From Thermodesulfobacteriota bacterium (GTDB lineage Bacteria; Desulfobacterota; Desulfobacteria; Desulfobacterales; SURF-7): a stretch of 64,000 nucleotides of DNA. The stretch's first letter is position 1; every line of letters begins with the position of its first letter. The notes beneath the pieces were generated by a model. That model was given only the letters and a program-made list of their open reading frames with translations. It was not told where the DNA came from and searched no databases. Both the position numbers and the translations under genes were made by a program. This document shows positions 1 to 64,000 of this stretch, in pieces. The stretch lies in the NCBI GenBank assembly GCA_049320885.1, contig JBMORA010000028.1, positions 1 through 64,000 of the forward strand, in the 5' to 3' direction.

Positions 1-237
1 GGCAGAAAGAAAAAGCAGCCGGGAAGCTCTTCCGTTCTTGAAACGCCTTTTTCAGCCCCCAAAACATCGTTCTAAGACCTCAAAATGGCCAGTTTTTTAT
101 CCTAACCAATTGATAGTAATTGGTTCTTCTTGGTCCGACAAGAAACCAGAAATCGCCTGATGAACCCGTCGGAACAACCTCTTTACAATCCCCATATATA
201 TTGATAATCATATTTTCGAGCCTGACATGGCGGCTCA

Positions 238-369
238 GTTCAACCAATTTTTATCCATCATCCCGCTGAGACATATCTAACTGTTTTCACCTGATCGCTG
301 TCAGAGGCGGAATGACAGCCAGCGCTTCTCCTACATGCGGGACGCTGGATAAAAATCTATACGTTAAGC
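238..369 (+). repeat. attC-like imperfect palindrome (integron recombination site candidate)
   Basis: RYYYAAC (GTTCAAC 238-244) and GTTRRRY (GTTAAGC 363-369) bracket an 18/20 inverted repeat (247-266 vs 337-356); spacer geometry is not fully canonical. Confidence 0.55.
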
Positions 370-385
370 GTAGACAAATAGAGCC

Positions 386-778
386 ATGAAGATCAAACCC
401 ATAGACGAAGCCAATCTAGAGCAGATTTCAAACGTCCTCGGTGACACGGAGACCGGTCTGACCGGGAACGAAATTGGGCGCTATCTCGGCGAGTGCGGTA
501 TCCCTGACCCGCTGCCTGAGATGACCAAACGCATTCGCCTCTTCGAGGCACTTCGGGCACAGCAGCGGTCCGACGGTTGCGGCAACCACATATGCGCCTT
601 CATTCACCGAACCATGAACCCTGTGCTCCACGTCAGCTCTCACGGGTACTTTGTGGCCAAGCAATCAGAACTCAACCGGGTTCTGGCTTTCGAGGGCTTG
701 CGACTGAACGACGAAGGGAAACTCGAATCGTGCAAACAAGCGCGAACGATTTCCCAGGCGGATGAGACGGGCGCTTAA
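386..778 (+). pseudogene. TIGR02391-like protein, N-terminal half only (probable internal deletion), cassette-borne
   Basis: LGDTETGLTGNEIG...TKRIRLFEAL...MNPV...LNRVLAFEGL resembles the TIGR02391 family N-terminus; 130 aa is about half the usual length; the stop overlaps the cassette inverse core CGCTTA. Confidence 0.55.
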
Positions 779-872
779 TCGGGTAAGGGCGGGTCTCTCT
801 CCCGCTCTCCCCACACCACCTATCATGCGGGTCCGCACTAGGCGGTTCCCAGAGGATACCGAGCCGTAGCCG
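778..872 (-). mobile_element. Group IIC intron 3' remnant (domains V-VI) inserted in attC inverse core
   Basis: Minus strand reads GAACCGCCTAGTGCGGACCCGCATGATAGGTGGTGT...ACCCGAT (DV with CGC triad, AY end); 88/95 identical to 3665-3759. Confidence 0.85.
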
Positions 873-944
873 TTTGCGGCAGGTGGTGCCTCCGCCAGTT
901 CTTCCAAAATGACCGCGTATTGCATTAACCAAAGGAGATAAACA

Positions 945-1952
945 ATGAAGTTCAGTCTTAAACAGTTGCTCATAGTGGGTGCTCTGTTCGTTCATTCAGC
1001 AGGCTATGCTGCGGAACTCGTCACGGTCGACAACTTCGTCCGCGCGGAGACCGACATGACATTCAACCGCTACGTCAAGCAGGGTGCTTTCGGCAAGTTC
1101 CTGCACATTCGCCAGCCCACACCGATCGACAAGCAGGATGTCATCCGCATGAACCGCGACACGCTCTACTCGGCCGGCGTGTTCGACCTCAGTGACCCGG
1201 TCACCATCAGCAAGCTGGATTCCGCTGGTCGGTTCCAGTCGATGATGGTCATCAGTCAGGACCACTCGATGCTCCCCGTCGAGCATGGCGCTGGCGAGTT
1301 TACATTGACCAAGGAGAAAGTCGGAACGCGCTTTGCGATTGTCATCTTCCGCACATTTGTCAATGCCAATGATCCGCAGGACATCAAGGCCGCTAACGCC
1401 ATGCAAGACACGATCTCCGTGCGACAGAAGAACACCGGAGCGTTCGAAATTCCGGATTGGGATGAGGCGTCACTGAAGAAGGTCCGTAATGCGATCAACG
1501 TTCTGGCGGCGACCCGAACCAGTGCCAGGGGCATGTTCGGCGACAAAGCCAAACTCGACCCGATCAGCCATCTGCTGGGCACTGCCTTCGGCTGGGGCGG
1601 AAACCCCGAACAAGCCGCCATGTATGACAACGGTGTGCCGGAACAGAATGACGGTAAAACACCTTACCGGGTAACCGTGAAGGATGTACCGGTCGACGGT
1701 TTCTGGTCCATTACCGTCTACAACAAGGCGGGTTTTATGGAGAAAAACGACCAGGACCGCTATTCGTACAACAGCGTGACCGCCGAAAAAAACGCGGACG
1801 GAAGCATCACGATCAATTTCGGCGGCGGCCCCGGCGCTATCAACAATCTGCCCATCACTCCCGGATGGAACTACACCGTGCGGATGTATGAGCCGAAACA
1901 GGAGATCATCAACGGTTCATGGAGTTTTCCCAAGGCACAGCCGGCAAAGTAA
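945..1952 (+). CDS. Secreted DUF1254/DUF1214 domain protein
   Basis: Signal peptide; VTVDNFVRAETD, IRMNRDTLYS, VPVDGFWSITVYN, GWNYTVRMYEP motifs; RBS AAGGAG. Confidence 0.85.
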   Translation: MKFSLKQLLIVGALFVHSAGYAAELVTVDNFVRAETDMTFNRYVKQGAFGKFLHIRQPTPIDKQDVIRMNRDTLYSAGVFDLSDPVTISKLDSAGRFQSMMVISQDHSMLPVEHGAGEFTLTKEKVGTRFAIVIFRTFVNANDPQDIKAANAMQDTISVRQKNTGAFEIPDWDEASLKKVRNAINVLAATRTSARGMFGDKAKLDPISHLLGTAFGWGGNPEQAAMYDNGVPEQNDGKTPYRVTVKDVPVDGFWSITVYNKAGFMEKNDQDRYSYNSVTAEKNADGSITINFGGGPGAINNLPITPGWNYTVRMYEPKQEIINGSWSFPKAQPAK

Positions 1953-2025
1953 GTAGCGAAGATTGCAACATAGAAAACAGGTACACCAACCACCGTTACA
2001 AGACGGTAAACACGAGGAGATGAGC

Positions 2026-3543
2026 ATGAAGATAGTTAAAACGATGACCGTACTGGCCCTTGCGCTGCTGGGTGCCATGACACCGGCCCTGGCCGAACAG
2101 AAAGTTGCCCTGAAGGACCCTTGCCCGGTCAAAATTGAGAACTGGCGCGGCAAGGCCTTCTACGAAATTCTGTTCATGAACCGTAAGGACGACGGAAGCG
2201 GGGTCGGCCACTACTACAACTCTCTGGGCAAGGACCTTGAGGCGACCAACGAGGTGATGGACGCCCGCTTCCGCGCGCTGAATGCCGATACCCTGAAAAA
2301 GGAGTACGGGAGCGATGGCATCCTCTTCAATGGCCCGCGCCGTCTGGTGGCGAACGGCATAACCGGGATGGCCTGGGATGGCTGCAAGGAGAGGATGATC
2401 ACCACGATACCCTTCCGCGTGCTCGGCATCTTCGAAACCCCTGACCTCAGCAAGGCCGTTTCCGGAACGCTTCCTGCTTACAAGGTGCTGGTCTCCAGAC
2501 GTAGCAATACCTTTAGCTTCAATGCGGGCGAAACGCTGTATGAGCTGATCACTCCCGAGGGCGCCGTATACACGATGTTCAGTCTGTCCCTGAAGCTGGA
2601 CCCCAATAACACCATCGAGAACCTGCCAACACTGGGCAAGCGCCTGACCTTGCCGCAAGGCTGGCAATTCAGATCACGCAAGCTGGACAAGGATATGACG
2701 CTGACGTCCACCGTCGATTCCAACCCGCCCAACACCATCGTTCTCGACGAGCTTGAGGGCAACTATCAGTACAACGCTGGCGCCAGCGCTAATGCCGAAC
2801 AGAAATCCTCTCCCCTGGCAGTCTCCACGGAGCCCAAGGTGATCAAGGACGGCAGCAACGCAAAACCTGGTCGTGTCGAGAACATGCACATGACGCGCTA
2901 CATTGAGATGTTCCTCGCCTTCCGAGACCCGCAGAACGGGAAGTTTGTCGCGGCCTGCTATAACCCGATGTTCAGCGCCAACGGCATCCCCTCGACAAGG
3001 GATACCGCACCGCAGGCGCTGGTTGAAGGCCTTGACTTTGAGAAGATCAAAAACGAGTATAACCTCGCCGGCGCATCGCTGAACGGCCCGAAACTCTGGA
3101 CCCCCGATTGGAGCGAAGTGGAGGTGGGCGTCGAGCGAGATTTCAACGGCATCAAGGCGCCCTGGGTTGCCCAACTGAACATGGGCGACAAGCCCGTCGC
3201 TGTTTCGGAAAATGCGCCGTATGCCCCCATGACCATCGCGCGCAGGAGCGCGTTAGGCTGGAAAAAGGGTACGACCGTTTTGCTTCTGGATGACGCCAGT
3301 GGCAATACTTACGTCATGAAGGGCTTTCAAGTCGGCATTGCCCCGAAGTACAGCTACGAACAATTCGTTGCCGCTGGTCAAAGCCAGTTCAAGCAACTCC
3401 CGGCGGGTTGGAAGTTCCGTGTCAAGACGCTGGATAAAGAGCTGATTGAAACACCGCAGGATGGTATCGCCACGATACTTGCAGACGAGTTCTTCAACGT
3501 CTACGACAAGACCGGACCAGGCATGACCAACTACAAACCGTAG
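2026..3543 (+). CDS. Secreted hypothetical protein made of two tandem homologous domains
   Basis: Signal peptide after RBS GAGGAG; repeated motifs NGP[RK], RRS, LP[QA]GW[QK]FR..LDK, DE...Y in both halves. Confidence 0.8.
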   Translation: MKIVKTMTVLALALLGAMTPALAEQKVALKDPCPVKIENWRGKAFYEILFMNRKDDGSGVGHYYNSLGKDLEATNEVMDARFRALNADTLKKEYGSDGILFNGPRRLVANGITGMAWDGCKERMITTIPFRVLGIFETPDLSKAVSGTLPAYKVLVSRRSNTFSFNAGETLYELITPEGAVYTMFSLSLKLDPNNTIENLPTLGKRLTLPQGWQFRSRKLDKDMTLTSTVDSNPPNTIVLDELEGNYQYNAGASANAEQKSSPLAVSTEPKVIKDGSNAKPGRVENMHMTRYIEMFLAFRDPQNGKFVAACYNPMFSANGIPSTRDTAPQALVEGLDFEKIKNEYNLAGASLNGPKLWTPDWSEVEVGVERDFNGIKAPWVAQLNMGDKPVAVSENAPYAPMTIARRSALGWKKGTTVLLLDDASGNTYVMKGFQVGIAPKYSYEQFVAAGQSQFKQLPAGWKFRVKTLDKELIETPQDGIATILADEFFNVYDKTGPGMTNYKP

Positions 3544-3664
3544 CGAATCGGCCAGACCATAGGCCAGTGGGTGGCGCCCGGTTTCATCATGATCGATCCA
3601 CCCACGAATGCCACATTGTTAGAGGTTGGCCAACCAATCACTGTGCAAGCGACATCGCCGCATA

Positions 3665-4591
3665 ATCGGTTAAGGGCGGGTCTCTCTCCCGCCCTCCCAA
3701 CACCACCTAGCATGCGGGTCCGCATTAAGCGGTTCCCAGAGGATACCGAGCCTTAGCCGGGTAATGACTGTTGACCCATAGTTCTTTGACAGATAGCAAA
3801 CCTTGATCCTGAAGCCATTCATTGGTCATGCCTGACTGGGTTGCCAGTGTTCTGGACAGCCTCCACGGTCCTTTACGACTCAGGCCCGGGGATATCGCTT
3901 CCCGAAGGCTGGTGACAAGCTTCACCAACTCGCGGACCTTGGTGCGATACCAGCGCCACTGCTTTACATAACACATGCGCAGGCGTCTGCGGAGCCAATG
4001 GTCAATTTCAGGGATCGGACGATAGTACTCCGAAATCCCATAATAGCCCATCCAACCCCGCAGATATTCCGCCAGTTTTGTGTAGCGATATTCCATGGAC
4101 ATGTTCCGCCCGTTGCTTTCGGTATTTCCACCCGTCTGACCGGCAAGGGTTGATAGGTACCTGCCAGAAGTGACGCACGGATTGAATCCCAGTGTTTGCG
4201 GGCGAATTCCATGAACTTGTCCACCGGCATGTGATCAATGCCGGGGGCGCCTTTGTTGGCCTTCACCCGTTTCCAAGCCTCGATCATGTTTTCTCGGGAT
4301 AGAATCCGCCCCAACAGGTCGACTTTGGGTCTTTCGCTACACAACCACGCCATTTACCCTATCTCCTCAACCCTGGGCTTCGTCATGTTGTGCTGACTTG
4401 CCCGGAAACTGGGCCTTGTATGTCGTTTCTGTTCGTCGGCTCATAGCTTTGCACTCCGGCTTCCTTCAGACGGTCCCTCGCGGTTCCGCCCTTGCCTTCG
4501 GCTAATACTTATACTAATAAATCAAAAGACTTATTAGCAGGATTCACGTACAGGGGACTTTCACCCCATAAAACCGCGCCCATGCCGGGCG
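3665..4591 (-). mobile_element. Group IIC(-attC) intron, internally deleted and missing its first ~3 nt
   Basis: 5' end CGCCCGGCATGGGCGCGG...GTGAAAGTCCC typical of class C; 3' DV/DVI GAACCGC...ACCGAT; antisense insertion right after GCCGCATA (attC R'' interrupted at TA|AC). Confidence 0.88.
3725..4353 (-). pseudogene. Group II intron reverse transcriptase/maturase pseudogene (RT0-1 joined out of frame to domain X; RT core including YADD deleted)
   Basis: AWKRVKANKGAPGID...YQPLPVRRVEIPK.GG then jumps near 4102 to LRGWMGYY...IDHWLRRRLRMC; stop falls inside DV. Confidence 0.88.
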
Positions 4592-4672
4592 TTATGCCTT
4601 TAAAAAAAACAGTTGATTGCACCTACGTTTGTATGTTATTGCGTACAAAATTAATACCAAAAGAGGTACAAA

Positions 4673-4954
4673 ATGCAAAAGTTCAAAATCGATCAAGACA
4701 TCAGGTCAATGTCGGAAGTCAGAAATGCCATGGCTTCTTACATCAAACAAGTCCATGAAACCAAGCGTCCAGTTATAATTACGCAGCATGGCAAGGGTGT
4801 CGCTGTACTTTTGGGGGCAAACGAGTTTGAAGCTATGCAAGAAAAAATCGACCTTCTTTCAGATGTCCAAACCTCTCTCAACCAACTGACAAAAGGCGAA
4901 GGAATTTCCCACCAAAAGGCAAAAGCCACATTATTGGAACGAGTCCCCAAATGA
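4673..4954 (+). CDS. Phd/YefM family antitoxin
   Basis: QVHETKRPVIITQHGKGVAVLL motif; ATGA overlap with toxin. Confidence 0.9.
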   Translation: MQKFKIDQDIRSMSEVRNAMASYIKQVHETKRPVIITQHGKGVAVLLGANEFEAMQEKIDLLSDVQTSLNQLTKGEGISHQKAKATLLERVPK

Positions 4955-5247
4955 AAATAGTGTGGTCTCCCCTTGCTGTGGAAAGGTCGTCAGAAATAGT
5001 TGATTACATTTCGCAAGATAAACCTTTAGCAGCAGACAATTGGATTCATGCAGTCTTTTCAAAGGTTGACCAGCTTCGAGCTAATCCGGAAATTGGACGG
5101 ATTGTCCCTGAAATGAATGAGCGTCAGTTTAGGGAGTTAATTTACGGAAATTATTGAATCATCTATCAAATCGGAATAAAACAAATTTCTATACTTACTA
5201 TTCGACATGGAAAACAGATATTGCCAATCGATGAAATAAAGGCATAA
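4951..5247 (+). pseudogene. RelE/ParE family toxin with in-frame TGA at 5155-5157
   Basis: MKIVWSPLA...GRIVPE...RELIYGNY*IIYQI...ILTIRHGKQILP; frame continues to TAA 5247; TGA sits where YRIIY Arg (CGA) is expected. Confidence 0.85.
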
Positions 5248-5279
5248 CCGCTTCCAGCCGACGCTCGTTCCTCGCGCGG
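5242..5279 (+). repeat. Truncated attC site (left half)
   Basis: GCATAAC overlapping the toxin stop, exact complement of GTTATGC at 4591-4597; followed by TTCCAGCCGACGCTCGTTCCTCGCGCGG, then cut off. Confidence 0.7.
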
Positions 5280-5462
5280 GTGGACCGGTTTCGGCTCCGC
5301 ACCCGCTATTTTTCCGATTCCGGCATCATCGGCGGCAAGGCCTTTGTCTCCGGCCTGTACCAGCGGTTCAAGGATCATTTTCACACCAGCCGGGAGAAAA
5401 AGCTTAAGCGCATCAAGGGTCTTGATGGAATTTATTCCCCGAAACGGCTTGCGGAGGCATAA
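5280..5462 (+). pseudogene. C-terminal fragment of a transposase-like protein (possibly Y1/RAYT type)
   Basis: DRFRLRTRYFSDSGIIG.KAFV...KGLDGIYS.KRL recalls C-termini of deltaproteobacterial transposases (from memory); no N-terminus. Confidence 0.45.
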
Positions 5463-5476
5463 ATCCAGGCTGCCGA

Positions 5477-5539
5477 GGCGACCAGTGCCCCCCAGCTCTT
5501 GATGAAGATGCCGGTGGGAATAGAATACATGTTGGCCAC
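5477..5539 (-). repeat. 63-bp direct repeat of FNT gene 3' segment (copy of 23017-23079)
   Basis: 59/63 identical, 34-bp perfect core; encodes VANMYSIPTGIFIKSWGAL versus VANMYFIPTGIFIKSWGEL. Confidence 0.9.
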
Positions 5540-6059
5540 ATATCTGGCATATCCCACCAGTTTACGCATTGGGCTTCGACTTGACAAGTCAATGCCATAA
5601 ACGGGAATTCTTGTTGAAATTCTCAAAGGACCACCACCGATGACTTCAATGGTTCTATGAAGCGAGAAAACGATACGGACTTAAAATTATTTAATATCTG
5701 TATGTTAACTTGGGAGACCCGGTGCGCTGACAGCGGCGGCCGTTATATCTTATTCGGTCCTGAAAAGCCGCCGGCGAAGGCCGAAGTGGCTTTCATGGTC
5801 AGAAAAGGCCATCAAAGTCTCGGGCTGGCCGGGAATACTGCTCAGACACCTTGCCGGCATGCAGGGCTTATGGAACATAAAAGGTGACCTTGAGCTGTTT
5901 ATTTTCTTTGGCAAGCCTCTGGAAAACGTCACTTGGCTTAATGGCCGGGATGATTTCCCGGTTAGCGTCGTCAGTCATCAGAAGTTTCCTGATTTACAAT
6001 CAGCCGATTACATGTTTATGTTATTTTAAATACAAACCATCGGGATAAGGGAGGCCATC

Positions 6060-6611
6060 ATGCCGGTTAATGAAAAAAAATCCGTTGCCACCTGTCTTAC
6101 ATACGGAATCCCTATGACAATGGTCCTGCTCTTTGATCTGGCCGTTCCCTTGGGCGTGTCCATAGGTGTTTTGTATATCCCTCCCATCCTGTTTTCCCTC
6201 TGGTTTTCCCACAGAGAATTCACCCTGCTGATAACCTTGGTTGCCACTTTTTTTACGATTTTCGCCTTTTTCTGGCAGCCGGGAGTCAATGACATGTGGA
6301 AAGTGGTTTTCAATCGTGCCCTCGCGCTATTTGCCATATGGGTGACGGCCATCCTTGGCCTGAAACGCAAGACCATGGAACTGAAACGCGAGAAAGCGGT
6401 CCGGGAACGGGAAGAAGCCTTGAAGCAGGTACAGATTCTTCGTGGTTTTCTGCCCATCTGCGCGGCCTGCAAAAAAATCCGCAACGACCAAGGCCATTGG
6501 GTCCAGATCGAGGAATACATCAGGGACCACTCGGAAGCGGAATTCAGCCATAGTATTTGTCCGAGCTGTGCCTGCAAATTATATCCGGAGATTTATTCCC
6601 CTCAAGAATGA
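6060..6611 (+). CDS. Membrane protein with C-terminal Cys/His-rich domain (LPICxxCKKIR...SHxICPxC)
   Basis: Three to four hydrophobic helices, a coiled coil, then LRGFLPICAACKKIRNDQGHW...FSHSICPSC. Confidence 0.75.
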   Translation: MPVNEKKSVATCLTYGIPMTMVLLFDLAVPLGVSIGVLYIPPILFSLWFSHREFTLLITLVATFFTIFAFFWQPGVNDMWKVVFNRALALFAIWVTAILGLKRKTMELKREKAVREREEALKQVQILRGFLPICAACKKIRNDQGHWVQIEEYIRDHSEAEFSHSICPSCACKLYPEIYSPQE

Positions 6612-6728
6612 GACTTCTGGCCGTCGGTTCCTTTTGTGGTGTTTCCGGTCATCAGCCGATCCCGCTTTCCCACGGCCGTCGCAGCGGTCCCAAAATCTCA
6701 CTCAGGGTTTCGGCAAATTCACGGCCGC

Positions 6729-7700
6729 TTACCGGTTTTCGAAGCAGTTTGTGGATCCCAACCTGCCGGATTTTGTCTCCGGGGATGGCGTCCGAATGAC
6801 CGGTACTAGTATGACCGGAATGTCTTTGCGGATTTTCCGGAAACGGAGGGCCAATTCATAACCGTTAATTTTGGTCATGCTGAAATCCGTAATAATCAGG
6901 TCGAATCGTGCTGGCGCTTGACAATGCTGTGGACCATGGCCATCCCCATGCCGATATCCTTGGTAGGGCGGCACTGGCCTTGGCCAGTTCGCTGGTCTTG
7001 ACCTCCATCGCCTCGTTCATGGTGATCAATTCCTCATTGGCGGCCTGCAGCTTCTCGCTGGTGGCTTGCAATTCCTCATTGGTGGACTGGAGTTCATCTG
7101 GCCTGGACAAAAAACTGCCCCAAGATGCGCTTGGCCACGCCAGAGGCCCCCGTTTCCGTGTAGGTACCTTTGCGGGCCATGGCAATAGCGGCGGCCTCGA
7201 AATCCGTGGCGAAAATCTGGATTTAATAGCCACCGATATTATCCGCCAGGACCTTGGCCAGGGTGATGGCAATCGAATAGACCTCCTCGCCGGTGGAGCA
7301 CCCGGCGCCCAGATACGGATGTTCTTTTCCACATCGCGCTGTTCCACCATGCTGCGGAAAAAGTTTTCCAAGGTCATGAACGCTTCCGGATCCCGGAAAA
7401 AACTGGTCACGGAAATCAAGAGATCCTTGAACAGCATTCGGATTTCGTCCTCAGAATCCGACAGATGGTCGGCATAGCGCTTCGGTCCACGAGATTGTCG
7501 ACGGAGATCCTACGGCCGATGCGGGTATGGTGATTGCTGCGGGAAAGGGACTCGAAAAAAGATTCAATGGAAGGGATCGGCAGCTGGGGTCATTGAAAAG
7601 CTGTAGCTGAAAGACATTGTTTTCCAGGAACACATGGTGTCTCGGCGGCGGCAGATAAATCCGGTCCGGCACCAGCACCAGGCCCTGATCCACGATGCTG
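6729..7700 (-). pseudogene. Shattered CheB/CheR-type hybrid sensor kinase remnant
   Basis: Ordered out-of-frame fragments: CheB-like RIYLPPP, CheR LLISVTSFFRDPEAF/IRIW, QSTNEELQ coiled coil, kinase-box remnant, receiver FDLIITDFSM. Confidence 0.7.
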
Positions 7701-7764
7701 ACGGGCAGGGTCGCGGCCTCGGACAGGAGCTTCCAAAGCAGGGGGACGCATGTAAACAGATCTC

Positions 7765-8655
7765 TCAGGACTTGAATATGGAGGTTCTATTGAGTTCCGG
7801 AAGCAACGCCAACATCACCGCATTCCAGCCCTTGCTTCCATGATAAGGCGCCTTGATGAGCCGCGACAAATTAAAGGCCTCATACGTTCCATCCGGGTGG
7901 GGAATCAGTACCGGAATGTCGACGCTGCGCAGCAAGGGCAGGTCGTTGGGGCTGTCACCCAAACCGATGGTCAGGATTTTTTCGGAAAAATGTCTTTGAA
8001 AAATGGTTGCCGTAAGTTTCACCGCCACCCCCTTGTCGTTGTGCTCGTCGATAAGATGATGGAAACGGCCACCACGAATGACACGCAATCCGGCCGCCCG
8101 TGCAGAAGTAAACAAGTCGTGCTTGCGGGTCGTATCATTCAGCAGCAAAGGCTCGCTGAACTCTCTTTGTTTGGCCAATACGGCTTGGTCGACAGAAAGT
8201 CCCGTCTCTTCGGCGATTTCTTCCGCCTCCATATCGTTGAATCCTTGCAATGATGAATGTTGCCGCACATGTTCGACAACGATGCGGGCCAAAGGATAAG
8301 GTGCCCCCAGCATGATCCGGCGGTACCCATTCCGCGCCTTAGATTCCGGAATATCAAAACCTCGGTACTCTTCCGGAAAGAAAACCCCGCCGCCGTTTTC
8401 CACGATAAAGGGCTCGTCTAATTCCAGGATGCCGCGCAGTTCTTCGACTTCGCTGCGGGTTTTGCTGGTACAAAAAATCAAGGGGATGTTGCTGCGCTTT
8501 ATCAGTTCCAGGGCTGGGAGCGCATCGACAAAAGAATAATCGGCATGATTCAGTAAGGTTCCATCAAGATCAGTGAAAATTACAAGCAATCCCGGTTTTT
8601 TCACCCGAATTTTACGGAGGTCTTCCCACACAGTGTTTCCAATAATGTCCTTCAT
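7765..8655 (-). CDS. mpgP: HAD-IIB mannosyl/glucosyl-3-phosphoglycerate phosphatase family
   Basis: FTDLDGTLL, CTSKT.E, FIVENGGG, REFSEP, GGRFHH, GLGDSPND motifs. Confidence 0.85.
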   Translation of the reverse strand: MKDIIGNTVWEDLRKIRVKKPGLLVIFTDLDGTLLNHADYSFVDALPALELIKRSNIPLIFCTSKTRSEVEELRGILELDEPFIVENGGGVFFPEEYRGFDIPESKARNGYRRIMLGAPYPLARIVVEHVRQHSSLQGFNDMEAEEIAEETGLSVDQAVLAKQREFSEPLLLNDTTRKHDLFTSARAAGLRVIRGGRFHHLIDEHNDKGVAVKLTATIFQRHFSEKILTIGLGDSPNDLPLLRSVDIPVLIPHPDGTYEAFNLSRLIKAPYHGSKGWNAVMLALLPELNRTSIFKS

Positions 8656-9082
8656 CCTCTTTCCTCTAATCTCGGAGGACACATACCTGATTCAACATCA
8701 GTGATTCTTGACAGCAGTATGTAGAAAACGGTTCCCTGTTTCTACTTGTTTTTAAGGCCTCCCTATTTTTAAGATTTTGAGATATAACACTTTTCCCACT
8801 AATTTTCCACCTATAATCCAAGAATGGAGCAAGGTCTTCCATCCCATAGCCGAATCGTTTATATGGGTGAGTATCAAAATACATCCTTTTCTGTATTTCA
8901 TCCCATATACGATATTCCTATTGTAGATATCATCTAAAGAGGTTTTTGGAAAAAATGAGCGGAAAATTTGCCGCAAACAACTGAACTGTTGCGAGCCGCT
9001 GTCAGTTTTTCGATAGAGCGCGGCAGCGTCGTGGCAAAAACCATTGCCTCTGATATCAAATCAAACAGAGAGGAGCAAACAA

Positions 9083-9859
9083 ATGCTCGGACCAGAGACC
9101 CGACAACAATTACAGCAAATCCTGGTGAACCTCAGGCAACAAATTCTGGCCAACCGCCGCTACCTGGATTCCGCGTGGTTGAAATTGAATGAGCCGGAAA
9201 AAGAACTGGAAGAATACGCCAGAAAGCTCACCATGGCTCAAAAAATCGTGATGCTGGAGGGCATCGATCAAAAGCGTTTTCATCTGATAGAAGCCGCGCT
9301 CGAAAAAATGGACGCTGGGGAATATGGCCGCTGTGAAGATTGCGGTCAGCCCATTGCCGTAAAACGCCTGCAAGCGCTTCCCTGGGCTCTTTGCTGTGTC
9401 GAATGTGCCTCAGAACAGGAGAAAACCCTGCGATCTCCGGCAACGCAGTCTTCGTCTGCGCCACCGCCGGAATCCATGGGTGACCGGGAAATTTTGGTGG
9501 CCGTTCGGAAAGAAATAGCTGAGACTGAGGACATGGGGGATATCTCCGTGACCTGCAACAATGGGGTGGTGTACCTTGTAGGTTTATTGCCCAATGAGCA
9601 CAGCCGGCGGAACCTCAAGGAAACCATAGAGGATGTCCTTGGTGTGGAAGAAATTGTGGACCATACCAGCATCGAACAACAAAACTGGCCCCCCATGGAA
9701 CCGGGGGCCGAGGATTCCGTGGAGCCGCCGCTGGACAAGAAAACTCCGGAAGAAATTTTGATGAACGGGGAAGATGTCGACGACGATATTCTCGCCGCCT
9801 TACAGGAGGGAACACCCATCATTCCGCCGTCGAAATTCATTCCCGAAAAAAAACCATAG
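9083..9859 (+). CDS. TraR/DksA C4 zinc finger protein fused to a BON-like domain and acidic tail
   Basis: YGRCEDCGQPI..RL.ALP....CVEC; then ISV..NNGVVYL.G...V.GVEEIVD; RBS GAGGAG. Confidence 0.8.
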   Translation: MLGPETRQQLQQILVNLRQQILANRRYLDSAWLKLNEPEKELEEYARKLTMAQKIVMLEGIDQKRFHLIEAALEKMDAGEYGRCEDCGQPIAVKRLQALPWALCCVECASEQEKTLRSPATQSSSAPPPESMGDREILVAVRKEIAETEDMGDISVTCNNGVVYLVGLLPNEHSRRNLKETIEDVLGVEEIVDHTSIEQQNWPPMEPGAEDSVEPPLDKKTPEEILMNGEDVDDDILAALQEGTPIIPPSKFIPEKKP

Positions 9860-9946
9860 ATGGGATTTCCCGCCCCGATAAATGATTGGGGTCGCTTTTC
9901 TCCACGATCCCGTCTTCATGACCACTGATCTTCGGATGGTGGAGAC

Positions 9947-11401
9947 CTATGCCCGGGTTCCTCCCTTGGAATGGAGATCGGAAAGAAACCGAATTTTCCC
10001 TTGTAAAATACTGCCCCCCGGGACGATTGCCTGGGAGGAACGCAGATTTTCAATGCGGACATGTCCCTTGATGATCACTCCAGGCTCGAACTTCACATCC
10101 CCCGCGATTTCCAGCGAATCGCAGAATTGCAATGACGGAATGGCCGGAAGGCGTTTGAAAAAGCCATCCATGGTCTTGAAGTATAGCGGGTCGAGTTTTA
10201 CAAACGGCAGCCGCCTCCGGCGGTTGGGTTGGGTAACCACCCGGCCGTCTTCGCCCAACCGCATCAGGTCCGAACGGACGATGAGCAGGTCGCTGCTTTT
10301 TTTCACCGGCAGGAACCGGCGTCTGGGAACCAGCACGGCCGTGGCTTTTGGAAACAGACCGATGGCATGTCCCATGGCCGTTTCGATCTGGTAAACAGCC
10401 GGCGAACGTGCATCGGTGGGATCCAGGGTTTTTGGATTGGCGAAAAACGGCAGGCGGAATCCTTGACCGGCAGACATTATTTCTTTCACATGTCCCAAAT
10501 GCAGCCAAATGTTGTTGGTGTTGAACAGCCGATGGCGCCGGATATCGCTGAAAGCATTCAGATCCTGCCGGGGACATTGCGCCAACTCCCGCAATACCAG
10601 GGTGCCATCGGCGCGGCAGGCCAAATGGCCGCCCTTCTGGTCATTCCGGATTCTCTCAGCCACTTCCATCATGAAGGCCAGGTCGTGGGCGGCGAAATAC
10701 CCCAACAGGGAAGGCTCCACCACGGCGCCGAGATTGTCCGCATTGGAAACAAAGGCGTATTTTATACCCTTATTCAACAATTCCTGCAAAATGCCCGAAA
10801 AATACAACGCGGCAAACAGATCCCCATGTCCGGCCGGGCTCCATTCCAACCGGGGATCGATGGGCCACTGGGCCGGTGCGAAATCATCCTGAAGCACTTT
10901 CGGGAATTGGTGCTGGAGAAAAAATAGCGGCATGCTGCGCGGCTGGATTCGATGGATGGCCGCTCTTGTTTCCGCGTGGGTATGAAAGCTGTTCATCAAC
11001 ACCAATTGAACATTTTGAACATCCGCCTGGTACAGGATGGTTTCCAGAAAACTTTTGCCGTTAAGGGCTTTCAGCAGAGATTTCGTGCGTCTAAGCCCAA
11101 GACTGGTTCCCAAACCTCCGTTCAGCTTGATCATGGCGGTTTGATTCAACAGTTTACCACCAATTCTTGAATAGCCTTCCAGGTGGGCCGCATGTGGAAG
11201 CGCCTCCGGTGCCAGGGGCCGGATGGCAACCTCGTGGATCAAGCCCGTGTTTCCCGCCGCCAGGCGCCCATAATAATAGGCAAAGGTTTCTTGAACGGCC
11301 TCAGGCAGTCCAACACGGTTCATTTTTTCCATGAACTGCGGGAGGTGGGCCGGCAAACTTGAATTTTCAGGCTGTTGCAGACCTTTCGCTCGTTGGGTCA
11401 T
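9947..11401 (-). CDS. UTP--glucose-1-phosphate uridylyltransferase, eukaryote-like UDPGP family
   Basis: KLNGGLGTS.G, MNSF.T, W.P.GHGD, FVSNADNLGA, KGGHL, FNTNN.W, ETAMG, RFLPVK. Confidence 0.9.
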   Translation of the reverse strand: MTQRAKGLQQPENSSLPAHLPQFMEKMNRVGLPEAVQETFAYYYGRLAAGNTGLIHEVAIRPLAPEALPHAAHLEGYSRIGGKLLNQTAMIKLNGGLGTSLGLRRTKSLLKALNGKSFLETILYQADVQNVQLVLMNSFHTHAETRAAIHRIQPRSMPLFFLQHQFPKVLQDDFAPAQWPIDPRLEWSPAGHGDLFAALYFSGILQELLNKGIKYAFVSNADNLGAVVEPSLLGYFAAHDLAFMMEVAERIRNDQKGGHLACRADGTLVLRELAQCPRQDLNAFSDIRRHRLFNTNNIWLHLGHVKEIMSAGQGFRLPFFANPKTLDPTDARSPAVYQIETAMGHAIGLFPKATAVLVPRRRFLPVKKSSDLLIVRSDLMRLGEDGRVVTQPNRRRRLPFVKLDPLYFKTMDGFFKRLPAIPSLQFCDSLEIAGDVKFEPGVIIKGHVRIENLRSSQAIVPGGSILQGKIRFLSDLHSKGGTRA

Positions 11402-11924
11402 GGGGTTTACCTCCTATTCATGTTAATTGGGAAATCGCCTCTTCTCGTGGAGCCTTCAGGAAACTGGTCATCCGGCAGCGGTTTACCCGCATCAAAGCAA
11501 TTCCTGATGGGTGAGTTCAACTATTTGATTTCTGCCGGCCAGAGGATGGTTGGCATCCAGGGTCACAGTCGTGCCGATTCACCCGATTTTCGTTTTGTAT
11601 CTTGTTCAGAGATCAACATTGATAACAATGGGGCCAATTCTGTAGATCCGGAGACATTCTTCTGTATTCAATAATCAATCGGCAGCAAGTCGACCGCCGA
11701 CCCAGGAAATCCCCATCGTCAATTCCAAGATTTTAAAAAAGATTGCAGATCTAATTTGTTATCGATATAAGTGATCTGTCTTTTCCTTCCGTTAAAGGTG
11801 CCGGTGTTTTTACGGCAAACGATGGGACAATGTTGAAGTCAGAATTTTTCTGCGCCAGTTGCAGGGTTGTCGCCCGTTGCACTTTTTGTTTTTTAACAAA
11901 AACCACCAAGTGTAGACAATTGCG

Positions 11925-13106
11925 ATGAAAAATCTCAACGGGAATTGCTATACACTGACTTTGTTCGTGGCCGGAACTGGAAAATCATCAACCATAGCAA
12001 GACGGAATTTGGAATGTATTTTCCGTGAGGAACTAAAAATCGACTACGCTCTCCGGATTGTCGATGTGCTGGAAACCCCCCAGGCTGCTGTGGCAAACGG
12101 AGTTGTTCTAGCGCCGTCACTACTACTGGTGGAGGCAAATAGCCGGCCCGTGCTGATTGTCGGTGACCTGAGCGACACTGCTCGAATAAATACCGCATTG
12201 GGGCTTTCGTCGCCCATTCAAACAAACCCCGGTGCATCCCGACAGGACGAGGTTACCCTTGCATTGCAACATGGCCAAGTGGATGCGGTTGTCGGACTCA
12301 ACGGCATTTACCTGGTACAATCCAGTGAGTTGGAAGAAAAACGGCGGCACAGCGAAACTGAGCTTCGCAATATCGTAGATAATCAACACGAAATCATTCG
12401 GGACAACAATCGCCTGCTGCAGGCCCTGAGCACAAAATTGAGTGAGCTTTCCTATCAGACTCTGCAATGCATTGAAAACGAGAGAAAAATAATCGCCAGA
12501 GAACTGCACGACAGCATCGGCGCCAGCCTGACAGCCATCAAATTTGGTCTGGAAAGCCGGCTGCTCAAAATGGATCAGCCGCCGGAGCCGGATGTCATCT
12601 CCTTTGAACAACTCATCGACTACCTAAAGGACGCCAGCCGGGAAACCAAACGGATTTCAGACGGCTTGCGGCCCAGCTGGCTGGATGAGAGAAATCTGTT
12701 GGAGGCCGTGCAGCAGCATATTGAGCAATTTCGGGAATATCATGCCCATATCGAGGTGCAAACCCAAATCGACGTGGAGGCTACATCCCTTACACCCCGT
12801 TTCAAAATCGTCCTGTTCCGCGTGCTCCAGGAGGCCTTGAACAACATCGTCAAACACAGCCAGGCGGACCGCGTGGAAATCTTCCTGAGACGAAATGGCA
12901 ACTGTATAGAATTACAGGTCAAAGATAATGGTTGCGGCTTTGAAGCCGAAAAGGGGTCAGAAAAACAGGGCCGGCCGGCTGGTTTCGGCCTGATAAGCAT
13001 GCGCGGCCGGGTGGAGCTTTGTAGCGGCTGTTTCGAAATCTGTTCCAAACCCGGTCAAGGCACAACTATCAGCGTTGCGTTACCATTGGAACAGATCAAC
13101 GGATAA
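11925..13106 (+). CDS. KaiB-like domain fused to HisKA_3 histidine kinase
   Basis: N-terminal YTLTLFVAG...S..A..NL...YALRIVDVLETPQ.A....V..P.L (KaiB-like); ARELHDSIG H-box, QEALNNIVKH, DNGCGF, GFGL. Confidence 0.85.
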   Translation: MKNLNGNCYTLTLFVAGTGKSSTIARRNLECIFREELKIDYALRIVDVLETPQAAVANGVVLAPSLLLVEANSRPVLIVGDLSDTARINTALGLSSPIQTNPGASRQDEVTLALQHGQVDAVVGLNGIYLVQSSELEEKRRHSETELRNIVDNQHEIIRDNNRLLQALSTKLSELSYQTLQCIENERKIIARELHDSIGASLTAIKFGLESRLLKMDQPPEPDVISFEQLIDYLKDASRETKRISDGLRPSWLDERNLLEAVQQHIEQFREYHAHIEVQTQIDVEATSLTPRFKIVLFRVLQEALNNIVKHSQADRVEIFLRRNGNCIELQVKDNGCGFEAEKGSEKQGRPAGFGLISMRGRVELCSGCFEICSKPGQGTTISVALPLEQING

Positions 13107-13281
13107 TCAGCAACGGTTGAAAAAATATGTAATTATTTTTTCTATTATTCTAAACTATTATTCCATATGCTGGCCATCCCATTTCAAGGGCAACCACCGA
13201 TTTTTCCCACCATGGGTTGCATTTTGGCGCTTCGCCTGCTACCGTTATCCGTAACAGGAGAATGACCAAGGAGAACCGCTA

Positions 13282-14184
13282 ATGATCATCACCATTGGAG
13301 AAGTGGTGACGGATCATTTCCCGAAGTATCGACGCATCGGTGGGGCGCCGCTCAATTTTGCCTGTCATCTACAAAAATTCAGGGAGAATGTGGTCCTGAT
13401 CACCCGTTTGGGTAACGATGCCGACGGAGATGAAATCCGAAGCTTGATCCGCGACCACGGCTTGCCATCTGCCTTTATCCAGCGCGACCGGCACCACTCC
13501 ACCGGTCGGGTGCATGTGACCCTGGATGCCCAGGGGGGGCCGAATTTCGATATCGTCATCGGCACTGCTTATGACCATATCGAGCTGGATCCCTCTGTTT
13601 TCAGCCGCCTGGCGGGGGAACAGACGCTTATCTACTATGGATCGCTGATTCAGCGCAGCACCAATGGTTTTACACAGCTCCGACGCTTTTTGGAAAGCCG
13701 GCCGAAAAGCGCAAAATGCTTCTGCGACATCAATCTGCGCCCCCCCCATTTCCGCCACGAAGTCATCGAGCAATGTCTGCACTACGCCGACATTCTCAAG
13801 CTCAATGAAGAGGAACTTATGACCATAGCGGCAATGCTGACAGTTTCCGGAACAGCACCGGACATGGTCGCGGCGTTGATGGATCGGTACCGTCTCGAGA
13901 TGGTCGCCGTCACCCTGGGAGCGGGCGGCAGTTTCGTCGTACACGCAAACCAGCGCTATGACGCTCCCCGACCGAAGACAGAAGACCTGGTGGATACCGT
14001 GGGTGCAGGGGATGCTTTCGCCGCTGTACTCGCCTTGGGATACCTGCGACAGCTACCCCTGAACCTTGTCCTGAAGGTGGCGACGGGTTTCGCCGCCGAA
14101 GTTTGCCGACGCCCGGGAGCGATACCCGCGGATGATGCCCCTTATGAGCGAGTCGAACGCCAACTAAAGGACTCTCAGAGATGA
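13282..14184 (+). CDS. PfkB-family fructokinase
   Basis: GGAPLNFA, DINLRP, LKLNEEE, VDTVGAGDAF; first gene of the sps-sus operon. Confidence 0.85.
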   Translation: MIITIGEVVTDHFPKYRRIGGAPLNFACHLQKFRENVVLITRLGNDADGDEIRSLIRDHGLPSAFIQRDRHHSTGRVHVTLDAQGGPNFDIVIGTAYDHIELDPSVFSRLAGEQTLIYYGSLIQRSTNGFTQLRRFLESRPKSAKCFCDINLRPPHFRHEVIEQCLHYADILKLNEEELMTIAAMLTVSGTAPDMVAALMDRYRLEMVAVTLGAGGSFVVHANQRYDAPRPKTEDLVDTVGAGDAFAAVLALGYLRQLPLNLVLKVATGFAAEVCRRPGAIPADDAPYERVERQLKDSQR

Positions 14185-16427
14185 CCGACAGCTTACCCTA
14201 CATCCAGATGTTCAGCCTGCATGGACTGATCCGCAGCAGGAACATGGAGCTTGGCAGAGACGCTGATACCGGCGGACAGGTGAAATACGTCATTGAACTC
14301 TGCCAGCACCTGAGTCGACAGCCGGAGATCGGACGGGTCGATCTGTTTACCCGCCTGGTGGCCGACAAACGCGTCTCGGAAGACTATGCCCAACCCGTCG
14401 AGGTGGTGAACCCCAAATTCCGCATTATCCGGATTCAGTGCGGCGGCCGGAAATATATCCGCAAAGAGCTGCTGTGGCCCCACCTCGACGAATATGTGGA
14501 CAAATGCGTCAAATTCATGAAGCGCGAGAAGCAGGCCCCCGATGTGCTACACGGCCATTACGCCGATGCCGGATATGTGGCCTTGCAGCTGGCCGACTTT
14601 TTCGGCGCGCCGTTCATTTTCACCGGCCACAGCCTGGGCCGTTCCAAGCTGCAAAAACTGCTGGACGACGGAATGACCCGGGAGGACATCGTCAAAAAAT
14701 ACAAGATCGACCATCGCATCCAGGTGGAGGAGACCATTCTGGCCCATGGGGATCTCTTGATCACCAGCACCCGCCAGGAGATGGAGGTGCAATACGGCCA
14801 ATACGACTACCACGACCTGCCCACCTATGCCATCATTCCGCCGGGGATCGACATCGACAAGTTTTATCCGTTCTACCACCACCTTCTTTCGGAAAACGGG
14901 GTTTCGGAAAACGCCATGTTCGCCCAGGCCTCCATGCTGAAGGAACTCAACCGCTTTTTCCTAAAACCGGACAAGCCGCTTATCCTGGCCCTATGCCGAC
15001 CCGACAAACGCAAAAACATTTCGGGACTGATCCAGGCCTATGGGAAAGATCTGGAACTGCAGGCCATGGCCAACCTGGCGGTTTTCGCCGGTATCCGTAA
15101 GGATATCGACACCATGGAGGAAAACGAACGGGACGTGCTCACCGGCATGCTCCTGTTGATGGACAAATACGACCTGTACGGCAAAATGGCCATCCCGAAA
15201 AAACATGATGTCGAATATGAGGTCCCCGCCCTTTACCGCATCGCCGCGGAGAGCCGGGGGGTATTTGTCAATCCGGCCCTTACCGAACCCTTCGGCATCA
15301 CCCTGCTGGAGGCCTCGGCCACCGGTCTGCCCATTGTCGCCACCAATGATGGCGGTCCCAAGGACATTCTGCGGAATTGCAGCAACGGCATCCTGGTGGA
15401 TCCCAACAGTTCACGGGCCATTTCCACAGCCTTGAAAAAAATCGTCGCGGACCCGGAGCGCTGGGAAAAGTATTCCAAAAACGGCATCCTAAACGTCCGG
15501 AAGCACTACACATGGAAGAGTCACGCGGAGGCCTACACGGAAAAACTCCGGGACCTCGTCCGCAAGCATAAGCCGTACCACCTGGATGCCGTGGTGCCCA
15601 CCGATGCCATCGGACGCCGCTTAATGGAACTGGACTACTTCCTGATCACCGATATCGACAACACCTTGATCGGTAAAGACAACACCCGCTTGGCCGAACT
15701 CTTGGAGCTGCTGGAAGCCCACCGCCATTCTATCGGCTTCGGGGTCGCCACCGGCCGTACCGTCGAATCCGCCTGGGAGATCCTGTCCAGACACGGCGTG
15801 CCGGCTCCGGACATCATCATCGGTTCCGTTGGAGCGGAAATCTACTATGGTCCCCAGCGGCAATTCGGCCAAGGCTGGGGCACCCATATCAGCCACAAAT
15901 GGGAGCGGGAGAAAATCGTCGAACTGCTTTCGGACTTTTCCTTTTTGTCTTTTCAGGAAGCCGATGCCCAGCGGCCGTTCAAAATCAGCTACTATATCGA
16001 ACCCGGTAAAGACCGGCTGGCGCAGATCCACCATCGCCTAAACGTGCACAAATGTCGCTATAACCTGATCTATTCCCACGAACGCTATTTGGATATTCTT
16101 CCGTATCGCGCCTCCAAGGGCAAGGCCATCCGATACCTGAGTTACAAATGGGAGATCCCGCTGCAGAACTTTCTTGTCTGCGGCGATTCAGGCAACGATG
16201 AAGAAATGCTGCGGGGCGAACCGCTCGCCGTGATCGTCGGTGATTACAGTCCCGAGCTGGAAATGCTCAAAGGCGCCCCCAGTGTCTTTTTCGCCGAAGC
16301 GCCATGTGCCGGCGGCATCCTGCAGGGATTGAAACGCTATCATTTCCTTGAAAAGGCGAGTGAAACGTGTGAAGCACATGGTAACCAGCAGACGGGAATC
16401 CGCGAAAAAAAGGAGGAAGTGGCGTGA
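14181..16427 (+). CDS. sps: Sucrose-phosphate synthase with C-terminal sucrose-phosphatase HAD domain
   Basis: ELGRDADTGGQVKYV, HGHYADAG, FTGHSLG, EPFGITLLEA; HAD motifs DIDNT, ATGR, GDSGND intact. Confidence 0.92.
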   Translation: MTDSLPYIQMFSLHGLIRSRNMELGRDADTGGQVKYVIELCQHLSRQPEIGRVDLFTRLVADKRVSEDYAQPVEVVNPKFRIIRIQCGGRKYIRKELLWPHLDEYVDKCVKFMKREKQAPDVLHGHYADAGYVALQLADFFGAPFIFTGHSLGRSKLQKLLDDGMTREDIVKKYKIDHRIQVEETILAHGDLLITSTRQEMEVQYGQYDYHDLPTYAIIPPGIDIDKFYPFYHHLLSENGVSENAMFAQASMLKELNRFFLKPDKPLILALCRPDKRKNISGLIQAYGKDLELQAMANLAVFAGIRKDIDTMEENERDVLTGMLLLMDKYDLYGKMAIPKKHDVEYEVPALYRIAAESRGVFVNPALTEPFGITLLEASATGLPIVATNDGGPKDILRNCSNGILVDPNSSRAISTALKKIVADPERWEKYSKNGILNVRKHYTWKSHAEAYTEKLRDLVRKHKPYHLDAVVPTDAIGRRLMELDYFLITDIDNTLIGKDNTRLAELLELLEAHRHSIGFGVATGRTVESAWEILSRHGVPAPDIIIGSVGAEIYYGPQRQFGQGWGTHISHKWEREKIVELLSDFSFLSFQEADAQRPFKISYYIEPGKDRLAQIHHRLNVHKCRYNLIYSHERYLDILPYRASKGKAIRYLSYKWEIPLQNFLVCGDSGNDEEMLRGEPLAVIVGDYSPELEMLKGAPSVFFAEAPCAGGILQGLKRYHFLEKASETCEAHGNQQTGIREKKEEVA

Positions 16428-18817
16428 GTAAACAGCTGGAGGCACTACTTCTGGAGAACCAAAAAGATGTATTTCGTTTTTTAAGCAAGGTGGCCGCCCA
16501 TGAAAAAAAACTGTTCGTCAAAGGCGATCTGCTGGAAATCCTGGAGTGCTACAAGGCCGAAAGCGGCGAGGAACATCATGCCGCCATCAGCGACCTTGCG
16601 CGGAAGATCAACGAAGGAGTCGCCATCGGCAGCTGCATTTATTTCGAGTTTCGCGAAAAGATTGGTTTTTCAGAATGTTATATCTTTAACCTGGAAGAGC
16701 TCGCCTTCAACCAGATCAGTGCGGCGCAATACCTGAAGGCCAAGGAGACCTTCATCAAACCGGAACAGACGGAAGACCTGTTGACCCTGAATTTCAGAAC
16801 GTTTTACGACAAGTTCCCCAGCGTCCGGGAATCCAAGAATATCGGGCATGGCGTCGAATACCTCAACCGGTATCTGTCTAGCAACATGTTCACCAATCCG
16901 GCCAAACTGAGTGCCGCCCTTTTCGATTTCTTGTTTCTTCACAAAATCGGCACGCGCCAGCTGGTGCTCAACGACAGGGTCAACAGCCCCGAAAAACTCT
17001 CGGCGAGCATCGAGAAGGCCAAGAAGTTCTTGCAGAAACAGGCGGACAACGAGCCGTATGAAAACATCAAACAGGTCCTGCAGGAGTTTGGATTAGAACC
17101 CGGCCTGGGAAATACTGCTGCCAAGATCATGGAAAGCCTGGAATTGCTCGATACCATCATGTTGTCCCCCGACCCCCAATCCCTTAAAGCCTTTCTGTCC
17201 CGGATTCCCATGATTTTTAACATCGCCGTCATTTCCCCCCACGGCTATTTCGGCCAAGAAGGGGTGCTGGGTATGCCCGATACCGGCGGTCAGGTCGTGT
17301 ATATCCTGGATCAGGTCAAGGCCCTGGAGCAGGCCATGGCCGAATCGTTTTTGGAGTCTGGCGTCACCGCGCGGCCAAAAATCATCATCCTGACCCGTTT
17401 GATCCCCAATGCCGGGAATACCTGCTGTAATCAGCGGTTGGAGAAAGTGCATGAAACCCGGAACACCTGGATCCTGCGGGTGCCCTTTCGCCAGCACAAC
17501 AAGCGCGTCACCGACAACTGGATCTCCCGATTCGAAATATGGCCCTATCTGGAGGAATTCGCCCTGGATGCCTGCCGGGAACTGTTGACCGAATTCGGCC
17601 AAAGGCCGGATCTCCTCATCGGCAATTACTCGGACGGCAATCTGGTGGCCTCCATCCTTTCCCGGAAACTGGGCGTCACCCAATGCAATATCGCCCACGC
17701 CCTCGAAAAGAGCAAGTACCTGTTCAGCGCCTTGTACTGGGAAAGCATGGAGGAACAATATCATTTTTCCAGCCAGTTTACCGTGGATCTTCTGGCCATG
17801 AACAGCGCCAACTTCATCATCACCTCCTCGTATCAGGAAATCGCGGGAACCGAAGAAAGCATCGGGCAGTATGAGTCTTATCTCAATTTCACCCTGCCGG
17901 GTCTGTATCGCGTCACCGGCGGGATCAATCTGTTCCATCCCAAGTTCAACATCCTGCCGCCGGGCGTGAACACGAAAGTCTATTTCCCTTATACCCGCAA
18001 GAAAGAAAGAAGAGAGAAAACCTGCCGCGAACTGACCCGACTGTTGTTCGAGAATGCTGAGGATCCGGAAGTCTTCGGCCGCCTGACGGAGCCGGATAAA
18101 GTCCCGATTTTTTCCCTGGCGCGGTTGGATAAAATAAAAAACCTGTCCGCCTTGGTTCAATGGTTCGGAAAAAGCAAGGAACTTCAGGAACAGGCGAACC
18201 TGATCATCGTGGCTGGCAAGGTCGACCCGGAGCATTCGACGGACGGCGAGGAAAAGGAGCAGATCCATCTGCTCCATGCGCTCATCGGCACCTATGACCT
18301 GCAGGATAAAATCAGGTGGATCGGCAAGCTGTTCCGCAAGGAGCAGACCGGCGAAGTGTACCGCCTCATCGCCGACCGGAAAGGGGTGTTCGTCCAGCCG
18401 GCCCTGTTCGAAGGCTTCGGTCTGACCGTGCTGGAAGCCATGCGTTCTGGGCTCCCGGTCTTCGCCACCCAATATGGCGGCCCCTTGGAGATCATCCAGG
18501 ACGGTCGCTCCGGATTTCACATCGACCCCATCAACGAAGTCGAAACCATCGACAAATTATCAGGATTCCTTCAAAAATGCGCCATCGATGCCGGCCATTG
18601 GACGAGAATATCTAAAAATGCAATCGAACGGGTGGATACAACCTATAATTGGGGACTCTATTCCAGGAACCTGCTGTCCCTGGCGAAAATCTACGGTTTC
18701 TGGCGCTTTTCCACCAATATCGAAATGGAGGAAATGAATGCCTATCTCGATGTGCTATACCATTTGCTGTACCTGCCCATGGCCAGAAAAATCATGGATA
18801 TGCATATGCAGCGATAA
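16424..18817 (+). CDS. sus: Sucrose synthase
   Basis: SPHGYFGQ..VLG.PDTGGQVVYILDQV, WISRFEIWPYLE, IGNYSDGNLVA, AHALEK, VQPALFEGFGLT. Confidence 0.95.
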   Translation: MSKQLEALLLENQKDVFRFLSKVAAHEKKLFVKGDLLEILECYKAESGEEHHAAISDLARKINEGVAIGSCIYFEFREKIGFSECYIFNLEELAFNQISAAQYLKAKETFIKPEQTEDLLTLNFRTFYDKFPSVRESKNIGHGVEYLNRYLSSNMFTNPAKLSAALFDFLFLHKIGTRQLVLNDRVNSPEKLSASIEKAKKFLQKQADNEPYENIKQVLQEFGLEPGLGNTAAKIMESLELLDTIMLSPDPQSLKAFLSRIPMIFNIAVISPHGYFGQEGVLGMPDTGGQVVYILDQVKALEQAMAESFLESGVTARPKIIILTRLIPNAGNTCCNQRLEKVHETRNTWILRVPFRQHNKRVTDNWISRFEIWPYLEEFALDACRELLTEFGQRPDLLIGNYSDGNLVASILSRKLGVTQCNIAHALEKSKYLFSALYWESMEEQYHFSSQFTVDLLAMNSANFIITSSYQEIAGTEESIGQYESYLNFTLPGLYRVTGGINLFHPKFNILPPGVNTKVYFPYTRKKERREKTCRELTRLLFENAEDPEVFGRLTEPDKVPIFSLARLDKIKNLSALVQWFGKSKELQEQANLIIVAGKVDPEHSTDGEEKEQIHLLHALIGTYDLQDKIRWIGKLFRKEQTGEVYRLIADRKGVFVQPALFEGFGLTVLEAMRSGLPVFATQYGGPLEIIQDGRSGFHIDPINEVETIDKLSGFLQKCAIDAGHWTRISKNAIERVDTTYNWGLYSRNLLSLAKIYGFWRFSTNIEMEEMNAYLDVLYHLLYLPMARKIMDMHMQR

Positions 18818-18931
18818 CGGAGAGCGTGGCGCAACCGTTGAGTGGGAGGTGCAAAGATGTTTGACGGAAGAAACCTATATCATACTGCACGGACCGGATA
18901 ATGATTCGGCGAGTCATTTAATCTTCTGGCT

Positions 18932-19609
18932 TCAGGACTCGGTGGAGATGCTTACGAGGCGCTTCTCGATGGCATAAGCCGTGAGTCCGGAGGCGTTGTG
19001 GATATCCAACTTACTCATTATATTGGAGCGATGCTTGCTCACCGTTTTTTCGCTGATGCATAAGAAATCCGCGATCTCCATATTTTTATAACCCTCGCCG
19101 ATGAGCTTCAGGACTTCTTTTTCCCGCTGGGTCAGAGTGTCCCAGGAGGTTTTCTTTTTAAGGCGTTTCTTGCCTTCAAGATATCCTTCCAGAACCTTGT
19201 CTGAAATCGCCGGGCTCAAATAGGTTTTTCCGTCCATTACTGTGGTCATGGCCTTGAGCAGATCCTCATAAGAATCGTCTTTCAGGCAGTAACCATTGGC
19301 GCCGGCTTGAAAAGCGTCTATAATGAACTCGTCGTCGGCATGGATGGTAAGGACCAGGATTTTGATGGCCTGTGTTTTTCTCCGGATTTCGTTGATAGCC
19401 GGAATACCGTTCATTTTGGGCATGGATAAATCCAGCAAAATCAGATCCGGTTGATGTTTATCCGTTACGCGTATGACCTCCAAGCCATCTTCCGCCTCCC
19501 CCACTACGCTAAATTCACCCGAGGCTTCCAACAAGGCGCGCAAACCCTGTCGCACAATGGTACTGTCTTCGCCAATTACAACTCGGGTGCTTTTTCGAAA
19601 TTGGTTCAT
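18932..19609 (-). CDS. NarL/LuxR family response regulator
   Basis: Receiver LLDLSMP plus HTH LTQREKEVLKLI...ISEKTV..HRSNIM.KL. Confidence 0.93.
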   Translation of the reverse strand: MNQFRKSTRVVIGEDSTIVRQGLRALLEASGEFSVVGEAEDGLEVIRVTDKHQPDLILLDLSMPKMNGIPAINEIRRKTQAIKILVLTIHADDEFIIDAFQAGANGYCLKDDSYEDLLKAMTTVMDGKTYLSPAISDKVLEGYLEGKKRLKKKTSWDTLTQREKEVLKLIGEGYKNMEIADFLCISEKTVSKHRSNIMSKLDIHNASGLTAYAIEKRLVSISTES

Positions 19610-20745
19610 CTCGTTTCTCCTTTCTGTTCATTTGATTGCATTTGGCGCAGATCATCCGATAGCATTTTCAAGATATGGGCGTTCGGCCAGGAAGCCTTAA
19701 TCGAGGTGCCTTGGGCGTTTTGGGAAGAAATATGGAAGCTGCCGCCGATAAATTCCGCTCTTTCTTTCATGCTTTCCAGTCCCATGCCTGGATTCGTTAC
19801 GTTTGTCCCAAGGGTCTCGCCGACATCAAAACCGATGCCGTTATCGAAAATCTCGAAATCAATCCGTTCATTCTGTTTCTGCAAGCGTATGGCGATATGA
19901 TCGGCACGGCTGTGCTTCACAATATTGGCAAGGGCCTCCTGAAGGATTCTGAAAATAACGATCTTCAACGGTTTGGGCACATCCGTTTCCGCAATTCCGA
20001 TCTGCACATTGATCTCAACACATGGGGTCACCAAATTAAATTTACGGCAGTACCAATGGATGGTCCTGATAATACCCAAGTCGTCCAACAGTGTGGGGCG
20101 GATATTGGAATAGATATTCCGCAGGTCATGCAGCGCCTTCTTGACCAGGGGCAGCATTTCCTGTGCGGATTGGGATTGCCTTCCCGATTCAAGCGGGAGA
20201 CGGATGACATTTTCCAACCCGAGTTTGATGGCAGTGAGACTGCTGCCGATATTATCATGGAGTTCCCGGGATAGTTTTTTGCGTTCCTCCTCCTGGGTGT
20301 GGATCAATTTTGCGGAGATAACCCGCAGGCGCTGTTCGGTCTTTCTCAGGGTTACCATATTCCGCATTTTTTCGATGGCGTAGTGAATGCAATGCACGAG
20401 CAATACCGGTGTCAGGTGTTCTTTTTCGATCCAATCCATGATTCCCGGCGGAAAGCGACTGGACAATACTTTGCTGTCTTGTTCTTCCACTATCACAACA
20501 ACTGGGCAGGCCAGCGCTTCCTTACTCAAGACTTCCAGTAAATCCGTTAGGCTTTGCATCGATAGAACTGCATCGATAAAACAAACATCCATCATTCTCT
20601 GCTTCAGCAGCAGCGAAGCTTCTTTAATGGTTCGCGTCCATTCCAGTTGCACCTGAAAGGCCTCGACTTGCCGGGTCATCTCTTTTAAAAGAGTATAGCT
20701 TTCTGCGTGATGGGCAACCAGCAAAATTTTCAAGTCTTGCCTCAT
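19606..20745 (-). CDS. Receiver-like domain plus HisKA_3 histidine kinase
   Basis: SRELHDNIG, QEALANIVKH, DNGIGF, GMGL; likely start MRQDLKILLV; overlaps the regulator start. Confidence 0.85.
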   Translation of the reverse strand: MRQDLKILLVAHHAESYTLLKEMTRQVEAFQVQLEWTRTIKEASLLLKQRMMDVCFIDAVLSMQSLTDLLEVLSKEALACPVVVIVEEQDSKVLSSRFPPGIMDWIEKEHLTPVLLVHCIHYAIEKMRNMVTLRKTEQRLRVISAKLIHTQEEERKKLSRELHDNIGSSLTAIKLGLENVIRLPLESGRQSQSAQEMLPLVKKALHDLRNIYSNIRPTLLDDLGIIRTIHWYCRKFNLVTPCVEINVQIGIAETDVPKPLKIVIFRILQEALANIVKHSRADHIAIRLQKQNERIDFEIFDNGIGFDVGETLGTNVTNPGMGLESMKERAEFIGGSFHISSQNAQGTSIKASWPNAHILKMLSDDLRQMQSNEQKGETR

Positions 20746-21277
20746 CGTGCGATCTTTGCGTCTGGTCTTCATGATTTGGGATATACAATCAAAAAATGCA
20801 TAGAACAATAAAACAAATTTATACCATTCAGTCAAATTTTCATCAAAATTTTTTATCTGTCTCACCCTTAAATGCGTCTGTGAGAACTGCGCTTTCCCAA
20901 TTGACCACCGGCAATTTGGGACCTCCTCCTTGCCCCACAATAACGGATTCAGTTTAATATAGAAGAAGATTTCAGCCACAATGCCAATCTCAAGCCGGTA
21001 AAGATGGCCGTTGCAGTACATATTGTATACTGGACCGGCTGAATTGAAATACTGGTTTGGCAGTATTTTTATTTTGCGCCTTGTGAAGTAATAGACGTAT
21101 CGATATCAAAAAAATATTTCAAGACCTCAAGGAGGGATTATGCGTGCTAAGCGGAATGAAAACAGGTTGGCAGATATCCCGCAGCCAGATTTGACGCAAC
21201 CCAAGTTGATATCAGCAGGTGTTGGAAGTAATTCGAGCCCCGCTAATTTGAATTCAAGCCAACAGGAGAGCAGCATC

Positions 21278-21538
21278 ATGGAAAATCGTCAATTCGTAAG
21301 ACAAATTATCGAATTAAATCGTGAATCAGTGGATACTATTTTCGACACATTGACTTGGCTGCACATGCAAACAGAAAAGATGACCGACCGCATGATCAAC
21401 AATGGTATTTGGCTGCCGGAGGAGGGACGAAACCTCATATCGGAATGGAACGCGGCCTGCAGGAAAGGGCAAGAAAATTTGAAAAAATCCATCAATGCTT
21501 ATTTTGAGCAAACAGCCGTCATTTTGAAAGTGGATTGA
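21278..21538 (+). CDS. Small helical hypothetical protein (phasin-like, deltaproteobacterial)
   Basis: RBS AGGAG; QTEKM...WLPEEG...EW..A..KG motif. Confidence 0.6.
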   Translation: MENRQFVRQIIELNRESVDTIFDTLTWLHMQTEKMTDRMINNGIWLPEEGRNLISEWNAACRKGQENLKKSINAYFEQTAVILKVD

Positions 21539-21689
21539 TTTCAGAATCGACCTCATCGATCCACTCCGGATCAATCATCTGACAACGTACCGATGTCTTT
21601 GAAGCCCGGCTGTCATTTCCAAATTCTTTTCATGCACAGGTCGGCACCAACGCATTGGGAATTTGCTGCCCTAAAGGATAGCCGCAAAG

Positions 21690-22748
21690 ATGATACTGGA
21701 AACCATTTATTATCATAATACCGTCCGCAGTTGGCTCGCAGCCGTCACCATTTATATTGTCGTTTTTCTGTTCCTGGTTATTGCCAAAAAATTGGCCTAT
21801 CGGAAATTGACTGTCTGGACTTCCCAAACCGTTTCAGAATGGGACGATCTGATCCCCCATCTGATCCAGCGCCTGAAACTAGCTGTCATTTTCGCCCTCA
21901 GCCTTTATGCTGGTACCGCGGTATTGACACTATCCGAAGGTTTGCACCTGCTCATCCACAAACTCTGTCTGGTTGTGCTGCTGCTCCAATCGGCCATATG
22001 GGTATCCTATAGCATGAGTTTTTGGCTGGCCCTGTACCGGAAACAGCAAATGGTTATCAATGCGGGTGCGGTCACCACGGTCAGCGCCATGGCCTTCATA
22101 TTGCAGGTATTGCTGTGGACAATCATTCTATTGTTAATCCTCTCCAATCTCGGCGTGAACATTACGGCCCTGATCACCGGCCTTGGCGTGAGCGGTATCG
22201 CCATGGCCCTGGCGGTTCAGAATGTGCTCGGTGATTTATTCTCATCCTTCTCCATCGTTCTGGACAAACCTTTTGTCATTGGCGATTTCATCATTGTGGA
22301 CGACTATCTTGGTACGGTTGAAAAGGTTGGCATTAAAACCACGCGCATCCGGAGCCTTTCCGGGGAGCAGCTGATTTTTTCCAACACTGACCTCTTGAAT
22401 AGCAGGATCCGAAATTTTAAGCGCATGGTGGAACGGCGAGTGGCTTTTCACCTGGGGCTCGTCTATCAGACAAGCCTTGCACAGCTTGAGGCCGTCCCAC
22501 GGATCTTGCGAGAAGTCGTCGAAGCGCAATCAGGTGTCCGTTTTGACCGGGCCCATTTTAAAGAATACGGTGAATACGCCTTGAATTTTGAAATCGTCTA
22601 CTGGGTCGAAAACCCGGATTACAATTTCTACATGGATGTTCAACAGGCTGTCAACCTGACGATCTACAAACGCTTCCAGATTGAAAACATCCGATTTGCC
22701 TACCCAACCCAGGCTCTTCTCCATTTGCATCCGGAGACAGGGGTCTGA
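21690..22748 (+). CDS. mscS: Small-conductance mechanosensitive channel
   Basis: GLGVSGIA.ALA.Q, DKPFVIGD, GIKTTRIRSLSGEQ, FDRAHF, FAYPT. Confidence 0.92.
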   Translation: MILETIYYHNTVRSWLAAVTIYIVVFLFLVIAKKLAYRKLTVWTSQTVSEWDDLIPHLIQRLKLAVIFALSLYAGTAVLTLSEGLHLLIHKLCLVVLLLQSAIWVSYSMSFWLALYRKQQMVINAGAVTTVSAMAFILQVLLWTIILLLILSNLGVNITALITGLGVSGIAMALAVQNVLGDLFSSFSIVLDKPFVIGDFIIVDDYLGTVEKVGIKTTRIRSLSGEQLIFSNTDLLNSRIRNFKRMVERRVAFHLGLVYQTSLAQLEAVPRILREVVEAQSGVRFDRAHFKEYGEYALNFEIVYWVENPDYNFYMDVQQAVNLTIYKRFQIENIRFAYPTQALLHLHPETGV

Positions 22749-22803
22749 GGCGTACCCATAAAGCAGCATCACGGGTGGGAGGTTTAAATTGAGAAAAGGC
22801 GAT

Positions 22804-22830
22804 GGAGGGCGGTTCTGGCTCCCGCCCTCC
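22804..22830. terminator. GC-rich hairpin between convergent mscS and FNT genes
   Basis: GGAGGGCGG / CCGCCCTCC 9-bp stem; no clear U-tract. Confidence 0.45.
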
Positions 22831-22839
22831 CCGCCCAGA

Positions 22840-24132
22840 TCAGGAGGATGTACGCCCCTCGGCCTTTTTCTGGGGGTTGGCAGGCTTCAGATACGCCCCC
22901 CAATAACTCATGCCCACGAACACCGCCCCGCCGATGATGTTGCCGATGGTCACCGGCAGGAGGTTTTTCCACAGACAGTTGACCCAGGTCAGGCCCTCGG
23001 CGTTGATGGCCTGAATGGCGGCCAGTTCCCCCCAGCTCTTGATGAAGATGCCGGTGGGAATGAAATACATGTTGGCCACGCAGTGTTCGAAGCCGATGGC
23101 GACGAACCCCATGATGGGAAAGAAAATGGCGAAAATTTTACCGACGGTCTGCCGGGCCGCCAGGGCCATCCATACCGCCAGGCAGACCAGCCAGTTGCAG
23201 CCGATGCCCCGGAAAAGGGCTTCGCTGAATCCCAGGGTTGATTTTTTCAGGGCGATGGTGACCGCGGCGGCCCCCAAGGCGCCGTCTCCGGTTTTCCACA
23301 GGCCGGAAAAATAAAACAGCAGGGCGATAACCAGCGACCCCACGAAATTGGCCAGATACACCACGGACCAGCGTTTGAGCATGTTGCCGATGGTGATTTC
23401 CCGGCTCAAGACACTGGAGACCATGAGATTGTTGCCGGTGAAGAGTTCGGCCCCGGCAATGACCACCAGCATCAGTCCGAGACTGAAAGCGGCGCCGGCC
23501 ATGACCTTGGACAAGCCGACGCCGGTGATGGGCGCCATGTCGAAGGTGACGCTGGTGGACAGCAGGCCGCCGAAGCCGATATAAGAGCCGGCCAGGACCC
23601 CCAATACCGTAACCGTCAGCCAGGGGGAAGTCACCTTGCCCACGCCGATGGTGGACGCCACCGTTTCCGCGATGGTCTTGGGTGCCTTGTCTTCCATGCC
23701 CGGAACCGGAAACTGCAGGGATTTGATGATGTTTTCAAAGCGGCCCAGAACCTGTTTTTCCGCCGTCAATTTGCGCTGGATCGCCCTTGTGACCGTGGCG
23801 TATATTTCTTCCGGAGTGAACGGCTTGGCCACATAATCCATGGCGCCCCGCTTCATGGCCTCGGTGGCCCGCCCCACGGAAGGAAAACCGCTGATCATCA
23901 CCATGGCGGATTCCGGCGATCTTCGATGGAGTTCCTCGATCACGTCGAGACCGTCGAAACCGGGCATTTTCCAGTCGCACAGAATCACATCGAAGGCGGA
24001 ATCCCCGGCGAGCCGGAGCCCTTCCTGGGGACTCGATGTGATCACCACGTTGAAACCTTCCGCGCTGAAGATCCTCCGACAGGAATTCAAGACGATTTCA
24101 TCGTCATCAATGATCAGCATGGTCTGGGTCAT
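22840..24132 (-). CDS. Receiver domain fused to formate/nitrite transporter (FNT) channel
   Basis: REC (IIDDD, LCDWKMP, SG, KPF) in frame with FNT motifs GAELFTGN, GIGCNWLVCLA, GFEHCVANM. Confidence 0.92.
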   Translation of the reverse strand: MTQTMLIIDDDEIVLNSCRRIFSAEGFNVVITSSPQEGLRLAGDSAFDVILCDWKMPGFDGLDVIEELHRRSPESAMVMISGFPSVGRATEAMKRGAMDYVAKPFTPEEIYATVTRAIQRKLTAEKQVLGRFENIIKSLQFPVPGMEDKAPKTIAETVASTIGVGKVTSPWLTVTVLGVLAGSYIGFGGLLSTSVTFDMAPITGVGLSKVMAGAAFSLGLMLVVIAGAELFTGNNLMVSSVLSREITIGNMLKRWSVVYLANFVGSLVIALLFYFSGLWKTGDGALGAAAVTIALKKSTLGFSEALFRGIGCNWLVCLAVWMALAARQTVGKIFAIFFPIMGFVAIGFEHCVANMYFIPTGIFIKSWGELAAIQAINAEGLTWVNCLWKNLLPVTIGNIIGGAVFVGMSYWGAYLKPANPQKKAEGRTSS

Positions 24133-24140
24133 GGGGCCTC

Positions 24141-24767
24141 CTACTGTTTCATGTGCTTCTTCCCTTCCGTCAGCCAGTGCTTCTGTTCCGGCTTGATCAT
24201 GCCCAGCTGATCCTCCAGCCAGTCGACATCCCCGGTGACGATCGCCAGCTTTTCATTGGCGGTCAATTTGTACGGGCCCAGGGCCTCGCCCCCCTCTTCA
24301 AAGACCTTCCGGGCAAAATCCGGCTCCGCAGCTCCTTTCATCAGCACCTTCCGGACTTCCTCGGCATGAATCAGGGTCTGCTCTTCCGGAACGCTGCCGG
24401 TGGCGGCTTCGATGGCCGATACCACAATCCGGATCAGTTCTTCCGGATCGAACGGTTTTTCAATGTAGTTGACGGCCCCCAGTTTCATGGCCTGGACCGC
24501 CGAAGCCACGCTGGCATAACCCGTTATGATCACCACGGGCATCTGCGGCTTCTGACGTTTGACATCCCGGACAACCGTCAACCCATCCACGTCCGGCATC
24601 CGGATATCAGTGAGAACGATATCGTAGGATTCCTCGGCAGCCATGCGAATCCCGGCCCTGGCGCTCAGGCTGACATCCACCTCGAATCCTTCCTCCGTCA
24701 GCACCCTGCGGATACTCTCCAGGACGATCGCCTCGTCATCAATGGCCAACACTTTTTTCCCCTTCAT
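24141..24767 (-). CDS. Response regulator with small helical C-terminal domain
   Basis: REC LTDIRMP/KPF; C-terminal DFARKVFEEGGEAL..YKLT..EKLAIVTGD. Confidence 0.88.
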   Translation of the reverse strand: MKGKKVLAIDDEAIVLESIRRVLTEEGFEVDVSLSARAGIRMAAEESYDIVLTDIRMPDVDGLTVVRDVKRQKPQMPVVIITGYASVASAVQAMKLGAVNYIEKPFDPEELIRIVVSAIEAATGSVPEEQTLIHAEEVRKVLMKGAAEPDFARKVFEEGGEALGPYKLTANEKLAIVTGDVDWLEDQLGMIKPEQKHWLTEGKKHMKQ

Positions 24768-24848
24768 GAAATCACCTCACATGGTTGTTGTTAGCTGCAT
24801 GCACGGCTTTGTTCCTTCACCGCCAATCGGTGTGTTCCCAGCGGCGGA

Positions 24849-25475
24849 TCACCATATCTCGGCACCCAGTCGGGCCTCCAGCCAGACTTTCTGATCGGGG
24901 CTGAGGGCGCCGACATGCGCTTCTATCCAGGCGATGTCGCCGGTGATGATGGCCAGTTTCTCCGGACCGGTGAGCTGGAAGCCGTCCAGCGCATCCGCGC
25001 CGTTGTTCAACAACTCGCGCCTGAAATCGAAATCCACGGCACCCAGTTCGAGGACCTTGAGAACTTCCTCCTTGTGGATGATGGCCTGCTCCTCCGGCTG
25101 CTCCTCGGCGGCCCGATGGATCGAACCGCTAACGGCCTTGACCAGCTCATCCGGACTGAACGGTTTTTCAATGTAATCCGCGGCGCCGAGTTTCATGGCC
25201 TGAACCGCGGAACGCACCGAGGCATAGCCGGTGATGATCATCACCGGCAAGGACGGTTTGGCGCGCTTGACGTCCCGCAGCACAATCAAACCGCCGATAT
25301 CCGGCATGCGGATATCGGTCAACACCAGATCGTAGGCCTGGCTGATCGCCTTTTCAATGCCTTCCTTTCCGCCGAGGCATTGATCCACCTCATAGTTTTC
25401 CGCCATCAGAATCTTCCGGACACTGTCCAGTACAACCTGCTCATCGTCAATGACCAGCACTCTTTGCTTACTCAT
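24849..25475 (-). CDS. Response regulator with small helical C-terminal domain (paralog of the preceding gene)
   Basis: REC LTDIRMP/KPF; C-terminal DFRRELLNNGADAL..FQLT..EKLAIITGD. Confidence 0.88.
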   Translation of the reverse strand: MSKQRVLVIDDEQVVLDSVRKILMAENYEVDQCLGGKEGIEKAISQAYDLVLTDIRMPDIGGLIVLRDVKRAKPSLPVMIITGYASVRSAVQAMKLGAADYIEKPFSPDELVKAVSGSIHRAAEEQPEEQAIIHKEEVLKVLELGAVDFDFRRELLNNGADALDGFQLTGPEKLAIITGDIAWIEAHVGALSPDQKVWLEARLGAEIW

Positions 25476-25837
25476 GGGGCCTCCTTTTGTATCGCCTGCC
25501 GGACGCTTTTCAGCAGTTCATCCGGGGTAAATGGTTTGGCTATGAAATTGCTCGCGCCCATGTTCAGGGCTTCCGCGATCATGTCTTCCGTATTCAATCC
25601 GCTCATCAGGATCACCGGGATATCGACCTGCCGCTCTCTCAGTTCGCGCAACAAATACAATCCGTCATGCACCGGCATTTTGATGTCCACCAAAAAAGCG
25701 GTGGGTTTTTCCGCCTCCAGGGCTTTCAAAGCCTCCAGGGCCGATGCGACCACCAAGACCTCGAAACCCTCCGGCTCCAACACCCGCCGGCAGCTTTCGA
25801 GCACAATCCGTTCGTCGTCAACCACCAGGATTTTCAT
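25472..25837 (-). CDS. Single-domain response regulator
   Basis: MKILVVDDE, VDIKMP, SG, KPF. Confidence 0.88.
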   Translation of the reverse strand: MKILVVDDERIVLESCRRVLEPEGFEVLVVASALEALKALEAEKPTAFLVDIKMPVHDGLYLLRELRERQVDIPVILMSGLNTEDMIAEALNMGASNFIAKPFTPDELLKSVRQAIQKEAP

Positions 25838-27803
25838 GTTCTTCCACCTGTCTTTCAATGGGTAGCCATATAAAAAAGCTGGAACCCTTGCCGACTTCGC
25901 TCTGCACCCGGATATTGCCGCCGTGCTCCTTGACGATCCCGTAGGAAACCGACAGTCCCAATCCGGTTCCCTTCCCGACTTCCTTGGTGGAAAAAAAGGG
26001 ATCGAACAGTTTGTTCATGTGTTCGGGAGGGATCCCGCAGCCGGTGTCCGTAATGGTGATTTCCACACCCCGGTGGCCGGTATCGCTGGCGGACAGAGCC
26101 GCCGCCGTGGTCACGGTGATTTTGTCGGAAGGCTTGGTGGCATCCAGGGCATTGATCAGGATGTTCAACAACACGCTCTGGATCTGACTGCGATCCAACA
26201 CCAGTGTCGGCAGCTCCTGGCCGGGATGGAACTGGATGCTCACCCCTTTGAGCAGGGCCTGGTTTTCCATCAGTTTGATGGACGCCTCCACCAGCCGGTT
26301 GACATCGCTCTCTTCGGGGTCGAGCCGGGTCTGCCGGGAAAAATCCAGCAACCCCTTGACGATCTTGCGGACCCTTTCGGTGGATTCGGCGATCACCTGG
26401 AGATCCGTGCGCATATCGTCCGGCAGATCCTTCCGCCGCAGAAGCATGTGGGTGTAGGTCAGCACCCCGGTAAGGGGGTTGTTGATTTCGTGTCCCACCC
26501 CCGCCGCCAGACGACCCACCGTGGCCTGCTTCTCGGAATGGATGATCTGGCTGCGGCTCTCGTTGCGGCGGCGCTTCATGGAACCGACCATCTCCAGAAA
26601 AGTCGTCTGCAATACGGCAATTTCCATGTCCTTGGAAATCGAACCGATATCCGGGGAAACGTTTCCCTCGGAGACTTCCCGGCTCGCCCGGATCAACCGG
26701 TGAATGGGGCCCAGAATCCGCCCGGCCAGGAAGAACCCCATGACCACGGCGATAAGGCCGCCCATCCCCATGGACAGGACGAAATACAAAATGAATTTGT
26801 GTTGAATCCCGGAGTAATTGGACTCCGGCACGGCGATGGCGAGCATCCCGACCCGTTTCCCGCCGATATCCTCCAGGGGGCTGTAGGTGGCGATGCACCG
26901 CTCCGTCACGCAGAAATGTCTGGCGGTCCATGGTTTCCCCAGGCCGAGCACCTGATCCCGCACCTCATCCGTCACCATTGTTCCCACGGCGCGTCCGCCG
27001 GTTTCATCCATCATGTTGGTCGCTACCCGGATTGTATCGAACAATATGCTTGCGGTGGGCGGCTTGGCTCCGGCCTGGATCCCGGCCCCCAGGAAGGATT
27101 TTTGCACCAGGTCCACGATATCGGTGCGCTGATGGAGAACCACACCGCCATAAAGCACCCCCAGCAGTTCCCCGCCGTCGTGATTGGCGTAAACGGGGAT
27201 GCCGGCGGCCACGGCCAGGCAGGCTTTGGTCCCTTCGGCAGCCGTATTTTTCCCGTCATCAGCGGCAGACGTGTAGAACTGGATCCGTCCGGCCAGTTCC
27301 GGATTTTCGGTGGTCAGGAAATCCCGCGTCAGCACCACCGTGCCGGCAACGGGCAACCGGCTTGCCCTGACCGCCTGAACAACCGGGTTTTCGGCCTGCC
27401 GCTGCCCCTCCGGAATCAGCTTGGGCGTCGGTCGACTGATGGATCGGCCGTCGGGCAGCACGATCCCGGCAAAATCCAGATCGGCATGGATCGAAAGACG
27501 CTGCAGACGTTCATATAATTCCTCCGGATTGGCTTCCGTGAAGGCGTTGCGAAAGCCTGGTCCCAGACTGGTGATCTCCAGGGCCAGTTTAATGAAACGG
27601 GTGCGGGAACGATAGGCGTCGTCCGCCGCGTTCAAAGCCAGACCGACCTGGCTGGCGGCCTCCTGGACAACCCGGTTGTACAGCAGATAACCGGCGATTA
27701 ACAACGACAGGCCGCCCACCAGAAAAGAAACGAGCAGGAAACCAATGACCAGTTGAAAGCGCGTGGAATGCAACATGCCGTTTTTCCCATATTTATCAAT
27801 CAT
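25818..27803 (-). CDS. Membrane sensor histidine kinase (periplasmic Cache-like, HAMP, HisKA, HATPase)
   Basis: Two TM helices; RVATN..GRAVGT Cache motif; HEINNPL, DTGCGI, FDPFFSTK, GTGLGL. Confidence 0.92.
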   Translation of the reverse strand: MIDKYGKNGMLHSTRFQLVIGFLLVSFLVGGLSLLIAGYLLYNRVVQEAASQVGLALNAADDAYRSRTRFIKLALEITSLGPGFRNAFTEANPEELYERLQRLSIHADLDFAGIVLPDGRSISRPTPKLIPEGQRQAENPVVQAVRASRLPVAGTVVLTRDFLTTENPELAGRIQFYTSAADDGKNTAAEGTKACLAVAAGIPVYANHDGGELLGVLYGGVVLHQRTDIVDLVQKSFLGAGIQAGAKPPTASILFDTIRVATNMMDETGGRAVGTMVTDEVRDQVLGLGKPWTARHFCVTERCIATYSPLEDIGGKRVGMLAIAVPESNYSGIQHKFILYFVLSMGMGGLIAVVMGFFLAGRILGPIHRLIRASREVSEGNVSPDIGSISKDMEIAVLQTTFLEMVGSMKRRRNESRSQIIHSEKQATVGRLAAGVGHEINNPLTGVLTYTHMLLRRKDLPDDMRTDLQVIAESTERVRKIVKGLLDFSRQTRLDPEESDVNRLVEASIKLMENQALLKGVSIQFHPGQELPTLVLDRSQIQSVLLNILINALDATKPSDKITVTTAAALSASDTGHRGVEITITDTGCGIPPEHMNKLFDPFFSTKEVGKGTGLGLSVSYGIVKEHGGNIRVQSEVGKGSSFFIWLPIERQVEEHENPGG

Positions 27804-27850
27804 ACAGTCCGGAAAAGGGACTATCCGCCCCCATGGCTATCCCTTGCTTG

Positions 27851-27866
27851 TGCAATTCGCTTGCCA
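27851..27866 (-). promoter_or_regulatory. Sigma54 (-24/-12) promoter candidate for the kinase-REC-FNT operon
   Basis: Minus strand TGGCAAGCGAATTGCA: GG-N10-GC; AT-rich tract upstream. Confidence 0.7.
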
Positions 27867-28046
27867 TCGGCCCGAATAATATTATATATATGTTTTTATT
27901 GGTTATTTATACAAATGAAGGCCATCGGGCAGGTCCGGGGAAAATCCACCGCCGCCCCGGGGTCTGATAAGGTTTTTTTCAAGGTGTAAAAAAAACCGAC
28001 GCCCCCCGGTTTTCCGGAAAATCCCGGGCTGTTCCGGAGGGTGTTG

Positions 28047-30575
28047 TTACAGCATCCCCCGGATGGTCGCAGCCGCCCTTTCCGCCGAGGGCAGCATGGC
28101 GTTTTCCAGATTCTTGGCGTAGGGAATGGGACAGTCCGGCGCGCTGATCTTGACCGGCGCGGTTTTCAAGAGGCTGAATCCCGCCAGGGCCACCCGGGAG
28201 ATGACCTCGGAGCCGATGCTGTTGCTGAAATGGGCTTCCTCCAAGACGGCCAAGCGCCCGGTACGGGCCACGGACCCAAGAATGCTTTCGGTATCCAGGG
28301 GATAGAGGGTCACCAGATCGATGATTTCGGCCTCCACTCCTTCCCGTTCCAGGATCCCGGCCACGCTTTTGGCAATGCCCACTCCCAGGAGGTAGGTGAC
28401 GATGGTGACATCCCGCCCCGGCCGGACGGTCCGGGCCTTGCCGATGGGCAGGGTGTATTCCCCGGCGGGCGCTTTTCCGGATTCGGCGTACAGGAGCTTA
28501 TGCTCGAAGAACAGCACCGGGTTGTCCGAACGGATGGCCGATGCCAGCAACCCTTTGGCGGTGAAGGCGTCACTCGGCGCAACCACCATCAAACCGGGAA
28601 TGCCGCAAAAGAATTTTTCCATGGACTGGGAATGCTGGGCCGCCATGCCGATGCCGCTGCCCAGGGGGGTCCGAATCACCAGGGGAACCGACACCTGCCC
28701 GCCGGTCATGTAGCGCAATTTGGCCGCCTGATTGACGATGGGATCCATGCAGCAGGTCAAAAAATCGGCGAAGAGGATTTCCGCCACCGGCCGCATTCCG
28801 GTCATGGCCGCGCCCACGGCGCCGCCCACGAAAGCGTTCTCCGATATGGGGGTATCGATGATCCGGCCGGTTCCGAAACGATCCACCAGGCCTTCGGTGA
28901 CATTGAAATACCCTCCTAGGGTCACGTCCTCGCCCCACAGGAAAACGCGCTCATCCCGATCCATTTCCTGGGCCAGGGCCATATTGATGGCCTGGGATAC
29001 CGAAAATTCCGCCGCGTCGTCCGGCACCTGGAAACTCCCGGAAAAGAGGGCGCGGTCCTCGGGACTGTAAATGTCCCGGCTCAGTTCCCCGGGTTGGGGT
29101 TCGGGGGCCTGTTCGGCGAACCGGACCGCCGCCGCGATGGTTTCCCTGACGGTTCCGCGGAGCCCCTCCAGTTCCTCCGGTGACATCCCGCCGCCCACCA
29201 GCTCCTGCTCCAGGCGCCGGACGGGATCTGCTTTGGCATGCAGGGCCTTCTCTTCCGGACCGCGGTATTGCTGCTGATCCCCTTCCATATGGCCGTGCCA
29301 GCGGTAGGTCATCAGCTCCACCAGCCGCGGCCGACCGTCGGCCCGCATCCCGTCGATGATCCGGCCCACTTCCGCGAATACGGTGCGGGCATCGTTGCCG
29401 TCGAACCGGTGGGACGCGACGCCATAGGCCTCGGCCCTGCGAAACACCTCGGTGACCGCCGAGTGCCGCTCGATGGCGGTGAATTCCCCGTAGCGGTTGT
29501 TTTCCACCACCACCAGCACCGGCAGGTTGAATACGGCGATCATGTTCATGGCTTCGTGGAACATGCCTTGATTGACGGACCCGTCGCCGGCGATGACCAC
29601 TGAAATATCGTCGCTCTTGCGATAATGCTTGATGGAAAAACCGGCCCCCAGGGCCAGAAGGTAACCGGCGCCGACGATCCCGTTGGCCCCCAGCACGCCG
29701 ATCCGGCCGTCGGTGACATGCATGGAGCCGCCCTTGCCCTTGCAAAGGCCCTCGGCCTTGCCGTAAATTTCCGCCATCATCCGCTGGACGTCGGCGCCCT
29801 TGGCGATGATATGCCCGTGCCCGCGATGGGTGGTATTCAGGTAGTCGCTGTCCCGCAACTGCATACAGACTCCGGCGGCCACGGCTTCCTGTCCGATGGA
29901 CAGATGGATGGCCTCGGTGGGCAGACGGCCGGCCTGAAAGGCCTCCGCCAGATGCTGCTCGAAATAGCGGATGGTCAGCATGGCGGTCAGGAGGTCCACG
30001 GGGCCGACGTCTTTTCGCCCCCCCGCCCTTCCCGGACCGGACGCCGGTGTACCATGGCCGGCAAATTCCAGGGGGAATTCCGGAATCCGCTCCGGCTGGA
30101 CAGTTCCGCGTCGTTTGCCGAAAAACCATCCCAAACGTCGTCTGGCCTTGCGTTGCGGCGCCGCCGGCAACAGATCCGCCCTTCCCAGCTCCCGCAGAAT
30201 CCGGGGATAGAGGACAAAAGCCGGTTTCAAGGCCGGAACCAGTTTCAGGGCCTTTTGCACCGAGCCCTTGGCCACGATTTTCCGCGTGGCCAGCGCCAGG
30301 GGCACATTCAGTTGCTCCATCCAGAACAGATGGGCGGTTTCGGAGGAGAGAATCATTTCCACGTCGAAATCCCGGTTGTCCGGGTCGGCCCAGAAGTAAC
30401 GCGGCGTTTCGCCGCTGATATCGATCATCAGGGCCGTGGGGAAATCCGTATACCGGAACTTGGCGATGAGGCGGGAGCCGGAAACCGACCGAACGATTTC
30501 CGGGGTGGCGAAAATGGCCTCCCACAGAGCCGACAGCACCCGGACCAATTCTTCCTGGTTGTGAAACGCACCCAT
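28047..30575 (-). CDS. SCP2-like domain fused to ThDP-dependent E1 alpha and beta (acetoin/2-oxoacid dehydrogenase family)
   Basis: N-terminal FW...LNVPLALA.RKI..KG (SCP2-like); HLSIGQEA, THRGHGH, GDG...NN, TYRWHGH; DTPISE, AAQHSQS. Confidence 0.88.
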   Translation of the reverse strand: MGAFHNQEELVRVLSALWEAIFATPEIVRSVSGSRLIAKFRYTDFPTALMIDISGETPRYFWADPDNRDFDVEMILSSETAHLFWMEQLNVPLALATRKIVAKGSVQKALKLVPALKPAFVLYPRILRELGRADLLPAAPQRKARRRLGWFFGKRRGTVQPERIPEFPLEFAGHGTPASGPGRAGGRKDVGPVDLLTAMLTIRYFEQHLAEAFQAGRLPTEAIHLSIGQEAVAAGVCMQLRDSDYLNTTHRGHGHIIAKGADVQRMMAEIYGKAEGLCKGKGGSMHVTDGRIGVLGANGIVGAGYLLALGAGFSIKHYRKSDDISVVIAGDGSVNQGMFHEAMNMIAVFNLPVLVVVENNRYGEFTAIERHSAVTEVFRRAEAYGVASHRFDGNDARTVFAEVGRIIDGMRADGRPRLVELMTYRWHGHMEGDQQQYRGPEEKALHAKADPVRRLEQELVGGGMSPEELEGLRGTVRETIAAAVRFAEQAPEPQPGELSRDIYSPEDRALFSGSFQVPDDAAEFSVSQAINMALAQEMDRDERVFLWGEDVTLGGYFNVTEGLVDRFGTGRIIDTPISENAFVGGAVGAAMTGMRPVAEILFADFLTCCMDPIVNQAAKLRYMTGGQVSVPLVIRTPLGSGIGMAAQHSQSMEKFFCGIPGLMVVAPSDAFTAKGLLASAIRSDNPVLFFEHKLLYAESGKAPAGEYTLPIGKARTVRPGRDVTIVTYLLGVGIAKSVAGILEREGVEAEIIDLVTLYPLDTESILGSVARTGRLAVLEEAHFSNSIGSEVISRVALAGFSLLKTAPVKISAPDCPIPYAKNLENAMLPSAERAAATIRGML

Positions 30576-30585
30576 GAACGACCTC

Positions 30586-31578
30586 CTACCATTTGGCGTA
30601 ATGATCCTCGGCCCAGGCCGGGCAGTTGTCCAGCCGCACCTGTTCGCCGGCGTCGGTGGTCAGGCGGCCTTCCAGGGTGCCCATGAGCTGGGTGAAACGG
30701 GAGGCGATGAGCCCCACGTGGATTTTCTCGCTCCGCTCGCGTTCCGGATGAAACAACAGCTCCACCTTGCCGTCCTGGGAAGCCATCCGCCACGGTCGAT
30801 ACAAATCCCGGGAGTCGAAAACGAAATTGACCGTGTCGACCTTGGTCATGACGCCGTCCAGCCAGAAGGCATTCTCGGTGAAACCGGTTTCGTTCACCCC
30901 GCAGGCCAGGTTCAGACCGAAAGTCCGGCCGTCCTTAAGGGTGGCGGCGGTGGCGGCCCAGTTCCAACAGGTGTGTTTGCGCATGAACCCTCCGGTCCAG
31001 TCCATCAGGCCCATATATTCCGGCGACGCCACCGCATGGGTTTTGCCGTTGCAGAAAATCGTGCCTTTCACGGGGATGGGGCTGGTCTTCTGGGTGTACA
31101 CCCAGCCGCGGTATCCGGCCCGGGTGCAGATCCGCAAGGGTCTGGTCTTTTCCAGGGCTGTTTCGATCTCAAGCCGGATGTTCCGGCCCTCGGCCTCCAT
31201 CCGGTTGCCCTTCATGGAGATCCGGAAATCCCCGGACTCAAAGACGCTGTCCACCTGCGCGGGATTCAGGCGGATGCAGGTCTTGCCGCCGGGAAGGGCC
31301 AGCTTCTTGGTTTCGATCACCTCTTTTTTCCCACGGTCATAGAGATAGAAAAACCCGTTGGTGACGAGTTTGAGGTTCACCACGGCCATGCCGGCCATCA
31401 ATTCCGGCCCCATCAACCCGAAAAAATGAAACTGGTTGAACTTGAGGGACTTGAGAAATCCGGGCACCGGCAATCCCATGGGAGTGCGCAGGCTATAATC
31501 GCCGAAATTGAGTTCCCCGATCACGTCATCGTAAATGCCGAATGCAATGGTGCCGTCCTGCTCGACCAGTTTGCGCAT
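30586..31578 (-). CDS. DUF2804 family protein
   Basis: W.YTQK, DW..G......WNWA, GLNLACGVNETG.TEN..W.DG, S.F.Q..G, EDHYAKW. Confidence 0.8.
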   Translation of the reverse strand: MRKLVEQDGTIAFGIYDDVIGELNFGDYSLRTPMGLPVPGFLKSLKFNQFHFFGLMGPELMAGMAVVNLKLVTNGFFYLYDRGKKEVIETKKLALPGGKTCIRLNPAQVDSVFESGDFRISMKGNRMEAEGRNIRLEIETALEKTRPLRICTRAGYRGWVYTQKTSPIPVKGTIFCNGKTHAVASPEYMGLMDWTGGFMRKHTCWNWAATAATLKDGRTFGLNLACGVNETGFTENAFWLDGVMTKVDTVNFVFDSRDLYRPWRMASQDGKVELLFHPERERSEKIHVGLIASRFTQLMGTLEGRLTTDAGEQVRLDNCPAWAEDHYAKW

Positions 31579-31672
31579 TTTTCCTCCCTTGAACCTGTTA
31601 GAATGCCCGGTTTGATATAAAACGCCCGGTCTTCCGCCCCCGGGATCAACAACCGGATTCCAAAAACGGACA

Positions 31673-32158
31673 TTAAAAAAAGAACCGGATTCCGATCCCG
31701 CCTTCCAGATCGAAATCCGTATCCGGCGTGAGATTCAATACCGGCGCGATTTCGGCGAAAGCGCCCAGGGGCAGATCGGCGAATTGATATTCGACTCCGG
31801 CCGGAATGCGCACCCCGAATTTATCGTCCTTCTTGTCCCGGCTCAGGAACCGGAGCCCGGCGCCGAAATACACGGGCAGCCGGCCCTTGGGAACCCGAAT
31901 CAGATGATACAGGTGATACAGACCAGTGCCATACACATGCAATTGATCGTCGCTGCTGGTGGACCAGCCGGCGCCGCCGTCGATGGAAATGGCCTGATCG
32001 ATATTGAATTTCACCGTTATTCCCGTGGGGACTCCCGCCACCACGCCGATGCCGAATTGCTTTTGTGGCCCCGTTGTGTTCCGCGAAGACCGGGCCCATG
32101 CGGTCGGCGGGGAGAAGCTGGCGGAAACGAGCAACAGAAGGAGAATCCATTGATACAT
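31673..32158 (-). CDS. Small outer-membrane beta-barrel protein
   Basis: Signal peptide; FGIG...G.PTGIT.K; GVRIP.G; terminal GGIGIRFFF. Confidence 0.7.
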   Translation of the reverse strand: MYQWILLLLLVSASFSPPTAWARSSRNTTGPQKQFGIGVVAGVPTGITVKFNIDQAISIDGGAGWSTSSDDQLHVYGTGLYHLYHLIRVPKGRLPVYFGAGLRFLSRDKKDDKFGVRIPAGVEYQFADLPLGAFAEIAPVLNLTPDTDFDLEGGIGIRFFF

Positions 32159-32283
32159 GCGGGGCTCCTTTTATCAGTGAGGTTGTATTGACTCTGCCAA
32201 TAAATGAAACCGGATGAAGAATCAAGTGTTTTCAGCCGGAATTTGTCTTGCAATCCACTCCGGATGGGATACATTGCCCGGTC

Positions 32284-33159
32284 ATGAAGCGCGCCGTCTG
32301 GTTTCCCGTCTATTGTCTGATCCTGGCCATGGTTCTCTGGGCCAGCTCTTTCATCGCCCTGAAACTGGCCTTTCGCGCCTATCACCCCATGGTGGTCATC
32401 TTCGGGCGCATGCTGACGGCCAGTATCTTTTTTGCATTTCTATGGCCGCGGTTCCGGTCCATTCCCTTTAACCGAAGGGATGCGAAATTCATCCTGCTGA
32501 TGGCCTTCTGCGAGCCCTGTCTGTATTTTCTGTTCGAGGCCAAGGCCATCCAGAACACAACGGCCTCCCAGGCCGGCATGATCACCGCCATACTGCCCCT
32601 GATGGTGGCCGTCGCCGCGCATTTCGTCCTGAAAGAGCGCATCGGCGGGCGTACCCTGGCCGGTTTCTTCCTGGCCATTTTCGGGGCCTGCTGGCTCAGC
32701 GTCGGCGGCCGGCCCTCGGCGGACGCCCCCAATCCCGTGTTGGGAAATTTTTTGGAATTCATGGCCATGGTATGCGCCACCGGCTATACCATTACCCTGA
32801 AGCGGTTGACGCCGGTGTATCCCCCCCTTTTCCTCACCGGCATCCAGGCGTTTGTCGGCACTCTTTTTTTTCTGCCTTTTTTGTTCCTGCCCGCCACCAC
32901 CCTTCCCGATTCCCTGGAACCCATCCCGGCAGCGGCGATCTTCTATCTGGGGGCCGTCATCACGCTGGGAGCCTACGGGCTCTATAACTTCGGCGTCAGC
33001 CGGATACCCGCCAGCCAGGCTTCGGCCTTTGTCAATCTGATTCCGGTATTTACGGTCTTACTGGGCTGGCTGATCCTGGGCGAAACCCTCACCATGAGCC
33101 AGTGCGCGGCGGCCGTGGTGGTGTTCATGGGCGTCATGATGAGTCAAAAATGGGGTTAG
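32284..33159 (+). CDS. DMT/EamA family transporter
   Basis: LWASSF, LKE, AS.ASAFVNLIPVF..LLG.LILGE; about 10 TM helices. Confidence 0.88.
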   Translation: MKRAVWFPVYCLILAMVLWASSFIALKLAFRAYHPMVVIFGRMLTASIFFAFLWPRFRSIPFNRRDAKFILLMAFCEPCLYFLFEAKAIQNTTASQAGMITAILPLMVAVAAHFVLKERIGGRTLAGFFLAIFGACWLSVGGRPSADAPNPVLGNFLEFMAMVCATGYTITLKRLTPVYPPLFLTGIQAFVGTLFFLPFLFLPATTLPDSLEPIPAAAIFYLGAVITLGAYGLYNFGVSRIPASQASAFVNLIPVFTVLLGWLILGETLTMSQCAAAVVVFMGVMMSQKWG

Positions 33160-33824
33160 ATGCCGGGCAAATTCTCCACCAGCCAGTCGAAAAAAAGCAC
33201 GAACAGGCCGATGGGCGCCAGCAGCCCCAGCACGGAGCCGATGACGTAATCCCGGAAACGGATATTCGTCAGCGCCATGGCGTAATTGAGGGACGGATGC
33301 AGCAATAAGAAAGTCCGGAGGAAAATGATGCTGCGGACGGGCTGTTGATCCAGTCGGGACAGGATCCTGCGGATCCAGGGTTTTTCAATGTCGCTGAACG
33401 GACGGCCGCCGATGAGCCGCATCAATTGAAAGCTCACGCAGATGGCGACGGTCCCCCCGACCATGGCCAGGATAAAACCCGTGGTGCGACCGTACACATA
33501 GACCCCGGCGGCCACGAAAAGCAGACCAAAGACATGGCATATCTCACCGATGACGAACAGCAGGATGTACAGGAGGTATCCCCAGGCGCCGGCATCGGCG
33601 ATGGTTTTCCGGAGGGTCCGCAGGTTGAAGAACTCCTGTATTCCCAGATAATGGGCCAGGATCAACAGGAGGGCAACCGTCAGAACGACGGCGACCAGAC
33701 GGATATGCCGATACGAATCGGAAGAAAGACGGGATGTTCGATGGCCGCTCACGTTGAAACCGCTAACAGAAAAAGCGGAGAAAAGCAACTCTCCGCTTTC
33801 TGTCCGTCGGCCGTCGGCCGGCAT
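33156..33824 (-). CDS. DedA/TVP38 (VTT domain) membrane protein
   Basis: Hydrophobic; FLR.......LNYAMALT.IRFRDY..GS.LG; start uncertain. Confidence 0.75.
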   Translation of the reverse strand: MPADGRRTESGELLFSAFSVSGFNVSGHRTSRLSSDSYRHIRLVAVVLTVALLLILAHYLGIQEFFNLRTLRKTIADAGAWGYLLYILLFVIGEICHVFGLLFVAAGVYVYGRTTGFILAMVGGTVAICVSFQLMRLIGGRPFSDIEKPWIRRILSRLDQQPVRSIIFLRTFLLLHPSLNYAMALTNIRFRDYVIGSVLGLLAPIGLFVLFFDWLVENLPGI

Positions 33825-33896
33825 GCGCGGGCCGGAACAACCTCGCTGATGTGGCCGGCATCCGCCGCGGGGATACGGGACGCCGGGGGGATGGGG

Positions 33897-34511
33897 TCAA
33901 CCCGCCTTTTTCATTTCGACGCTCTTGGGCACGCCTTCGAAAGGCGTCCATTTGCCGCTCTTCAGGCTCTTGGGATCCCGCATTTCCTTCAGAATTTCAA
34001 TGCTGGTCTTGTACCCTTTGTGGAGACGGCAGATATCGATGCTCAACCCCGCGATCTGCGCCAGGGCCTGGACCAGATTCACGTCGTTCAGCGTGAATTC
34101 CCAAGGATCGGCTGTATACACCCGCAATGCGCCGATCATGTTGCCGTGGATCACGATGGGGACGGACAGAATCGACTTGATGCCCTCTTTCTTGGCTGCT
34201 TCGGGATACTGAATCCGCGGGTCATCGCTGATGTCATAAATCGCCACGGGTCCCTCCTGCATGGACTGGGCAATGGATTTCAGCGCACTGACAGGGCCCT
34301 TATTGAGATATTCCTGGCTCAATCCGTGAGCAGCGACGATTTCCAGTTCATTGGTTTTGCTGTTCATCAGAAACATGGCGCATCCCTTTGCCTTGAGAGC
34401 GCTCCTCACGCCATCCACCGTCATCAGAGCCACCTCCTCCGGCTCCTTGCTCATGGTGATGGCCCTGCTCAGTCGCAACAATGTATCGTAATTCATGGCA
34501 TGGTGACTCAT
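33897..34511 (-). CDS. Stand-alone GAF domain protein
   Basis: GLSQEYLNKGP, DPRIQYP..A.KEGI.SILSVPI, IGALRVYT; RBS AAGGAGG. Confidence 0.85.
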   Translation of the reverse strand: MSHHAMNYDTLLRLSRAITMSKEPEEVALMTVDGVRSALKAKGCAMFLMNSKTNELEIVAAHGLSQEYLNKGPVSALKSIAQSMQEGPVAIYDISDDPRIQYPEAAKKEGIKSILSVPIVIHGNMIGALRVYTADPWEFTLNDVNLVQALAQIAGLSIDICRLHKGYKTSIEILKEMRDPKSLKSGKWTPFEGVPKSVEMKKAG

Positions 34512-34791
34512 ACGCACCTCCTTCTGGATAAAAAGGGTGAACCACGGATGCTGCCTGCGAAGGTCGGCCCTGAAATCAGGTAACCGCATGGCGGTTCATG
34601 GCCTCTGGATGAAACAGCAAAAGCGCTTCAACAAAACAAACCGGACATCGTTACAGACGGACCGGCGGCAAGGGAACAGGACACACCAGTTGCGATGGGA
34701 GAGCTGGCATTCACATGACAGCGAAAATGAGTGGATTACGAATGGAATACCTATATCGGATTATGGCGGGAGCTGTCAAGCAAAGAACCGT

Positions 34792-35190
34792 TCAGTGCAG
34801 CATGGACGGGGAATTGCCCATCATCTTGTGCAACACGTCCCGGACATCGGAAAAATCGCTGTCGGCATAGCCGACGTAACGGGGACGCAATGCATGCCCC
34901 TGGGCAATGGTCTGGCTTTCATGGTCCGGCAGGATGACGATTACATGAGTGCGCAGCAGCAAATCGCGGAAAGGCAGCAAATCCCGCAGTTCGCTTTCCG
35001 TGGACTCGAAAATCACCGTGGCCGCGACACCATGCTGGGGGTTCCGCAGGATCCGAACGAGGTTTTTCGCGCTCCGCACCACAATGATATTCTTGTTGAC
35101 GGCGACCCCTTCGACGATTTTCTGCAGCCGGGCTCCGTTGCGATGCTCCGGGTTCAAGAGCAAGAGGATGTTTTCGTTTTCCATTCCCAT
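34792..35190 (-). CDS. Hypothetical protein, degenerate receiver-like
   Basis: IVILPD......AQGH.LRPRY motif; no canonical acidic pocket. Confidence 0.55.
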   Translation of the reverse strand: MGMENENILLLLNPEHRNGARLQKIVEGVAVNKNIIVVRSAKNLVRILRNPQHGVAATVIFESTESELRDLLPFRDLLLRTHVIVILPDHESQTIAQGHALRPRYVGYADSDFSDVRDVLHKMMGNSPSMLH

Positions 35191-35254
35191 GGCGATCCTT
35201 TTCAGTATTATGAATCATCAGGTTGACATACCCTGGCAACCTGTCTAAATATCA

Positions 35255-35270
35255 TTCAAAAAGCAGGCCA
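35255..35270 (-). promoter_or_regulatory. Sigma54-like promoter variant
   Basis: TGGCCTGCTTTTTGAA (GG-N10-GA) upstream of 35190. Confidence 0.4.
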
Positions 35271-35412
35271 AGATCATGGAAAAACCGATAAATATATTTT
35301 TATTTCATTTCAGTATTTTATATAATAAGCTGCCTCTCCCGGCCAATGATTTCCCCGGTGCCGGCGGGAAATGTTCTGTGCAATTGGACAAAATTCCAAC
35401 AGAAATGGACGG

Positions 35413-36477
35413 TTACCCGCGGGCAATCGGTTTGTCGCTGCGTTGTCGGTGCAATTCCGCCACCCGCCGATCCATGATGGCCCGCCAGAGCGGGGGAACG
35501 GCCGCCAGCAGCACCATGCCGGCGTAGCCCGTGGGCAGCTGGGGGCTTTCCTCGAAATGCCGCAAGGCCTGATATCGTCTTCCCGGTTTGTAATGATGGT
35601 CGGAATGCCGCTGGAGATTAAACAGAAACCGATTGGTCAGCCAGTTGCTGGAATTCCAGGAATGCAGCGGCGTCACGGGCTCATGGCGGTTTCCCGGGAT
35701 TTCCCTTCTAAAAAGACCGTAATGTTCCACGTAATTCACTATTTCCAAGAGTGAAATCGCGATGAAAGCCTGTAAAATAAAAAATATCAACCCTTTCCAT
35801 CCGAACATGATCGCGACGAACAAGATCAAAACAGATTGCAGCAGAAGACCGGAGGCGACCCGATTCCGAAGATTCCAGGGGCCCAGGCCGTTCCGGCGAA
35901 GCCGCTCGGCTTCGAATCGAAAGGCGCTGCCGAACCCCCCGAAAACCGTTCGCGGCCAGAAGGCATAAAAAGATTCTCCGAAACGGGCGGTCGCCGGGTC
36001 GGCCTGGGTGGCCACACGGCGATGATGTCCCACCACATGCTCCAATCCCCAGTGCATGTAACAAACCGTGCACAGCATGATTTTGGAAAGGAGCGGCTCC
36101 ATTTTTTCATTGACCCGGTGGGCCAGTTCATGGGCGACATTGATCCCCATCACGCCCGAGGAAACACCGACGGAAGCCGCCATCCCGCAATATTCCAGAA
36201 CCGAAAAACCGCCGCCGGAAGCCAGGCGGCAGGCCCAGAACACCAGCAGGACCTGCAGCGGGGCGCATATCCAGGTGACTATCCGATATCCTACCCTTGT
36301 TTCCAGTTGCCGGAGTTCATCCCCACTCGGGTTGTTCGTTTCCCTTCCGATGATGACATCCAGGATCGGAACCACGCCGAACACCATCAGCGGTGTCAAA
36401 AAAGTATACCAGCCACCCAGGACGGTTCCGGCAATAACACTTATCGGCACAAGATAAACTAATGTAAACGACCACAT
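35413..36477 (-). CDS. alkB: Alkane 1-monooxygenase (membrane di-iron hydroxylase)
   Basis: His boxes AHELAH, EHVVGHH, NYVEHYG, LQRHSDHH; DPATARFGES; PQLPTGY; RBS GGGGAG. Confidence 0.92.
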   Translation of the reverse strand: MWSFTLVYLVPISVIAGTVLGGWYTFLTPLMVFGVVPILDVIIGRETNNPSGDELRQLETRVGYRIVTWICAPLQVLLVFWACRLASGGGFSVLEYCGMAASVGVSSGVMGINVAHELAHRVNEKMEPLLSKIMLCTVCYMHWGLEHVVGHHRRVATQADPATARFGESFYAFWPRTVFGGFGSAFRFEAERLRRNGLGPWNLRNRVASGLLLQSVLILFVAIMFGWKGLIFFILQAFIAISLLEIVNYVEHYGLFRREIPGNRHEPVTPLHSWNSSNWLTNRFLFNLQRHSDHHYKPGRRYQALRHFEESPQLPTGYAGMVLLAAVPPLWRAIMDRRVAELHRQRSDKPIARG

Positions 36478-36618
36478 ATCAGTATTCTCCCCGCTATTTT
36501 TAATAGTGTATAGTTTTACTTTTCACTATATAGTTCAAGCAGGTGGGGAATTCAAGCGGAATTCCGCAGAATCACTGTCCCCGGCGGAATGGAAAAAAGA
36601 GGAAGTCGGTCTTGGTTC

Positions 36619-38103
36619 TCAGCCGCAATGATCGGAGATGGAACTCTTTTCCGTTACCGTGACCGGAATCCGGATCAGAAAGACCACCCCCTGTTCCGGG
36701 GTGCTGGTGCACTCGATGCTGCCGCCCAATGAATGGCTCACCAGGTTGTACAGGATGGACATTCCCAACCCCGTGCCGCCGTAAGTCCGTTTGGTGGTGA
36801 AAAACGGATCGTATATTTTTTCCAGGGTCCCTTTGTCCATGCCCCTGCCGTTATCCGTGTAACAGAAAGAAATCCAGCCGCCCTCCGAACGGAAATCCAT
36901 GCGGATCTCCCCCTGCGCAACTCCGTCGAAACCATGGACCAGGGAATTCATGATCAGGTTGGTGACCATCTGGGAGATGGCCCCCGGGTAGCTTTCCATT
37001 TCAATATGTTCCGGACAATGCATCACGATCATATGCCGGGTGGTCCGGATCTTCGGCTGCAGACTGCACAGCAGCTGATCCATATAGGTCTTGAGGTTGA
37101 ATTTCCGAACGGTTTCGCTGGTCCGGTCGGCCGCCACCTGTTTGAAGCTTTTCACCAGCAGGGCCGCCCGATCCAGATTGCTCAGGATCATCGAAGACGT
37201 TTCCGTATTTTTATGAATATATTTTTCCAGATCCGTGCGGGTCATTTTCCCGGAAACGAACTGGGCCTGGAGCTTCCGGCTGATATCCTCCAGAAAAGAT
37301 GCGGCGGTGATGCCGATTCCCAGGGGTGTATTGATTTCATGGGCGACACCGGCCACCAGTCTTCCCAGCGAGGCCATTTTTTCCGTCTGGATCAATTGCT
37401 GCTGGGTCATCCTCAAGGTTTCCATCGAAGTCAGCAGGGCCTCGTTGGCTCTCTCGGCGCGGTTTTTGGCGGCGGCCAGTTTCCGCTGCTCCTCCTGCAG
37501 CTGCGAGTGCTCCCTGTTCAGGCGTTCCTGATAAATGAACCGGGTGGATTCAAAAATGAAGGCCATGCTGCTGAGAACCAGAAAACTGATAAGGTAGCGA
37601 ACGATAAATTCCGGATGATAATTCACTCCCCCCATCAGGGATGGCATGGGCGATAGAAACAGGATGATCAGCCCCAGAAACTGGCTCAGCACCCAGATCC
37701 CCCCTTCCCGTTTGCCCAGCAGGAAAAAAGCGACCATGGGGAAGGAGAAGGTCCACAGACTCATGGAGCCCTGCGGGCCGCCCCGGGCGGTGAAAATCAA
37801 TGTCAGGGCGCTGAACAGCCAGACACAGATCCGATAGAGCCATTTCGCATGACGGATGCGATGCAGGAAGGCCAGGGATACCCCCATGCCGGTGGCGACG
37901 GCGATGTCCACCAGGGCCAGACCGAACGTCCGGTTGTGGATGTGATAGATCCCGAAAGCATACAGGGTGGGTATGCCGATGAACAGAAACAGGGCCATCA
38001 GCACCCTTCTTCGCCGTTCCTCCAGCTGATGCTCCGTTCCGATCACTGCCGTCAAGAACCGCTGGAAGTGCTTTTCCGGGTTGTATAACCAATCACGCAT
38101 CAT
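36619..38103 (-). CDS. Multi-TM sensor histidine kinase
   Basis: About 6 TM helices; HEINTPLG, FKQVA.D, NSLVHGF, DNGRGM, GTGLGM; start uncertain. Confidence 0.88.
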   Translation of the reverse strand: MMRDWLYNPEKHFQRFLTAVIGTEHQLEERRRRVLMALFLFIGIPTLYAFGIYHIHNRTFGLALVDIAVATGMGVSLAFLHRIRHAKWLYRICVWLFSALTLIFTARGGPQGSMSLWTFSFPMVAFFLLGKREGGIWVLSQFLGLIILFLSPMPSLMGGVNYHPEFIVRYLISFLVLSSMAFIFESTRFIYQERLNREHSQLQEEQRKLAAAKNRAERANEALLTSMETLRMTQQQLIQTEKMASLGRLVAGVAHEINTPLGIGITAASFLEDISRKLQAQFVSGKMTRTDLEKYIHKNTETSSMILSNLDRAALLVKSFKQVAADRTSETVRKFNLKTYMDQLLCSLQPKIRTTRHMIVMHCPEHIEMESYPGAISQMVTNLIMNSLVHGFDGVAQGEIRMDFRSEGGWISFCYTDNGRGMDKGTLEKIYDPFFTTKRTYGGTGLGMSILYNLVSHSLGGSIECTSTPEQGVVFLIRIPVTVTEKSSISDHCG

Positions 38104-38434
38104 ACCGGCATCCCATGAATCCTTCCAGGTGATGGTCCAATGAAACTCTTTTTGCGAAAACCCGCCCCCGAAAGGCGGTCCTGTCACATCCTCGGGCAGG
38201 TCCGGAAAGTATGACGCAACCGGGATATCAAAGTCAACCGTTTGTGATTCAAGCTCCCTGCGGAGCGATGGCGAACCGCTCAGCGAGGTGTCGCGCCTCC
38301 GCCTTGTCCGCAAATTTATCTTTTTCAGATGAGTTGGAATGTGATAGTGTTGCATTGAAATCAAATGAAGTCAAAACCGGCCGGGATTCTTTCGGTCCTC
38401 AACCGCAACCATCAATAATACGCCCGCAGAAACC

Positions 38435-39160
38435 ATGAGACTGGCGGTTCTTTCCGATATCCACGCCAATTTGGAAGCCCTGGAGAAGGTCCTGGAAGAC
38501 ATCGACCGGTGCAACGTGGATGACACGATCACCCTGGGGGACAACATCGGATACGGTCCTGATCCGGACGGAGTCATCGATATTCTTTGCCGCCGGCAAG
38601 TGGGGACCATCATGGGAAACCATGAACTGGCGCTGAGCCGCCCCAATTATCTGGCCTGGTTCAACCCGGTGGCGCAGAAAGCCCTCGTGCGAACCATGGA
38701 AATGCTGTCTTCCGGAGCCATGGAATGGATCGCCGGCCTGGATGTCTCGATGGTCCGCCATGGGTTCCGGTTCGTCCACGGGTTTCCACCCGATTCCGCC
38801 ACCAGGTATCTTTTCCAGGTGGCGGCGGCTGATATGCCCAAAGTGTTCCAGGAACTGAAGGAGCCCGTCTGCTATATCGGCCATACCCATGAAGTGGCCA
38901 TGATTTCGTTTGACGGTGACGTGGTGGACTACCCCCGTCTGACCCCGGGTATCCACCGGTTGCAGCCGGATCACCGGTACATCATCAACGTCGGCAGCGT
39001 CGGCCAGCCCCGGGACCGGGACCGTAATGCAAAATATGTCATCATGGACACGGAACTACGGAGCATAGAACTTCGCATTGTCGAATACGACCGGCTGAAG
39101 ACCGCGGCAAAAATCATCCGCGCCGGACTGCCCAAACTATATGCCGACCGGTTGCTCTAG
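38435..39160 (+). CDS. Calcineurin-like metallophosphoesterase
   Basis: SDIHAN, GDNIGYG, GNHE, VHG, GHTH, NVGSVGQPRD. Confidence 0.9.
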   Translation: MRLAVLSDIHANLEALEKVLEDIDRCNVDDTITLGDNIGYGPDPDGVIDILCRRQVGTIMGNHELALSRPNYLAWFNPVAQKALVRTMEMLSSGAMEWIAGLDVSMVRHGFRFVHGFPPDSATRYLFQVAAADMPKVFQELKEPVCYIGHTHEVAMISFDGDVVDYPRLTPGIHRLQPDHRYIINVGSVGQPRDRDRNAKYVIMDTELRSIELRIVEYDRLKTAAKIIRAGLPKLYADRLL

Positions 39161-39189
39161 CCGCCTTGCGGGTCATCCAGGATGGGAAT

Positions 39190-40614
39190 GTGAGAACAAT
39201 CGACAAATACATCATCCGCGGACTCCTGGGACGCGGCGGGATGGGCAAGGTTTATAAGGTCGAAATCCCGGTGATATCCAAAATCGCCGCCCTGAAACAC
39301 CTGGACCCGAATCCATTCCTGGTCCGCATGATGGGGCTGGAGGCGATCCGGGATCTGTTTGTTGCCGAAGCCGTGACCATCGCCGGCCTGAGACATCCGG
39401 CCGTCGTGGATATCTGGGATTACGGTGAAACCGACGGCCGCCCCTTTTATCTGTTCGACCTCTATTCCAACAACCTGGGCACCGTCATCGGAGAAACCTA
39501 CCGCACCGAGGAACCGTCCCGCAGACTCCCCGTTGAAAAGGCCTTTGCGTATACCCGTCAGATTCTTGCCGGTCTCGACTGCCTGCATTCCGCGGGAATC
39601 GTCCATCGCGACATCAAACCGTTCAATATCCTGCTGACCGACCAGGACGGGGTTAAAATCGGCGACTTCGGGGCGTCGAAACTGCGGGGGGAGGTCCGGG
39701 AAGATCCCGCTGGACTGAAAATCGGAACGCCCTGGTATGCGGCCCCGGAGCAGGAAGCGGACCCCCGGCGGGCTGACGAACGCGCCGATCTGTATTCCAC
39801 CGGGGTCATGCTGTACCGGATGATCACCGGCAACCTGCCGTCGCTCGCCCTTTCCGAGGCCCATCCGGTGTTTTCCATCCCCGGCGTCCCCTGGAAGGAC
39901 TTTTTTACCCAAGCCCTGTCGCCGGCCCCGAACCAGCGCTATGCAAGCGCCGATGCCATGAAGAATGCCCTGGACGAGCTGCAACAATCCTGGGAGCTTC
40001 ATAAGGAGCAGATCTGCCATTTGCCAGACGAAGACCGGCCCGAAACCCGGGCCTTGAATTCCCCCCGGCCCGCGTCTTCCCGGAAAAAACCCATTAAAAC
40101 GCCGCGAAAGGCGGCCCGGGCCCTTTTTGAACTGGACCAGCGGTGGCAACCGTCCCGCCGGATCCAGAACGATTTCAGCTCCCATCCGGCGGGCTGCATC
40201 ATGGACCGGAGCACCGGACTGATCTGGCAGCAAAAAGGCTCCGCCTATCCCTTGAACTGGCACCGGGCCCAGGAGTATATTGCCCGATTGAATCATGCCG
40301 GCTTTGCCGGATACAGAACCTGGCGCCTGCCCACCGTGCCGGAACTGACCACCCTGCTGATGGCCGATCCCCAGCGGAACGGCCTGTGTATCGAACCGGT
40401 GTTCAACCCGGAGCAGAAATGGCTGTGGAGCTGCGACCGACAATCCTTCATTTCCGCCTGGTATGTCAGCCTGGAAATGGGATATGTCGCCTGGAATGAT
40501 TTTTCAGCCCATTATCATGTCAAGGGCGTGTGCGATGCGCTTCCTGTGGAACCCCGGGCGTCCGCAGACAGGCAGACATCCCAAGATTCCTTGATGGAAA
40601 GAGGTCGCTCATGA
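39190..40614 (+). CDS. Hanks-type Ser/Thr kinase with C-terminal DUF1566 (Lcl-like) domain
   Basis: GRGGMGKVY, HRDIKP.N, DFG, GTPWYAAPE; D.STGLIWQ, W..A..Y, WRLPTV.EL. Confidence 0.88.
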   Translation: MRTIDKYIIRGLLGRGGMGKVYKVEIPVISKIAALKHLDPNPFLVRMMGLEAIRDLFVAEAVTIAGLRHPAVVDIWDYGETDGRPFYLFDLYSNNLGTVIGETYRTEEPSRRLPVEKAFAYTRQILAGLDCLHSAGIVHRDIKPFNILLTDQDGVKIGDFGASKLRGEVREDPAGLKIGTPWYAAPEQEADPRRADERADLYSTGVMLYRMITGNLPSLALSEAHPVFSIPGVPWKDFFTQALSPAPNQRYASADAMKNALDELQQSWELHKEQICHLPDEDRPETRALNSPRPASSRKKPIKTPRKAARALFELDQRWQPSRRIQNDFSSHPAGCIMDRSTGLIWQQKGSAYPLNWHRAQEYIARLNHAGFAGYRTWRLPTVPELTTLLMADPQRNGLCIEPVFNPEQKWLWSCDRQSFISAWYVSLEMGYVAWNDFSAHYHVKGVCDALPVEPRASADRQTSQDSLMERGRS

Positions 40615-42107
40615 ACAAATTGCCACAAAAACCGGAAGGATCTGCACCAGAACGGGAAAACCACCTCAAGCGGCTGCACGCAGCGGAAGCGCGCTGCGAA
40701 CAGGCCGAAAAACTGGTCCAGGAAATCGAGAAGCGCAACCGCTTGCTGGGAGACAGCGCCCCCTTCGGTATTTTCACCATGGACATAACGGGTCACATCA
40801 CGGGCATGAACCGCAAAATGGAAGAAATGTTTCCCCGGACCGCCGGCGAAGGAACCGTGCTGGTCAACCTCTTTGAATTCCCACCCCTCCGGGAAGCCGG
40901 CATTGTTCAGGATGTTGAGCGCTGCATCGAACAGCGGCAAACCGTCATCAACAGCCATCCCTGCGTGAACGCCAACGGGAATTGCCTTCAGCTGCGCTAC
41001 ACGGTCAGTCCCGTATTGGACGACACGGGAACGGTGACAGGGGTTTTGGCCTTTGTGGAAGACATCACCAACCTGAAACTGGCGGAAGTGGCGATCCGGG
41101 AAAGCGAGGACCGCTACCGCTTGCTGTTTCAATCAGCGCCGGTGGCCCTGATCGAAAGGGACGCGTCCCTGCTCAAAATCCATCTGGAGACCCTGCGGAA
41201 GAACGGCGTTCAAGACTTCCACGCATACCTCACCGACAACCCCGAAGCCATCACCGCCTGCATGGGCATGATCCGGACGGTGGATTACAACGAAGCCTTC
41301 CTGAAGTTGATGGAGGCCCGGGACAGGGAAGAACTGGCCCAAGGTTTCCTGCCCGTTGATCCCGAGGAATACATTCGCATGGCCAGGGAGATCATCGTGA
41401 TGTGCGCCGACGGGAACCTTGCCCGCGAACGGGAGGAAACCGTTCGAACCATCAGGGGCAACGTCAAAAACGTGATCATCAAGTCCCTGCTGGTCACCGG
41501 CCATGAAGACACCTACGCCCGGATCGTCATTTCCCTGGTGGACATCAGCATGCGCAAACAGGCGGAGGAGGCCCTCCGCGCCAGCGAGCAGCATTTCCGG
41601 GAACAGGCCATGCGCGACATTTTGACCGGGCTTTACAACCGCCGCTATCTCTACCATTCCCTCGACGAATTGATCTCGGCGGCCAGACGGCTCCAATCCA
41701 CCGTTTCCGTTGTTTTCATGGACCTGGACGATTTCAAGAAGGTGGTGGACACCCACGGTCATCTGAACGGCAGCCGGGCCATTCAGGAAGTGGCCGCGAC
41801 CATCAACGCGACCATGGAGAAACCGGCCTATGCCGTGGCCTACGCCGGCGATGAATTCGTGCTGGTGCTTCCGGGTTACGAACAGGCCCGGGCCGAGGAA
41901 AAAGCGCGCCAGGTCCGCTCCCGGATCCGGGCAACAACATATCTTCGGGAACTCGGTATCTCCCTGCAGCTTCAGGCAAGTTTCGGCATCGCCACCTTTC
42001 CTTATCATGCCGCCGACATGAACGGGTTGCTGGCGTCGGCCGACAAGGCCTTGTTTTCCATCAAAGCCAAGGGCAAAAACGCCATCGGCTGGGCGGAGCC
42101 GGCCTAA
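40611..42107 (+). CDS. PAS-domain diguanylate cyclase (AGDEF variant)
   Basis: D.LTGLYNRR, DLDDFK.V.D.HGH..G, YAGDEF; ATGA overlap with kinase. Confidence 0.88.
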   Translation: MNKLPQKPEGSAPERENHLKRLHAAEARCEQAEKLVQEIEKRNRLLGDSAPFGIFTMDITGHITGMNRKMEEMFPRTAGEGTVLVNLFEFPPLREAGIVQDVERCIEQRQTVINSHPCVNANGNCLQLRYTVSPVLDDTGTVTGVLAFVEDITNLKLAEVAIRESEDRYRLLFQSAPVALIERDASLLKIHLETLRKNGVQDFHAYLTDNPEAITACMGMIRTVDYNEAFLKLMEARDREELAQGFLPVDPEEYIRMAREIIVMCADGNLAREREETVRTIRGNVKNVIIKSLLVTGHEDTYARIVISLVDISMRKQAEEALRASEQHFREQAMRDILTGLYNRRYLYHSLDELISAARRLQSTVSVVFMDLDDFKKVVDTHGHLNGSRAIQEVAATINATMEKPAYAVAYAGDEFVLVLPGYEQARAEEKARQVRSRIRATTYLRELGISLQLQASFGIATFPYHAADMNGLLASADKALFSIKAKGKNAIGWAEPA

Positions 42108-42148
42108 ACCCGGTCCGATTCAATGGCTGGAAGCATGAACGAAAGGGA

Positions 42149-43060
42149 TTACCATTTTTTATACCGCCAGAAGGCGAAAAAACCGGCAACCGAAATAGCG
42201 GCCAGCAATAGAATCCCGTAAAAGGCATAGCCGAGTCCGGAAAAAGGAATCGGCACATTCATCGAGAAGGCGCTGACCACGAAGGTGGGAACCATGATGG
42301 CGATGGTGATGATGTTCAATGTCTTCATCAGGATGTTCAAGTTGTTGCTGACAATGGAAGCCCTCGCATCCATCATGCTGGATAGAATATTGGAATAAAT
42401 CTCGGCGATGCGGTAACACTGGCTGTTATCGATGGACAGGTCCTCCACCATTTCCTTTTCCAGCTCGTTGAGCTGGATCTTCTGGGTGTTGGTGAGTCGC
42501 TGCAGCAACATGCCATTGGAATTAATGGCATTCAGGTAGTACACGAGCCCCTTGCTGAGAGAAAACATGAAAATCAGGTATTTGTTTTCCATGGACTGGT
42601 TGATCTTGTTTTCCAGGTCGTCGGAAATCTGATTGATGATACGCAGATGTTCCATAAAATGATAGATGCAGTACCCCAACAGTTTGAGAAGCAGGGATTT
42701 CAGGCTGGTGATCTTGGCGAACCGTTTTTCGGCCGCAAAGGGGATATCGGTATCCGAAACAATGAGGATTTTGTTGTCAAACAGAAAAATTCCCATGGAA
42801 GAAACCTGGAACTTGAACATGTCGTCACTGGAATAGCTTTTCGGTTTCTTCACGATCAAGGCGACATGATCGGTCTCGAACTCGATGCGGGAGATCTCAT
42901 CCGGATCCAAGGCCGACTGCAGGGTGTGCTCGTCCAGATGCTCCCTGCCGATCAGGGTTTTCCTTTCCTCTTCGGTGGGGTTCAGAATCAAAAAGACAAC
43001 CGCCCGTTCCGGCTCGGAAACGACAATTTTTCGGTCTTCGATGGTATAATATTGAATCAT
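42149..43060 (-). CDS. corA: CorA family divalent cation transporter
   Basis: ALDPDE.SRIE, NN.LN.LMK.L, two C-terminal TM helices with FSMNV, KKW end. Confidence 0.85.
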   Translation of the reverse strand: MIQYYTIEDRKIVVSEPERAVVFLILNPTEEERKTLIGREHLDEHTLQSALDPDEISRIEFETDHVALIVKKPKSYSSDDMFKFQVSSMGIFLFDNKILIVSDTDIPFAAEKRFAKITSLKSLLLKLLGYCIYHFMEHLRIINQISDDLENKINQSMENKYLIFMFSLSKGLVYYLNAINSNGMLLQRLTNTQKIQLNELEKEMVEDLSIDNSQCYRIAEIYSNILSSMMDARASIVSNNLNILMKTLNIITIAIMVPTFVVSAFSMNVPIPFSGLGYAFYGILLLAAISVAGFFAFWRYKKW

Positions 43061-43295
43061 GTTGAATGCCTCATGTATCGCACGCCGATAGACCCGACCG
43101 GACAAACCCGCACTTCCCGATCCTTTTCTCACAGACCCGGAAAAATCGCAAGATTTCTGATGGGTTCATGACGGAACCGGCGACATTATGGATTCCCATC
43201 CGTGTCCGGCTGTGGTATTATCCTGAAAATTTTCCTTGTGGGAAAGGTGAAAAAATACGGATCATTATCCCCCCCCCAAAAAACAGGAGGAGCCC

Positions 43296-44138
43296 ATGGG
43301 CAACAACCCCTTTACCCATCGAATTGTCTTGGTCGGCATGCTGATGACCCTCGCCGGTACATGGGCGTACGGTCTGGAAACCACAGCCGGATTGCGGGAA
43401 GTCTCCACCGGAGATGAGCATTATTTCGTCCGCGAAATCAACGGCAAAGAACAGAAGAACGGACCGTACACGAAATTTCACGAGAACGGACAAAAACTCA
43501 TGGAGGGAAATTACAGCGAAGGACGCAAAGAGGGCAAATGGTCCTACTGGAGCGATGACGGAAAATGTATCAAGGAGGAATCCTATCTGGACGGTAAAAA
43601 GCACGGCCAATGGAGCGAATGGTATTTCAACGGGAAAAAGCGCTTTGAAATGGAATATCGGGACGACAAGCCGGTGGGAACCCGGCAGGAATGGCACATG
43701 GACGGCAGCAGGAAATCCGAAACCGTCTACACGCACAATGGGAACGATTTGTCGGCGGTTCAAACCGGCTGGTACACCAACGGCAAGCAGGAGTCCAGGG
43801 CGGAATACGTCAACGGCCGATTGAACGGTGTGGAGACCCGCTGGTATCCCAACGGACAAAAGAAAAGCGAGTTTCACTATCAAAACGGGCAACGCAACGG
43901 TCGGTGTGAAGAATGGCATGACAACGGCAAACCGAAATCCGCCGACACGTTTGTCCTGGGGAAAAAAACCGGACGGTCAACGGAATGGTTCGAAAACGGT
44001 CAAAAAAAATCCGAAGGCTCTTATGACAGCGGCAAGCAGGGTCTATGGACCTTCTATGACCAGACCGGGAAAATTGAGAGGCAGATCCGCTATCGGAACG
44101 GCCTGGTCATGCCGGACGATGATAAAACCGATGAATAG
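43296..44138 (+). CDS. Secreted MORN-variant (YwqK-like) repeat protein
   Basis: Signal peptide; repeated W(Y/H).NG.K..E..Y..G...G units. Confidence 0.82.
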   Translation: MGNNPFTHRIVLVGMLMTLAGTWAYGLETTAGLREVSTGDEHYFVREINGKEQKNGPYTKFHENGQKLMEGNYSEGRKEGKWSYWSDDGKCIKEESYLDGKKHGQWSEWYFNGKKRFEMEYRDDKPVGTRQEWHMDGSRKSETVYTHNGNDLSAVQTGWYTNGKQESRAEYVNGRLNGVETRWYPNGQKKSEFHYQNGQRNGRCEEWHDNGKPKSADTFVLGKKTGRSTEWFENGQKKSEGSYDSGKQGLWTFYDQTGKIERQIRYRNGLVMPDDDKTDE

Positions 44139-46593
44139 ACACCGCATGCCGGTCGGCGAAAACCGAATTGGGAAGATGATGGGCAAGGGGAAGCAGAAAA
44201 TAAGCATTCAAAGACTTTTCCGGCGGGGCATGATGGTTTCGGTCCTGTTTTCCATCGGGCTCCTGAACCTGATCTGGCTGGAAAATGAATATTCGGCTTT
44301 TGTTTCCGAATCCGAATCCGTCCGCGCCGATTATCTGAGCAGGCAGCAGAACCAGCTCCGAAAAGAGGTGCGGGATGTGGTGGCGTATATCCAGTACATG
44401 AAAGCCCAGACGGAAACCCGGTTGAAAACCTCCATTCGGAACAGGGTTTACGAGGCTTGCCAGGTGGCCCAATACCTGCATGAACAACATTCGGCCGGCA
44501 AATCGCCGGACGAAATCAAAAAGATGATCAAGGACGCCCTGCGTCCGGTGCGCTTCAACAACGGCCGCGGTTATTATTTCGCCTTTACCCTGGACGGCAT
44601 CGAGGAATTGTTCGCCGACCGCCCGGAAATGGAAGGCAGGGACATGCTCGAGGTCCAGGGCGCAAGCGGGGAATATGTTGTCAGGGACATGATAGCCCTC
44701 ATCCGCGACCAGGGGGAAGGCTTCTACCAGTATACCTGGTCCAAGCCCAATCAGGCCCGGGGGCATTACCCGAAAATCGCTTTCGTCAAATTGTTCGAGC
44801 CTTTTGGCTGGGGAATCGGCACGGGCGAATACCTGGATGACGTGGAAGCCGAAATCCAGGACGAAGCCCTGGAACGCATCGTCACCCTGCGATTCGGCGA
44901 GGAGGGCTATTTCTTCGGCAGCGTATACGGCGGCGCGCCCCTGTTCACCAACGGCAGGATCACCAGAGGAAGCGCCTCCATCTGGGAACTGACGGATCCG
45001 GACGGCGTCAAAATCATCCAGGAGCAGCAGAAAGCGGCGGGCAAGCCGGAAGGAGGGTTCGTCTTCTACAGCTGGAATAAACTGAACTCCGCCTCCCCCT
45101 CCCCCAAAATGTCTTTTGTCATGGGGGTTCCGGAATGGAAATGGATCATCGGCGCCGGTCTGTATATCGACACCGTGGAAGCCAAGATCGCCGCCAATGA
45201 AACCCTGCTCCGGAAAAAACTTCTGGAATCCATCCTCAAGAGCGGAATCATTCTTGTCCTGCTGTTACTCGTCATCTTTGTCTGGGTCCATCACCAGGCC
45301 AATCGAATTCGAAGCGGATTGCGGATCTTTTCCGATTTCTTCCAGAAAGCCGCCACCGAACTCAGCCCCATGAATCCGACGGTCCTCCCCTTTCAGGAAT
45401 TCGATGAAATCGCCGTTTCCGTGAACCGGATGCTTCAGGACCGCGGGGAAGTGGAAGCCCATCTGAAAGCAAGTGAGGAACGCTTCCGCACCCTGGTGGA
45501 ACAGGCCGGGGATGCCATCTATTTCGCCGATTTTTCAACCGGCGCGCTGCTGGACGTGAACCAGGCGGCGGTCCGGGAGCTGGGATATTCCCGGGAGGAG
45601 CTCCTCGGCATGCACGTCATGAATATTGACGGGGAGTTCACGAAATATGAAAGCGTGAAAACGCTGTGGGAAAAATTGACCCCCGGCCAGCCGGTCACCT
45701 TTGAAAGCAAGCACACCCGTAGGGACGGCTCGGTTTTTCCGGTGGAAATCCGCATCGGCCTCATCGAAATCCAGGGCAGGCATGGCGTCCTGGGCATCGC
45801 CCGCAACATAACGGAGCGCAACCATCTCCTGCAGCAGGTCCAGCAGGCCCACAAAATGGAGGCCATCGGAACCCTGGCGGGCGGGATCGCGCATGATTTC
45901 AACAATATTCTGGGAATCATCATCGGCAATGCGGAACTGGCCGTCGACGATGTTCCGGACTGGAACCCGGCCCGCTCGTTTTTGGAGGAAATCCGCAAGG
46001 CGAGCCTGAGAGCCAAGGAGGTGGTCCGCCAGATCCTCAGTTTCAGCCGCATGAACGAGGAACGGCGGGAGCCGCTCGACATCCTTCCGATCATCCAGGA
46101 ATCCATCCAGATGTTGCGCTCCATCATTCCGGCCGATATCGAATTCCGCGCCCACCTGCCCGCGGAATGTCCGGCCGTGATGGCGGATGCCACTCAAATC
46201 CACCAGATCATGATCAACCTCTGCACCAACGCCGCCCATGCCATGGAAACAAGCGGCGGGGTTCTGGATATCATCCTGGCGGAAATCCAGGTGACAGGGG
46301 AGGACCTGAGACCGGGGGACGAAACCCTGCCGGGGGCCTATCTGCGCCTGACCATCCGCGATACCGGCCCGGGCATCGCCCCGGAACATCTGCCGCGGAT
46401 CTTCGATCCCTATTTCACCACCAAGGAGATCGGAAAAGGATCGGGCATGGGGCTGGCAGTGGTTCATGGGATCGTCAAACGCCACAACGGATTTATCCGG
46501 GTGAACAGCCAAGTGGATCAGGGAACCGCCATGGATGTATACCTGCCGGTGATTTCAGACAAGAGTTGTCCGTTGCCGCAAGGGAGCCACTGA
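44131..46593 (+). CDS. Cache/PAS sensor histidine kinase
   Basis: TM, RF..GRGYYF and Y.W.KP Cache motifs twice, PAS, AHDFNNIL, DTGPGI, FDPYFTTK; start uncertain. Confidence 0.9.
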   Translation: MNRHRMPVGENRIGKMMGKGKQKISIQRLFRRGMMVSVLFSIGLLNLIWLENEYSAFVSESESVRADYLSRQQNQLRKEVRDVVAYIQYMKAQTETRLKTSIRNRVYEACQVAQYLHEQHSAGKSPDEIKKMIKDALRPVRFNNGRGYYFAFTLDGIEELFADRPEMEGRDMLEVQGASGEYVVRDMIALIRDQGEGFYQYTWSKPNQARGHYPKIAFVKLFEPFGWGIGTGEYLDDVEAEIQDEALERIVTLRFGEEGYFFGSVYGGAPLFTNGRITRGSASIWELTDPDGVKIIQEQQKAAGKPEGGFVFYSWNKLNSASPSPKMSFVMGVPEWKWIIGAGLYIDTVEAKIAANETLLRKKLLESILKSGIILVLLLLVIFVWVHHQANRIRSGLRIFSDFFQKAATELSPMNPTVLPFQEFDEIAVSVNRMLQDRGEVEAHLKASEERFRTLVEQAGDAIYFADFSTGALLDVNQAAVRELGYSREELLGMHVMNIDGEFTKYESVKTLWEKLTPGQPVTFESKHTRRDGSVFPVEIRIGLIEIQGRHGVLGIARNITERNHLLQQVQQAHKMEAIGTLAGGIAHDFNNILGIIIGNAELAVDDVPDWNPARSFLEEIRKASLRAKEVVRQILSFSRMNEERREPLDILPIIQESIQMLRSIIPADIEFRAHLPAECPAVMADATQIHQIMINLCTNAAHAMETSGGVLDIILAEIQVTGEDLRPGDETLPGAYLRLTIRDTGPGIAPEHLPRIFDPYFTTKEIGKGSGMGLAVVHGIVKRHNGFIRVNSQVDQGTAMDVYLPVISDKSCPLPQGSH

Positions 46594-46602
46594 AAGGATA
46601 AC

Positions 46603-48747
46603 ATGACAAAACAGAGACTCACCCGCTTGGTCGTGATCGCCCTGATCGCGCTGCTGACCTACTGCTTTCTGGCCTACGACCTGGGCCGTTTTCTGACCCT
46701 GGCGTATCTGAAAAACCGTCAGCAGGCTTTTCTGGATGTTTATGCCAGCCATCCGGTGATGACCCCGGCGGTCTATATGGGGATCTACATCCTGACCACC
46801 GCCCTCTCCCTTCCGGGAGCGGTCGTGCTCACCCTGGCGGGGGGCGCCCTGTTCGGTCTGTTCACCGGAGTCGTCCTGGTTTCCTTCGCCAGCACCATCG
46901 GCGCCACCCTGGCATTCCTGGCTTCCCGCCTTTTATTGCGCGATTTCGTCCAGAAACGATTCGGGGACAAACTTGCCGCGGTCAATAAAGGCATCGACCG
47001 GGACGGCGAACTCTATCTGTTTACCCTGCGCCTGGTGCCGCTGTTCCCATTTTTCGTGATCAACCTGGTCATGGGCCTGACGTCCATCCGCGTCGCCCGG
47101 TTTTATGCGGTCAGTCAACTGGGCATGCTGGCCGGCACCATCGTTTATGTCAACGCCGGGACCCAGCTGGCCGGAATCGATTCCCTGCAGGGGATTCTGT
47201 CTCCCGGCCTGTTGCTGTCGTTTGCCCTGCTGGGAATCTTTCCCATCGGCGCCAAAAAGCTGGCGGCTCTGCTCAAGACCCGCCGGACCCTTGGACGGTA
47301 TTCAAAACCCCCGCGCTTCGATTACAACCTGGTGGTGATCGGCGCCGGCTCCGCCGGTCTGGTGACCGCCTACATCGCCGCAGCCGTCCGCGCCGAGGTC
47401 GCTCTCATTGAGAAGCACCGGATGGGCGGCGATTGCCTCCATACCGGCTGCGTACCGAGCAAAGCGCTGATCCGTTCGGCGAGGATCCTGTCGCTGGGCC
47501 GCCGCGCCCGGGAATTCGGCCTGGAATCCATCCAATTGGAATTTGATTTCGCAAAGGTCATGGAACGGGTGCGGGAGGTGATCCGAAAGATCGAACCCCA
47601 TGATTCGGTGGAACGCTACACCGGGCTGGGGGTCCGGGTCTTCGAAGGAGAAGCCCGGGTGCTCACCCCCTATGAGGTGGAAGTAGACGGACGGCGGTTG
47701 ACCACCCGCAACATCGTCATCGCAACCGGCGCCCGGCCCGTGGTGCCGCCCATCAAGGGAATCGAACAAATCCCCTACCTGACCTCGGATAATCTCTGGG
47801 AAATCCGCGAACTGCCCCGGCGCCTGATCGTGCTGGGCGGCGGACCCATCGGCTGTGAACTGACCCAGGCCTTCGCCCGCTTCGGCTCCCGGGTGACCCA
47901 GGTGGAGATGACCCCGCGCATCCTTCCCCGGGAAGATCCGGAAATCAGTGACCTGATGCTACAGCGCTTTGCATCCGAAGACATCCGGGTGTTGACCGGG
48001 CACCGGGCCCTGGAAGTGCTGGTGGACAAGGGTCGGAAAATCCTGGTGTGTGACCACCGGGGAGGGCTCGTCCGGTTGGAATTCGACGAAATATTGATTG
48101 CCGTGGGGCGCATCGCCAACACCAGCGGGTTCGGCCTGGAGGAACTCGGTATAACCGTCGCCCGGAATGGCGCGCTGGAAACGGATCCCTTCCTGCGAAC
48201 CAATTTCCCGAACATCTATTGCGCCGGTGACGTGACCGGCCCCTATCAATTCACCCACGCCGCGGCCCATCAGGCCTGGTATGCGGCGGTGAATTCCCTG
48301 TTCGGCGGGCTGAAACGCTTTCCGGTGGATTATCGGGTGATTCCCTGGTGCACCTTTACGGACCCGGAAGTGGCCCGGGTGGGAATCAATGAAACCGAAG
48401 CCCGGGAAAAGGGCATTCCCCATGAAGTCACCCGTTACGGCCTGGAGGATCTGGACCGGGCCATCGCCGATGCCGAGGATCGCGGCCTGGTGAAAGTACT
48501 GACCCCGCCGGGCAAGGACAAGATTGTAGGCGTAACCATCGTCGGCCCCCATGCCGGCGACCTTCTCGCCGAGTATGTCCTGGCCATGAAACACGGTCTT
48601 GGGCTCAACAAAATTCTGGGAACCATCCATATTTATCCGACCCTGGCGGAAGCCAACAAATACGCGGCCGGCGCCTGGAAAAAAGCCCATGCGCCGGAAA
48701 AACTGCTCCGCTGGGTGGAAAAATACCATGCCTGGAGGAGAACATGA
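46603..48747 (+). CDS. DedA/VTT domain fused to pyridine nucleotide-disulfide oxidoreductase (LpdA/MerA-like)
   Basis: LSLPGA..LTL.GG, LRLVP.FPF; GAGSAG, GGDCLHTGCVPSK, GGGPIG.E, HIYPT; no C-terminal Cys pair. Confidence 0.9.
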   Translation: MTKQRLTRLVVIALIALLTYCFLAYDLGRFLTLAYLKNRQQAFLDVYASHPVMTPAVYMGIYILTTALSLPGAVVLTLAGGALFGLFTGVVLVSFASTIGATLAFLASRLLLRDFVQKRFGDKLAAVNKGIDRDGELYLFTLRLVPLFPFFVINLVMGLTSIRVARFYAVSQLGMLAGTIVYVNAGTQLAGIDSLQGILSPGLLLSFALLGIFPIGAKKLAALLKTRRTLGRYSKPPRFDYNLVVIGAGSAGLVTAYIAAAVRAEVALIEKHRMGGDCLHTGCVPSKALIRSARILSLGRRAREFGLESIQLEFDFAKVMERVREVIRKIEPHDSVERYTGLGVRVFEGEARVLTPYEVEVDGRRLTTRNIVIATGARPVVPPIKGIEQIPYLTSDNLWEIRELPRRLIVLGGGPIGCELTQAFARFGSRVTQVEMTPRILPREDPEISDLMLQRFASEDIRVLTGHRALEVLVDKGRKILVCDHRGGLVRLEFDEILIAVGRIANTSGFGLEELGITVARNGALETDPFLRTNFPNIYCAGDVTGPYQFTHAAAHQAWYAAVNSLFGGLKRFPVDYRVIPWCTFTDPEVARVGINETEAREKGIPHEVTRYGLEDLDRAIADAEDRGLVKVLTPPGKDKIVGVTIVGPHAGDLLAEYVLAMKHGLGLNKILGTIHIYPTLAEANKYAAGAWKKAHAPEKLLRWVEKYHAWRRT

Positions 48748-49499
48748 ACATATTTGCAACAAGAAGTTTCGCTTTACTGGCCTTGGCCTCGGTTTTCTCC
48801 GTCACCGGCCGGGCGATTCCCGCGGAAATCGCCTCCCATGACATCCTGGACGGATTGCTGCAACGCCATGTCCGGGACGGCCTTGTCAATTATTCCGGCT
48901 TCCAGCGGGAAGAGGCCCTTCTTGACCGGTATCTCGCCATCCTGGAAACGGCGGCGCCGGACAAGATGACGCGCAACGACCGCTACGCGTTTTACATCAA
49001 CGCCTACAATGCCTGGACCATCAAGCTGATCCTGTCAAAATACCCGGACATCCGCTCCATCAAGGATCTCGGCGGCCTGTTTTCCAGCCCCTGGAAAAAG
49101 AAAATCTGCCGGCTCAATGGAAAGCTCCTCACCCTGGATGACATCGAGCATGGTATTTTACGTCCCCAATTCCAGGATCCCCGGGTCCATTTCGCCGTCA
49201 TCTGCGCATCCAAAGGCTGTCCGGCGATTCGAGCCGAAGCCTACCGCGGCGAAATTCTGGACCGGCAGCTGGATTCGGCGACAGAGGATTTTCTGAACGA
49301 TCCCCGCAAAAACCATCTCAAAGGCGACACGCTCTATGTCAGCAAAATTTTCGACTGGTTTGAAGAAGATTTCCAGGGCGATGTGCCGGGGTTCTTTCTG
49401 AAATACGCCGGAAAGGAGCTGAAAGCAGCCATCCGGCAGACCGGCAGCCGCCTCCGGATCGCCTATCTGGACTACGATTGGAGTTTGAACAAGAACTGA
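48744..49499 (+). CDS. DUF547 domain protein
   Basis: AFYINAYNA, TLDDIEH, DPRVHFA..CASKGCP, SKIFDWF, YDWSLN. Confidence 0.88.
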   Translation: MNIFATRSFALLALASVFSVTGRAIPAEIASHDILDGLLQRHVRDGLVNYSGFQREEALLDRYLAILETAAPDKMTRNDRYAFYINAYNAWTIKLILSKYPDIRSIKDLGGLFSSPWKKKICRLNGKLLTLDDIEHGILRPQFQDPRVHFAVICASKGCPAIRAEAYRGEILDRQLDSATEDFLNDPRKNHLKGDTLYVSKIFDWFEEDFQGDVPGFFLKYAGKELKAAIRQTGSRLRIAYLDYDWSLNKN

Positions 49500-49505
49500 C
49501 CTTTT

Positions 49506-50762
49506 TTACTGTCGGCGTTTTTTCGCCCGAGCGGCCCGCCGGAGGGAACTGGTGCGCTGAAAACCGAAAAAAAGCCGTACCACCCAGGCCATGATTTTCA
49601 TGCCGCTTCCTTCGAATGTCCGGGCCACATCCTCCAGCAGGGACTGGATGGGCAATCCCTGGGGGCAGGCCTTTTCGCATTGCCCGCATTTTTCGCACAG
49701 CGACGCATGGGCCGGATTGGTGCCGAAGGCCCCGGACAGTCGGCTCAGGTAAAACAGGCGGGCGGTCTTCTGGTCGTCAAACATGTGAAAACTGTTATAG
49801 ATCTCGAAGCAACCGGGGATATCCACACCCGCGGGACAGGGCATGCAGTACCGGCAGCCGGTGCAACCGGCTTTCATCAGCCGGCGATAGGTTTCCTCGA
49901 CGCGGTCCACCAATGACAGTTCCTGATCCGACAGGGAATGGGGCCGTCCTTCCGCGGCGATGCGGATATTTTCAGCGATGTGTTGCTCCTCGTTCATGCC
50001 GGAAAGCACCATGGTGATTTCCGGATGATTCCAGAGCCATCGGAACGCCCATTCCGCCGGAGTGCGCTTGACAGGGGCTTCGTTCCAGACGGCCGCCACC
50101 TCCCGGGGCACCCTCCCCGCCAGATTCCCGCCGCGCAACGGCTCCATGATGACGATACCCAGTTGTTTCCCGGCCGCATATTCCAGTCCGGCTTTCCCGG
50201 CCTGGGAAAAACGGTCCAGAAAATTATACTGGATCTGACAGAGTTGCCAATCATAGGCATCCACAATTTCCGTGAATGTATCGGGGGCGCCGTGAAACGA
50301 AAACCCTGCATGGAGAATGCGGCCATCCTGTCTGGCCCGGTCCAGAAATGTCAGGACATCCATCTGCAGCAGTTTGTTCCAGTTTTTCTTCTCCAGGGCG
50401 TGCAGCAGATAATAGTCGATGTGATCCGTCCGCAACCGGTCCAATTGGGCGTTCAGAATGCGATCCAAATCCTCGGCTTTTTTCACCGACCAGGGCGGCA
50501 GTTTGGTGGCGATCCGGACTTTCGCCCGCAGGCCGTCGGCCAATGCGTTTCCCAGAAAGGGTTCGCTGTCGCCCATGTGGTAGGGCATGGCCGTATCCAG
50601 ATAATTGACCCCCTGATCCACCGCCTGATGGAGCTGACGAAGCGCCCTCTTTTGATCGATTTTTCCGTCCCCGGCTTTTCCCTTTGTCTGGGGCAGCCGC
50701 ATGCAGCCGAATCCGAGGATGGATAGCCTGTCGCCTGTTTTCGGAACATCGCGGTACAGCAT
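49506..50762 (-). CDS. Aldo/keto reductase with C-terminal Fe-S domain
   Basis: LGFGCMRLP, DTA.PYH, IATKLP, MEPLRGG; CTGCRYCMPCP, CEKCGQCEKACP. Confidence 0.9.
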   Translation of the reverse strand: MLYRDVPKTGDRLSILGFGCMRLPQTKGKAGDGKIDQKRALRQLHQAVDQGVNYLDTAMPYHMGDSEPFLGNALADGLRAKVRIATKLPPWSVKKAEDLDRILNAQLDRLRTDHIDYYLLHALEKKNWNKLLQMDVLTFLDRARQDGRILHAGFSFHGAPDTFTEIVDAYDWQLCQIQYNFLDRFSQAGKAGLEYAAGKQLGIVIMEPLRGGNLAGRVPREVAAVWNEAPVKRTPAEWAFRWLWNHPEITMVLSGMNEEQHIAENIRIAAEGRPHSLSDQELSLVDRVEETYRRLMKAGCTGCRYCMPCPAGVDIPGCFEIYNSFHMFDDQKTARLFYLSRLSGAFGTNPAHASLCEKCGQCEKACPQGLPIQSLLEDVARTFEGSGMKIMAWVVRLFFGFQRTSSLRRAARAKKRRQ

Positions 50763-51120
50763 GGTGGTTGTCTCCTGTCGGGAAAAATCCGCTACGGAAT
50801 GAATATTCATTCCGAATTAGGCAAGCTGGATCGATTTGTCAATAAAAAAAAGACCGCTACCCGCCCCGGCTGCGGGAGAGCGGCGCCCGATATCCAGAAA
50901 ATACCATGTATTATAATGACTTGACACTATTTTTGACTTCAGTGTATATTGCCATTACATACAGTTCTCATCAGCTGCCTTGAAGCCGGATGTCCCTTGT
51001 TATTTCTCTCCTCTTTCCCTGCACCGGCTGACAACGATTTCCGGGCTCATGTCGGTTTGCCGGAGTGGTGAATCCGTTCCAAATCCAGCTGGAACAATGA
51101 CCTTCTCAAGGGATCATGTC

Positions 51121-52635
51121 ATGACAAAAGAAAAAATGATCGTCTTTCTGATCGGAGGCGACGAAACGGAACAACAAATCATCTCCCGGCAACTTCATCA
51201 GGATTCCCTATACGACACCATCACCGCCACCTCGGTGGAAGAAATCCACCATCAAATGGGAAAACATCCCGTGGACGTTATTCTTCTGAATCATGGCGAT
51301 CCGGGGGTCCCCGACCCGCCTTTTCTTCCGACGATCGCGGAACGCCCCGTCATCCATCTCATTCCTGCTGACAGGAAATATCTGGAAAGCCGGATCATGA
51401 AAGACGGAGCCATCGATTACCTGCTCAAAGATTCCGAAGGCCATTATCTGTCGCTGCTGCCGCTGGCAATCCGAAATACGTTGATGCGCCGGCAGCAATT
51501 TTTGAGCCTGGTCAACGACAAGAAAATGAAGGCCATCACATCCCTGGCCGGAGGCATCGCGCACCAGTTCAACAACAAACTGGTCGGCATATCCGGCAAT
51601 CTGGAGTTGTTGGAAATAGCTCTTCCCGATAATCCCGCTGTCAAGAAATACGGTGAACGGATCAAAAGCGCCGTGAAGCAGATTTCCTATTTTACCGAAC
51701 AACTCCTGGCGTATTCCCGTCAGGGTAAACACCATCCCCAGAAAACACCCTTGAACGCTTTTATCCGCAGCGTTTTGCCGGCCCTCGATTCCGTCAAGAC
51801 AAAGCATATCCACCTGGAACTGACTTTTTGCGACAGGGACGTATTGGTGGATATCGACTACTCCCAAATGCGATTAGTCCTTGCAGCGGTCATCAACAAC
51901 GCCGTGGAGGCGGTTGCGGATAACGGATGGATACAGTTGTCCACCGGCAGCAGCCAAGTGAAGCTCCCCCGGAATCCGGGCAAGCCTTCAGCGAGGAACG
52001 GACTCCATGCCTGCATCACCGTTACGGACCATGGAAAGGGCATGGAGGCGGAAACCGCAGATCGCATTTTTGAACCGTTTTTCACCACGAATTTCCAGGG
52101 TCGCGGCTTGGAAATGGCGGCGGCACACGGCATTGTCAGTAATCACAACGGCTGGATCACCGTCGCTTCGGAACCGGGCTCCGGCACCACGGTGGCCATA
52201 TTTCTTCCGGCGGAGCCCCTTCATGAGGAAACAAGCACGCCTGAAATGCCGGTCCGGAATCATCGGTCAAAGGGAGCCGTCCTGTTGATCGATGATGAGG
52301 AGCTGGTGATCGAGGTCGGAACGGAGATGCTGAAAAAAATGGGCTTCGACGTGATCATCGCCAGAACCGGCGAGCAGGCGCTCCGGATTGCCGAAACCTG
52401 CCGCGACCCCATCGATATTGTCCTGTTGGATATCGGTCTGCCGGATATGAGCGGGAATGAGATCTATCCCCTCTTGACGGAAGTACTGCCGAACATCAAG
52501 GTGATTGTCTGCAGCGGATATTCAATTGACGGAAAAGCGGAGGAAATTCTGAAAGCCGGCGCCCATGGCTATATTCAAAAACCATTTGCATTCGGTGAAT
52601 TCTCCGCAAAGCTGACATCCGTCCACCAATCCTGA
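51121..52635 (+). CDS. Hybrid histidine kinase (REC-like, HisKA, HATPase, REC)
   Basis: AHQFNN.L, DHGKGM, FEPFFTT, GRGLEM; C-terminal LLDIGLP..KPF. Confidence 0.88.
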   Translation: MTKEKMIVFLIGGDETEQQIISRQLHQDSLYDTITATSVEEIHHQMGKHPVDVILLNHGDPGVPDPPFLPTIAERPVIHLIPADRKYLESRIMKDGAIDYLLKDSEGHYLSLLPLAIRNTLMRRQQFLSLVNDKKMKAITSLAGGIAHQFNNKLVGISGNLELLEIALPDNPAVKKYGERIKSAVKQISYFTEQLLAYSRQGKHHPQKTPLNAFIRSVLPALDSVKTKHIHLELTFCDRDVLVDIDYSQMRLVLAAVINNAVEAVADNGWIQLSTGSSQVKLPRNPGKPSARNGLHACITVTDHGKGMEAETADRIFEPFFTTNFQGRGLEMAAAHGIVSNHNGWITVASEPGSGTTVAIFLPAEPLHEETSTPEMPVRNHRSKGAVLLIDDEELVIEVGTEMLKKMGFDVIIARTGEQALRIAETCRDPIDIVLLDIGLPDMSGNEIYPLLTEVLPNIKVIVCSGYSIDGKAEEILKAGAHGYIQKPFAFGEFSAKLTSVHQS

Positions 52636-52699
52636 CCAGCGGATTTTCCGCCCAGGGGCCGACTGACCGCCATTTCACCCGGACGCCTTCCTTTCCGGT

Positions 52700-53596
52700 T
52701 CAAGCGGAACCGTCCGCATGAGGGAAATACATCTCGATGCCGGTGCCCTCCGCACCGGTTCTGATCTCGATATGGCCGTGATGGGCCAGAACCACATGCC
52801 GGACGATGGTCATTTCCAGGCCGGTCCCGTTTCTCCCCATGACCTTGCGGGTATAAAAGGGATTGAAGATGCCGGCTCGATCCGACTCGGAGAGGGCGGC
52901 CCCATTGTCGGAAACTTCCAAAACCACATACCTCCCCGGACGCCAGTCCGCAAATCCGCGCAGGGTTTGATCCAGATCCACCCGCCGGGTCCGGATCAGG
53001 ATCAGGCCGTTTTCTTCCAGGGGATTCCGCGATAAATCCGCGGCCGCATTGACAATGAGATTCGTCAGCGCCTTGCAGATAAGCCCGAACGATCCTTTCA
53101 GCCGCAGGGGCTCATCCGCCAGTTCGGTCCTCATCCGGAAAAGTGGATTGGTTTTTTGAATACCCTTGAATTCCGGCGACATCAGGCAATTTTTCACCAG
53201 GGTGTTCATATCCAGCGTTTCCGTTTCATCGTCGCGCCCCCTGGCCAGGATCGCCAGCTCGGCCACCAGTTCCACGGCGCGCCGGCCGGATTGCCTGATC
53301 ATTTCCACGGCCCGTTTCTGCCGTTCATTCAGATCAAGGGAGAACAAGAGCAAATCGGGAAGAGTCGCGATTCCGGAAAGGATGTTGTTTAAATCATGGG
53401 CGGTTCCGGCGGCAATGGCCCCCAGATTTTCCATGATCCTTACCCGATCCAGTTTTTTTTCCAGGAGTTGTTTTTCGGTTTCCGCGATCCCAAGCCGCTC
53501 TTTCAAGGATTGGACGGTTTCCTCCTGGAGCTGAAGCTGACGCCCCATTTCACGGATTTGTTCTTCCATGGTCATTCCGCTCGTCATCGGCTTCAT
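52700..53596 (-). CDS. Sensor-less histidine kinase with degenerate ATP-binding boxes
   Basis: AHDLNNIL, NL..NA, DNGAAL, FNPFYT.K, GTGLEM. Confidence 0.8.
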   Translation of the reverse strand: MKPMTSGMTMEEQIREMGRQLQLQEETVQSLKERLGIAETEKQLLEKKLDRVRIMENLGAIAAGTAHDLNNILSGIATLPDLLLFSLDLNERQKRAVEMIRQSGRRAVELVAELAILARGRDDETETLDMNTLVKNCLMSPEFKGIQKTNPLFRMRTELADEPLRLKGSFGLICKALTNLIVNAAADLSRNPLEENGLILIRTRRVDLDQTLRGFADWRPGRYVVLEVSDNGAALSESDRAGIFNPFYTRKVMGRNGTGLEMTIVRHVVLAHHGHIEIRTGAEGTGIEMYFPHADGSA

Positions 53597-53870
53597 ACTC
53601 CTTCCCCGGATATCCTGAATTGATATCGAATATTGGCGAGAGTCGAGACGTTCCGCATGCATCATAAAGATATGCCGCATAGTATACCGAAGTCGAAAAA
53701 GCCTGTCAATTTCCCCATCGGAACCGCGACGAGACCGGAATGTGTTCCTTTACACGCCATGACGGAACGTGATATGCGTTCTCCTGGAAACGGTGGATGT
53801 TGTATTCATGTTTCATTATCGTACGGTGACTTCTTGACTCCGCGGAAGCCCTCCCGGCAAAGGAACGAAC

Positions 53871-54722
53871 TTGGATTTACGCGAAGCCTTCAAGCATGCG
53901 ATCGCCATTAATCAGAGCAACTGGAACCGTTTCGCCGGGTTGTTCCAATGGATCAACCGGCTGGCGCCCTATTCCCAATCACCCCTGGCGGGTCCCTTTC
54001 TGAAACACATCCTGAAATTCGACCGACCCGACAGAAATTTCACCCAGGGGTTCACCCTCGCCATCAACCGGTCCATAAAAAACAACTGCCGCAACGCCAT
54101 CCTTCCCGTCCAGATCGTCCGCAACACGCTGCTCCATTCTTCCTACCGGGCCATCATGCATAAATGCCTCTGCCGTGACGGCGGCCGCTGTTCCCGTTAC
54201 CCGTTGGATTTCGGATGCATTTTCATCGGCGAAGGATCACGGGTGACGGAAGCAAGGGGGATTTCCCGATCGGTGAGCGTGACGGAGGCTTTGGCGCACC
54301 TGGAACAAGCCGCGGATCTGGGACTGGTCTGTCAGTGCATCTGGGTGGAAGCCGAGGAGTTCGTCTGGGGCATCCGGCGGAAAAACCTGCACCGTTTCCT
54401 GGAAATCTGTTTTTGCTGTCCCTGCTGTTGCATCGCCCTGAAAAATCTCAAACACGTGGGACCCGACATCCGCGAGCGGTTTCGTTCCGTCGGTTGGCAG
54501 GCGAGGTCGACAATCCCCTGCAGCGGCTGCGGGAAATGCGCGAAAACCTGCCCCGTGGGCGCCATCCGCATTCAAGCCAACGCCGCAGTGGTTTCCGGAC
54601 AATGCATCGGTTGCGGCATCTGCCTGCATCGTTGTCCCGAAAAGGCGCTTGAACTGACCCCCACCGGGGAAACAAAATCCCGGATTCATGATTATTTCCG
54701 AGGATTTTCACTGGATGTATGA
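53871..54722 (+). CDS. 4Fe-4S dicluster domain protein
   Basis: CLCR....C, ICFCCPCCC, CSGCGKCAKTCP, CIGCGICLHRCP; TTG start after AAGGA. Confidence 0.85.
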   Translation: MDLREAFKHAIAINQSNWNRFAGLFQWINRLAPYSQSPLAGPFLKHILKFDRPDRNFTQGFTLAINRSIKNNCRNAILPVQIVRNTLLHSSYRAIMHKCLCRDGGRCSRYPLDFGCIFIGEGSRVTEARGISRSVSVTEALAHLEQAADLGLVCQCIWVEAEEFVWGIRRKNLHRFLEICFCCPCCCIALKNLKHVGPDIRERFRSVGWQARSTIPCSGCGKCAKTCPVGAIRIQANAAVVSGQCIGCGICLHRCPEKALELTPTGETKSRIHDYFRGFSLDV

Positions 54723-54864
54723 GCAACGGAACGTCTGCTGGCGGACCCCAGTGGATTTATCGTCGAATTCCGCCAGTATGGCCTGAACATTTTTGAAAGC
54801 GACCTGATCCGAAACAAATACCGCTTCCATATGCAACCGGGGAAAAATGACCGGTAAAAATCGC

Positions 54865-54922
54865 TTGACAGATAATATATACTTTCTATATATGCTTTTT
54901 ATATATTCATCGTATATAAAAA
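54865..54922 (+). promoter_or_regulatory. Sigma70 promoter overlapped by two palindromic operators (probable PadR sites)
   Basis: TTGACA 54865-54870; ATATA-N7-TATAT at 54875-54891 and 54901-54917, the second within a perfect 10-bp inverted repeat (54896-54922). Confidence 0.7.
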
Positions 54923-54943
54923 CCTGTTTCAGAAAAGGGCGTC

Positions 54944-55495
54944 ATGGCCATCAAATATTCCATTCTCGGATTGCTGCATTACAAGGACATGCACGGATAC
55001 CGGATCAAGGAGCATATCGAGCGCAATTTCGGCCATATGTGGTCCATCAATTACGGTCAGATCTATCCCAACCTGAAAAAGCTCTGCGATGACGGACTCA
55101 TCCGGATGCATGAGAAGACCCGGAACGGCGACAAAGGCGGCCCGCCCCGCAAGCTCTACTCCATCACCGAAAAAGGCCGGGAGGAGTTCGTCCGCTGGCT
55201 GCATGATTCTCCGGAACGGACCATGATCATGCGCGACCCGTTTCTGATGCGCTTTGTCTTTTTCGGTTTCGGGGACCGGGACAAGGCCCTGGAGCTGATC
55301 GACGAGCAGATCCGGGAATACGAGCTTCAACTGAAGCGGCGCGGGCTGAACAAGACACGCTGGTCGGAATTGGGCGACTACGTCCGCATGGTGGCCGACC
55401 TGGGCATCACGTTCAATGAAATGTACCTGGACTGGCTGAAGCGGGCGCGGGACGAGATCGCCCAAAAGCCACCAAGTCAAAGGGGTAACCCATGA
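54944..55495 (+). CDS. PadR family transcriptional regulator
   Basis: ILGLL....HGY.IK, GQIYP.L..L, RKLYSITEKG. Confidence 0.92.
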   Translation: MAIKYSILGLLHYKDMHGYRIKEHIERNFGHMWSINYGQIYPNLKKLCDDGLIRMHEKTRNGDKGGPPRKLYSITEKGREEFVRWLHDSPERTMIMRDPFLMRFVFFGFGDRDKALELIDEQIREYELQLKRRGLNKTRWSELGDYVRMVADLGITFNEMYLDWLKRARDEIAQKPPSQRGNP

Positions 55496-56487
55496 AAACC
55501 TCAGACATTTGCCTGGTAACCGGCGCTGCCGGATTCATGGGCAGTCATGTGGTGGAAGAGCTGGTCCGGACCGGCGCCCGGGTGATCGCCACCAGCCGTC
55601 CGCGCAGGGACACCTCCTTTTTCGACGCCCTGGGGGTCCGGTACATTCCGGCGGACCTGACCCGTCCCGATACGTTGATCCCGCTGTTTGCGGAAAAGGT
55701 GGAGCGCGTTTTTCATCTGGGCGCCGTCTGCAATTTTTCCACCCCCTATGCGAAGCTGCACCCGACCAACGTCGCCGGCGTCGATTGCCTTACGGATCTG
55801 GCCCGACAGCATGCGGTGGGTTGCTTTGTGCATGTCACCTCCACCAGCGTATACGGCTATTATCAGGGGACACCCTTCACGGAGGAATCGCCGCGAAGCC
55901 CCATGGACGATTACGGCCGCAGCAAGCGTGACGGTGAGGACATCGTCTTCCGCAAAATGCAACTCGGTCTGCCAGCAATCGTGGTCAGACCCTGCACGGT
56001 CTATGGCCCGCGATGCAATGACGGGGCCGGCAAGGTATTCTCGCGGCCCGGAGCCATCAAGGCGATACCCGGCAGCGGGAATCAAAAACTCTCCAACATC
56101 CGTGCCGAGGATGTGGCTGCCGCCGTGGTGTATCTCTCGGAAAGGGAAGACGCCAGGGGTCGGGTCTACAACCTGGCCGACGACTCCCATCCCACCGTCG
56201 GCGAAGCGCTGCGGACGGCCGCGCTCACATTCGGAACTCCGGTGCCTTCCCTGCATTTGCCTTTGTGGCTGGTCCGTTTCGTGGCCCGCCTGGAGGGCTT
56301 GGTCTGCCGATTCCGCAACCGCATACCGGAGCTGGAATACGATGCCGCCAGATATCTCGCGGCGGATTATATCGTGGACAACAGCCGCTTGAAGCAGACC
56401 GGATTCCGTTTCCGTTATCCGGACTTCGCAGCCTCCATGGAGCAATTGGGCGCCGCCTTCCGGTCGGATCGTCCATCGAAACCGTGA
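55492..56487 (+). CDS. Extended SDR (NAD-dependent epimerase/dehydratase, 3beta-HSD-like)
   Basis: TGAAGFMG, VFHLGA, STSVYG, YGRSK, RP..VYGP. Confidence 0.88.
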   Translation: MKTSDICLVTGAAGFMGSHVVEELVRTGARVIATSRPRRDTSFFDALGVRYIPADLTRPDTLIPLFAEKVERVFHLGAVCNFSTPYAKLHPTNVAGVDCLTDLARQHAVGCFVHVTSTSVYGYYQGTPFTEESPRSPMDDYGRSKRDGEDIVFRKMQLGLPAIVVRPCTVYGPRCNDGAGKVFSRPGAIKAIPGSGNQKLSNIRAEDVAAAVVYLSEREDARGRVYNLADDSHPTVGEALRTAALTFGTPVPSLHLPLWLVRFVARLEGLVCRFRNRIPELEYDAARYLAADYIVDNSRLKQTGFRFRYPDFAASMEQLGAAFRSDRPSKP

Positions 56488-56501
56488 ATAAAGGGGGGAA
56501 T

Positions 56502-57332
56502 ATGGGCAACGTGATCGTCATTACAGGACTGGCGGAAGGAATGGGGCGGGAAGTGGCCGTGATGTTGGCCCGGTCTGGAGACACCATCGCCGGATTCGAC
56601 ATGAATTCCGCGGGTATCGCCGCATTGGAGCAGGAGCTGAAATCCCATGGGAATCCGTTTTACCTGGAAACCATGAACATAACGGACCGCGGTGGTATTC
56701 AGCGGTTCCGGGATACGGTGCTGGATCGATTCGGCCAGGTGGACACCGTCGTTTCCAATGTGGGGATCGGTTTTTTCGGCCCCTTTGAGGAAACTGATCT
56801 CGAAAAGGCCATGAAATGCCTGGAAATCAACGTGATCGGAGCCGCGGCCATATTTCAGGCCTTTCTTCCGTCCATGCGCCTGAAGCGTCGCGGCAAACTG
56901 GTGGCCATGTCCTCCCTGGTGGGCCGGATCCCCTTTCCCTTCGAGTCCATTTATACGGCCTCCAAATTCGCCCTCCAGGGAATGATGGAGGCCATCCAAT
57001 ACGAGGTCAAACCTTTCGGTATTGACGTGGCCTTGGTGGAACCGGCCCAGGTTTCCACCAATTTCGCGGCCAAAATCCATCAGCTGCCGCCGGAAGGAAG
57101 CCCCTATCGCGATCGGGCGCGGCGTTTCATCGAGAGAGACAATGCCCTCATCAAGACCGCCACCACGCCCCGGACGGCGGCGGAAAAAATTGTCCGGGTG
57201 ATCCGCGACCATCGTCCCCGGCTGCATAACCAGGTGGATTTCATGAGTACCGTTTTTCTGGCCCTGAACCGGATTCTTCCCAAATTCGCGCGGGACATGA
57301 TTCTCGTGAACTACATGGATATTCGTGCATAA
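56502..57332 (+). CDS. Classical short-chain dehydrogenase/reductase
   Basis: TGLAEGMG, SNVG, SS, YTASK; RBS GGGGGG. Confidence 0.88.
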   Translation: MGNVIVITGLAEGMGREVAVMLARSGDTIAGFDMNSAGIAALEQELKSHGNPFYLETMNITDRGGIQRFRDTVLDRFGQVDTVVSNVGIGFFGPFEETDLEKAMKCLEINVIGAAAIFQAFLPSMRLKRRGKLVAMSSLVGRIPFPFESIYTASKFALQGMMEAIQYEVKPFGIDVALVEPAQVSTNFAAKIHQLPPEGSPYRDRARRFIERDNALIKTATTPRTAAEKIVRVIRDHRPRLHNQVDFMSTVFLALNRILPKFARDMILVNYMDIRA

Positions 57333-57342
57333 AGGAGGCCCC

Positions 57343-59724
57343 ATGGAAACAGCCCGGGCATTGTCGACGATTCCCGCCGAAACACGGGTGGGCCGGCTCC
57401 GGCGCCGCATTATCGAGGCTCCCCAGGAAATCTGCGTGGAGCGGGCCCGGTATCTCACCCAGGCCATGGCGTGGCACTGGGACAAGGATCCCCTAACCCG
57501 CATGAGCCTGGCCCTCGAACATATCCTTTCCCGGATACGCGTCATTATCCGGCCGGATGAACTGATCGTGGGCTGCCGGACCAGCAAGCTCAAGGGCGCC
57601 CCCTTGTTTCCGGAGAACAAGATCCGCTGGATCGAAGGCGACGTGGAGAATTTCGACCGGCGGGTGGTCCAGCGCGCCTTGATCACCGAGGAGGAGAAAG
57701 CCGAAGTTCTGCGGGACATCGTGCCCTTCTGGAAAGGCCGGTCCGTCGAGGAGCATTTCGAATCGCTGCTGCCGGCGGACGTGGCCGAGGACATGGACAA
57801 ATATATCTTCACCATGATGCTGGAGATCACTTACGGCATCGGACATTTCACCATGGACCATCCCCGGGTGCTCCGGGAAGGGCTGTCCGGAGTCATCCAC
57901 CAATCCCGGGAGGCTTTCGCGGCGCTGTCCCCTTCCGAGCAATCATCGGAAAAAGGCCGCTTCCACCTGGCGGTGATGCGCAGCCTGAAGGCCGCCATTC
58001 ATTTCGCGGGACGCCATGCGGATCATGCTGAAACATTGGCCGCCGCCGAACCGGACCCTGTGCGCAGGCAGGAACTCCAAATGATCGCCGCGGTCTGCCG
58101 GCAGGTTCCCGAACATCCGGCCCGGACCTTTCACGAGGCGGTCCAGGGGCTCTATTTCATCCATCTCATCGCCCAGATCGAGTCCGGCGGCAACTCGGTT
58201 TCGTTGGGCCGCATCGACCAGATTCTCCAGCCCTACTATAAAAAGGATTTGGAAGCAGGCCGCATCACGCCGGATCAGGCCCGGGAACTCATGGCCTTGC
58301 TGTTCCTCAAAACCAACGAAATCTGGAATGTTCTGGAGGAAGCCTACATTCCGGGAGGGGAAGGAACGGAAGGCAAAACCACCCAGAACGTCACCGTGGG
58401 CGGCGTGGATGCCGCAGGCAGGGACGCCACCAACGAACTCAGCTTCATCGGCCTGGACGCCTATTCCCAAATCCGTACGGTCCAACCCAATTTCGGCGTG
58501 CGCATCAGCGCCGGGACGCCGGAGTTGTTTTTCATGAAAGCCGCGGCCTGCGCCAAAGACGGCGTATTGCTGCATTTTTTCAACGACGACGCCATCGTGC
58601 CCTCCCTGATCCTGGCGGGACATTCGGAAGCGGACGCCCGGGATTACGGCGTCGTGGGCTGCCTGGAGCCCAACGCCCAAGGTAAATCCTTCGGTTCCAC
58701 GTTCGCGGCCCAATTCAATCTCATCAAATGCGTGGAGTTGGCCCTGAGCAACGGCATCGACAACATTTTCGGGTATCGCACCGGACTCGAAACCGGCGCG
58801 CCGGAAACATTCCGCTCCTTTGAGGACGTCTTTCGGGCTTACGACCGTCAGGTTTCCCATTTCATCGGCCAGCTCACCAGGGGCATGGAATGTCTGGACC
58901 GCGCCATAGCGGAACGGCTGCCCTCGCCCTTCGCTTCCGCCATGATCCAGGGAACCCTTGAAACAAGCCGCGACCTCACCCGGGGAGGAGCGCGCTACAA
59001 TTCCACCGGTATCCAGTTCATGGGTTTTTCCAACACCGCGGACAGTTTGTATGCCGTGAAAACAGCCGTCTATGATGAAAAATCCGTCCGCCTGGAGGAA
59101 TTGGCCGCCTGGCTGGGCGACGACTGGACGGACGCGGAAGACAAAAGAACGTATTTTCAGAACAAAATCCCCAAGTACGGCAACGACTGCGATCCCGTGG
59201 ACCGCATGGCCGCAATGGTGGCCAACCATTTTTGCGATCTGCTGCAACGCCACCGGAATTTCCGCGGCGGTCATTACTGGCCGGGGATTTTCTCCGTGGG
59301 GTTCCACGTATCCATGGGGGCTTTCACGGGCGCGACGCCGGACGGGCGGTATGCCGGAGAAGTCCTGGGCAACGGGGTCACCCCGAGCAACAGCGCGGCG
59401 CTCAAAGGCCCCACCGCCATCATGAACTCCGTCACCCGACTTCCCCTCCGGCGGGTGTATAACGGCATGAACCTGAACATGCGCTTCCAGGGAAAACAGG
59501 TCAAGGCGGCCAACCTCATGAACCTGATCCGCGCTTATTTTGAAAAAGGCGGATTTCAGGTGCAGTTCAACATGGTGGACAGCGCCACCTTGCGCAAGGC
59601 CCAGCAGCATCCGGAACAGTATCGCGATCTCATCGTGCGCATCAGCGGCTATTCCGGCATTTTCATCAATCTGAGTGATATCGCCCAGGACGAGATCATC
59701 AGCAGAACCGAACAGACCCTGTAG
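57343..59724 (+). CDS. Glycyl radical enzyme (PFL2/eliminase-like, substrate unknown)
   Basis: DELIVG, GRIDQ, VGCLEP Cys loop, PKYGND, ATPDGR, QFN, RISGYS Gly loop; RBS AAGGAGG. Confidence 0.93.
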   Translation: METARALSTIPAETRVGRLRRRIIEAPQEICVERARYLTQAMAWHWDKDPLTRMSLALEHILSRIRVIIRPDELIVGCRTSKLKGAPLFPENKIRWIEGDVENFDRRVVQRALITEEEKAEVLRDIVPFWKGRSVEEHFESLLPADVAEDMDKYIFTMMLEITYGIGHFTMDHPRVLREGLSGVIHQSREAFAALSPSEQSSEKGRFHLAVMRSLKAAIHFAGRHADHAETLAAAEPDPVRRQELQMIAAVCRQVPEHPARTFHEAVQGLYFIHLIAQIESGGNSVSLGRIDQILQPYYKKDLEAGRITPDQARELMALLFLKTNEIWNVLEEAYIPGGEGTEGKTTQNVTVGGVDAAGRDATNELSFIGLDAYSQIRTVQPNFGVRISAGTPELFFMKAAACAKDGVLLHFFNDDAIVPSLILAGHSEADARDYGVVGCLEPNAQGKSFGSTFAAQFNLIKCVELALSNGIDNIFGYRTGLETGAPETFRSFEDVFRAYDRQVSHFIGQLTRGMECLDRAIAERLPSPFASAMIQGTLETSRDLTRGGARYNSTGIQFMGFSNTADSLYAVKTAVYDEKSVRLEELAAWLGDDWTDAEDKRTYFQNKIPKYGNDCDPVDRMAAMVANHFCDLLQRHRNFRGGHYWPGIFSVGFHVSMGAFTGATPDGRYAGEVLGNGVTPSNSAALKGPTAIMNSVTRLPLRRVYNGMNLNMRFQGKQVKAANLMNLIRAYFEKGGFQVQFNMVDSATLRKAQQHPEQYRDLIVRISGYSGIFINLSDIAQDEIISRTEQTL

Positions 59725-59740
59725 GATACGGAGGAATTCA

Positions 59741-60676
59741 ATGAGCAAGGTCATGAGCACCAAGGAGGCGGTTTCCCGGTTTATCGGCAACGGCGCCTTC
59801 CTGTATATCGGCGGCTACGTATGCCGCCCGCCTTTTGCCGTCATCCATGAGATCATCCGTCAGGGGATCAGGGACCTGACCATCACCCGCAGCAATGCCG
59901 CGGATGATTTCGATCTGCTCATCGGCGCGGGCGCGGTGAGGCGTTTCATCGGCACCTTTCTGTCCCTGGGACTGTACGGGCTCGGAAGGTGTTATCGCCG
60001 CGCCATGGAAAAAGGCATCCCCCACCCTCTTGAAGTCGAGGAATACACCAATCTTTCCCTGCCCATGATGCTCATGGCCGGCGCTCTCGGCATGCCCTTC
60101 GTGCCGGTGAAAGACATGCTGGGGTCCGATTTGCTCAACGTGCGGTCATTCCTGGGCGACAATAAATACAAGCTGATCTCCTCTCCCTTTGACGGCAGTC
60201 CGGTGCTGCTGGTGCCGGCGCTGAAACCGGACGTGGCCGTCATTCATGTCCAGCAGGCGGACGAGGACGGCAACGCCCAGATGTGGGGCATCGGCGGGGA
60301 CTGCCAGCAGGGCGCCAACGCGGCCGGAAAGGTGATCGTGAGCTGCGAGCGCATCGTATCCCGCGAGACCATCGGCAAGGATCCGTCACGGACCATCGTG
60401 CCGGCCATGAAAGTCGCCGCCGTGGTGGAAGAGCCCTTCGGAGCCCATCCCGGTTACACGCCGGGTTTCTATGATGTGGATTTTTCATTCGGATACGTCT
60501 ATCAGCAGGCCTCCAACACCGTGGAAGGCGTCAACGCTTTTTTGCAGGAATGGGTCCACGGCGTTCCGGACCGGACGGCCTATGTCCAGCATTACATCCA
60601 GAAATTCGGCTTCGGCGCTTTTCGGAAACTCCAGGCTGACTTCGATTACGCCTTTCCGGTGAGTTATGCCTATTGA
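59741..60676 (+). CDS. Family I CoA-transferase subunit A (glutaconate CoA-transferase-like)
   Basis: RPP.A..HEIIRQG, AGALG.PF.P, PAL.PDVA.IHVQ.AD..GN, PFGAHP. Confidence 0.88.
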   Translation: MSKVMSTKEAVSRFIGNGAFLYIGGYVCRPPFAVIHEIIRQGIRDLTITRSNAADDFDLLIGAGAVRRFIGTFLSLGLYGLGRCYRRAMEKGIPHPLEVEEYTNLSLPMMLMAGALGMPFVPVKDMLGSDLLNVRSFLGDNKYKLISSPFDGSPVLLVPALKPDVAVIHVQQADEDGNAQMWGIGGDCQQGANAAGKVIVSCERIVSRETIGKDPSRTIVPAMKVAAVVEEPFGAHPGYTPGFYDVDFSFGYVYQQASNTVEGVNAFLQEWVHGVPDRTAYVQHYIQKFGFGAFRKLQADFDYAFPVSYAY

Positions 60677-60736
60677 TGTGTTGACGCGGCAACACCTTTT
60701 GAAAATGCACCCATTGACCAACAGGGAGACGAATCT

Positions 60737-61537
60737 ATGACAACCCATCCGGCCGGTTACATCAAACCGGAACTCATGGCTTGTTGCGGCGCCCGGGAAA
60801 TCCAGGATCACGACGTGGTCATCGTCGGCACCGGCTTTCCCACCATGAGCGCCAATATCGCCAAACACCTGCATGCCGTCCATGCGGTCATGATGCAGGA
60901 ATCCGGCGTCATCGATGCAAGACCCAGGCGCCCCGCCCTTTCCGTGGGCGATCCCTGCCTGAATCCGGGAGCCGCCATGATCGGCGGCCTGGTCGACATC
61001 ATGGGCATGTGCCTCCAGGCCGGCATGGTGGACGTGGGATTTTTGTCCGGCAGTCAGGTGGACCAATTCGGCAATATCAACACCACCGCCATCGGCAGGT
61101 ACAACCAGCCCAAAAGCCGCCTTCCCGGCAGCGGCGGCGCCAACCCCATCGGCTCCCTGGCGAAACGCACCCTCATCATCACCCTGCACGACAAGCGCCG
61201 GCTGGCAAACAAAGTGGATTTCATCACCACCCCGGGCTATATCGACGGTCCCGGTGCCCGGGAAAAATGGGGCCTGCCCAAGGGGACCGGACCCCATTGC
61301 ATCATCACCAACAAGGCGATTTTGCGTTTCGACCCTTCCACCGGCACGGCTTACCTGGCTTCCTACCATCCCGGATGCTCGGTGAAGGAAATTCAGGATA
61401 ATACCCCCTGGGATCTGAAGGTGGCCGATGATGTTCATGAGACCGAACCGCCCCGGACGGAGGAACTGAGAGTGATCCGGGAAGTGCTCGACCCCCATCG
61501 CATGATCCGGATTTATGAACAGCGCGGATACGTATAA
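60737..61537 (+). CDS. Family I CoA-transferase subunit B
   Basis: VGTGFP, QESG (catalytic Glu), QVD.FGNINTT, RLPGSGGA, VDFIT.PG. Confidence 0.88.
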   Translation: MTTHPAGYIKPELMACCGAREIQDHDVVIVGTGFPTMSANIAKHLHAVHAVMMQESGVIDARPRRPALSVGDPCLNPGAAMIGGLVDIMGMCLQAGMVDVGFLSGSQVDQFGNINTTAIGRYNQPKSRLPGSGGANPIGSLAKRTLIITLHDKRRLANKVDFITTPGYIDGPGAREKWGLPKGTGPHCIITNKAILRFDPSTGTAYLASYHPGCSVKEIQDNTPWDLKVADDVHETEPPRTEELRVIREVLDPHRMIRIYEQRGYV

Positions 61538-61573
61538 ACGGATACATATAAACAGAATATCGCGGAGGAACGC

Positions 61574-62941
61574 ATGGAACATACCCGCAACCTGGCAACA
61601 TTTTGCGCGGAACTTACCTTTTCGAGCCTGCCGGCCGATGTCGTCCACAAGGCCAAACTGTGCCTGCTGGATTATGTGGCCAACATTTACGGCTCCCTGG
61701 AATTGTCGGCGGTGAGTCAGGTGATCGACCACGTCCGCTCCCTGGGGGACGGCAACGCCGCCACCGCCCTCGGTTGCGGCTTCAAGACCAACCTGCTGCA
61801 AGCGGCGTTCATCAACGGCACCCTGGCCGAAGCCATCGAGGCCCAGGACGGGGTCCGGTTCGGCGGGAATCATCCGGGAGCGGCGGTGATCCCCGCCGCC
61901 ATGGGCATCGCCGAGCAGCTGCATCTGGACGGCAAGGCCATGATCGGCGCCATCGTGGCGGGTTATGAAGCCGCCAACCGGCCGGCGGCCGCCATGCACC
62001 CCTGGCACACCCTCTCCGGATTTCTTCCCACCGGCACCTGCGGGGCCTTCGGCGCGGCGGCGGCGGCCGGATATTTATATGGATTCGGCCCGGAAAAAAT
62101 GCTGCATGCCATCGGCAACGCCGGCTATCTGCTGCCCTTGTCCATGGCGGAACATCTGATGGCCGGCTGCACCATCAAAATCGTTCAAGGCGGTCAGGCG
62201 GCCTCCGCCGGTATCCTGGCCGCCGGTCTGGCCGGCAACGGCCTGACCGGCTCGACCCAGGTATTGGAGGGATCGGCCCTGAAAGGCGGATTCACCCAGA
62301 TCACCACCCGGGCCGAACCCAAGGTTGAAAAAATCAGCGACAACCTCGGAAAGTCCTTCTCCATCATGGACGTGTATTTCAAACCCTATACCGCCTGCCG
62401 CCATACCCACGGCGCAGCCCAGGCTGTCCTGGGGCTTTTGGAGGAAACGCCCATCGCTGCGGACATGGTGGAGCGGATCGATGTATATACTTACGGCATC
62501 GCCCAGCTGGCGGTGGGCAAAAGCGTGGACGCAGGCAGCTCTTTCGTTTCCGCCCAGTTCTCCATTCCCTATGTGGTGGCCGCCTGTCTTCTGGACCGCG
62601 CCCTGGGTCCCGGGCAGCTTACCGAAAAGCGCATGACGGACCCGGCGATCATGGACCTTTCGAAAACCGTCCGGGTCCATACGGACGACGAGCTGAACCG
62701 GCGCTACCCGGATGTTACCGCCTCGCGGGTGGCCGTGACGATGAAAGACGGCCGCTGTTGTGAACGGCAGATCGACATCCCCAAGGGCGATCCGCGGGAT
62801 CCCATGACGGCCGGCGATATTGCGGAAAAGGTCCGTTTTTTCGCCGGGAATCGAAATCCGGATACGATCGATGAAGTCATCCGGATGATTTTGAAACTGG
62901 AAACCGTGACGGATATGGCCGACATCGCCACCCGGATTTAA
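61574..62941 (+). CDS. MmgE/PrpD family protein
   Basis: AAF.NG, HP, GYE, GF.PTGTCG.FGAA, FKPY..C..TH, AQFS.PY, PKGDP. Confidence 0.9.
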   Translation: MEHTRNLATFCAELTFSSLPADVVHKAKLCLLDYVANIYGSLELSAVSQVIDHVRSLGDGNAATALGCGFKTNLLQAAFINGTLAEAIEAQDGVRFGGNHPGAAVIPAAMGIAEQLHLDGKAMIGAIVAGYEAANRPAAAMHPWHTLSGFLPTGTCGAFGAAAAAGYLYGFGPEKMLHAIGNAGYLLPLSMAEHLMAGCTIKIVQGGQAASAGILAAGLAGNGLTGSTQVLEGSALKGGFTQITTRAEPKVEKISDNLGKSFSIMDVYFKPYTACRHTHGAAQAVLGLLEETPIAADMVERIDVYTYGIAQLAVGKSVDAGSSFVSAQFSIPYVVAACLLDRALGPGQLTEKRMTDPAIMDLSKTVRVHTDDELNRRYPDVTASRVAVTMKDGRCCERQIDIPKGDPRDPMTAGDIAEKVRFFAGNRNPDTIDEVIRMILKLETVTDMADIATRI

Positions 62942-63041
62942 CGGCGTCTTCTTCCCTCCGCCGGATTCGCACAGAGGCATACCGGACGAAGGCACATCGG
63001 ACGGCAAAAGCATTGCTTAATTATCAAGGTAAGGAGGATTT

Positions 63042-64000
63042 GTGGATTTTAGCCTGAGCAAAGAGCAGACCATGCTGATCCAATCCCTGCGGGACATGGG
63101 GAAACGGGAAAAATTCGATGAACTGGCCGCCCGGATCGACGCCACCGCGGAATTTCCCCATCACCTACTAGGAAAATACGCGGACCTGGGCCTTCTGGGC
63201 ATGGTGTTGCCCACCGAATTCGGCGGCGAAGGGGAAACCTCCCTCACCGCCATCCTGGCCATCGAGGAACTGGCCAAATTCAGCCCCATGATCGCGGCAC
63301 CGGTGTTCGAATCCAATGTGGGGCCGGTGCGGGTGATCGCCATGTTCGGCACGGACGAGCAGAAACGCCGGATTCTTCCGGGTGTCTGCAAGGGCGAACA
63401 CAGCGTTTCGGTCTGCATGACCGAGCCGGAATCGGGTTCGGACTTGACCGCCCTGTCCACCCATTTGAAAGAGGACGGGGATGGATATGTGCTGAACGGC
63501 AGAAAGGTGTTTATCACCGGCGGCGGCGAGGCCAGTCATTATATGGTCTACGCCCGCTTCGGGGACATCTCCGGCTACAAAGGCATCGGAGCGGTGATCG
63601 TGGAGAAGGGCGCACCCGGCTTCACCTTCGGCAAGCAGGAAACTTATATGGGGTTGCGCGGCATGCCGTCCTGCGATCTGTTTTTCGACGACGTCCGGAT
63701 ACCCCGGGAAAATGTGGTGATCCGCAGCGGTGAATTCGGCAATCTGATGCTGACCTTCGATATCGAACGATGCGGCAATGCGGCCATGTGCCTGGGCGTT
63801 GCCGGCGGCGCCATGGAGGCCGCCAGAAAATACGCCCTGGAAAGGACCGCGTTCAACCGCCCGATCTGCGAATTCCAGGATATCCAGTTCATGCTGGCGG
63901 ACATGGCCATGAAGCTCGATGCGGCCCGTCTCCTGGTCTATCGCGCGGCCAGCAACGCCGGCCAGGGTCTCCCGTCCGTCTACGAAGCTTCGATGGCCAA
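63042..64000 (+). CDS. Acyl-CoA dehydrogenase (truncated by window end)
   Basis: GTG start after AAGGAGG; MDFSLSKEQ, P.EFGG, MTEPESGSDL, LNGRKVFIT, MGLRG, R.AF.RPI..FQ.IQF.LADM. Confidence 0.9.
   Translation, partial: MDFSLSKEQTMLIQSLRDMGKREKFDELAARIDATAEFPHHLLGKYADLGLLGMVLPTEFGGEGETSLTAILAIEELAKFSPMIAAPVFESNVGPVRVIAMFGTDEQKRRILPGVCKGEHSVSVCMTEPESGSDLTALSTHLKEDGDGYVLNGRKVFITGGGEASHYMVYARFGDISGYKGIGAVIVEKGAPGFTFGKQETYMGLRGMPSCDLFFDDVRIPRENVVIRSGEFGNLMLTFDIERCGNAAMCLGVAGGAMEAARKYALERTAFNRPICEFQDIQFMLADMAMKLDAARLLVYRAASNAGQGLPSVYEASMA

Follow-up and report, generated by a model that had tools for sequence, protein, structure and literature searches.

We describe a gene predicted to encode an intact, soluble HisKA_3 histidine kinase with a diverged KaiB-family input domain, in a genome in which no KaiC was found. 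The window, a stretch of 64,000 nucleotides, comes from a Thermodesulfobacteriota bacterium (assembly GCA_049320885.1, contig JBMORA010000028.1), probably a relative of sulfate reducers. The KaiB kinase gene sits just 5' of a sucrose operon, frk-sps-sus, and a NarL-type regulator and a second HisKA_3 kinase are located past the operon (Table 1). This gene content and the coordinates match the preliminary description of the locus, in which the KaiB kinase was proposed to place sucrose metabolism under KaiC-type control. Because the genome lacks a detectable KaiC, we read the kinase as an interesting domain shuffle, and not as a clock output that controls sucrose.

Table 1 Features of the KaiB kinase locus and its surroundings (positions in the window).
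Feature	Position	Strand	Evidence
MPGP-family phosphatase	7765-8682		
BON-domain protein	9044-9859		
UTP-glucose-1-phosphate uridylyltransferase, UDPGP (UDP-glucose supply)	9947-11401	-	PF01704 UDPGP, 381.5 bits
KaiB-HisKA_3-HATPase_c histidine kinase, 393 aa	11925-13106	+	Pfam domains, AF2 model
KaiB-family domain, residues 9-91	11949-12197	+	beta-alpha-beta-alpha-beta-beta-alpha in AF2 models
Linker element, residues 106-130 (short helix and beta-hairpin, includes ALQHGQVDAVV)	12240-12314	+	AF2 model
Signalling helix and DHp (HisKA_3)	12321-12668	+	AF2 model: long helix 133-214, helix 227-248
Catalytic ATP-binding domain (HATPase_c), residues 277-387	12753-13085	+	PF02518, 59.8 bits
Promoter-like block 5' of frk (TTGCAT, 17 nt, TACCGT)	13217-13245	+	G000/G002 upstream alignment (G000, this genome)
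Sucrose operon frk-sps(spp)-sus	13282-18817	+	Domain/family profiles
PfkB fructokinase (frk)	13282-14184	+	
Sucrose-phosphate synthase (SPS) with SPP-like domain	14181-16427	+	TIGR02472, 613.7 bits (cut-off 576); TIGR02471, 283.8 bits (cut-off 209.75)
Sucrose synthase (sus)	16424-18817	+	TIGR02470, 1074.8 bits (cut-off 810.4)
NarL/FixJ-type response regulator, canonical receiver	18932-19609	-	Response_reg, 94 bits; GerE, 68.3 bits
Pseudo-receiver-HisKA_3-HATPase_c kinase, 379 aa	19606-20745	-	Pfam and alignment
Pseudo-receiver domain, residues 1-125	20371-20745	-	Alignment A1; Response_reg, 24.8 bits (cut-off 30.2)
MscS-type mechanosensitive channel (context)	21690-22748	+	PF00924, PF21082, PF21088

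The KaiB kinase is composed of a KaiB domain (PF07689, residues 13-92, 40.5 bits against a Pfam cut-off of 27), a HisKA_3 domain (PF07730, residues 186-251, 43.8 bits) and a HATPase_c domain (residues 297-389), each of which passes its Pfam cut-off. The KaiB-like character first ascribed to the N-terminus is confirmed by this score, and the domain is the sole KaiB match in the genome. It matches free KaiB (1r5p) with an E-value of 5.5e-10 and the N-terminus of SasA (1t4y) with 0.029, and it is a genuine KaiB domain, closer to the former. In an alignment of the domain with nine KaiB sequences, 11 columns are invariant across the ten sequences; since the domain is one of these, it keeps all 11. 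In our phylum sample it scores 43.7 bits, which is among the lowest over-cut-off matches, where 85-107 bits are typical, and could equally reflect relaxed constraint. The reading frame is intact and all kinase motifs are present, including EALNNIVKHS, DNGCGF and GFGL in the aligned HATPase_c domain. The predicted phospho-acceptor is His195 (codon 12507-12509), and the H-box is RELHDSIGASLTAIKFGLE. The AF2 model of the full-length protein has a pLDDT of 87.7.

In the AF2 models, the core block of the KaiB domain has a pLDDT of 89-98 over residues 11-90. As to whether the domain adopts the ground or the fold-switched state, a prediction called for in the preliminary description, the models place it in the thioredoxin-like, fold-switched KaiB topology. 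The top Foldseek match is a fold-switch-stabilised KaiB (5jwr_B, rmsd 1.5, TM 0.89 by target), and the top structural matches also include KaiB-RS in complex with KaiC-RS and the KaiB of Legionella; a SasA structure (6x61_J) is found only at rank 28. An alanine of the domain is aligned with G89 of T. elongatus KaiB. According to PMC11665890, G89A favours the fold-switched state of KaiB, Legionella KaiB, which has Ala89, crystallises in the fold-switched fold, and the N-domain of SasA is constitutively in that fold.

The linker that follows the KaiB domain contains the ALQHGQVDAVV string reported earlier and is modelled with a pLDDT of 74-85 over residues 101-130. Alone, it matches the equivalent position in two KaiB-HisKA kinases, P0045 (E 4e-05) and P0010 (E 2e-04), each a single-member cluster, and it does not match a REC-HisKA_3 kinase (E 70). 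In these two proteins, as in the KaiB kinase, the KaiB domain is followed by an A-L-x-x-G-x-(V/I)-D-(A/S)-x-x-G linker, with an alignment that extends through residue 140. However, both have a kinase core of the HisKA type and a receiver at the C-terminus, and P0010 also has PAS domains. In word-indexed searches, the sole relative of the KaiB-plus-linker part was P0002, a tandem-KaiB HisKA hybrid kinase of the same architecture class. The KaiB-plus-linker module is one that the KaiB kinase has in common with KaiB-HisKA hybrid kinases from metagenomes.

The kinase core has a different affiliation. It is of the same family as the cytoplasmic REC/PAS/GAF-HisKA_3 kinases of Thermodesulfobacteriota, to which it is 41-48% identical for most of the 120 matches listed and 35-40% for the remainder, and it has the H-box typical of this family, although its input is KaiB and not REC, PAS or GAF. 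In the kinase tree the core is nested in a 17-row clade with a support of 100/98. The KaiB kinase probably arose when a KaiB-plus-linker module was joined to a REC/PAS-HisKA_3-family core. The two kinases of the locus had been presented as paralogues with a nearly identical H-box. The H-box strings are exactly as quoted, with 16 of 19 residues identical, but this is a family-wide trait: of 118 foreign family members, 88 agree with the H-box of the KaiB kinase at 16 or more of 19 residues. The two proteins, which share 34% identity over 242 aa, are not sister paralogues (AU p 0.02). A survey of KaiB+HisKA_3 architectures, as had been suggested, shows the fusion to be a singleton: no second such protein was found in any sequence search, its cluster has one member on one contig, and linkage to sps/sus does not extend beyond one genome. 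Since the fusion is found in one assembly only, conservation cannot back any function.

The absence of kaiC, noted before for the window, holds for the whole genome, which is 98.24% complete. The KaiC profile TIGR02655 had no match in the genome, and the best match of NF006799 was RadA, with 44.5 bits against a cut-off of 408. PF06745 matched only RadA, RecA and an ATPase-HTH-cupin protein on contig C9, in which a weak KaiC-type P-loop match (28.1 bits) covers residues 20-104. A genome without kaiC was part of what the preliminary description had named as counting against it. As no KaiC was found, the KaiB domain does not read the Kai clock, and KaiC-type control is not supported. In the phylum sample, 43 of the 48 KaiB-positive genomes have KaiC or a KaiC fragment beside kaiB, while two genomes have kaiB-kaiB-PAS-kinase operons and no KaiC that could be found (G410 and G382).

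SasA of Synechococcus elongatus is a KaiC-interacting kinase whose partner is RpaA. SasA and the KaiB kinase both have an N-terminal thioredoxin-fold KaiB-like domain directly before the histidine kinase. However, SasA is a HisKA kinase with an OmpR-type regulator, whereas the KaiB kinase is of HisKA_3 type, lies near a NarL-type regulator, has an N-domain far closer to free KaiB, and belongs to a genome in which KaiC was not found. The affinity to free KaiB and the HisKA_3 core indicate that it is not descended from SasA. Of the 'independently evolved SasA analogue' proposed earlier, the SasA-like architecture and the separate descent stand; the independence has to be taken more narrowly, since the KaiB domain and its linker form a module that KaiB-HisKA hybrids also have.

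The second kinase, previously labelled REC-HisKA_3, is a HisKA_3 kinase that keeps the REC-HisKA_3-HATPase_c layout of the Thermodesulfobacteriota family. Its receiver, however, scores below the Pfam cut-off. Aligned with ten REC-HisKA_3 homologues and the NarL receiver (A1), it has AHH in place of the EDD acidic pocket and Val86 where a Thr is conserved, and it retains Asp58 and Lys108. Because the acidic pair and the Thr are lost, we call it a pseudo-receiver; word-indexed searches found no relative of this domain. We placed the start at the Met at 20745; the open frame permits starts at 20772 or 21021, and the aligned homologues begin directly at the receiver. The NarL gene overlaps this upstream kinase gene by 4 bases and is translationally coupled to it. 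The genome has five loci with HisKA_3-type kinases. The three that lie elsewhere in the genome each adjoin a NarL-type regulator, and a fifth NarL-type regulator (contig C63) adjoins a PAS-HisKA kinase; of the HisKA_3 kinases, the KaiB kinase alone has none next to it. In DHp helix 1 the two local kinases are alike at 16 of 19 positions, against 8 and 6 of 19 for two kinases on contig C17.

The UDPGP gene and the KaiB kinase gene are divergently transcribed, and stop and start codons overlap between frk, sps and sus. Conservation of the operon was scored across 40 relatives. The frk-sps-sus block is found in three, G002, of the same genus (67, 84 and 78% identity, respectively), G031 and G020, and none of these carries the signalling genes that flank it here; only the present genome has UDPGP and two-component genes there. 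In two same-genus genomes there is no match for UDPGP and no orthologue of either kinase; G020 and G031 carry UDPGP elsewhere, on other contigs. The block 5' of frk, which may act as a promoter, has both hexamers identical in G002, with four substitutions in the spacer; beyond it, on the upstream side, the two sequences are unrelated. G002 thus keeps the operon and this block without either kinase. The proposed control of sucrose is not supported: the adjacency, which is all that links the KaiB kinase to sucrose, occurs in one genome, and elsewhere the operon lacks these flanking genes.

The explanation that we prefer, although we give it somewhat less than an even chance, is a KaiC-independent orphan KaiB-input kinase that converges with the pseudo-receiver kinase on the nearby NarL regulator, with targets in an osmoadaptation cluster. 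The KaiB domain, held in the fold-switched topology and joined to the signalling helix by the helix-hairpin linker, would most likely be a KaiC-independent protein-binding or dimerising input. For a kinase that lacks a dedicated regulator, the simplest output would be the neighbouring NarL-type regulator, so that two kinases with non-canonical inputs would converge on it. The two-kinase/one-regulator layout put forward earlier is plausible on these grounds and on that of the shared DHp helix-1 type, and the earlier interpretation as a whole is upheld in part. Likely targets would be genes of the surrounding cluster, such as those for UDP-glucose pyrophosphorylase, frk-sps-sus and MscS; the frequency of osmoadaptation genes in it (BON protein, UDPGP, sucrose operon, MscS and MPGP-family phosphatase) suggests an osmotic theme. 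Against this explanation, NarL and sus are transcribed towards each other, and the upstream region of NarL faces MscS and the 132-aa ORF that precedes it, divergent from the pseudo-receiver kinase, and not the sucrose genes. A shared inverted repeat or 9-mer in the upstream regions of frk and the two kinases was sought, with only trivial matches.

It is possible, if doubtful, that there is no local circuit, and that lineage-specific rearrangement placed an orphan KaiB kinase, with its partner elsewhere or none, upstream of a sucrose operon that was already there; the pseudo-receiver kinase and NarL would then be an ordinary pair controlling themselves, the divergent 132-aa ORF and MscS. The operon and promoter block of G002, conserved without the signalling genes seen here, agree with this, as do the missing kinase orthologues and UDPGP match in the same genus, the convergence of NarL and sus, a group II intron element 7.5 kb upstream, and a G+C content of 0.514, 0.484 and 0.480 for the KaiB kinase, NarL and the second kinase, respectively, against a genome mean of 0.558 (sd 0.047). 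However, the KaiB kinase gene is flanked by transcription units for UDP-glucose supply and for sucrose synthesis, which belong to one pathway; no other HisKA_3 kinase of the genome lacks a regulator, and the one kinase in the genome with which it has its DHp type in common is 6.5 kb distant. An unlikely reading is that the KaiB domain binds the neighbour's pseudo-receiver, much as fold-switched KaiB does that of CikA, and that the kinases would regulate each other without KaiC. PMC12632262 describes binding of KaiB by the alpha1-beta2-alpha2 surface of the CikA pseudo-receiver, and inhibition of CikA autophosphorylation by this domain. Here too, a KaiB-fold domain and a histidine-kinase pseudo-receiver occur in one small gene neighbourhood, both lineage-specific and diverged; REC-KaiB fusions exist (P0068), and the kaiB-kaiB-PAS-kinase operons of the two genomes without detected KaiC point the same way. 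But CikA contacts KaiC-bound KaiB in cyanobacteria, whereas here KaiC is missing and both domains are tethered to HisKA_3 kinases; moreover, the pairing is seen in one genome, and the kinase genes are on opposite strands with the sucrose operon between.

We consider it more improbable still that the kinase is a true SasA analogue, whose KaiB domain would dock onto a KaiC-type ATPase, either encoded in the unassembled part of the genome (about 2%) or too diverged for recognition, such as the C9 protein with its weak P-loop match. The architecture mirrors SasA, KaiB and KaiC nearly always occur together in the phylum sample, and the genome is not 100% complete. Yet neither curated KaiC model finds one, and in relatives kaiB always adjoins kaiC, while here the only KaiB domain is in the kinase gene with no kaiC near. 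The C9 match spans about 85 residues, one domain only, and many KaiB-less relatives have comparably weak matches to KaiC models in open frames of about the same size. Least credible to us is a recent fusion with a passenger KaiB domain that has no signalling role, in a kinase that is constitutive or heading to loss. Its single occurrence and low KaiB score would fit, but the intact frame and kinase motifs, the confidently modelled core block, the 11 retained invariant columns and a linker conserved with other KaiB-kinase fusions speak against it.

Rhodopseudomonas and Rhodobacter carry kaiC-kaiB(-kaiB)-kinase operons. In these non-cyanobacterial operons, as here, there is a genetic link between KaiB and a histidine kinase, but in the present genome KaiB and kinase are a single fused protein, and no KaiC was found. 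The sucrose operon resembles other bacterial frk-sps-sus clusters, in which the three genes follow one another in this order, also with overlapping stops and starts.

The KaiB kinase, a protein of 393 residues encoded beside the sucrose operon, begins with a genuine KaiB domain. The preliminary description had called its N-terminus KaiB-like, and the profile search agrees, with 40.5 bits for PF07689 against a cut-off of 27, and 43.7 bits in a six-frame search of the genome. The domain scores below the circadian equivalog cut-offs (41 against 110 bits for NF006798; 39.3 against 145.3 bits for TIGR02654), and it is thus a diverged member of the KaiB family and no equivalog of clock KaiB. Among PDB sequences, it matches free KaiB with E-values of 5.5e-10 to 5e-06 and the N-domain of SasA with an E-value of 0.029.

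A prediction of the ground versus the fold-switched state, which had been proposed earlier, gave the fold-switched topology. Two AF2 models were made, one of the N-terminal 135 residues (70-row alignment, mean pLDDT 81.7) and one of the full-length protein (67 rows, mean pLDDT 87.7). In both models, residues 9-91 are arranged as β-α-β-α-β-β-α, and the block of residues 11-90 has pLDDT values of 89-98. The top Foldseek match is the fold-switch-stabilised KaiB 5jwr_B (TM by target 0.89, rmsd 1.5), followed by KaiB-RS on KaiC-RS and by Legionella KaiB, while the SasA domain is found at rank 28. Furthermore, an alanine occupies the position aligned with G89 of T. elongatus KaiB, a numbering read by eye off the alignment. 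In the available text of PMC11665890, the G89A substitution moves KaiB toward the fold-switched state, and Legionella KaiB, which has Ala89, is described as crystallized in the fold-switched form. We infer that the KaiB domain of the kinase may be locked in the thioredoxin-like topology, a state that AF2 may prefer regardless.

Genes at the sucrose locus, with the evidence for each
Feature	Position	Strand	Evidence
UDP-glucose pyrophosphorylase (UDPGP)	9947-11401	-	ORF listing and profile scans
KaiB kinase, 393 aa (KaiB 13-92, HisKA_3 186-251, HATPase_c 297-389)	11925-13106	+	Profile scans
PfkB fructokinase (frk)	13282-14184	+	ORF listing and profile scans
Sucrose-phosphate synthase (sps) with SPP-like domain	14181-16427	+	TIGR02472, TIGR02471
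Sucrose synthase (sus)	16424-18817	+	TIGR02470
NarL-type regulator	18932-19609	-	Response_reg and GerE
Second HisKA_3 kinase, 4-base overlap with regulator gene	19606-20745	-	Profile scans
132-aa ORF	21140-21538	+	ORF listing
MscS channel	21690-22748	+	Profile scans

After the KaiB domain, the full-length model has a helix (106-115), a β-hairpin (121-130) and a long helix (133-214) that carries His195, followed by DHp helix 2 and the ATP-binding domain. The KaiB kinase and the second kinase of the locus both fit the HisKA_3 class (NarX/UhpB/LiaS), with the H-box histidine and the N, G1 and G2 motifs of HATPase_c; they score 43.8 and 44.0 bits with PF07730 and 59.8 and 47.5 bits with PF02518, respectively. 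The N-terminal KaiB-like thioredoxin-fold domain is a feature shared with SasA. However, SasA has a HisKA (PF00512) phospho-acceptor, whereas the KaiB kinase has HisKA_3 (PF07730) alone, and with NF006800 ('histidine kinase', PRK09303) it reaches 21.8 bits against a cut-off of 342. SasA-type output involves KaiC binding and the OmpR-type regulator RpaA, whereas here no KaiC was found in the genome and the nearby regulator is of the NarL type.

The full-length alignment of the KaiB kinase with P0155, a REC-HisKA_3 kinase, had run through the linker, which could be taken as the leftover of the C-terminal half of a receiver. This explanation was rejected: the linker alone (residues 100-145) has no match to P0155 (E 70), but it matches the KaiB-HisKA hybrid kinases P0045 (E 4e-05) and P0010 (E 2e-04), right behind their KaiB domains. 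These matches indicate a KaiB-plus-linker module that has become attached to kinases of more than one class. Independent of SasA, the fusion is yet not a wholly separate invention; the "independently evolved SasA analogue" of the preliminary description thus stands as to SasA and falls as to separate invention, since P0045 and P0010 have the linker module in common with it. Over the kinase core, identity to the REC-, PAS- or GAF-HisKA_3 kinases listed as matches is 41-48% in most cases and 35-40% in the others. Several of these matches are labelled Desulfobacteraceae, Deltaproteobacteria or Thermodesulfobacteriota in their sources, which suggested the phylum of the organism.

The two kinases of the locus had been described as paralogous, with nearly identical H-boxes. 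The quoted strings are present and 16 of 19 residues are identical, but this likeness is not specific to the pair, as 88 of 118 foreign members of the family match at 16/19 or better. A careful tree was built from 43 rows, namely 39 of the 118 family rows, hand-picked to span a quick tree, and four kinases of the same genome; a further kinase, on contig C7, was missed by the H-box pattern and is absent from it. In this tree, a clade of 17 rows (support 100/98) includes the KaiB kinase and leaves out the second kinase. Constraining the two together cost 33.4 lnL, with an AU p of 0.0205, for a pair that had been named from the preliminary description and tested after the quick tree had been viewed. 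Recent tandem paralogy was therefore rejected by the tree and the AU test, and the two are not a sister pair.

The fusion was found as a singleton in one assembly. A word-indexed search with residues 1-135 over 1064 candidates returned, besides the query, one protein, the HisKA hybrid kinase P0002 with tandem KaiB domains. An exhaustive representative search gave 912 KaiB-domain proteins at E ≤0.001; among the best 150 of the 912, the 14 non-query proteins of at least 176 residues were scanned together with P0002. HisKA_3 was found in none of these 15 scanned proteins, which have HisKA, PAS, CheC, REC or GGDEF domains, or tandem KaiB. Among the best 120 of 1066 full-length matches (E 1e-20 or better, 8000 candidates scored), the query alone combined PF07689 with PF07730, and in a pattern-based scan of species-representative genomes, which gave 32 loci, every match starts from residue 134 onward. 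The cluster of the KaiB kinase contains this protein alone, from a single contig of 129,305 bases, and no KaiB and HisKA_3 cluster is among those listed in the Protein Atlas. Neither the fusion nor an orthologue of the second kinase was found in 40 relatives, two of them of the same genus. Literature searches of main texts found no description of KaiB-HisKA_3 kinases; the available text of the pseudo-receiver review PMC12632262 describes no such fusion, and that of PMC5520375 reports that SasA homologues outside cyanobacteria have no KaiB-like domain. The pairing of KaiB with HisKA_3 is real and unusual, and it represents a new form of KaiB-domain kinase.

The second kinase had been taken for a REC-HisKA_3 protein; its HisKA_3 part is as described, and its N-terminal domain is not a regular receiver. 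The Pfam Response_reg score of this domain, 24.8 bits, is under the cut-off of 30.2. Alignment with 10 REC-HisKA_3 homologues and the receiver of the local NarL regulator shows AHH in place of the E-D-D of the homologues and Val86 where at least 90% of the sequences carry threonine; Asp58 and Lys108 are retained. A pseudo-receiver is defined, in the available text of PMC12632262, as a receiver fold without residues needed for phosphotransfer, and by this definition the N-domain, as read from the alignment, is a predicted pseudo-receiver. A word-indexed search with it returned its own protein alone, one among 138 candidates.

The local NarL regulator has a canonical receiver (94 bits) and a GerE/LuxR helix-turn-helix (68.3 bits), and reaches no NCBIfam equivalog cut-off. 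Of the five HisKA_3-type kinase loci in the genome, the three outside the sucrose locus each adjoin a NarL-type regulator. A fifth NarL-type regulator, on contig C63, could be an orphan partner for the KaiB kinase; it was rejected as such, having its own adjoining PAS-HisKA kinase. With these partners assigned, the KaiB kinase is the only HisKA_3 kinase without a regulator. Within the genome, its DHp helix-1 type is shared only with the neighbour kinase, whose H-box is 16/19 identical, against 8/19 and 6/19 for those of the two kinases on contig C17. The branched circuit of two kinases and one regulator could plausibly operate here. In a bolder version, the tethered, fold-locked KaiB domain would dock on the neighbouring pseudo-receiver, and this hetero-kinase switch would set NarL phosphorylation and thereby sucrose synthesis and MscS. 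Such docking would be a pared-down relative of the contact between fold-switched KaiB and CikA. We consider it improbable. A complex prediction of KaiB residues 1-100 with pseudo-receiver residues 1-130, run without controls, gave 0.07 against a mark of 0.32.

KaiC-type control of sucrose metabolism had been suggested, and this clock-control reading is not supported. The window has no kaiC, as noted earlier, and this extends to the genome (5.61 Mb, 68 contigs, 98.24% complete, 0.89% contamination), in which TIGR02655 has 0 matches and the best NF006799 match, RadA, has 44.5 bits against a cut-off of 408. The PF06745 matches are RadA (TIGR00416, 602 bits), RecA (TIGR02012, 561 bits) and a protein of 445 residues on the minus strand of contig C9 (104870-106207, equal to L002:457-1794), which combines a partial KaiC/RecA-type P-loop with HTH_3 and Cupin_2. 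This ATPase-HTH-cupin protein is unlikely to be a hidden KaiC: its match is weak and partial (28.1 bits over residues 20-104), and comparably weak KaiC-model matches are present in similarly sized open frames of many relatives without KaiB.

KaiB occurs once in the genome, within the KaiB kinase. KaiC is over the cut-off in 5 of 41 genomes, comprising the 40 relatives and this genome, which has none; all KaiB-like matches among the relatives lie beside KaiC, in four of the five (G023, G024, G036, G037). In a sample of the phylum, 48 of 401 genomes have KaiB over the cut-off, and 41 of the 48, compared by hand, have a KaiC match with an E-value of at most 1e-40. KaiC fragments adjoin kaiB at contig ends in G362 and G114, kaiB lies at a contig edge in G342, and the KaiB match of G092 is borderline. 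No KaiC match was found in this genome, in G410 (100% complete) or in G382 (97%). KaiB over the cut-off without a KaiC match thus occurs in few sampled genomes and is rare. In these three genomes, KaiB is fused to a kinase (here) or lies beside one: G410 (L057, contig C13, 5842-8324) and G382 (L058, contig C292, 5631-8133) have kaiB-kaiB-PAS-HisKA(-REC) operons, in which the KaiBs are canonical and have glycine where residue 89 aligns.

The KaiB kinase and the KaiB-HisKA kinases show that KaiB-domain kinases exist beyond SasA, and at least one of them comes from a genome in which the searches for KaiC found none. A KaiC-independent life of KaiB domains in two-component signalling would be part of the docking proposal. 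If the KaiB domain does signal without KaiC, this fold-switching domain would have a wider use, and two soluble kinases with one regulator would make a compact study system. The finding has little bearing on the control of sucrose metabolism or on clocks, as it concerns one assembly only and the regulatory link is putative.

The sucrose enzymes are well assigned, with NCBIfam equivalog scores of 613.7 bits for sucrose-phosphate synthase (cut-off 576), 283.8 bits for its SPP-like domain (209.75) and 1074.8 bits for sucrose synthase (810.4). Their neighbourhood suggests an osmotic theme, comprising a BON-domain DksA-like protein, a phosphatase of the mannosyl-3-phosphoglycerate phosphatase (MPGP) family, UDPGP, the sucrose operon itself and MscS; sucrose is a salt-regulated compatible solute in cyanobacteria, according to the available text of PMC6753628. 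Several observations speak against a regulatory link to the sucrose genes. The genes frk-sps-sus are kept in the same-genus relative G002 (67, 84 and 78% identity), in G031 and in G020, with none of the flanking genes there; in G002 an aldehyde dehydrogenase and a NiFe hydrogenase border the operon. The same-genus genomes contain no counterpart of UDPGP or of the second kinase, G+C in the flanking genes falls short of the genome mean by 1 to 1.7 sd, and a group II intron element is present at 4321-4487. The NarL gene is convergent with sus. A promoter-like block at 13217-13245 (TTGCAT, 17 nt, TACCGT) is common to this genome and G002, and everything upstream of it differs. A sigma-54 promoter at 13225-13240 was rejected, having two mismatches and GG and GC dinucleotides that are not kept in G002; sigma-54-like matches in the window number 33, with 32.0 expected. 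A generic scan of 11300-21700 found 10 promoter-like sites (9.4 expected) and 8 terminator-like sites (12.4 expected). The five intergenic regions have no shared operator motif, only region-specific AT-rich palindromes (13119-13142, 11883-11902 and 21047-21068). With the operon kept elsewhere without these flanking genes, control of the sucrose genes is possible and rests on adjacency in one genome; the link is weak.

Several other features of the window were noted. The SPP-like domain keeps the D-I-D-N-T motif of the DxDxT type and may be an active phosphatase. The MPGP-family phosphatase (7765-8682, minus strand; TIGR01486, 235.3 against 164.75 bits), which has no identified synthase partner adjoining it, points to a possible second compatible-solute pathway close to the sucrose genes. 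At 9044-9859 (plus strand), one protein joins a DksA/TraR zinc finger (48.6 bits) to a BON domain (27.6 bits); a motif that binds RNA polymerase is an odd companion for a domain associated with osmotic shock. A group II intron D1-D4 element (4321-4487, minus strand; RF02001, 123.2 bits) lies within a 1.7-kb stretch (about 4353-6026) that has no ORF of 100 residues or more, so that the intron is apparently ORF-less or decayed. Finally, a receiver is fused to a formate/nitrite transporter at 22840-24132 on the minus strand (Response_reg 91.2 bits, Form_Nir_trans 270.4 bits; TIGR00790, 247.6 against 232.3 bits), and a channel with phosphorylation gating would be unusual. Beside it are two proteins of 208 residues, each with an N-terminal receiver (24141-24767 and 24849-25475), followed by an sCache-HAMP-HisKA kinase at 25818-27803.

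Follow-up and report, generated by a model that had tools for sequence, protein, structure and literature searches.

CheY, CheB, PleD, RssB and PorX use their phospho-Asp switch to control a fused or bound effector at the post-translational level, and in NtrC1 and DctD the alpha5-linker transmits the phosphorylation signal. To our knowledge, work on the gating of FNT channels and on the direction of formate flow has been confined almost entirely to E. coli, in which a large enzyme, difficult to control, acts as the gate-keeper of FocA. [quoted passage not shown] In the SLC5/STAC sensor kinases CbrA and CrbS, a solute-transporter domain is fused to a two-component protein (PMC9100948).

The protein described here, REC-FNT, joins a receiver to the N-terminal side of an FNT channel and is encoded in a window of 64,000 nucleotides, the whole stretch of DNA analysed, from a sulfate-reducing Thermodesulfobacteriota bacterium. 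It has the FNT fold of E. coli FocA and the same pore residues, the Thr and His pair among them, and also shares with it the Y-L-R/K motif after TM6 and the N-terminal helix as a regulatory handle. Unlike in E. coli FocA, this handle is covalently joined to a receiver, and the gene lies behind a sensor kinase, whereas E. coli focA lies before pflB. The receiver-linkers of NtrC1 (Aquifex) and DctD are sequence kin of the REC half, in which an extended alpha5 is also predicted; their output is an AAA+ ATPase with an HTH, whereas that of REC-FNT is a membrane channel. PleD and RssB are among the matches to REC-FNT, but neither these two nor CheY, CheB and PorX have a channel or transporter as fused output. 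In CbrA and CrbS, the transporter sits on the kinase, at the input side, while in REC-FNT the channel sits on the response regulator, at the output side. No description of a REC-FNT fusion was found in the literature searched, which agrees with an earlier note on this DNA that knew of no characterised example.

Organisation of the operon

Five co-directional open reading frames lie on the minus strand at 22840-27866, in the order kinase, lone REC, REC-X1, REC-X2 and REC-FNT, with the following features.

28002..28021, minus strand: terminator-like hairpin, 3' of the upstream E1-dehydrogenase gene
27851..27866, minus strand: sigma-54-type -24/-12 element TGGCAAGCGAATTGCA, 10 of 11 consensus positions
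25818..27803, minus strand: sensor histidine kinase P0005, 661 aa (Pfam)
25472..25858, minus strand: stand-alone receiver P0004 (Pfam, Response_reg only)
24849..25475, minus strand: REC-X1, P0003, 208 aa, Response_reg plus an 85-aa helical X domain (about 24852-25100)
24141..24767, minus strand: REC-X2, P0002, 208 aa, Response_reg plus X domain (about 24144-24392)
22840..24132, minus strand: REC-FNT, P0001, 430 aa, a single open frame, stop codon included
23791..24117, minus strand: receiver domain of REC-FNT, residues 6-114 (Pfam)
23683..23790, minus strand: linker, residues 115-150 (AF2 and family alignment)
23629..23682, minus strand: FocA-type cytoplasmic N-terminal helix, residues 151-168, PKTIAETVA... 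(FocA alignment, AF2 helix)
22900..23655, minus strand: FNT channel core, residues 160-411 (PF01226, TIGR00790)
22791..22830, minus strand: terminator-like inverted repeat, GGAGGGCGG ... CCGCCCTCC, with a T-rich run after it (read by eye)

The five-part layout claimed in the earlier note (a -24/-12 promoter, a Cache/HAMP kinase, a REC, two REC-X proteins and REC-FNT) is present. The genes are closely spaced, with a 4-nt overlap between REC and REC-X1 and 8 nt between REC-X2 and REC-FNT. The TTG-start frame of the lone REC overlaps the kinase frame by 41 nt; the true start is likely the ATG at 25837, giving 121 aa, rather than the TTG at 25858, and homologues align from P0004 residue 8. The hairpin at 28002..28021 is the upstream border of the operon, and the inverted repeat at 22791..22830, which was not among the hairpins listed by a scan with a loop limit of 8, sits just 3' of the REC-FNT stop codon.

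The kinase consists of a TM segment, an extracytoplasmic Cache-type sensor of about 300 aa, a second TM segment, HAMP, HisKA and HATPase_c (Pfam sCache_3_3, Cache_3-Cache_2, HAMP, HisKA and HATPase_c), and its core is AtoS/ZraS-like in NCBIfam, with scores below the cut-offs. The same Cache/HAMP build was seen in all three neighbouring kinases checked in relatives (L004, L013, L018). The translations bear out the claim that all four receivers keep the phospho-Asp and the K-P-F residues, together with the D-D pair, and profile searches with Pfam and NCBIfam detected no DNA-binding family in any of them, as had been stated. The earlier reading as a phosphorelay does not hold. Neither an Hpt nor a Spo0B-like domain was detected by Pfam and NCBIfam in any of the five proteins, and in 3 of 12 sequences N or E takes the place of the His that follows the receiver part of REC-X; because an Hpt domain is absent, the operon is a branched two-component system, with one kinase and several receivers, rather than a His-Asp-His-Asp phosphorelay.

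REC-X1 and REC-X2 are paralogues (53% identical) whose C-terminal stretch of about 85 residues has no Pfam match. In the AF2 model of REC-X1 (pLDDT 91.8) X forms five helices, and its two copies in the genome both lie within the operon. Assignment of X to the NHLP clan (Os1348) is not supported: the X of P0003 matches NF038399 weakly (E 5e-4, 20 bits, against a cut-off of 40) and that of P0002 gives no match to it.

The receiver-channel fusion and its relatives

Both halves of P0001 are recognised well above cut-off, with Response_reg at residues 6-114 (PF00072, 91.2 bits, cut-off 30.2), Form_Nir_trans at residues 160-411 (PF01226, 270.4 bits, cut-off 34.6) and TIGR00790 at 247.6 bits (cut-off 232.3). 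The receiver site comprises D9, D10, D53, S81, Y100 and K103; D9, D10, D53, S81, K103 and P104 occur in all 120 listed family members and Y100 in 119 of them. The five pore positions counted (T232, K297, E349, H350 and N354) are likewise kept in 120/120, and the core residue set is invariant in 21 further, more diverse sequences, down to 43% identity. Since the phospho-site and the pore residues are kept in all 120 members, both halves are under selection.

The best solved relatives of the receiver by sequence are the NtrC1 and DctD receivers (78.6 bits); the alignments extend into the linker helix, as far as residue 137-147, and that with the NtrC1 receiver-linker reaches residue 147. In the AF2 model, alpha5 continues to residue 139 (helix 107-139), and a conserved loop, QFPVP..EDKAPK, closes the linker, its motif kept at 60-90% or more in 120 sequences. 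The hinge at 136-145 has a pLDDT below 50, and the monomer model (pTM 0.66) gives no confident REC-channel geometry. The helix that follows aligns with Vibrio FocA from FocA residue 11. The receiver is joined to the FocA-type N-terminal helix, the handle that published work implicates in gating; on this role of N-terminal segments, the earlier note finds backing in the reviews and the cryo-EM paper.

The channel half superimposes on full-length E. coli FocA (9g49) with a TM of 0.94 and an rmsd of 1.4 A over 274 columns, and Foldseek TM values to FocA structures are 0.94-0.95. By our own count on the alignment, eleven FocA pore residues are identical (F75, L79, L89, T91, K156, N172, V175, F202, E208, H209 and N213), with T232 (omega-loop Thr) and H350 (central His) of P0001 aligned to FocA T91 and H209. 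A Y-L-K motif lies at residues 414-416, its last position being R in 93 of 120 members. FocA proteins are the best solved relatives (168 and 165 bits), the bicarbonate transporter LCIA comes next at 148 bits, and HSC (107 bits) and NirC (105 bits) lie about 60 bits below FocA. Formate as the substrate is unproven, because the FocA equivalog scores fall below their cut-offs (224.4 against 290.1 for TIGR04060; 185.5 against 440 for NF008069). Formate, nitrite and hydrosulfide had been put forward together: the evidence favours the first, and the lower scores of NirC and HSC leave the other two less supported. Unlike E. coli, the host has no true PflB, the best genome match to TIGR01255 reaching 159.8 bits against a cut-off of 994.2; its 98%-complete genome carries one FNT only, six other glycyl-radical enzymes, dsrA and formyl-THF ligase. 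We propose that, through the channel, cytoplasmic formate (formyl-THF ligase) is connected with a selenocysteine formate dehydrogenase in the periplasm.

The fusion is recurrent, and a one-off stop-loss is excluded: PF01226 and PF00072 occur together in all 120 best matches listed (71-100% identity, 417-472 aa), and 18 full-length loci come from three phyla, under Thermodesulfobacteriota, Acidobacteriota and Myxococcota records. Syntrophus records are also among the carriers, and REC-FNT was found in 17 of 400 other sampled genomes of the phylum, across 9 family codes; in most carriers it is the only FNT listed. A Cache-kinase homologue adjoins REC-FNT at 18/18 loci. The lone REC lies directly 3' of the kinase at 15 of them and precedes it at L008 (16 of 18 in total), where the REC-FNT gene is split into two frames. 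REC-X was found at 7 of the 18, and kinase, REC and REC-FNT alone make up the commonest form (9/18), so that these three are the core and REC-X is accessory. Genes outside the module are not conserved among relatives.

Other FNT channels are also joined to cytoplasmic signal-receiving domains. In an FNT-REC family with a C-terminal receiver, both domains occur in 118 of the 120 best matches listed, all 9 aligned sequences keep the phospho-site, the carriers bear Armatimonadota and Chloroflexota names, and two loci (L105, L107) have a kinase next door; FNT-CBS and FNT-PilZ proteins were found as well. These differ from REC-FNT in carrying the signalling domain at the opposite end of the channel and in belonging to other phyla and, being placed elsewhere in the FNT tree, to another FNT branch; they arose independently of it. 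No characterisation of the three was found in the literature searched.

Proposed gating and its alternatives

What is observed is the fused architecture and its conservation, a phospho-site and a FocA pore that are both intact, and a genome that lacks PflB and a second FNT. On balance, we lean slightly towards REC-FNT being a phosphorylation-gated formate channel, the end point of a self-contained two-component module. The membrane kinase would use its Cache domain to sense a small molecule outside the cytoplasm (at a guess, formate or a related carboxylate) and would phosphorylate Asp53 of the receiver fused to the FocA-like channel. Alpha5 is predicted to run as a long helix, through the conserved hinge, into the N-terminal helix that PflB engages in E. 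coli FocA; from this continuity it would follow that a phosphorylation change at the alpha4-beta5-alpha5 face repositions the N-terminal helix and opens or shuts the five pores, or else sets a bias in their direction. The lone REC and REC-X would act as sinks or tuners, in competition for the same phosphoryl groups, and the sigma-54 promoter would add a slower control of module amount. Phosphotransfer from the kinase, the effect on transport and its direction, the ligand and the substrate are the parts that we infer. Direct switching of formate passage is probable because the sole FNT carries a receiver at its gating end, behind its own kinase. It is about as likely as not that channel opening, closing or direction is the real output, with the receiver replacing PflB as gate-keeper and a periplasmic signal switching formate flux. 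Receivers usually act as dimers, a mode that sits uneasily with a five-fold channel and counts against gating; in addition, the kinase may serve other outputs, given the three remaining receivers and the sigma-54 promoter.

The alternative that survives best, itself rather unlikely, keeps the gated design and changes the substrate to hydrosulfide from sulfate reduction, nitrite, or a monocarboxylate such as acetate or lactate. FNT selectivity is loose, hydrosulfide should be abundant in a host with dsrA, and the sub-threshold equivalog scores and the rank of LCIA point the same way; the eleven identical pore residues and the distance to HSC and NirC argue for formate, as do the carriers beyond named sulfate reducers (the Acidobacteriota, Myxococcota and Syntrophus records). 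Genes related to formate or hydrogen flank the module at only 5/18 loci, a point against the main reading; where L018 is surrounded by hydrogenase genes, L013 has a glycyl-radical enzyme nearby and L016 adjoins fdhD, the neighbours speak against another substrate.

It is distinctly unlikely, by comparison, that the channel half acts as a transceptor or co-sensor that reports transport or occupancy, with the fused receiver as a state-dependent phosphate sink and the lone REC, REC-X or an NtrC-type activator encoded elsewhere as the carrier of the real output. Transporters are known as kinase co-sensors (DctA and DcuB with DcuS), and several extra receivers share this operon, downstream of a sigma-54 element. 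Scored against the consensus TGGCAC-N5-TTGCW, TGGCAAGCGAATTGCA begins 63 nt 5' of the kinase ATG, with GG and GC elements ten bases apart and a position suitable for a promoter; by itself the motif is no commoner in the window than chance predicts (2 matches with at most one mismatch, 2.26 expected). Of 15 relatives, 5 have an element matching at least 9 of 11 positions upstream of the kinase, and one also lies upstream of REC-X at L018, where the Cache kinase is paired with an NtrC-type activator; such activators also adjoin the module in L011 and L015. Set against the co-sensor, the commonest form of the module is a core without DNA-binding or enzymatic output, the 42 strong matches to sigma-54 activators (PF00158) in the genome, which has one rpoN gene, all lie outside the operon's contig, and a plain sink would need no invariant linker and N-terminal helix. 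Contrary to the earlier claim of a post-translational output, the output need not be purely of that kind, because of the sigma-54 element, which implies transcriptional control too, and the activators beside some relatives.

That the receiver sets the amount, assembly, stability or placement of the channel (pentamer formation, proteolysis, clustering) and not its pore state is very improbable: receivers do drive oligomerisation or adaptor-mediated degradation in NtrC1 and RssB, and RssB models are among the NCBIfam matches (all below cut-off), but the junction from receiver to gating helix is conserved residue by residue, and FNT channels have independently gained CBS and PilZ domains, which are ligand-operated regulators on other channels and transporters.

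Meaning for formate physiology

If phosphorylation gating is true, formate flux would be switched within seconds, without gene expression, and "ion channel" would join the outputs of response regulators. FNT channels would then be general targets of phospho-, nucleotide- and c-di-GMP signalling, because FNT-REC, FNT-CBS and FNT-PilZ evolved independently. A built-in phospho-switch would also offer a simple handle for trapping open and closed states of a FocA-type pore. In anoxic sediments formate is one of the main currencies in which electrons pass between species, and the carriers of REC-FNT are sulfate reducers, syntroph-like bacteria and Acidobacteriota; signal-controlled release or uptake of formate would therefore bear on syntrophy.

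The five-gene operon and its upstream element

Five closely packed open reading frames, delimited by ORF scan and translation and annotated with Pfam, occupy positions 22840-27866 on the minus strand.

Genes and putative promoter element of the operon
27866-27851, minus strand: putative sigma-54 element TGGCAAGCGAATTGCA, beginning 63 nt before the kinase start
25818-27803, minus strand: P0005, membrane histidine kinase of 661 aa (sCache_3_3, Cache_3-Cache_2, HAMP, HisKA, HATPase_c)
25472-25858, minus strand: P0004, receiver (REC) alone
24849-25475, minus strand: P0003, REC-X, a receiver followed by about 85 residues (X) with no family match; paralogue of P0002
24141-24767, minus strand: P0002, REC-X, likewise a receiver with about 85 unmatched residues; paralogue of P0003
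22840-24132, minus strand: P0001, REC-FNT, 430 aa, Response_reg (6-114) and Form_Nir_trans (160-411) in a single frame

This architecture, in which the last gene joins a receiver to a complete formate/nitrite transporter (FNT) channel, had been described accurately in the earlier note. Its term phosphorelay is strictly wrong, since the operon has no Hpt domain and the His that follows the receiver in the REC-X proteins varies in the alignment; the extra receivers (the lone REC and the REC-X proteins) are best seen as putative phosphoryl sinks or tuners. The X domain was likewise ruled out as an Hpt because its His is not invariant. This helical domain of 85 aa (24144-24392 and 24852-25100) is found in the whole genome only in this operon; a Pfam search gave it no match better than E 0.05, one paralogue alone has a weak NCBIfam match to the Os1348/NHLP clan, below cut-off, and the protein atlas names the REC part but not X. 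The kinase sensor domain had no matches at E ≤ 1 among solved structures.

Directly upstream of the operon lies a gene for a fused E1 dehydrogenase (28047-30575; 842 aa, its alpha and beta parts on a single polypeptide), which is set apart from it by a terminator-like hairpin 3' of that gene. An inverted repeat with a T-run, spotted by eye, follows the channel gene.

The sigma-54 motif alone occurs at the chance level (two matches with at most one mismatch in the window versus 2.26 expected), and the element draws its weight from its position and recurrence, not from the motif itself. Besides the window, 5 of 15 relatives (L001, L002, L011, L012 and L014) have an element that matches at 9 or more of 11 positions and lies no more than 350 nt upstream of the kinase. 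These counts are not independent, since L012 and L014 carry an identical motif and the loci are related; about 0.02 such sites would be expected per region, as estimated by hand with equal base frequencies. At the Myxococcota locus L018, TGGCATgtgaaATGCT stands about 70 nt before REC-X, and no element was found at the three Acidobacteriota loci. The host genome encodes one rpoN and has 42 strong matches to sigma-54 activator domains, none of them on the contig of the operon.

Distribution and origin of receiver-channel fusions

A one-off stop-loss, which the earlier note gave as grounds for abandoning its claim, is ruled out by the best 120 matches in a large protein collection, all with both domains (71-100% identity, 417-472 aa), by full-length relatives at 18 loci among one-genome-per-species contigs (48-75% identity), and by full-length matches in 17 of 400 other genomes sampled evenly from the same phylum, spread over nine family codes. 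The 18 loci are labelled as Desulfobacteraceae, Desulfarculus, Desulfatiglans, Syntrophus, Acidobacteriota (three loci) and Myxococcota, and at the other 62 kept loci of that collection the channel half was matched, not the receiver half. Just 2 of the 17 carriers have a second, plain FNT among the matches listed.

At 50% clustering the N-terminal fusion forms a small family, with P0062, P0125, P0126 and P0128 as full-length representatives. When 114 channel domains are placed on a tree, all but one of the 41 fused rows cluster together (SH-aLRT 92, with a core of 38 at 100). The exception, P0128, sits just beyond this cluster on unresolved branches; given such a placement, all rows including P0128 may still descend from one fusion event. 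Two deviating forms were seen: in a Syntrophus-labelled MAG (L008:3783-5192) the gene is split into ORFs of 78 and 371 aa, which may reflect a frameshift or an error of sequencing or assembly, and in a genome that also carries the full fusion (G386:C6:13165-13638) the REC and linker only (residues 1-158, 53% identity) lie within a 339-aa open frame without FNT match.

When every ORF at the 18 loci was compared with the five window proteins, a Cache-kinase homologue was found to adjoin the fusion gene at every locus, and a lone receiver was present at 16, the commonest arrangement being kinase, REC and REC-FNT alone (9 of 18). REC-X occurs at seven loci, in two copies, as in the window, at four of these. 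L001 and L007 encode a soluble protein with REC, HisKA and HATPase domains, along with a divergent receiver. At L018 the partner of the Cache kinase is an NtrC-type activator; the kinase faces REC-X and REC-FNT, and an iron-hydrogenase-like sensor kinase (Fe_hyd_lg_C with Fe-S motifs, 8968-11004) directly follows REC-FNT; a REC-kinase (10997-12151) comes next, with FeFe hydrogenase and radical-SAM genes near. Genes beyond the module vary by locus, and a scan of 93 flanking ORFs gave no conserved metabolic neighbours; formate- or hydrogen-related neighbours occur at 5 of 18 loci (NuoF-like gene, NiFe hydrogenase, glycyl-radical enzyme, fdhD and FeFe hydrogenase).

FNT channels are also joined to other domains. 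Pfam analysis of 19 long FNT representatives gave one C-terminal receiver (P0139), two CBS pairs, one PilZ and one DUF4389, the last three types being carried by P0144, P0163, P0176 and P0195. The C-terminal FNT-REC proteins (P0139 and P0274-P0392; loci L102-L108 and L163) form a large family, in which 118 of the best 120 matches have both domains; the taxon names are those of Armatimonadota and Chloroflexota. In nine aligned sequences the D-D-D set, the phospho-Asp, the Ser and the Lys-Pro are invariant. Five metagenome loci had flanks long enough to judge, and in two of them (L105 and L107) a kinase lies directly downstream. L163 has a split form, in which receiver and kinases are separate genes behind a plain FNT. 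Since this family lies apart from the N-terminal fusions on the tree and its receiver sits at the opposite end of the channel, the sequences indicate at least two separate events that attached a receiver to an FNT channel, one for each cytoplasmic end. The CBS and PilZ fusions suggest that FNT channels may also come under nucleotide or c-di-GMP control.

No description of the REC-FNT architecture was found in the searched literature; an FNT phylogeny paper (PMC5525234) has no mention of fusion, fused or response regulator, and an archaeal two-component census (PMC5847659) none of formate, FocA or transporter.

Channel type and the receiver-channel junction

Receiver residues D9, D10, D53, S81, K103 and P104 and channel residues T232, K297, E349, H350 and N354 are kept in all 120 family members, and Y100 in 119; 21 sequences with identities as low as 43% likewise show no change in the core set. 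The channel half passes the general FNT model of NCBIfam (247.6, cut-off 232.3) and scores beneath the FocA, FocB and NirC equivalog cut-offs. Its closest solved relatives by sequence are FocA of Vibrio (168 bits) and E. coli (165 bits), followed by algal LCIA (148), the hydrosulfide channel (107), NirC (105) and PfFNT (78). The AF2 model of P0001 (pLDDT 91.3) superposes on the full-length cryo-EM structure of E. coli FocA with a TM of 0.94 and an rmsd of 1.4 Å over 274 columns, and FocA residues F75, L79, L89, T91, K156, N172, V175, F202, E208, H209 and N213, counted along the alignment, are all identical in P0001. A Y-L-R motif, named in PMC5572259 as the mark of FocA-like members, reads Y-L-K in P0001; 93 of 120 members have Y-L-R. 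These scores, the superposition, the pore residues and the Y-L-R/K motif make formate the most likely substrate, with FocA equivalog-level membership not reached on score. A different substrate, a matter independent of the other alternatives, is rather unlikely, and the scores and pore residues make a hydrosulfide or nitrite channel the less likely assignment.

In the AF2 model, alpha5 of the receiver is an unbroken helix (107-139), followed by a short low-confidence stretch (136-145) and a helix (151-168) that precedes TM1. Across 120 sequences, conservation of the junction GRFE...QFPVP..EDKAPKTIAETVA amounts to 60-90% or more. The receiver and helix align best with the receiver and linker of Aquifex NtrC1, to residue 137-147, and also with DctD; P0001 from residue 151 onward aligns with Vibrio FocA from residue 11, in the region of its N-terminal helix. 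A 2025 review describes this FocA helix as bound by pyruvate formate-lyase (PflB), states that translocation in vivo depends on the binding, and reports that removal of the helix disrupts translocation. A 2025 cryo-EM paper describes cross-links to PflB and order-disorder transitions of the helix that are coupled to the C-terminus. On balance, REC-FNT appears to be a formate channel operated by phosphorylation, whose receiver would work the FocA-type N-terminal helix in PflB's stead. That the fusion acts instead as a co-sensor or sink is doubtful, and control of channel assembly or stability by the receiver is improbable.

Formate in the host genome

The host genome (5.6 Mb, 98% complete) has REC-FNT as its single FNT. 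It encodes six PFL-like glycyl-radical enzymes, one in the window (57382-59319) and the rest on five other contigs, and no true PflB was found in it (best TIGR01255 score 159.8, cut-off 994). Elsewhere in the window this sulfate reducer has a cluster for sucrose synthesis and turnover (13282-18817; PfkB kinase, a fusion of sucrose-phosphate synthase with sucrose-phosphate phosphatase, and sucrose synthase) and a histidine kinase that carries a KaiB domain at its N-terminus (11925-13106; KaiB, HisKA_3 and HATPase_c). The genome also has dsrA, formate-tetrahydrofolate ligase and a selenocysteine formate dehydrogenase, the last with a twin-arginine motif at its N-terminus that points to a periplasmic location. 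Given this ligase and a periplasmic formate dehydrogenase, a channel joining the cytoplasmic and periplasmic formate pools makes physiological sense; the host lacks a PflB that could operate it.

Follow-up and report, generated by a model that had tools for sequence, protein, structure and literature searches.

A family of SCP2-E1 fusion proteins with a possible role in lipoyl-independent ThDP chemistry on hydrophobic substrates

The fusion gene and its DUF2804 neighbor

We identified two adjacent genes on the minus strand of the window (the whole 64,000-nucleotide stretch of DNA analysed here). The downstream gene (P0001, positions 28047..30575) encodes an 842-aa protein in which an SCP2-fold domain, a basic linker and the alpha and beta parts of an E1 enzyme follow one another, and the upstream gene (P0002, 30586..31578) encodes a 330-aa DUF2804 protein. 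The first-pass annotation had described this single open reading frame, with intact ThDP motifs and DUF2804 at a 10-bp distance, and its description holds: the reading frame, its translation, Pfam and the family alignment agree on the layout, and the facing ends of the two frames are at 30575 (fusion) and 30586 (DUF2804).

The E1 alpha part (residues 196-510; 29046..29990) matches E1_dh at residues 199-495 (2.3e-63, 214.4 bits against a cut-off of 22) and human PDH E1 alpha (3exf_A, 4.4e-51). The E1 beta part (residues 520-842; 28050..29018) contains Transket_pyr at residues 524-696 (3e-44, 151.2 bits, cut-off 27) and Transketolase_C at residues 712-832 (2.4e-26, 92.5 bits, cut-off 25.9), and it matches the E1 beta chains 1ik6_A (2.3e-78) and 1w85_B (6.7e-74) in the PDB. 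All three domains of heterotetramer-type 2-oxo acid dehydrogenase E1s are therefore above their Pfam gathering scores. The ThDP motif GDG...NN lies in the alpha part (residues 330-360; 29496-29588). G330-D331-G332...N359-N360 and, in the beta part, E549, which we take to be the cofactor-activating Glu of E1, are invariant in 34 of 34 fusion-family members and are kept in unfused relatives too. Judged by these domains and motifs, the protein is a single-chain, heterotetramer-type E1. Among NCBIfam models, it passes the subfamily PRK09212 (PDH E1 beta; 329.6 bits, cut-off 321) and misses the PDH E1 alpha and beta equivalogs TIGR03182 (293.9 versus 393.85) and NF008854 (332.6 versus 454); the dxs model gives 82.5 bits, under its cut-off of 466.

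The N-terminal domain (residues 1-135; 30171..30575) was marginal in a Pfam scan of the whole protein, where SCP2 was found at residues 37-117 with 18.3 bits, under the cut-off of 21.3. Scanned by itself, the N-terminus reached 21.4 bits on SCP2 (PF02036), which was also matched by 21 of 26 fusion-family N-termini at E<=0.01 (best 2e-07); among PDB sequences, an N-terminal profile found only weak SCP2 matches (E 0.58-0.91). In the AlphaFold2 model, block-mean pLDDT is 80-97 across residues 1-140, and essentially all of the model's Foldseek matches in the PDB at E<=0.001 are SCP2 proteins or SCP2 domains, with 6z1w at the top (E 1.8e-06, TM 0.73 by target) and TM by target of up to 0.75. By its predicted structure the N-terminus adopts a genuine SCP2 fold, as had been proposed for it. 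The alpha/beta fold is that of the SCP-2L domain of MFE-2 (1ikt, 6z1w), UbiJ (6h6n) and the C-terminal domain of the alkylsulfatases SdsA1 and Pisa1 (2cfu, 2yhe), with TM of 0.6-0.75 by target, although identity to these domains is 9-22% and the P0001 domain has invariant residues of its own. In MFE-2 and the alkylsulfatases, as in P0001, the SCP2 domain is joined to an enzyme, there one for a hydrophobic substrate. Sixteen positions of the domain are invariant across 26 sequences, including the family-specific H82, F84, W85, K108, P114 and Y123, and in the alignment its conservation equals that of the catalytic core. Acyl-CoA binding and a scaffold function are also within the range of SCP2 domains.

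The linker (residues 136-195; 29991..30170) contains a patch, R142-R156, in which 8 of the 15 residues are basic and which includes W150-F151-F152; P165 is invariant in the family alignments. The linker is modelled as disordered (pLDDT <50 at 152-160 and 167-191) and is probably a membrane-seeking tether. A complex prediction for the SCP2 domain (1-138) and the E1 core (196-842) scored 0.00, which weighs neither way.

The 10-bp gap between the two genes (30576..30585) reads TAG-GAGGtcgttc-ATG, which places a Shine-Dalgarno site (GGAGG) beside the stop codon, with 6 nt between it and the ATG. A consensus scan placed one terminator-like hairpin, of 13 pairs and a T run, at the end of an upstream OMP-like reading frame and before the DUF2804 gene (31686..31719), and another with a weak tail 26 nt after the fusion stop codon (28002..28021), both on the minus strand. 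We infer from the sequence that the DUF2804 and fusion genes are co-transcribed. P0002 matches PF10974 over residues 3-330 and profile positions 9-339 of 339 (1.6e-59, 202.3 bits), and no sequence match to it was found in the PDB. Its AlphaFold2 model (pLDDT 92) is that of an AttH/CrtC-like double beta-barrel, with Foldseek matches to AttH (2ich, 8.5e-11), 25-phosphosteroid lyase (9fzn, 4.9e-09) and kievitone hydratase (7a0q, 3.2e-07). Together with the Diels-Alderases Fsa2 and CghA, these barrels match at E 8.5e-11 to 3e-07 and TM of about 0.45-0.55. Their known substrates are lipophilic, and DUF2804 resembles them by fold, at 7-14% identity.

The link between DUF2804 and the fusion enzyme stands for the window and its closest relative (L008) and falls as a general feature. 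L008 is the only one of 78 related loci with DUF2804 beside E1, and E1 is absent from 80 of 80 DUF2804 loci, ruling out DUF2804 as a general partner; in three further genomes DUF2804 is on contigs other than that of the fusion gene. The coupling is confined to the narrow lineage of the window. In the literature searched, DUF2804 is mentioned only once, as PA3342 of the GliR glycerolipid regulon (PMC8151288).

The fusion family and its relatives

A family search scored 8000 proteins, of which 1657 matched at E<=0.001. The best 120 of these 1657 matches are 809-887 aa long, with 96-100% query coverage and 61-82% identity, and mean column identity over 34 aligned family members is 73%. On these figures, the fusion family is large and highly conserved. 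Its carriers belong to the Desulfobacterota, Nitrospirota, Chloroflexota, Acidobacteriota, Calditrichota and Spirochaetota, and it is abundant among bacteria from sediment, sludge and the subsurface. A literature search returned no paper on an SCP2-E1 fusion, the matches being unrelated, and no E1-superfamily ThDP enzyme for hydrophobic substrates is described in the literature searched.

In a FastTree phylogeny, all 29 full-length fusions fall into a single clade (support 1.0), apart from 40 unfused pairs. The unfused relatives are, with the exception of one pair, 43-49% identical over residues 195-842. Nearest outside the family are unfused E1 alpha/beta pairs from Bacillales and Lactobacillales (L043-L085), which share the fold and the ThDP motif and are presumably of the acetoin dehydrogenase type (AcoA/AcoB); in this respect the reference of the first-pass annotation to acetoin-type E1s is supported. 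Unlike the fusion, these pairs are encoded by two genes and have no SCP2 domain, and P0001 is set apart from acetoin dehydrogenase E1 (AcoAB) by its separate clade and the absence of an adjacent E2. Fusion and E2-linked relatives have 154 invariant positions in common, including GDG..NN, E549, H429 and H648, whereas 32 positions are fixed differently in the two. Among these 32, aromatic residues give way to smaller or non-aromatic ones at F222A, Y226S, F430M, W553L, F624T and Y653E, and the active-site pocket may be larger in the fusion family.

PDH and branched-chain 2-oxo acid dehydrogenase E1s work only with lipoyl-E2 and E3. The beta part of P0001 matches the beta chains of such enzymes (human 3exf/1ni4, G. 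stearothermophilus 1w85, branched-chain 1dtw and 1qs0) at 1e-72 to 1e-78, yet the fusion has no such partner at its locus. DXS and sugar-branching or C2-transfer E1 pairs are E2-independent members of the E1/transketolase superfamily; C-C bond formation by such enzymes is established for DXS and has been proposed for the sugar-branching pairs. Like these, the fusion has an E1-type ThDP core and would make no oxidative transfer to a lipoyl-E2, but they act on hydrophilic sugar phosphates and have no lipid-binding domain.

E2, lipoyl synthase and gene neighborhoods

The first-pass annotation had noted that no E2 gene is adjacent and that the enzyme is perhaps E2-independent, and the wider survey strengthens both points. 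There is no E2 gene in the window around the fusion/DUF2804 pair. The genome from which the window comes (98% complete) has LipA and a single E2, which carries lipoyl and E3-binding domains and is located on another contig, adjoining a sucA-type E1o. With this E2 as the tblastn query, no E2 was found near 35 fusion loci, versus 40 of 43 unfused loci, in which it is directly downstream. Among 10 fusion-bearing genomes surveyed for E2 and LipA, four (G012, G091, G033, which is the same genome as G302, and G304) have no match to PF00198, and two more (G125 and G181) have partial matches only, of 25-51 bits. LipA is above its cut-off in five of the 10 and missing from G125, G012, G091, G033 and G304; the window's own genome and three other carriers possess both E2 and LipA. 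The fusion family thus occurs without a lipoyl-bearing E2 at its loci and, in several carriers, without one in the genome. Given the contrast between loci, the four genomes without an E2 match, the two with weak partial matches and the five without LipA, E2-independence of the fusion enzyme is well supported. The family retains H429 and H648, the likely counterparts of the histidines with which classical E1s reductively acylate lipoamide; lipoyl chemistry is therefore compatible with the sequence.

The gene context of the fusion is heterogeneous, and many neighbors (transporters, regulators, peptidase- and arginase-type genes) are uninformative with regard to lipids. The commonest neighbor is a class-III aminotransferase gene (9 of 36 loci), and a second SCP2-domain gene is found beside the fusion in 6 of 36; the SCP2 proteins that cluster with the fusion enzyme are of three distinct kinds. 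Enzymes that handle aldehydes or dicarbonyls recur as well. Single loci or pairs of loci encode an aldehyde:ferredoxin oxidoreductase (L030), an SDR (L015, L020), a methylglyoxal-reductase-like AKR (L040), a Zn-ADH (L038), a Glyoxalase_4 protein (L015, L021), a long-chain acyl-CoA ligase with a crotonase (L029) and an SRPBCC lipid-binding protein (L041).

Possible function of the fusion enzyme

We tentatively propose that the SCP2-E1 fusion may be a ThDP enzyme that needs no lipoyl partner, namely a lyase, decarboxylase or carboligase whose substrate is an acyloin, a diketone or a 2-oxo acid of hydrophobic character. The C-C cleavage and the substrates suggested in the first-pass annotation (long-chain acyloin, 2-oxo acid or steroid) are likewise conjectural. 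As part of this explanation, the fusion E1 may have descended from E2-linked acetoin/pyruvate-type E1 alpha/beta pairs: an ancestral pair would have gained the N-terminal SCP2 domain on its basic tether and left the lipoyl-E2/E3 system. The steps could run as follows. The SCP2 domain would capture or hold a carbonyl compound that is hydrophobic (for example, a long-chain alpha-hydroxyketone, a 1,2-diketone or a 2-oxo acid), and the ThDP site would break the C-C bond beside the carbonyl or carry out the reverse carboligation. The hydroxyalkyl-ThDP would then be released as an aldehyde, or the acyl partner passed to water or CoA, with no oxidation onto lipoamide. The aldehyde or ketone product would go to a lineage-specific neighbor (aminotransferase, SDR, AKR, ADH or aldehyde:ferredoxin oxidoreductase). 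AttH/CrtC-like barrels hydrate or eliminate on lipophilic isoprenoid or steroid substrates, and in the lineage of the window DUF2804 probably acts on the same lipid one step before the fusion enzyme.

A more specific version, which we regard as rather unlikely, is that the fusion is the first E1-family enzyme acting directly on membrane lipid. Tethered to the membrane and independent of lipoyl, this ThDP lyase would make or break long-chain alpha-hydroxyketones or alpha-diketones, with SCP2 extracting the lipid and AttH/CrtC-like barrels (DUF2804, or a different, Pfam-less barrel in clade B) preparing it. Its substrates may be CAI-1/LAI-1-type signals, or diketones from transaminated alpha-amino-ketone lipids (keto-sphingoid bases). 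If true, this would be a new anaerobic route of lipid or signal turnover.

The aminotransferase neighbors allow two other explanations. The fusion could be a biosynthetic carboligase in the manner of DXS or PigD, which would decarboxylate a 2-oxo acid (for example, pyruvate) and join the acyl anion equivalent to a lipophilic aldehyde or enal, after which the class-III aminotransferase would aminate the product to an amino-lipid or alkaloid-like compound. PigE partners a ThDP enzyme on a medium-chain aldehyde, and the aminotransferases of L010 and L029 score 235-351 bits on PigE and 233-399 on the putrescine aminotransferase PRK11522, all below the cut-offs; the precedent of DXS and the evidence for E2-independence fit a carboligase equally. 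We nevertheless consider this unlikely, as aminotransferases occur at only a quarter of the loci, PKS, NRPS, ACP or other biosynthetic genes do not recur, P0001 has no match to the PigD model, and the high conservation and patchy spread across phyla would better suit a catabolic or housekeeping step that stands by itself.

Quite unlikely, in our judgment, is that the fusion serves amine or amino-acid catabolism as a soluble decarboxylase of non-lipid 2-oxo acids. Transamination would yield a 2-oxo acid or oxo-aldehyde, the E1 would remove CO2, and SCP2, instead of delivering a lipid, would bind acyl-CoA or function in regulation or oligomerisation. Several loci do contain aminotransferases, amino-acid permeases, peptide ABC/TRAP transporters, arginase- or amidinotransferase-type genes and an M24 peptidase. 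However, class-III aminotransferases usually convert omega-amines to aldehydes rather than to 2-oxo acids, and both the clustering of several SCP2 proteins with the fusion and the core-like conservation of its own SCP2 domain argue against this reading. A conventional oxidative E1 acting on acetoin, pyruvate or branched-chain 2-oxo acids, borrowing the distant E2/E3 of a 2-oxoglutarate dehydrogenase-type operon and with SCP2 as an accessory only, would suit the E2 and LipA of the window's genome, the retained His residues and the PRK09212 score, but it is very improbable in view of the E1o that already adjoins this sole E2, the missed PDH equivalog cut-offs, the E2-free fusion loci and the carriers that have no E2 or LipA.

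A hydrophobic-substrate ThDP enzyme would depart from the usual role of E1 components, which are textbook parts of lipoyl-dependent multienzyme complexes. Here a complete E1 core is always fused to a lipid-carrier domain and is present in genomes without E2 or lipoyl synthase, a combination suggesting that anaerobes apply ThDP chemistry to hydrophobic substrates. Family members are routinely labelled, wrongly, as pyruvate or 2-oxoisovalerate dehydrogenase, and metabolic reconstructions of the carrier organisms are distorted as a result. The family may also supply carboligases or lyases for bulky substrates.

In clade B, the fusion gene is part of a TetR/radical-SAM cassette and is preceded by a gene for a protein of no Pfam family (L036:2031-3149, L023:6919-7959), for which no Pfam match was found even at E<=1. 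A relationship of this protein to DUF2804 was rejected (hhalign probability <=0.4%). An ESM-Atlas feature search, which we treat as a lead only, placed it near DUF6670, CrtC and Diels-Alderase clusters (0.94-0.96). The upstream reading frames of another locus, L032, do not encode this putative barrel; by eye, one of these frames looks radical-SAM-like.

Lipoyl E2 and lipoyl synthase in fusion-bearing genomes

The strongest new result is the well-supported E2-independence of the 842-aa fusion protein. The first-pass annotation had reported that no E2 gene lies adjacent and had supposed that the enzyme might act without one, and both points agree with what follows. We searched the flanks of each related locus by tblastn with the E2 of the window's own genome and found no E2-like gene at any of the 35 fusion loci, whereas 40 of the 43 loci with unfused E1 alpha and beta genes carry one directly after E1 beta. 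The three unfused loci without a match (L057, L058 and L079) are all shorter loci of 9.6-10.6 kb. The window's own genome (98.2% complete) encodes a single E2, with Biotin_lipoyl, E3_binding and 2-oxoacid_dh domains, which directly follows a sucA-type E1o on contig C2. Beyond the fusion and this E1o, the genome contains only two E1_dh matches, both weak.

Ten different fusion-bearing genomes were searched for PF00198 and for lipoyl synthase (TIGR00510). No PF00198 match was found in four of them, G012 (99% complete), G091 (93%), G033 (identical to G302; 85%, one contig) and G304, and only partial matches of 25-51 bits in G125 and G181; full E2s are present in G000, G301, G303 and G305. Lipoyl synthase scored above the cut-off in these last four and in G181, and was missing or far below the cut-off in G125, G012, G091, G033 and G304. 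Thus, subject to the incompleteness of some of these genomes, half of the ten carriers are without the means of making lipoyl protein.

The only E2 of G303 (C4:281321-282008) was matched as two adjoining pieces, covering profile positions 3-150 and 148-231, and the gene may be frameshifted.

The SCP2 domain and the spread of the family

The fusion gene (28047-30575, minus strand) encodes E1_dh (residues 199-495, 2.3e-63), Transket_pyr (524-696, 3e-44) and Transketolase_C (712-832, 2.4e-26) domains by Pfam, and GDG (330-332) and NN (359-360) are invariant in a 34-member family alignment with a mean column identity of 73%. These results agree with the earlier description of a single frame joining an SCP2-like domain to both E1 subunits with intact ThDP motifs. 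The SCP2 assignment, for which confirmation by HMM or structure had been advised, has been borne out by the predicted structure, and profile matches across the family agree with it. In the whole protein, the Pfam SCP2 match (residues 37-117) is sub-threshold, at 18.3 bits against 21.3. Scanned alone, the window's N-terminus scores 21.4 bits against PF02036, and 21 of 26 family N-termini match at E<=0.01 (best 2e-07). The AlphaFold2 model has block-mean pLDDT values of 80-97 across residues 1-140, and its Foldseek matches in the PDB at E<=0.001 are essentially all SCP2 proteins or domains, including human SCP-2L/MFE-2, UbiJ, yeast and insect SCP2 and the alkylsulfatase C-terminal domain (top match 6z1w, E 1.8e-06, TM 0.73 by target). 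Predicted structure and the family's profile matches together indicate that the N-terminus really is an SCP2 domain.

In an alignment of the first ~200 residues of the 26 members, conservation is strong across residues 1-135, where 16 positions are invariant (among them H82, F84, W85, G104, K108, P114 and Y123). A variable, basic linker comes next, most of which is modelled at pLDDT <50. In the window, 8 of the 15 linker residues R142-R156 are basic, and the segment also contains W150-F151-F152. This basic and aromatic linker may tether the enzyme to the membrane.

Among 8000 candidates scored, 1657 proteins are homologous at E<=0.001; the 120 matches listed are 809-887 aa long, with 96-100% query coverage and 61-82% identity. 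Their sources name them pyruvate or 2-oxoisovalerate dehydrogenase E1, or in one case 'SCP2 sterol-binding domain-containing protein'. A scan of species-representative genomes returned 597 relatives, of which 80 were taken forward as 78 loci. By record name, matches that start inside the SCP2 domain come from Desulfobacterales, Desulfatiglandaceae, Nitrospiraceae, Caldithrix, Rhodothermales, Spirochaetes, Acidobacteriota, Anaerolineales/Chloroflexota, Polyangiales and Zymogenaceae. The scan's records also include ones named Desulfonema limicola, Caldithrix abyssi and Desulforapulum, which would be cultured carriers. Only 6 of 301 genomes sampled evenly across the window's own phylum have a full-length fused copy (7 more have fragments or split copies), which makes the distribution a patchy one.

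Among relatives that lack SCP2, the nearest are E1 alpha and E1 beta genes lying side by side, mostly in Bacillales and Lactobacillales, and we take these to be Aco-type; all but one pair are 43-49% identical to the fusion. The first-pass annotation had proposed a phylogeny against AcoAB, PdhAB and BkdA. We built a FastTree phylogeny from 627 columns of the E1 core, with 40 unfused sequences and 29 fused ones of full length, leaving out truncated fused loci of <830 aa and three unfused loci that lacked both subunits; in it the fused proteins separate as a single clade with support 1.0. Within it, L023, L026, L032, L034, L035, L036 and L041 form a divergent subclade B. Our literature search, confined to one paper collection, returned no publication on an SCP2-E1 fusion.

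Two fusion-containing open frames extend to 1194 aa in a Spirochaetes record (L025:6978-10562) and 916 aa in a Nitrospiraceae record (L009:7791-10541), which could reflect an N-terminal extension or merely an upstream in-frame start. Downstream of the former lie genes for a hemerythrin, an alpha/beta hydrolase and an acetate kinase-PduL fusion.

Catalytic core, neighbouring genes and predicted chemistry

Comparison of the fusion family with the 40 unfused pairs identified 154 positions invariant in both, including the ThDP motif, E549, H429 and H648, and 32 fixed differently between the groups. In the fused group, bulky aromatic residues give way to smaller or non-aromatic ones at F222A, Y226S, F430M, W553L, F624T and Y653E, with V556Y changing in the opposite direction; A222 aligns with the Phe that human PDH E1 alpha has in its GFCHL motif. 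These substitutions may line the substrate pocket and would then widen it.

Neighbouring genes were called from codon usage, with the fusion gene of each locus as the training set, and up to three per side were scanned with Pfam at 36 loci (35 and the window). The context is heterogeneous. A class-III aminotransferase occurs at nine loci (L010, L011, L012, L017, L029, L031, L033, L037 and L042). In NCBIfam, always below the cut-offs, the L010 and L029 enzymes are similar to putrescine aminotransferase and PigE, and the L017, L031 and L033 enzymes to glutamate-1-semialdehyde aminomutase and GntE. Six loci encode a second SCP2-domain protein, free-standing in L010-L012 and with the domain C-terminal in a 251-298-aa protein in L017, L033 and L042. 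Other neighbours include crotonases (L029, L033, L042), a long-chain-type acyl-CoA ligase (L029), SDRs (L015, L020), a 3-beta-HSD/epimerase-type SDR (L034), a methylglyoxal-reductase-like AKR (L040), a Zn-ADH (L038), an aldehyde:ferredoxin oxidoreductase (AOR; L030), Glyoxalase_4 (L015, L021), an ALS/2-hydroxyacyl-CoA-lyase-like ThDP enzyme (L016, L017) and SRPBCC (L041).

The data are consistent with an E1 core that has left the lipoyl system behind and acquired a lipid-presenting domain. As lipoamide would not serve as oxidant, redox-neutral roles would be chemically simplest, and such options follow from established ThDP chemistry: an acyloin could be split into two aldehydes, a 1,2-diketone could be cleaved by hydrolysis or thiolysis, a 2-oxo acid could lose CO2 without oxidation to give an aldehyde, or the enzyme could run in the reverse direction as a carboligase. 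An aldehyde or ketone product is consistent with the scattered AOR, SDR, AKR, ADH, glyoxalase-fold and class-III aminotransferase neighbours, which handle aldehydes, alpha-dicarbonyls and amines. A hydrophobic substrate is consistent with the extra SCP2 proteins, acyl-CoA ligase, crotonases, SRPBCC and the AttH-like barrel encoded beside the window's fusion. We tentatively favour, with confidence a little short of even, a lipoyl-free E1 core with lipid-presenting SCP2, redox-neutral chemistry, a hydrophobic substrate and a membrane linker.

A biosynthetic carboligase supplying an aminotransferase would account for the class-III neighbours, which are found at nine of the 36 loci, and is unlikely. 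A non-lipid decarboxylase of amine catabolism is somewhat less likely still, and the strong conservation of the SCP2 domain stands against it. An ordinary E1 using a distant E2, such as the one beside E1o, is improbable given the E2-free fusion loci and the carriers devoid of PF00198 matches. The fusion belongs to the E1 superfamily; its architecture is new, and its role probably is as well.

DUF2804 and the surroundings of the fusion gene

The DUF2804 gene (30586-31578, minus strand; 330 aa, full-length Pfam match, 1.6e-59) precedes the fusion gene by the 10 bp given in the first-pass annotation, and the junction reads TAG-GAGGtcgttc-ATG. Terminator-like hairpins lie ahead of it (31719-31686, minus strand) and 26 nt past the fusion stop codon (28021-28002, minus strand), and the pair therefore looks like a bicistronic unit. 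The adjacency of the two genes holds in the window and in its closest relative, L008, where both proteins are 82% identical to the window's, and does not extend beyond that lineage. In two further close pairs, the fusion and DUF2804 lie on contigs of equal length (226465 and 9915), and each pair may therefore share one contig. By tblastn across all 78 related loci, DUF2804 matched in L008 only; in G012, G091 and G181 the DUF2804 genes and the fusion are on different contigs; and no E1-like gene was found at 80 metagenome loci of DUF2804 relatives at 26-59% identity, 71 of which extend 500 nt or more downstream. These counts rule out DUF2804 as a general partner, and demonstrate a lineage-specific one.

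The DUF2804 model is a double beta-barrel (pLDDT 92). Its best PDB structure matches, at TM ~0.45-0.55, are AttH (2ich, 8.5e-11), 25-phosphosteroid lyase (9fzn, 4.9e-09), fungal Diels-Alderases (Fsa2, CghA, Phm7) and kievitone hydratase (7a0q); no relative was found in the PDB by sequence. PMC8151288 lists PA3342 (DUF2804) in the set of genes that the glycerolipid regulator GliR induces, and the literature searched yielded no other paper that mentions DUF2804.

In subclade B, L036 (257-5766) has TetR, radical-SAM/SPASM and a 372-aa protein ahead of the fusion; in L023 (6181-10535) the fusion is preceded by a SPASM-like protein and a 346-aa protein 43% identical to the 372-aa one; and in L032 (5326-10562) TetR comes ahead of the fusion, with a radical-SAM gene on the other strand. 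The 346-372-aa protein has no Pfam match and no link to DUF2804 by hhalign, and sits near DUF6670, CrtC and Diels-Alderase clusters in an Atlas feature search. This is a hint rather than proof that in a second lineage a barrel of DUF2804's superfamily precedes the fusion.

Envelope and lipid genes surround the window's pair: a small OMP-beta-barrel-like ORF (31673-32158, minus strand), a divergent EamA exporter gene (32248-33159, plus strand) that also adjoins the fusion in L008 and L012, a DedA/VTT protein gene (33156-33824, minus strand) and a fatty-acid desaturase gene (35413-36477, minus strand). After the fusion gene come a Cache/HAMP histidine kinase gene (25818-27803, minus strand) and, downstream, two tandem 208-aa receiver-domain proteins (24141-24767 and 24849-25475, minus strand) whose C-terminal halves have no family assignment; this synteny is kept in L008. 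A 430-aa protein (22840-24132, minus strand) joins a response-regulator receiver (6-114, 6.1e-26) to a formate/nitrite transporter (160-411, 1.6e-80), an arrangement that also follows the fusion in L008. It looks unusual, and its domain order would imply that phosphorylation gates the channel directly.
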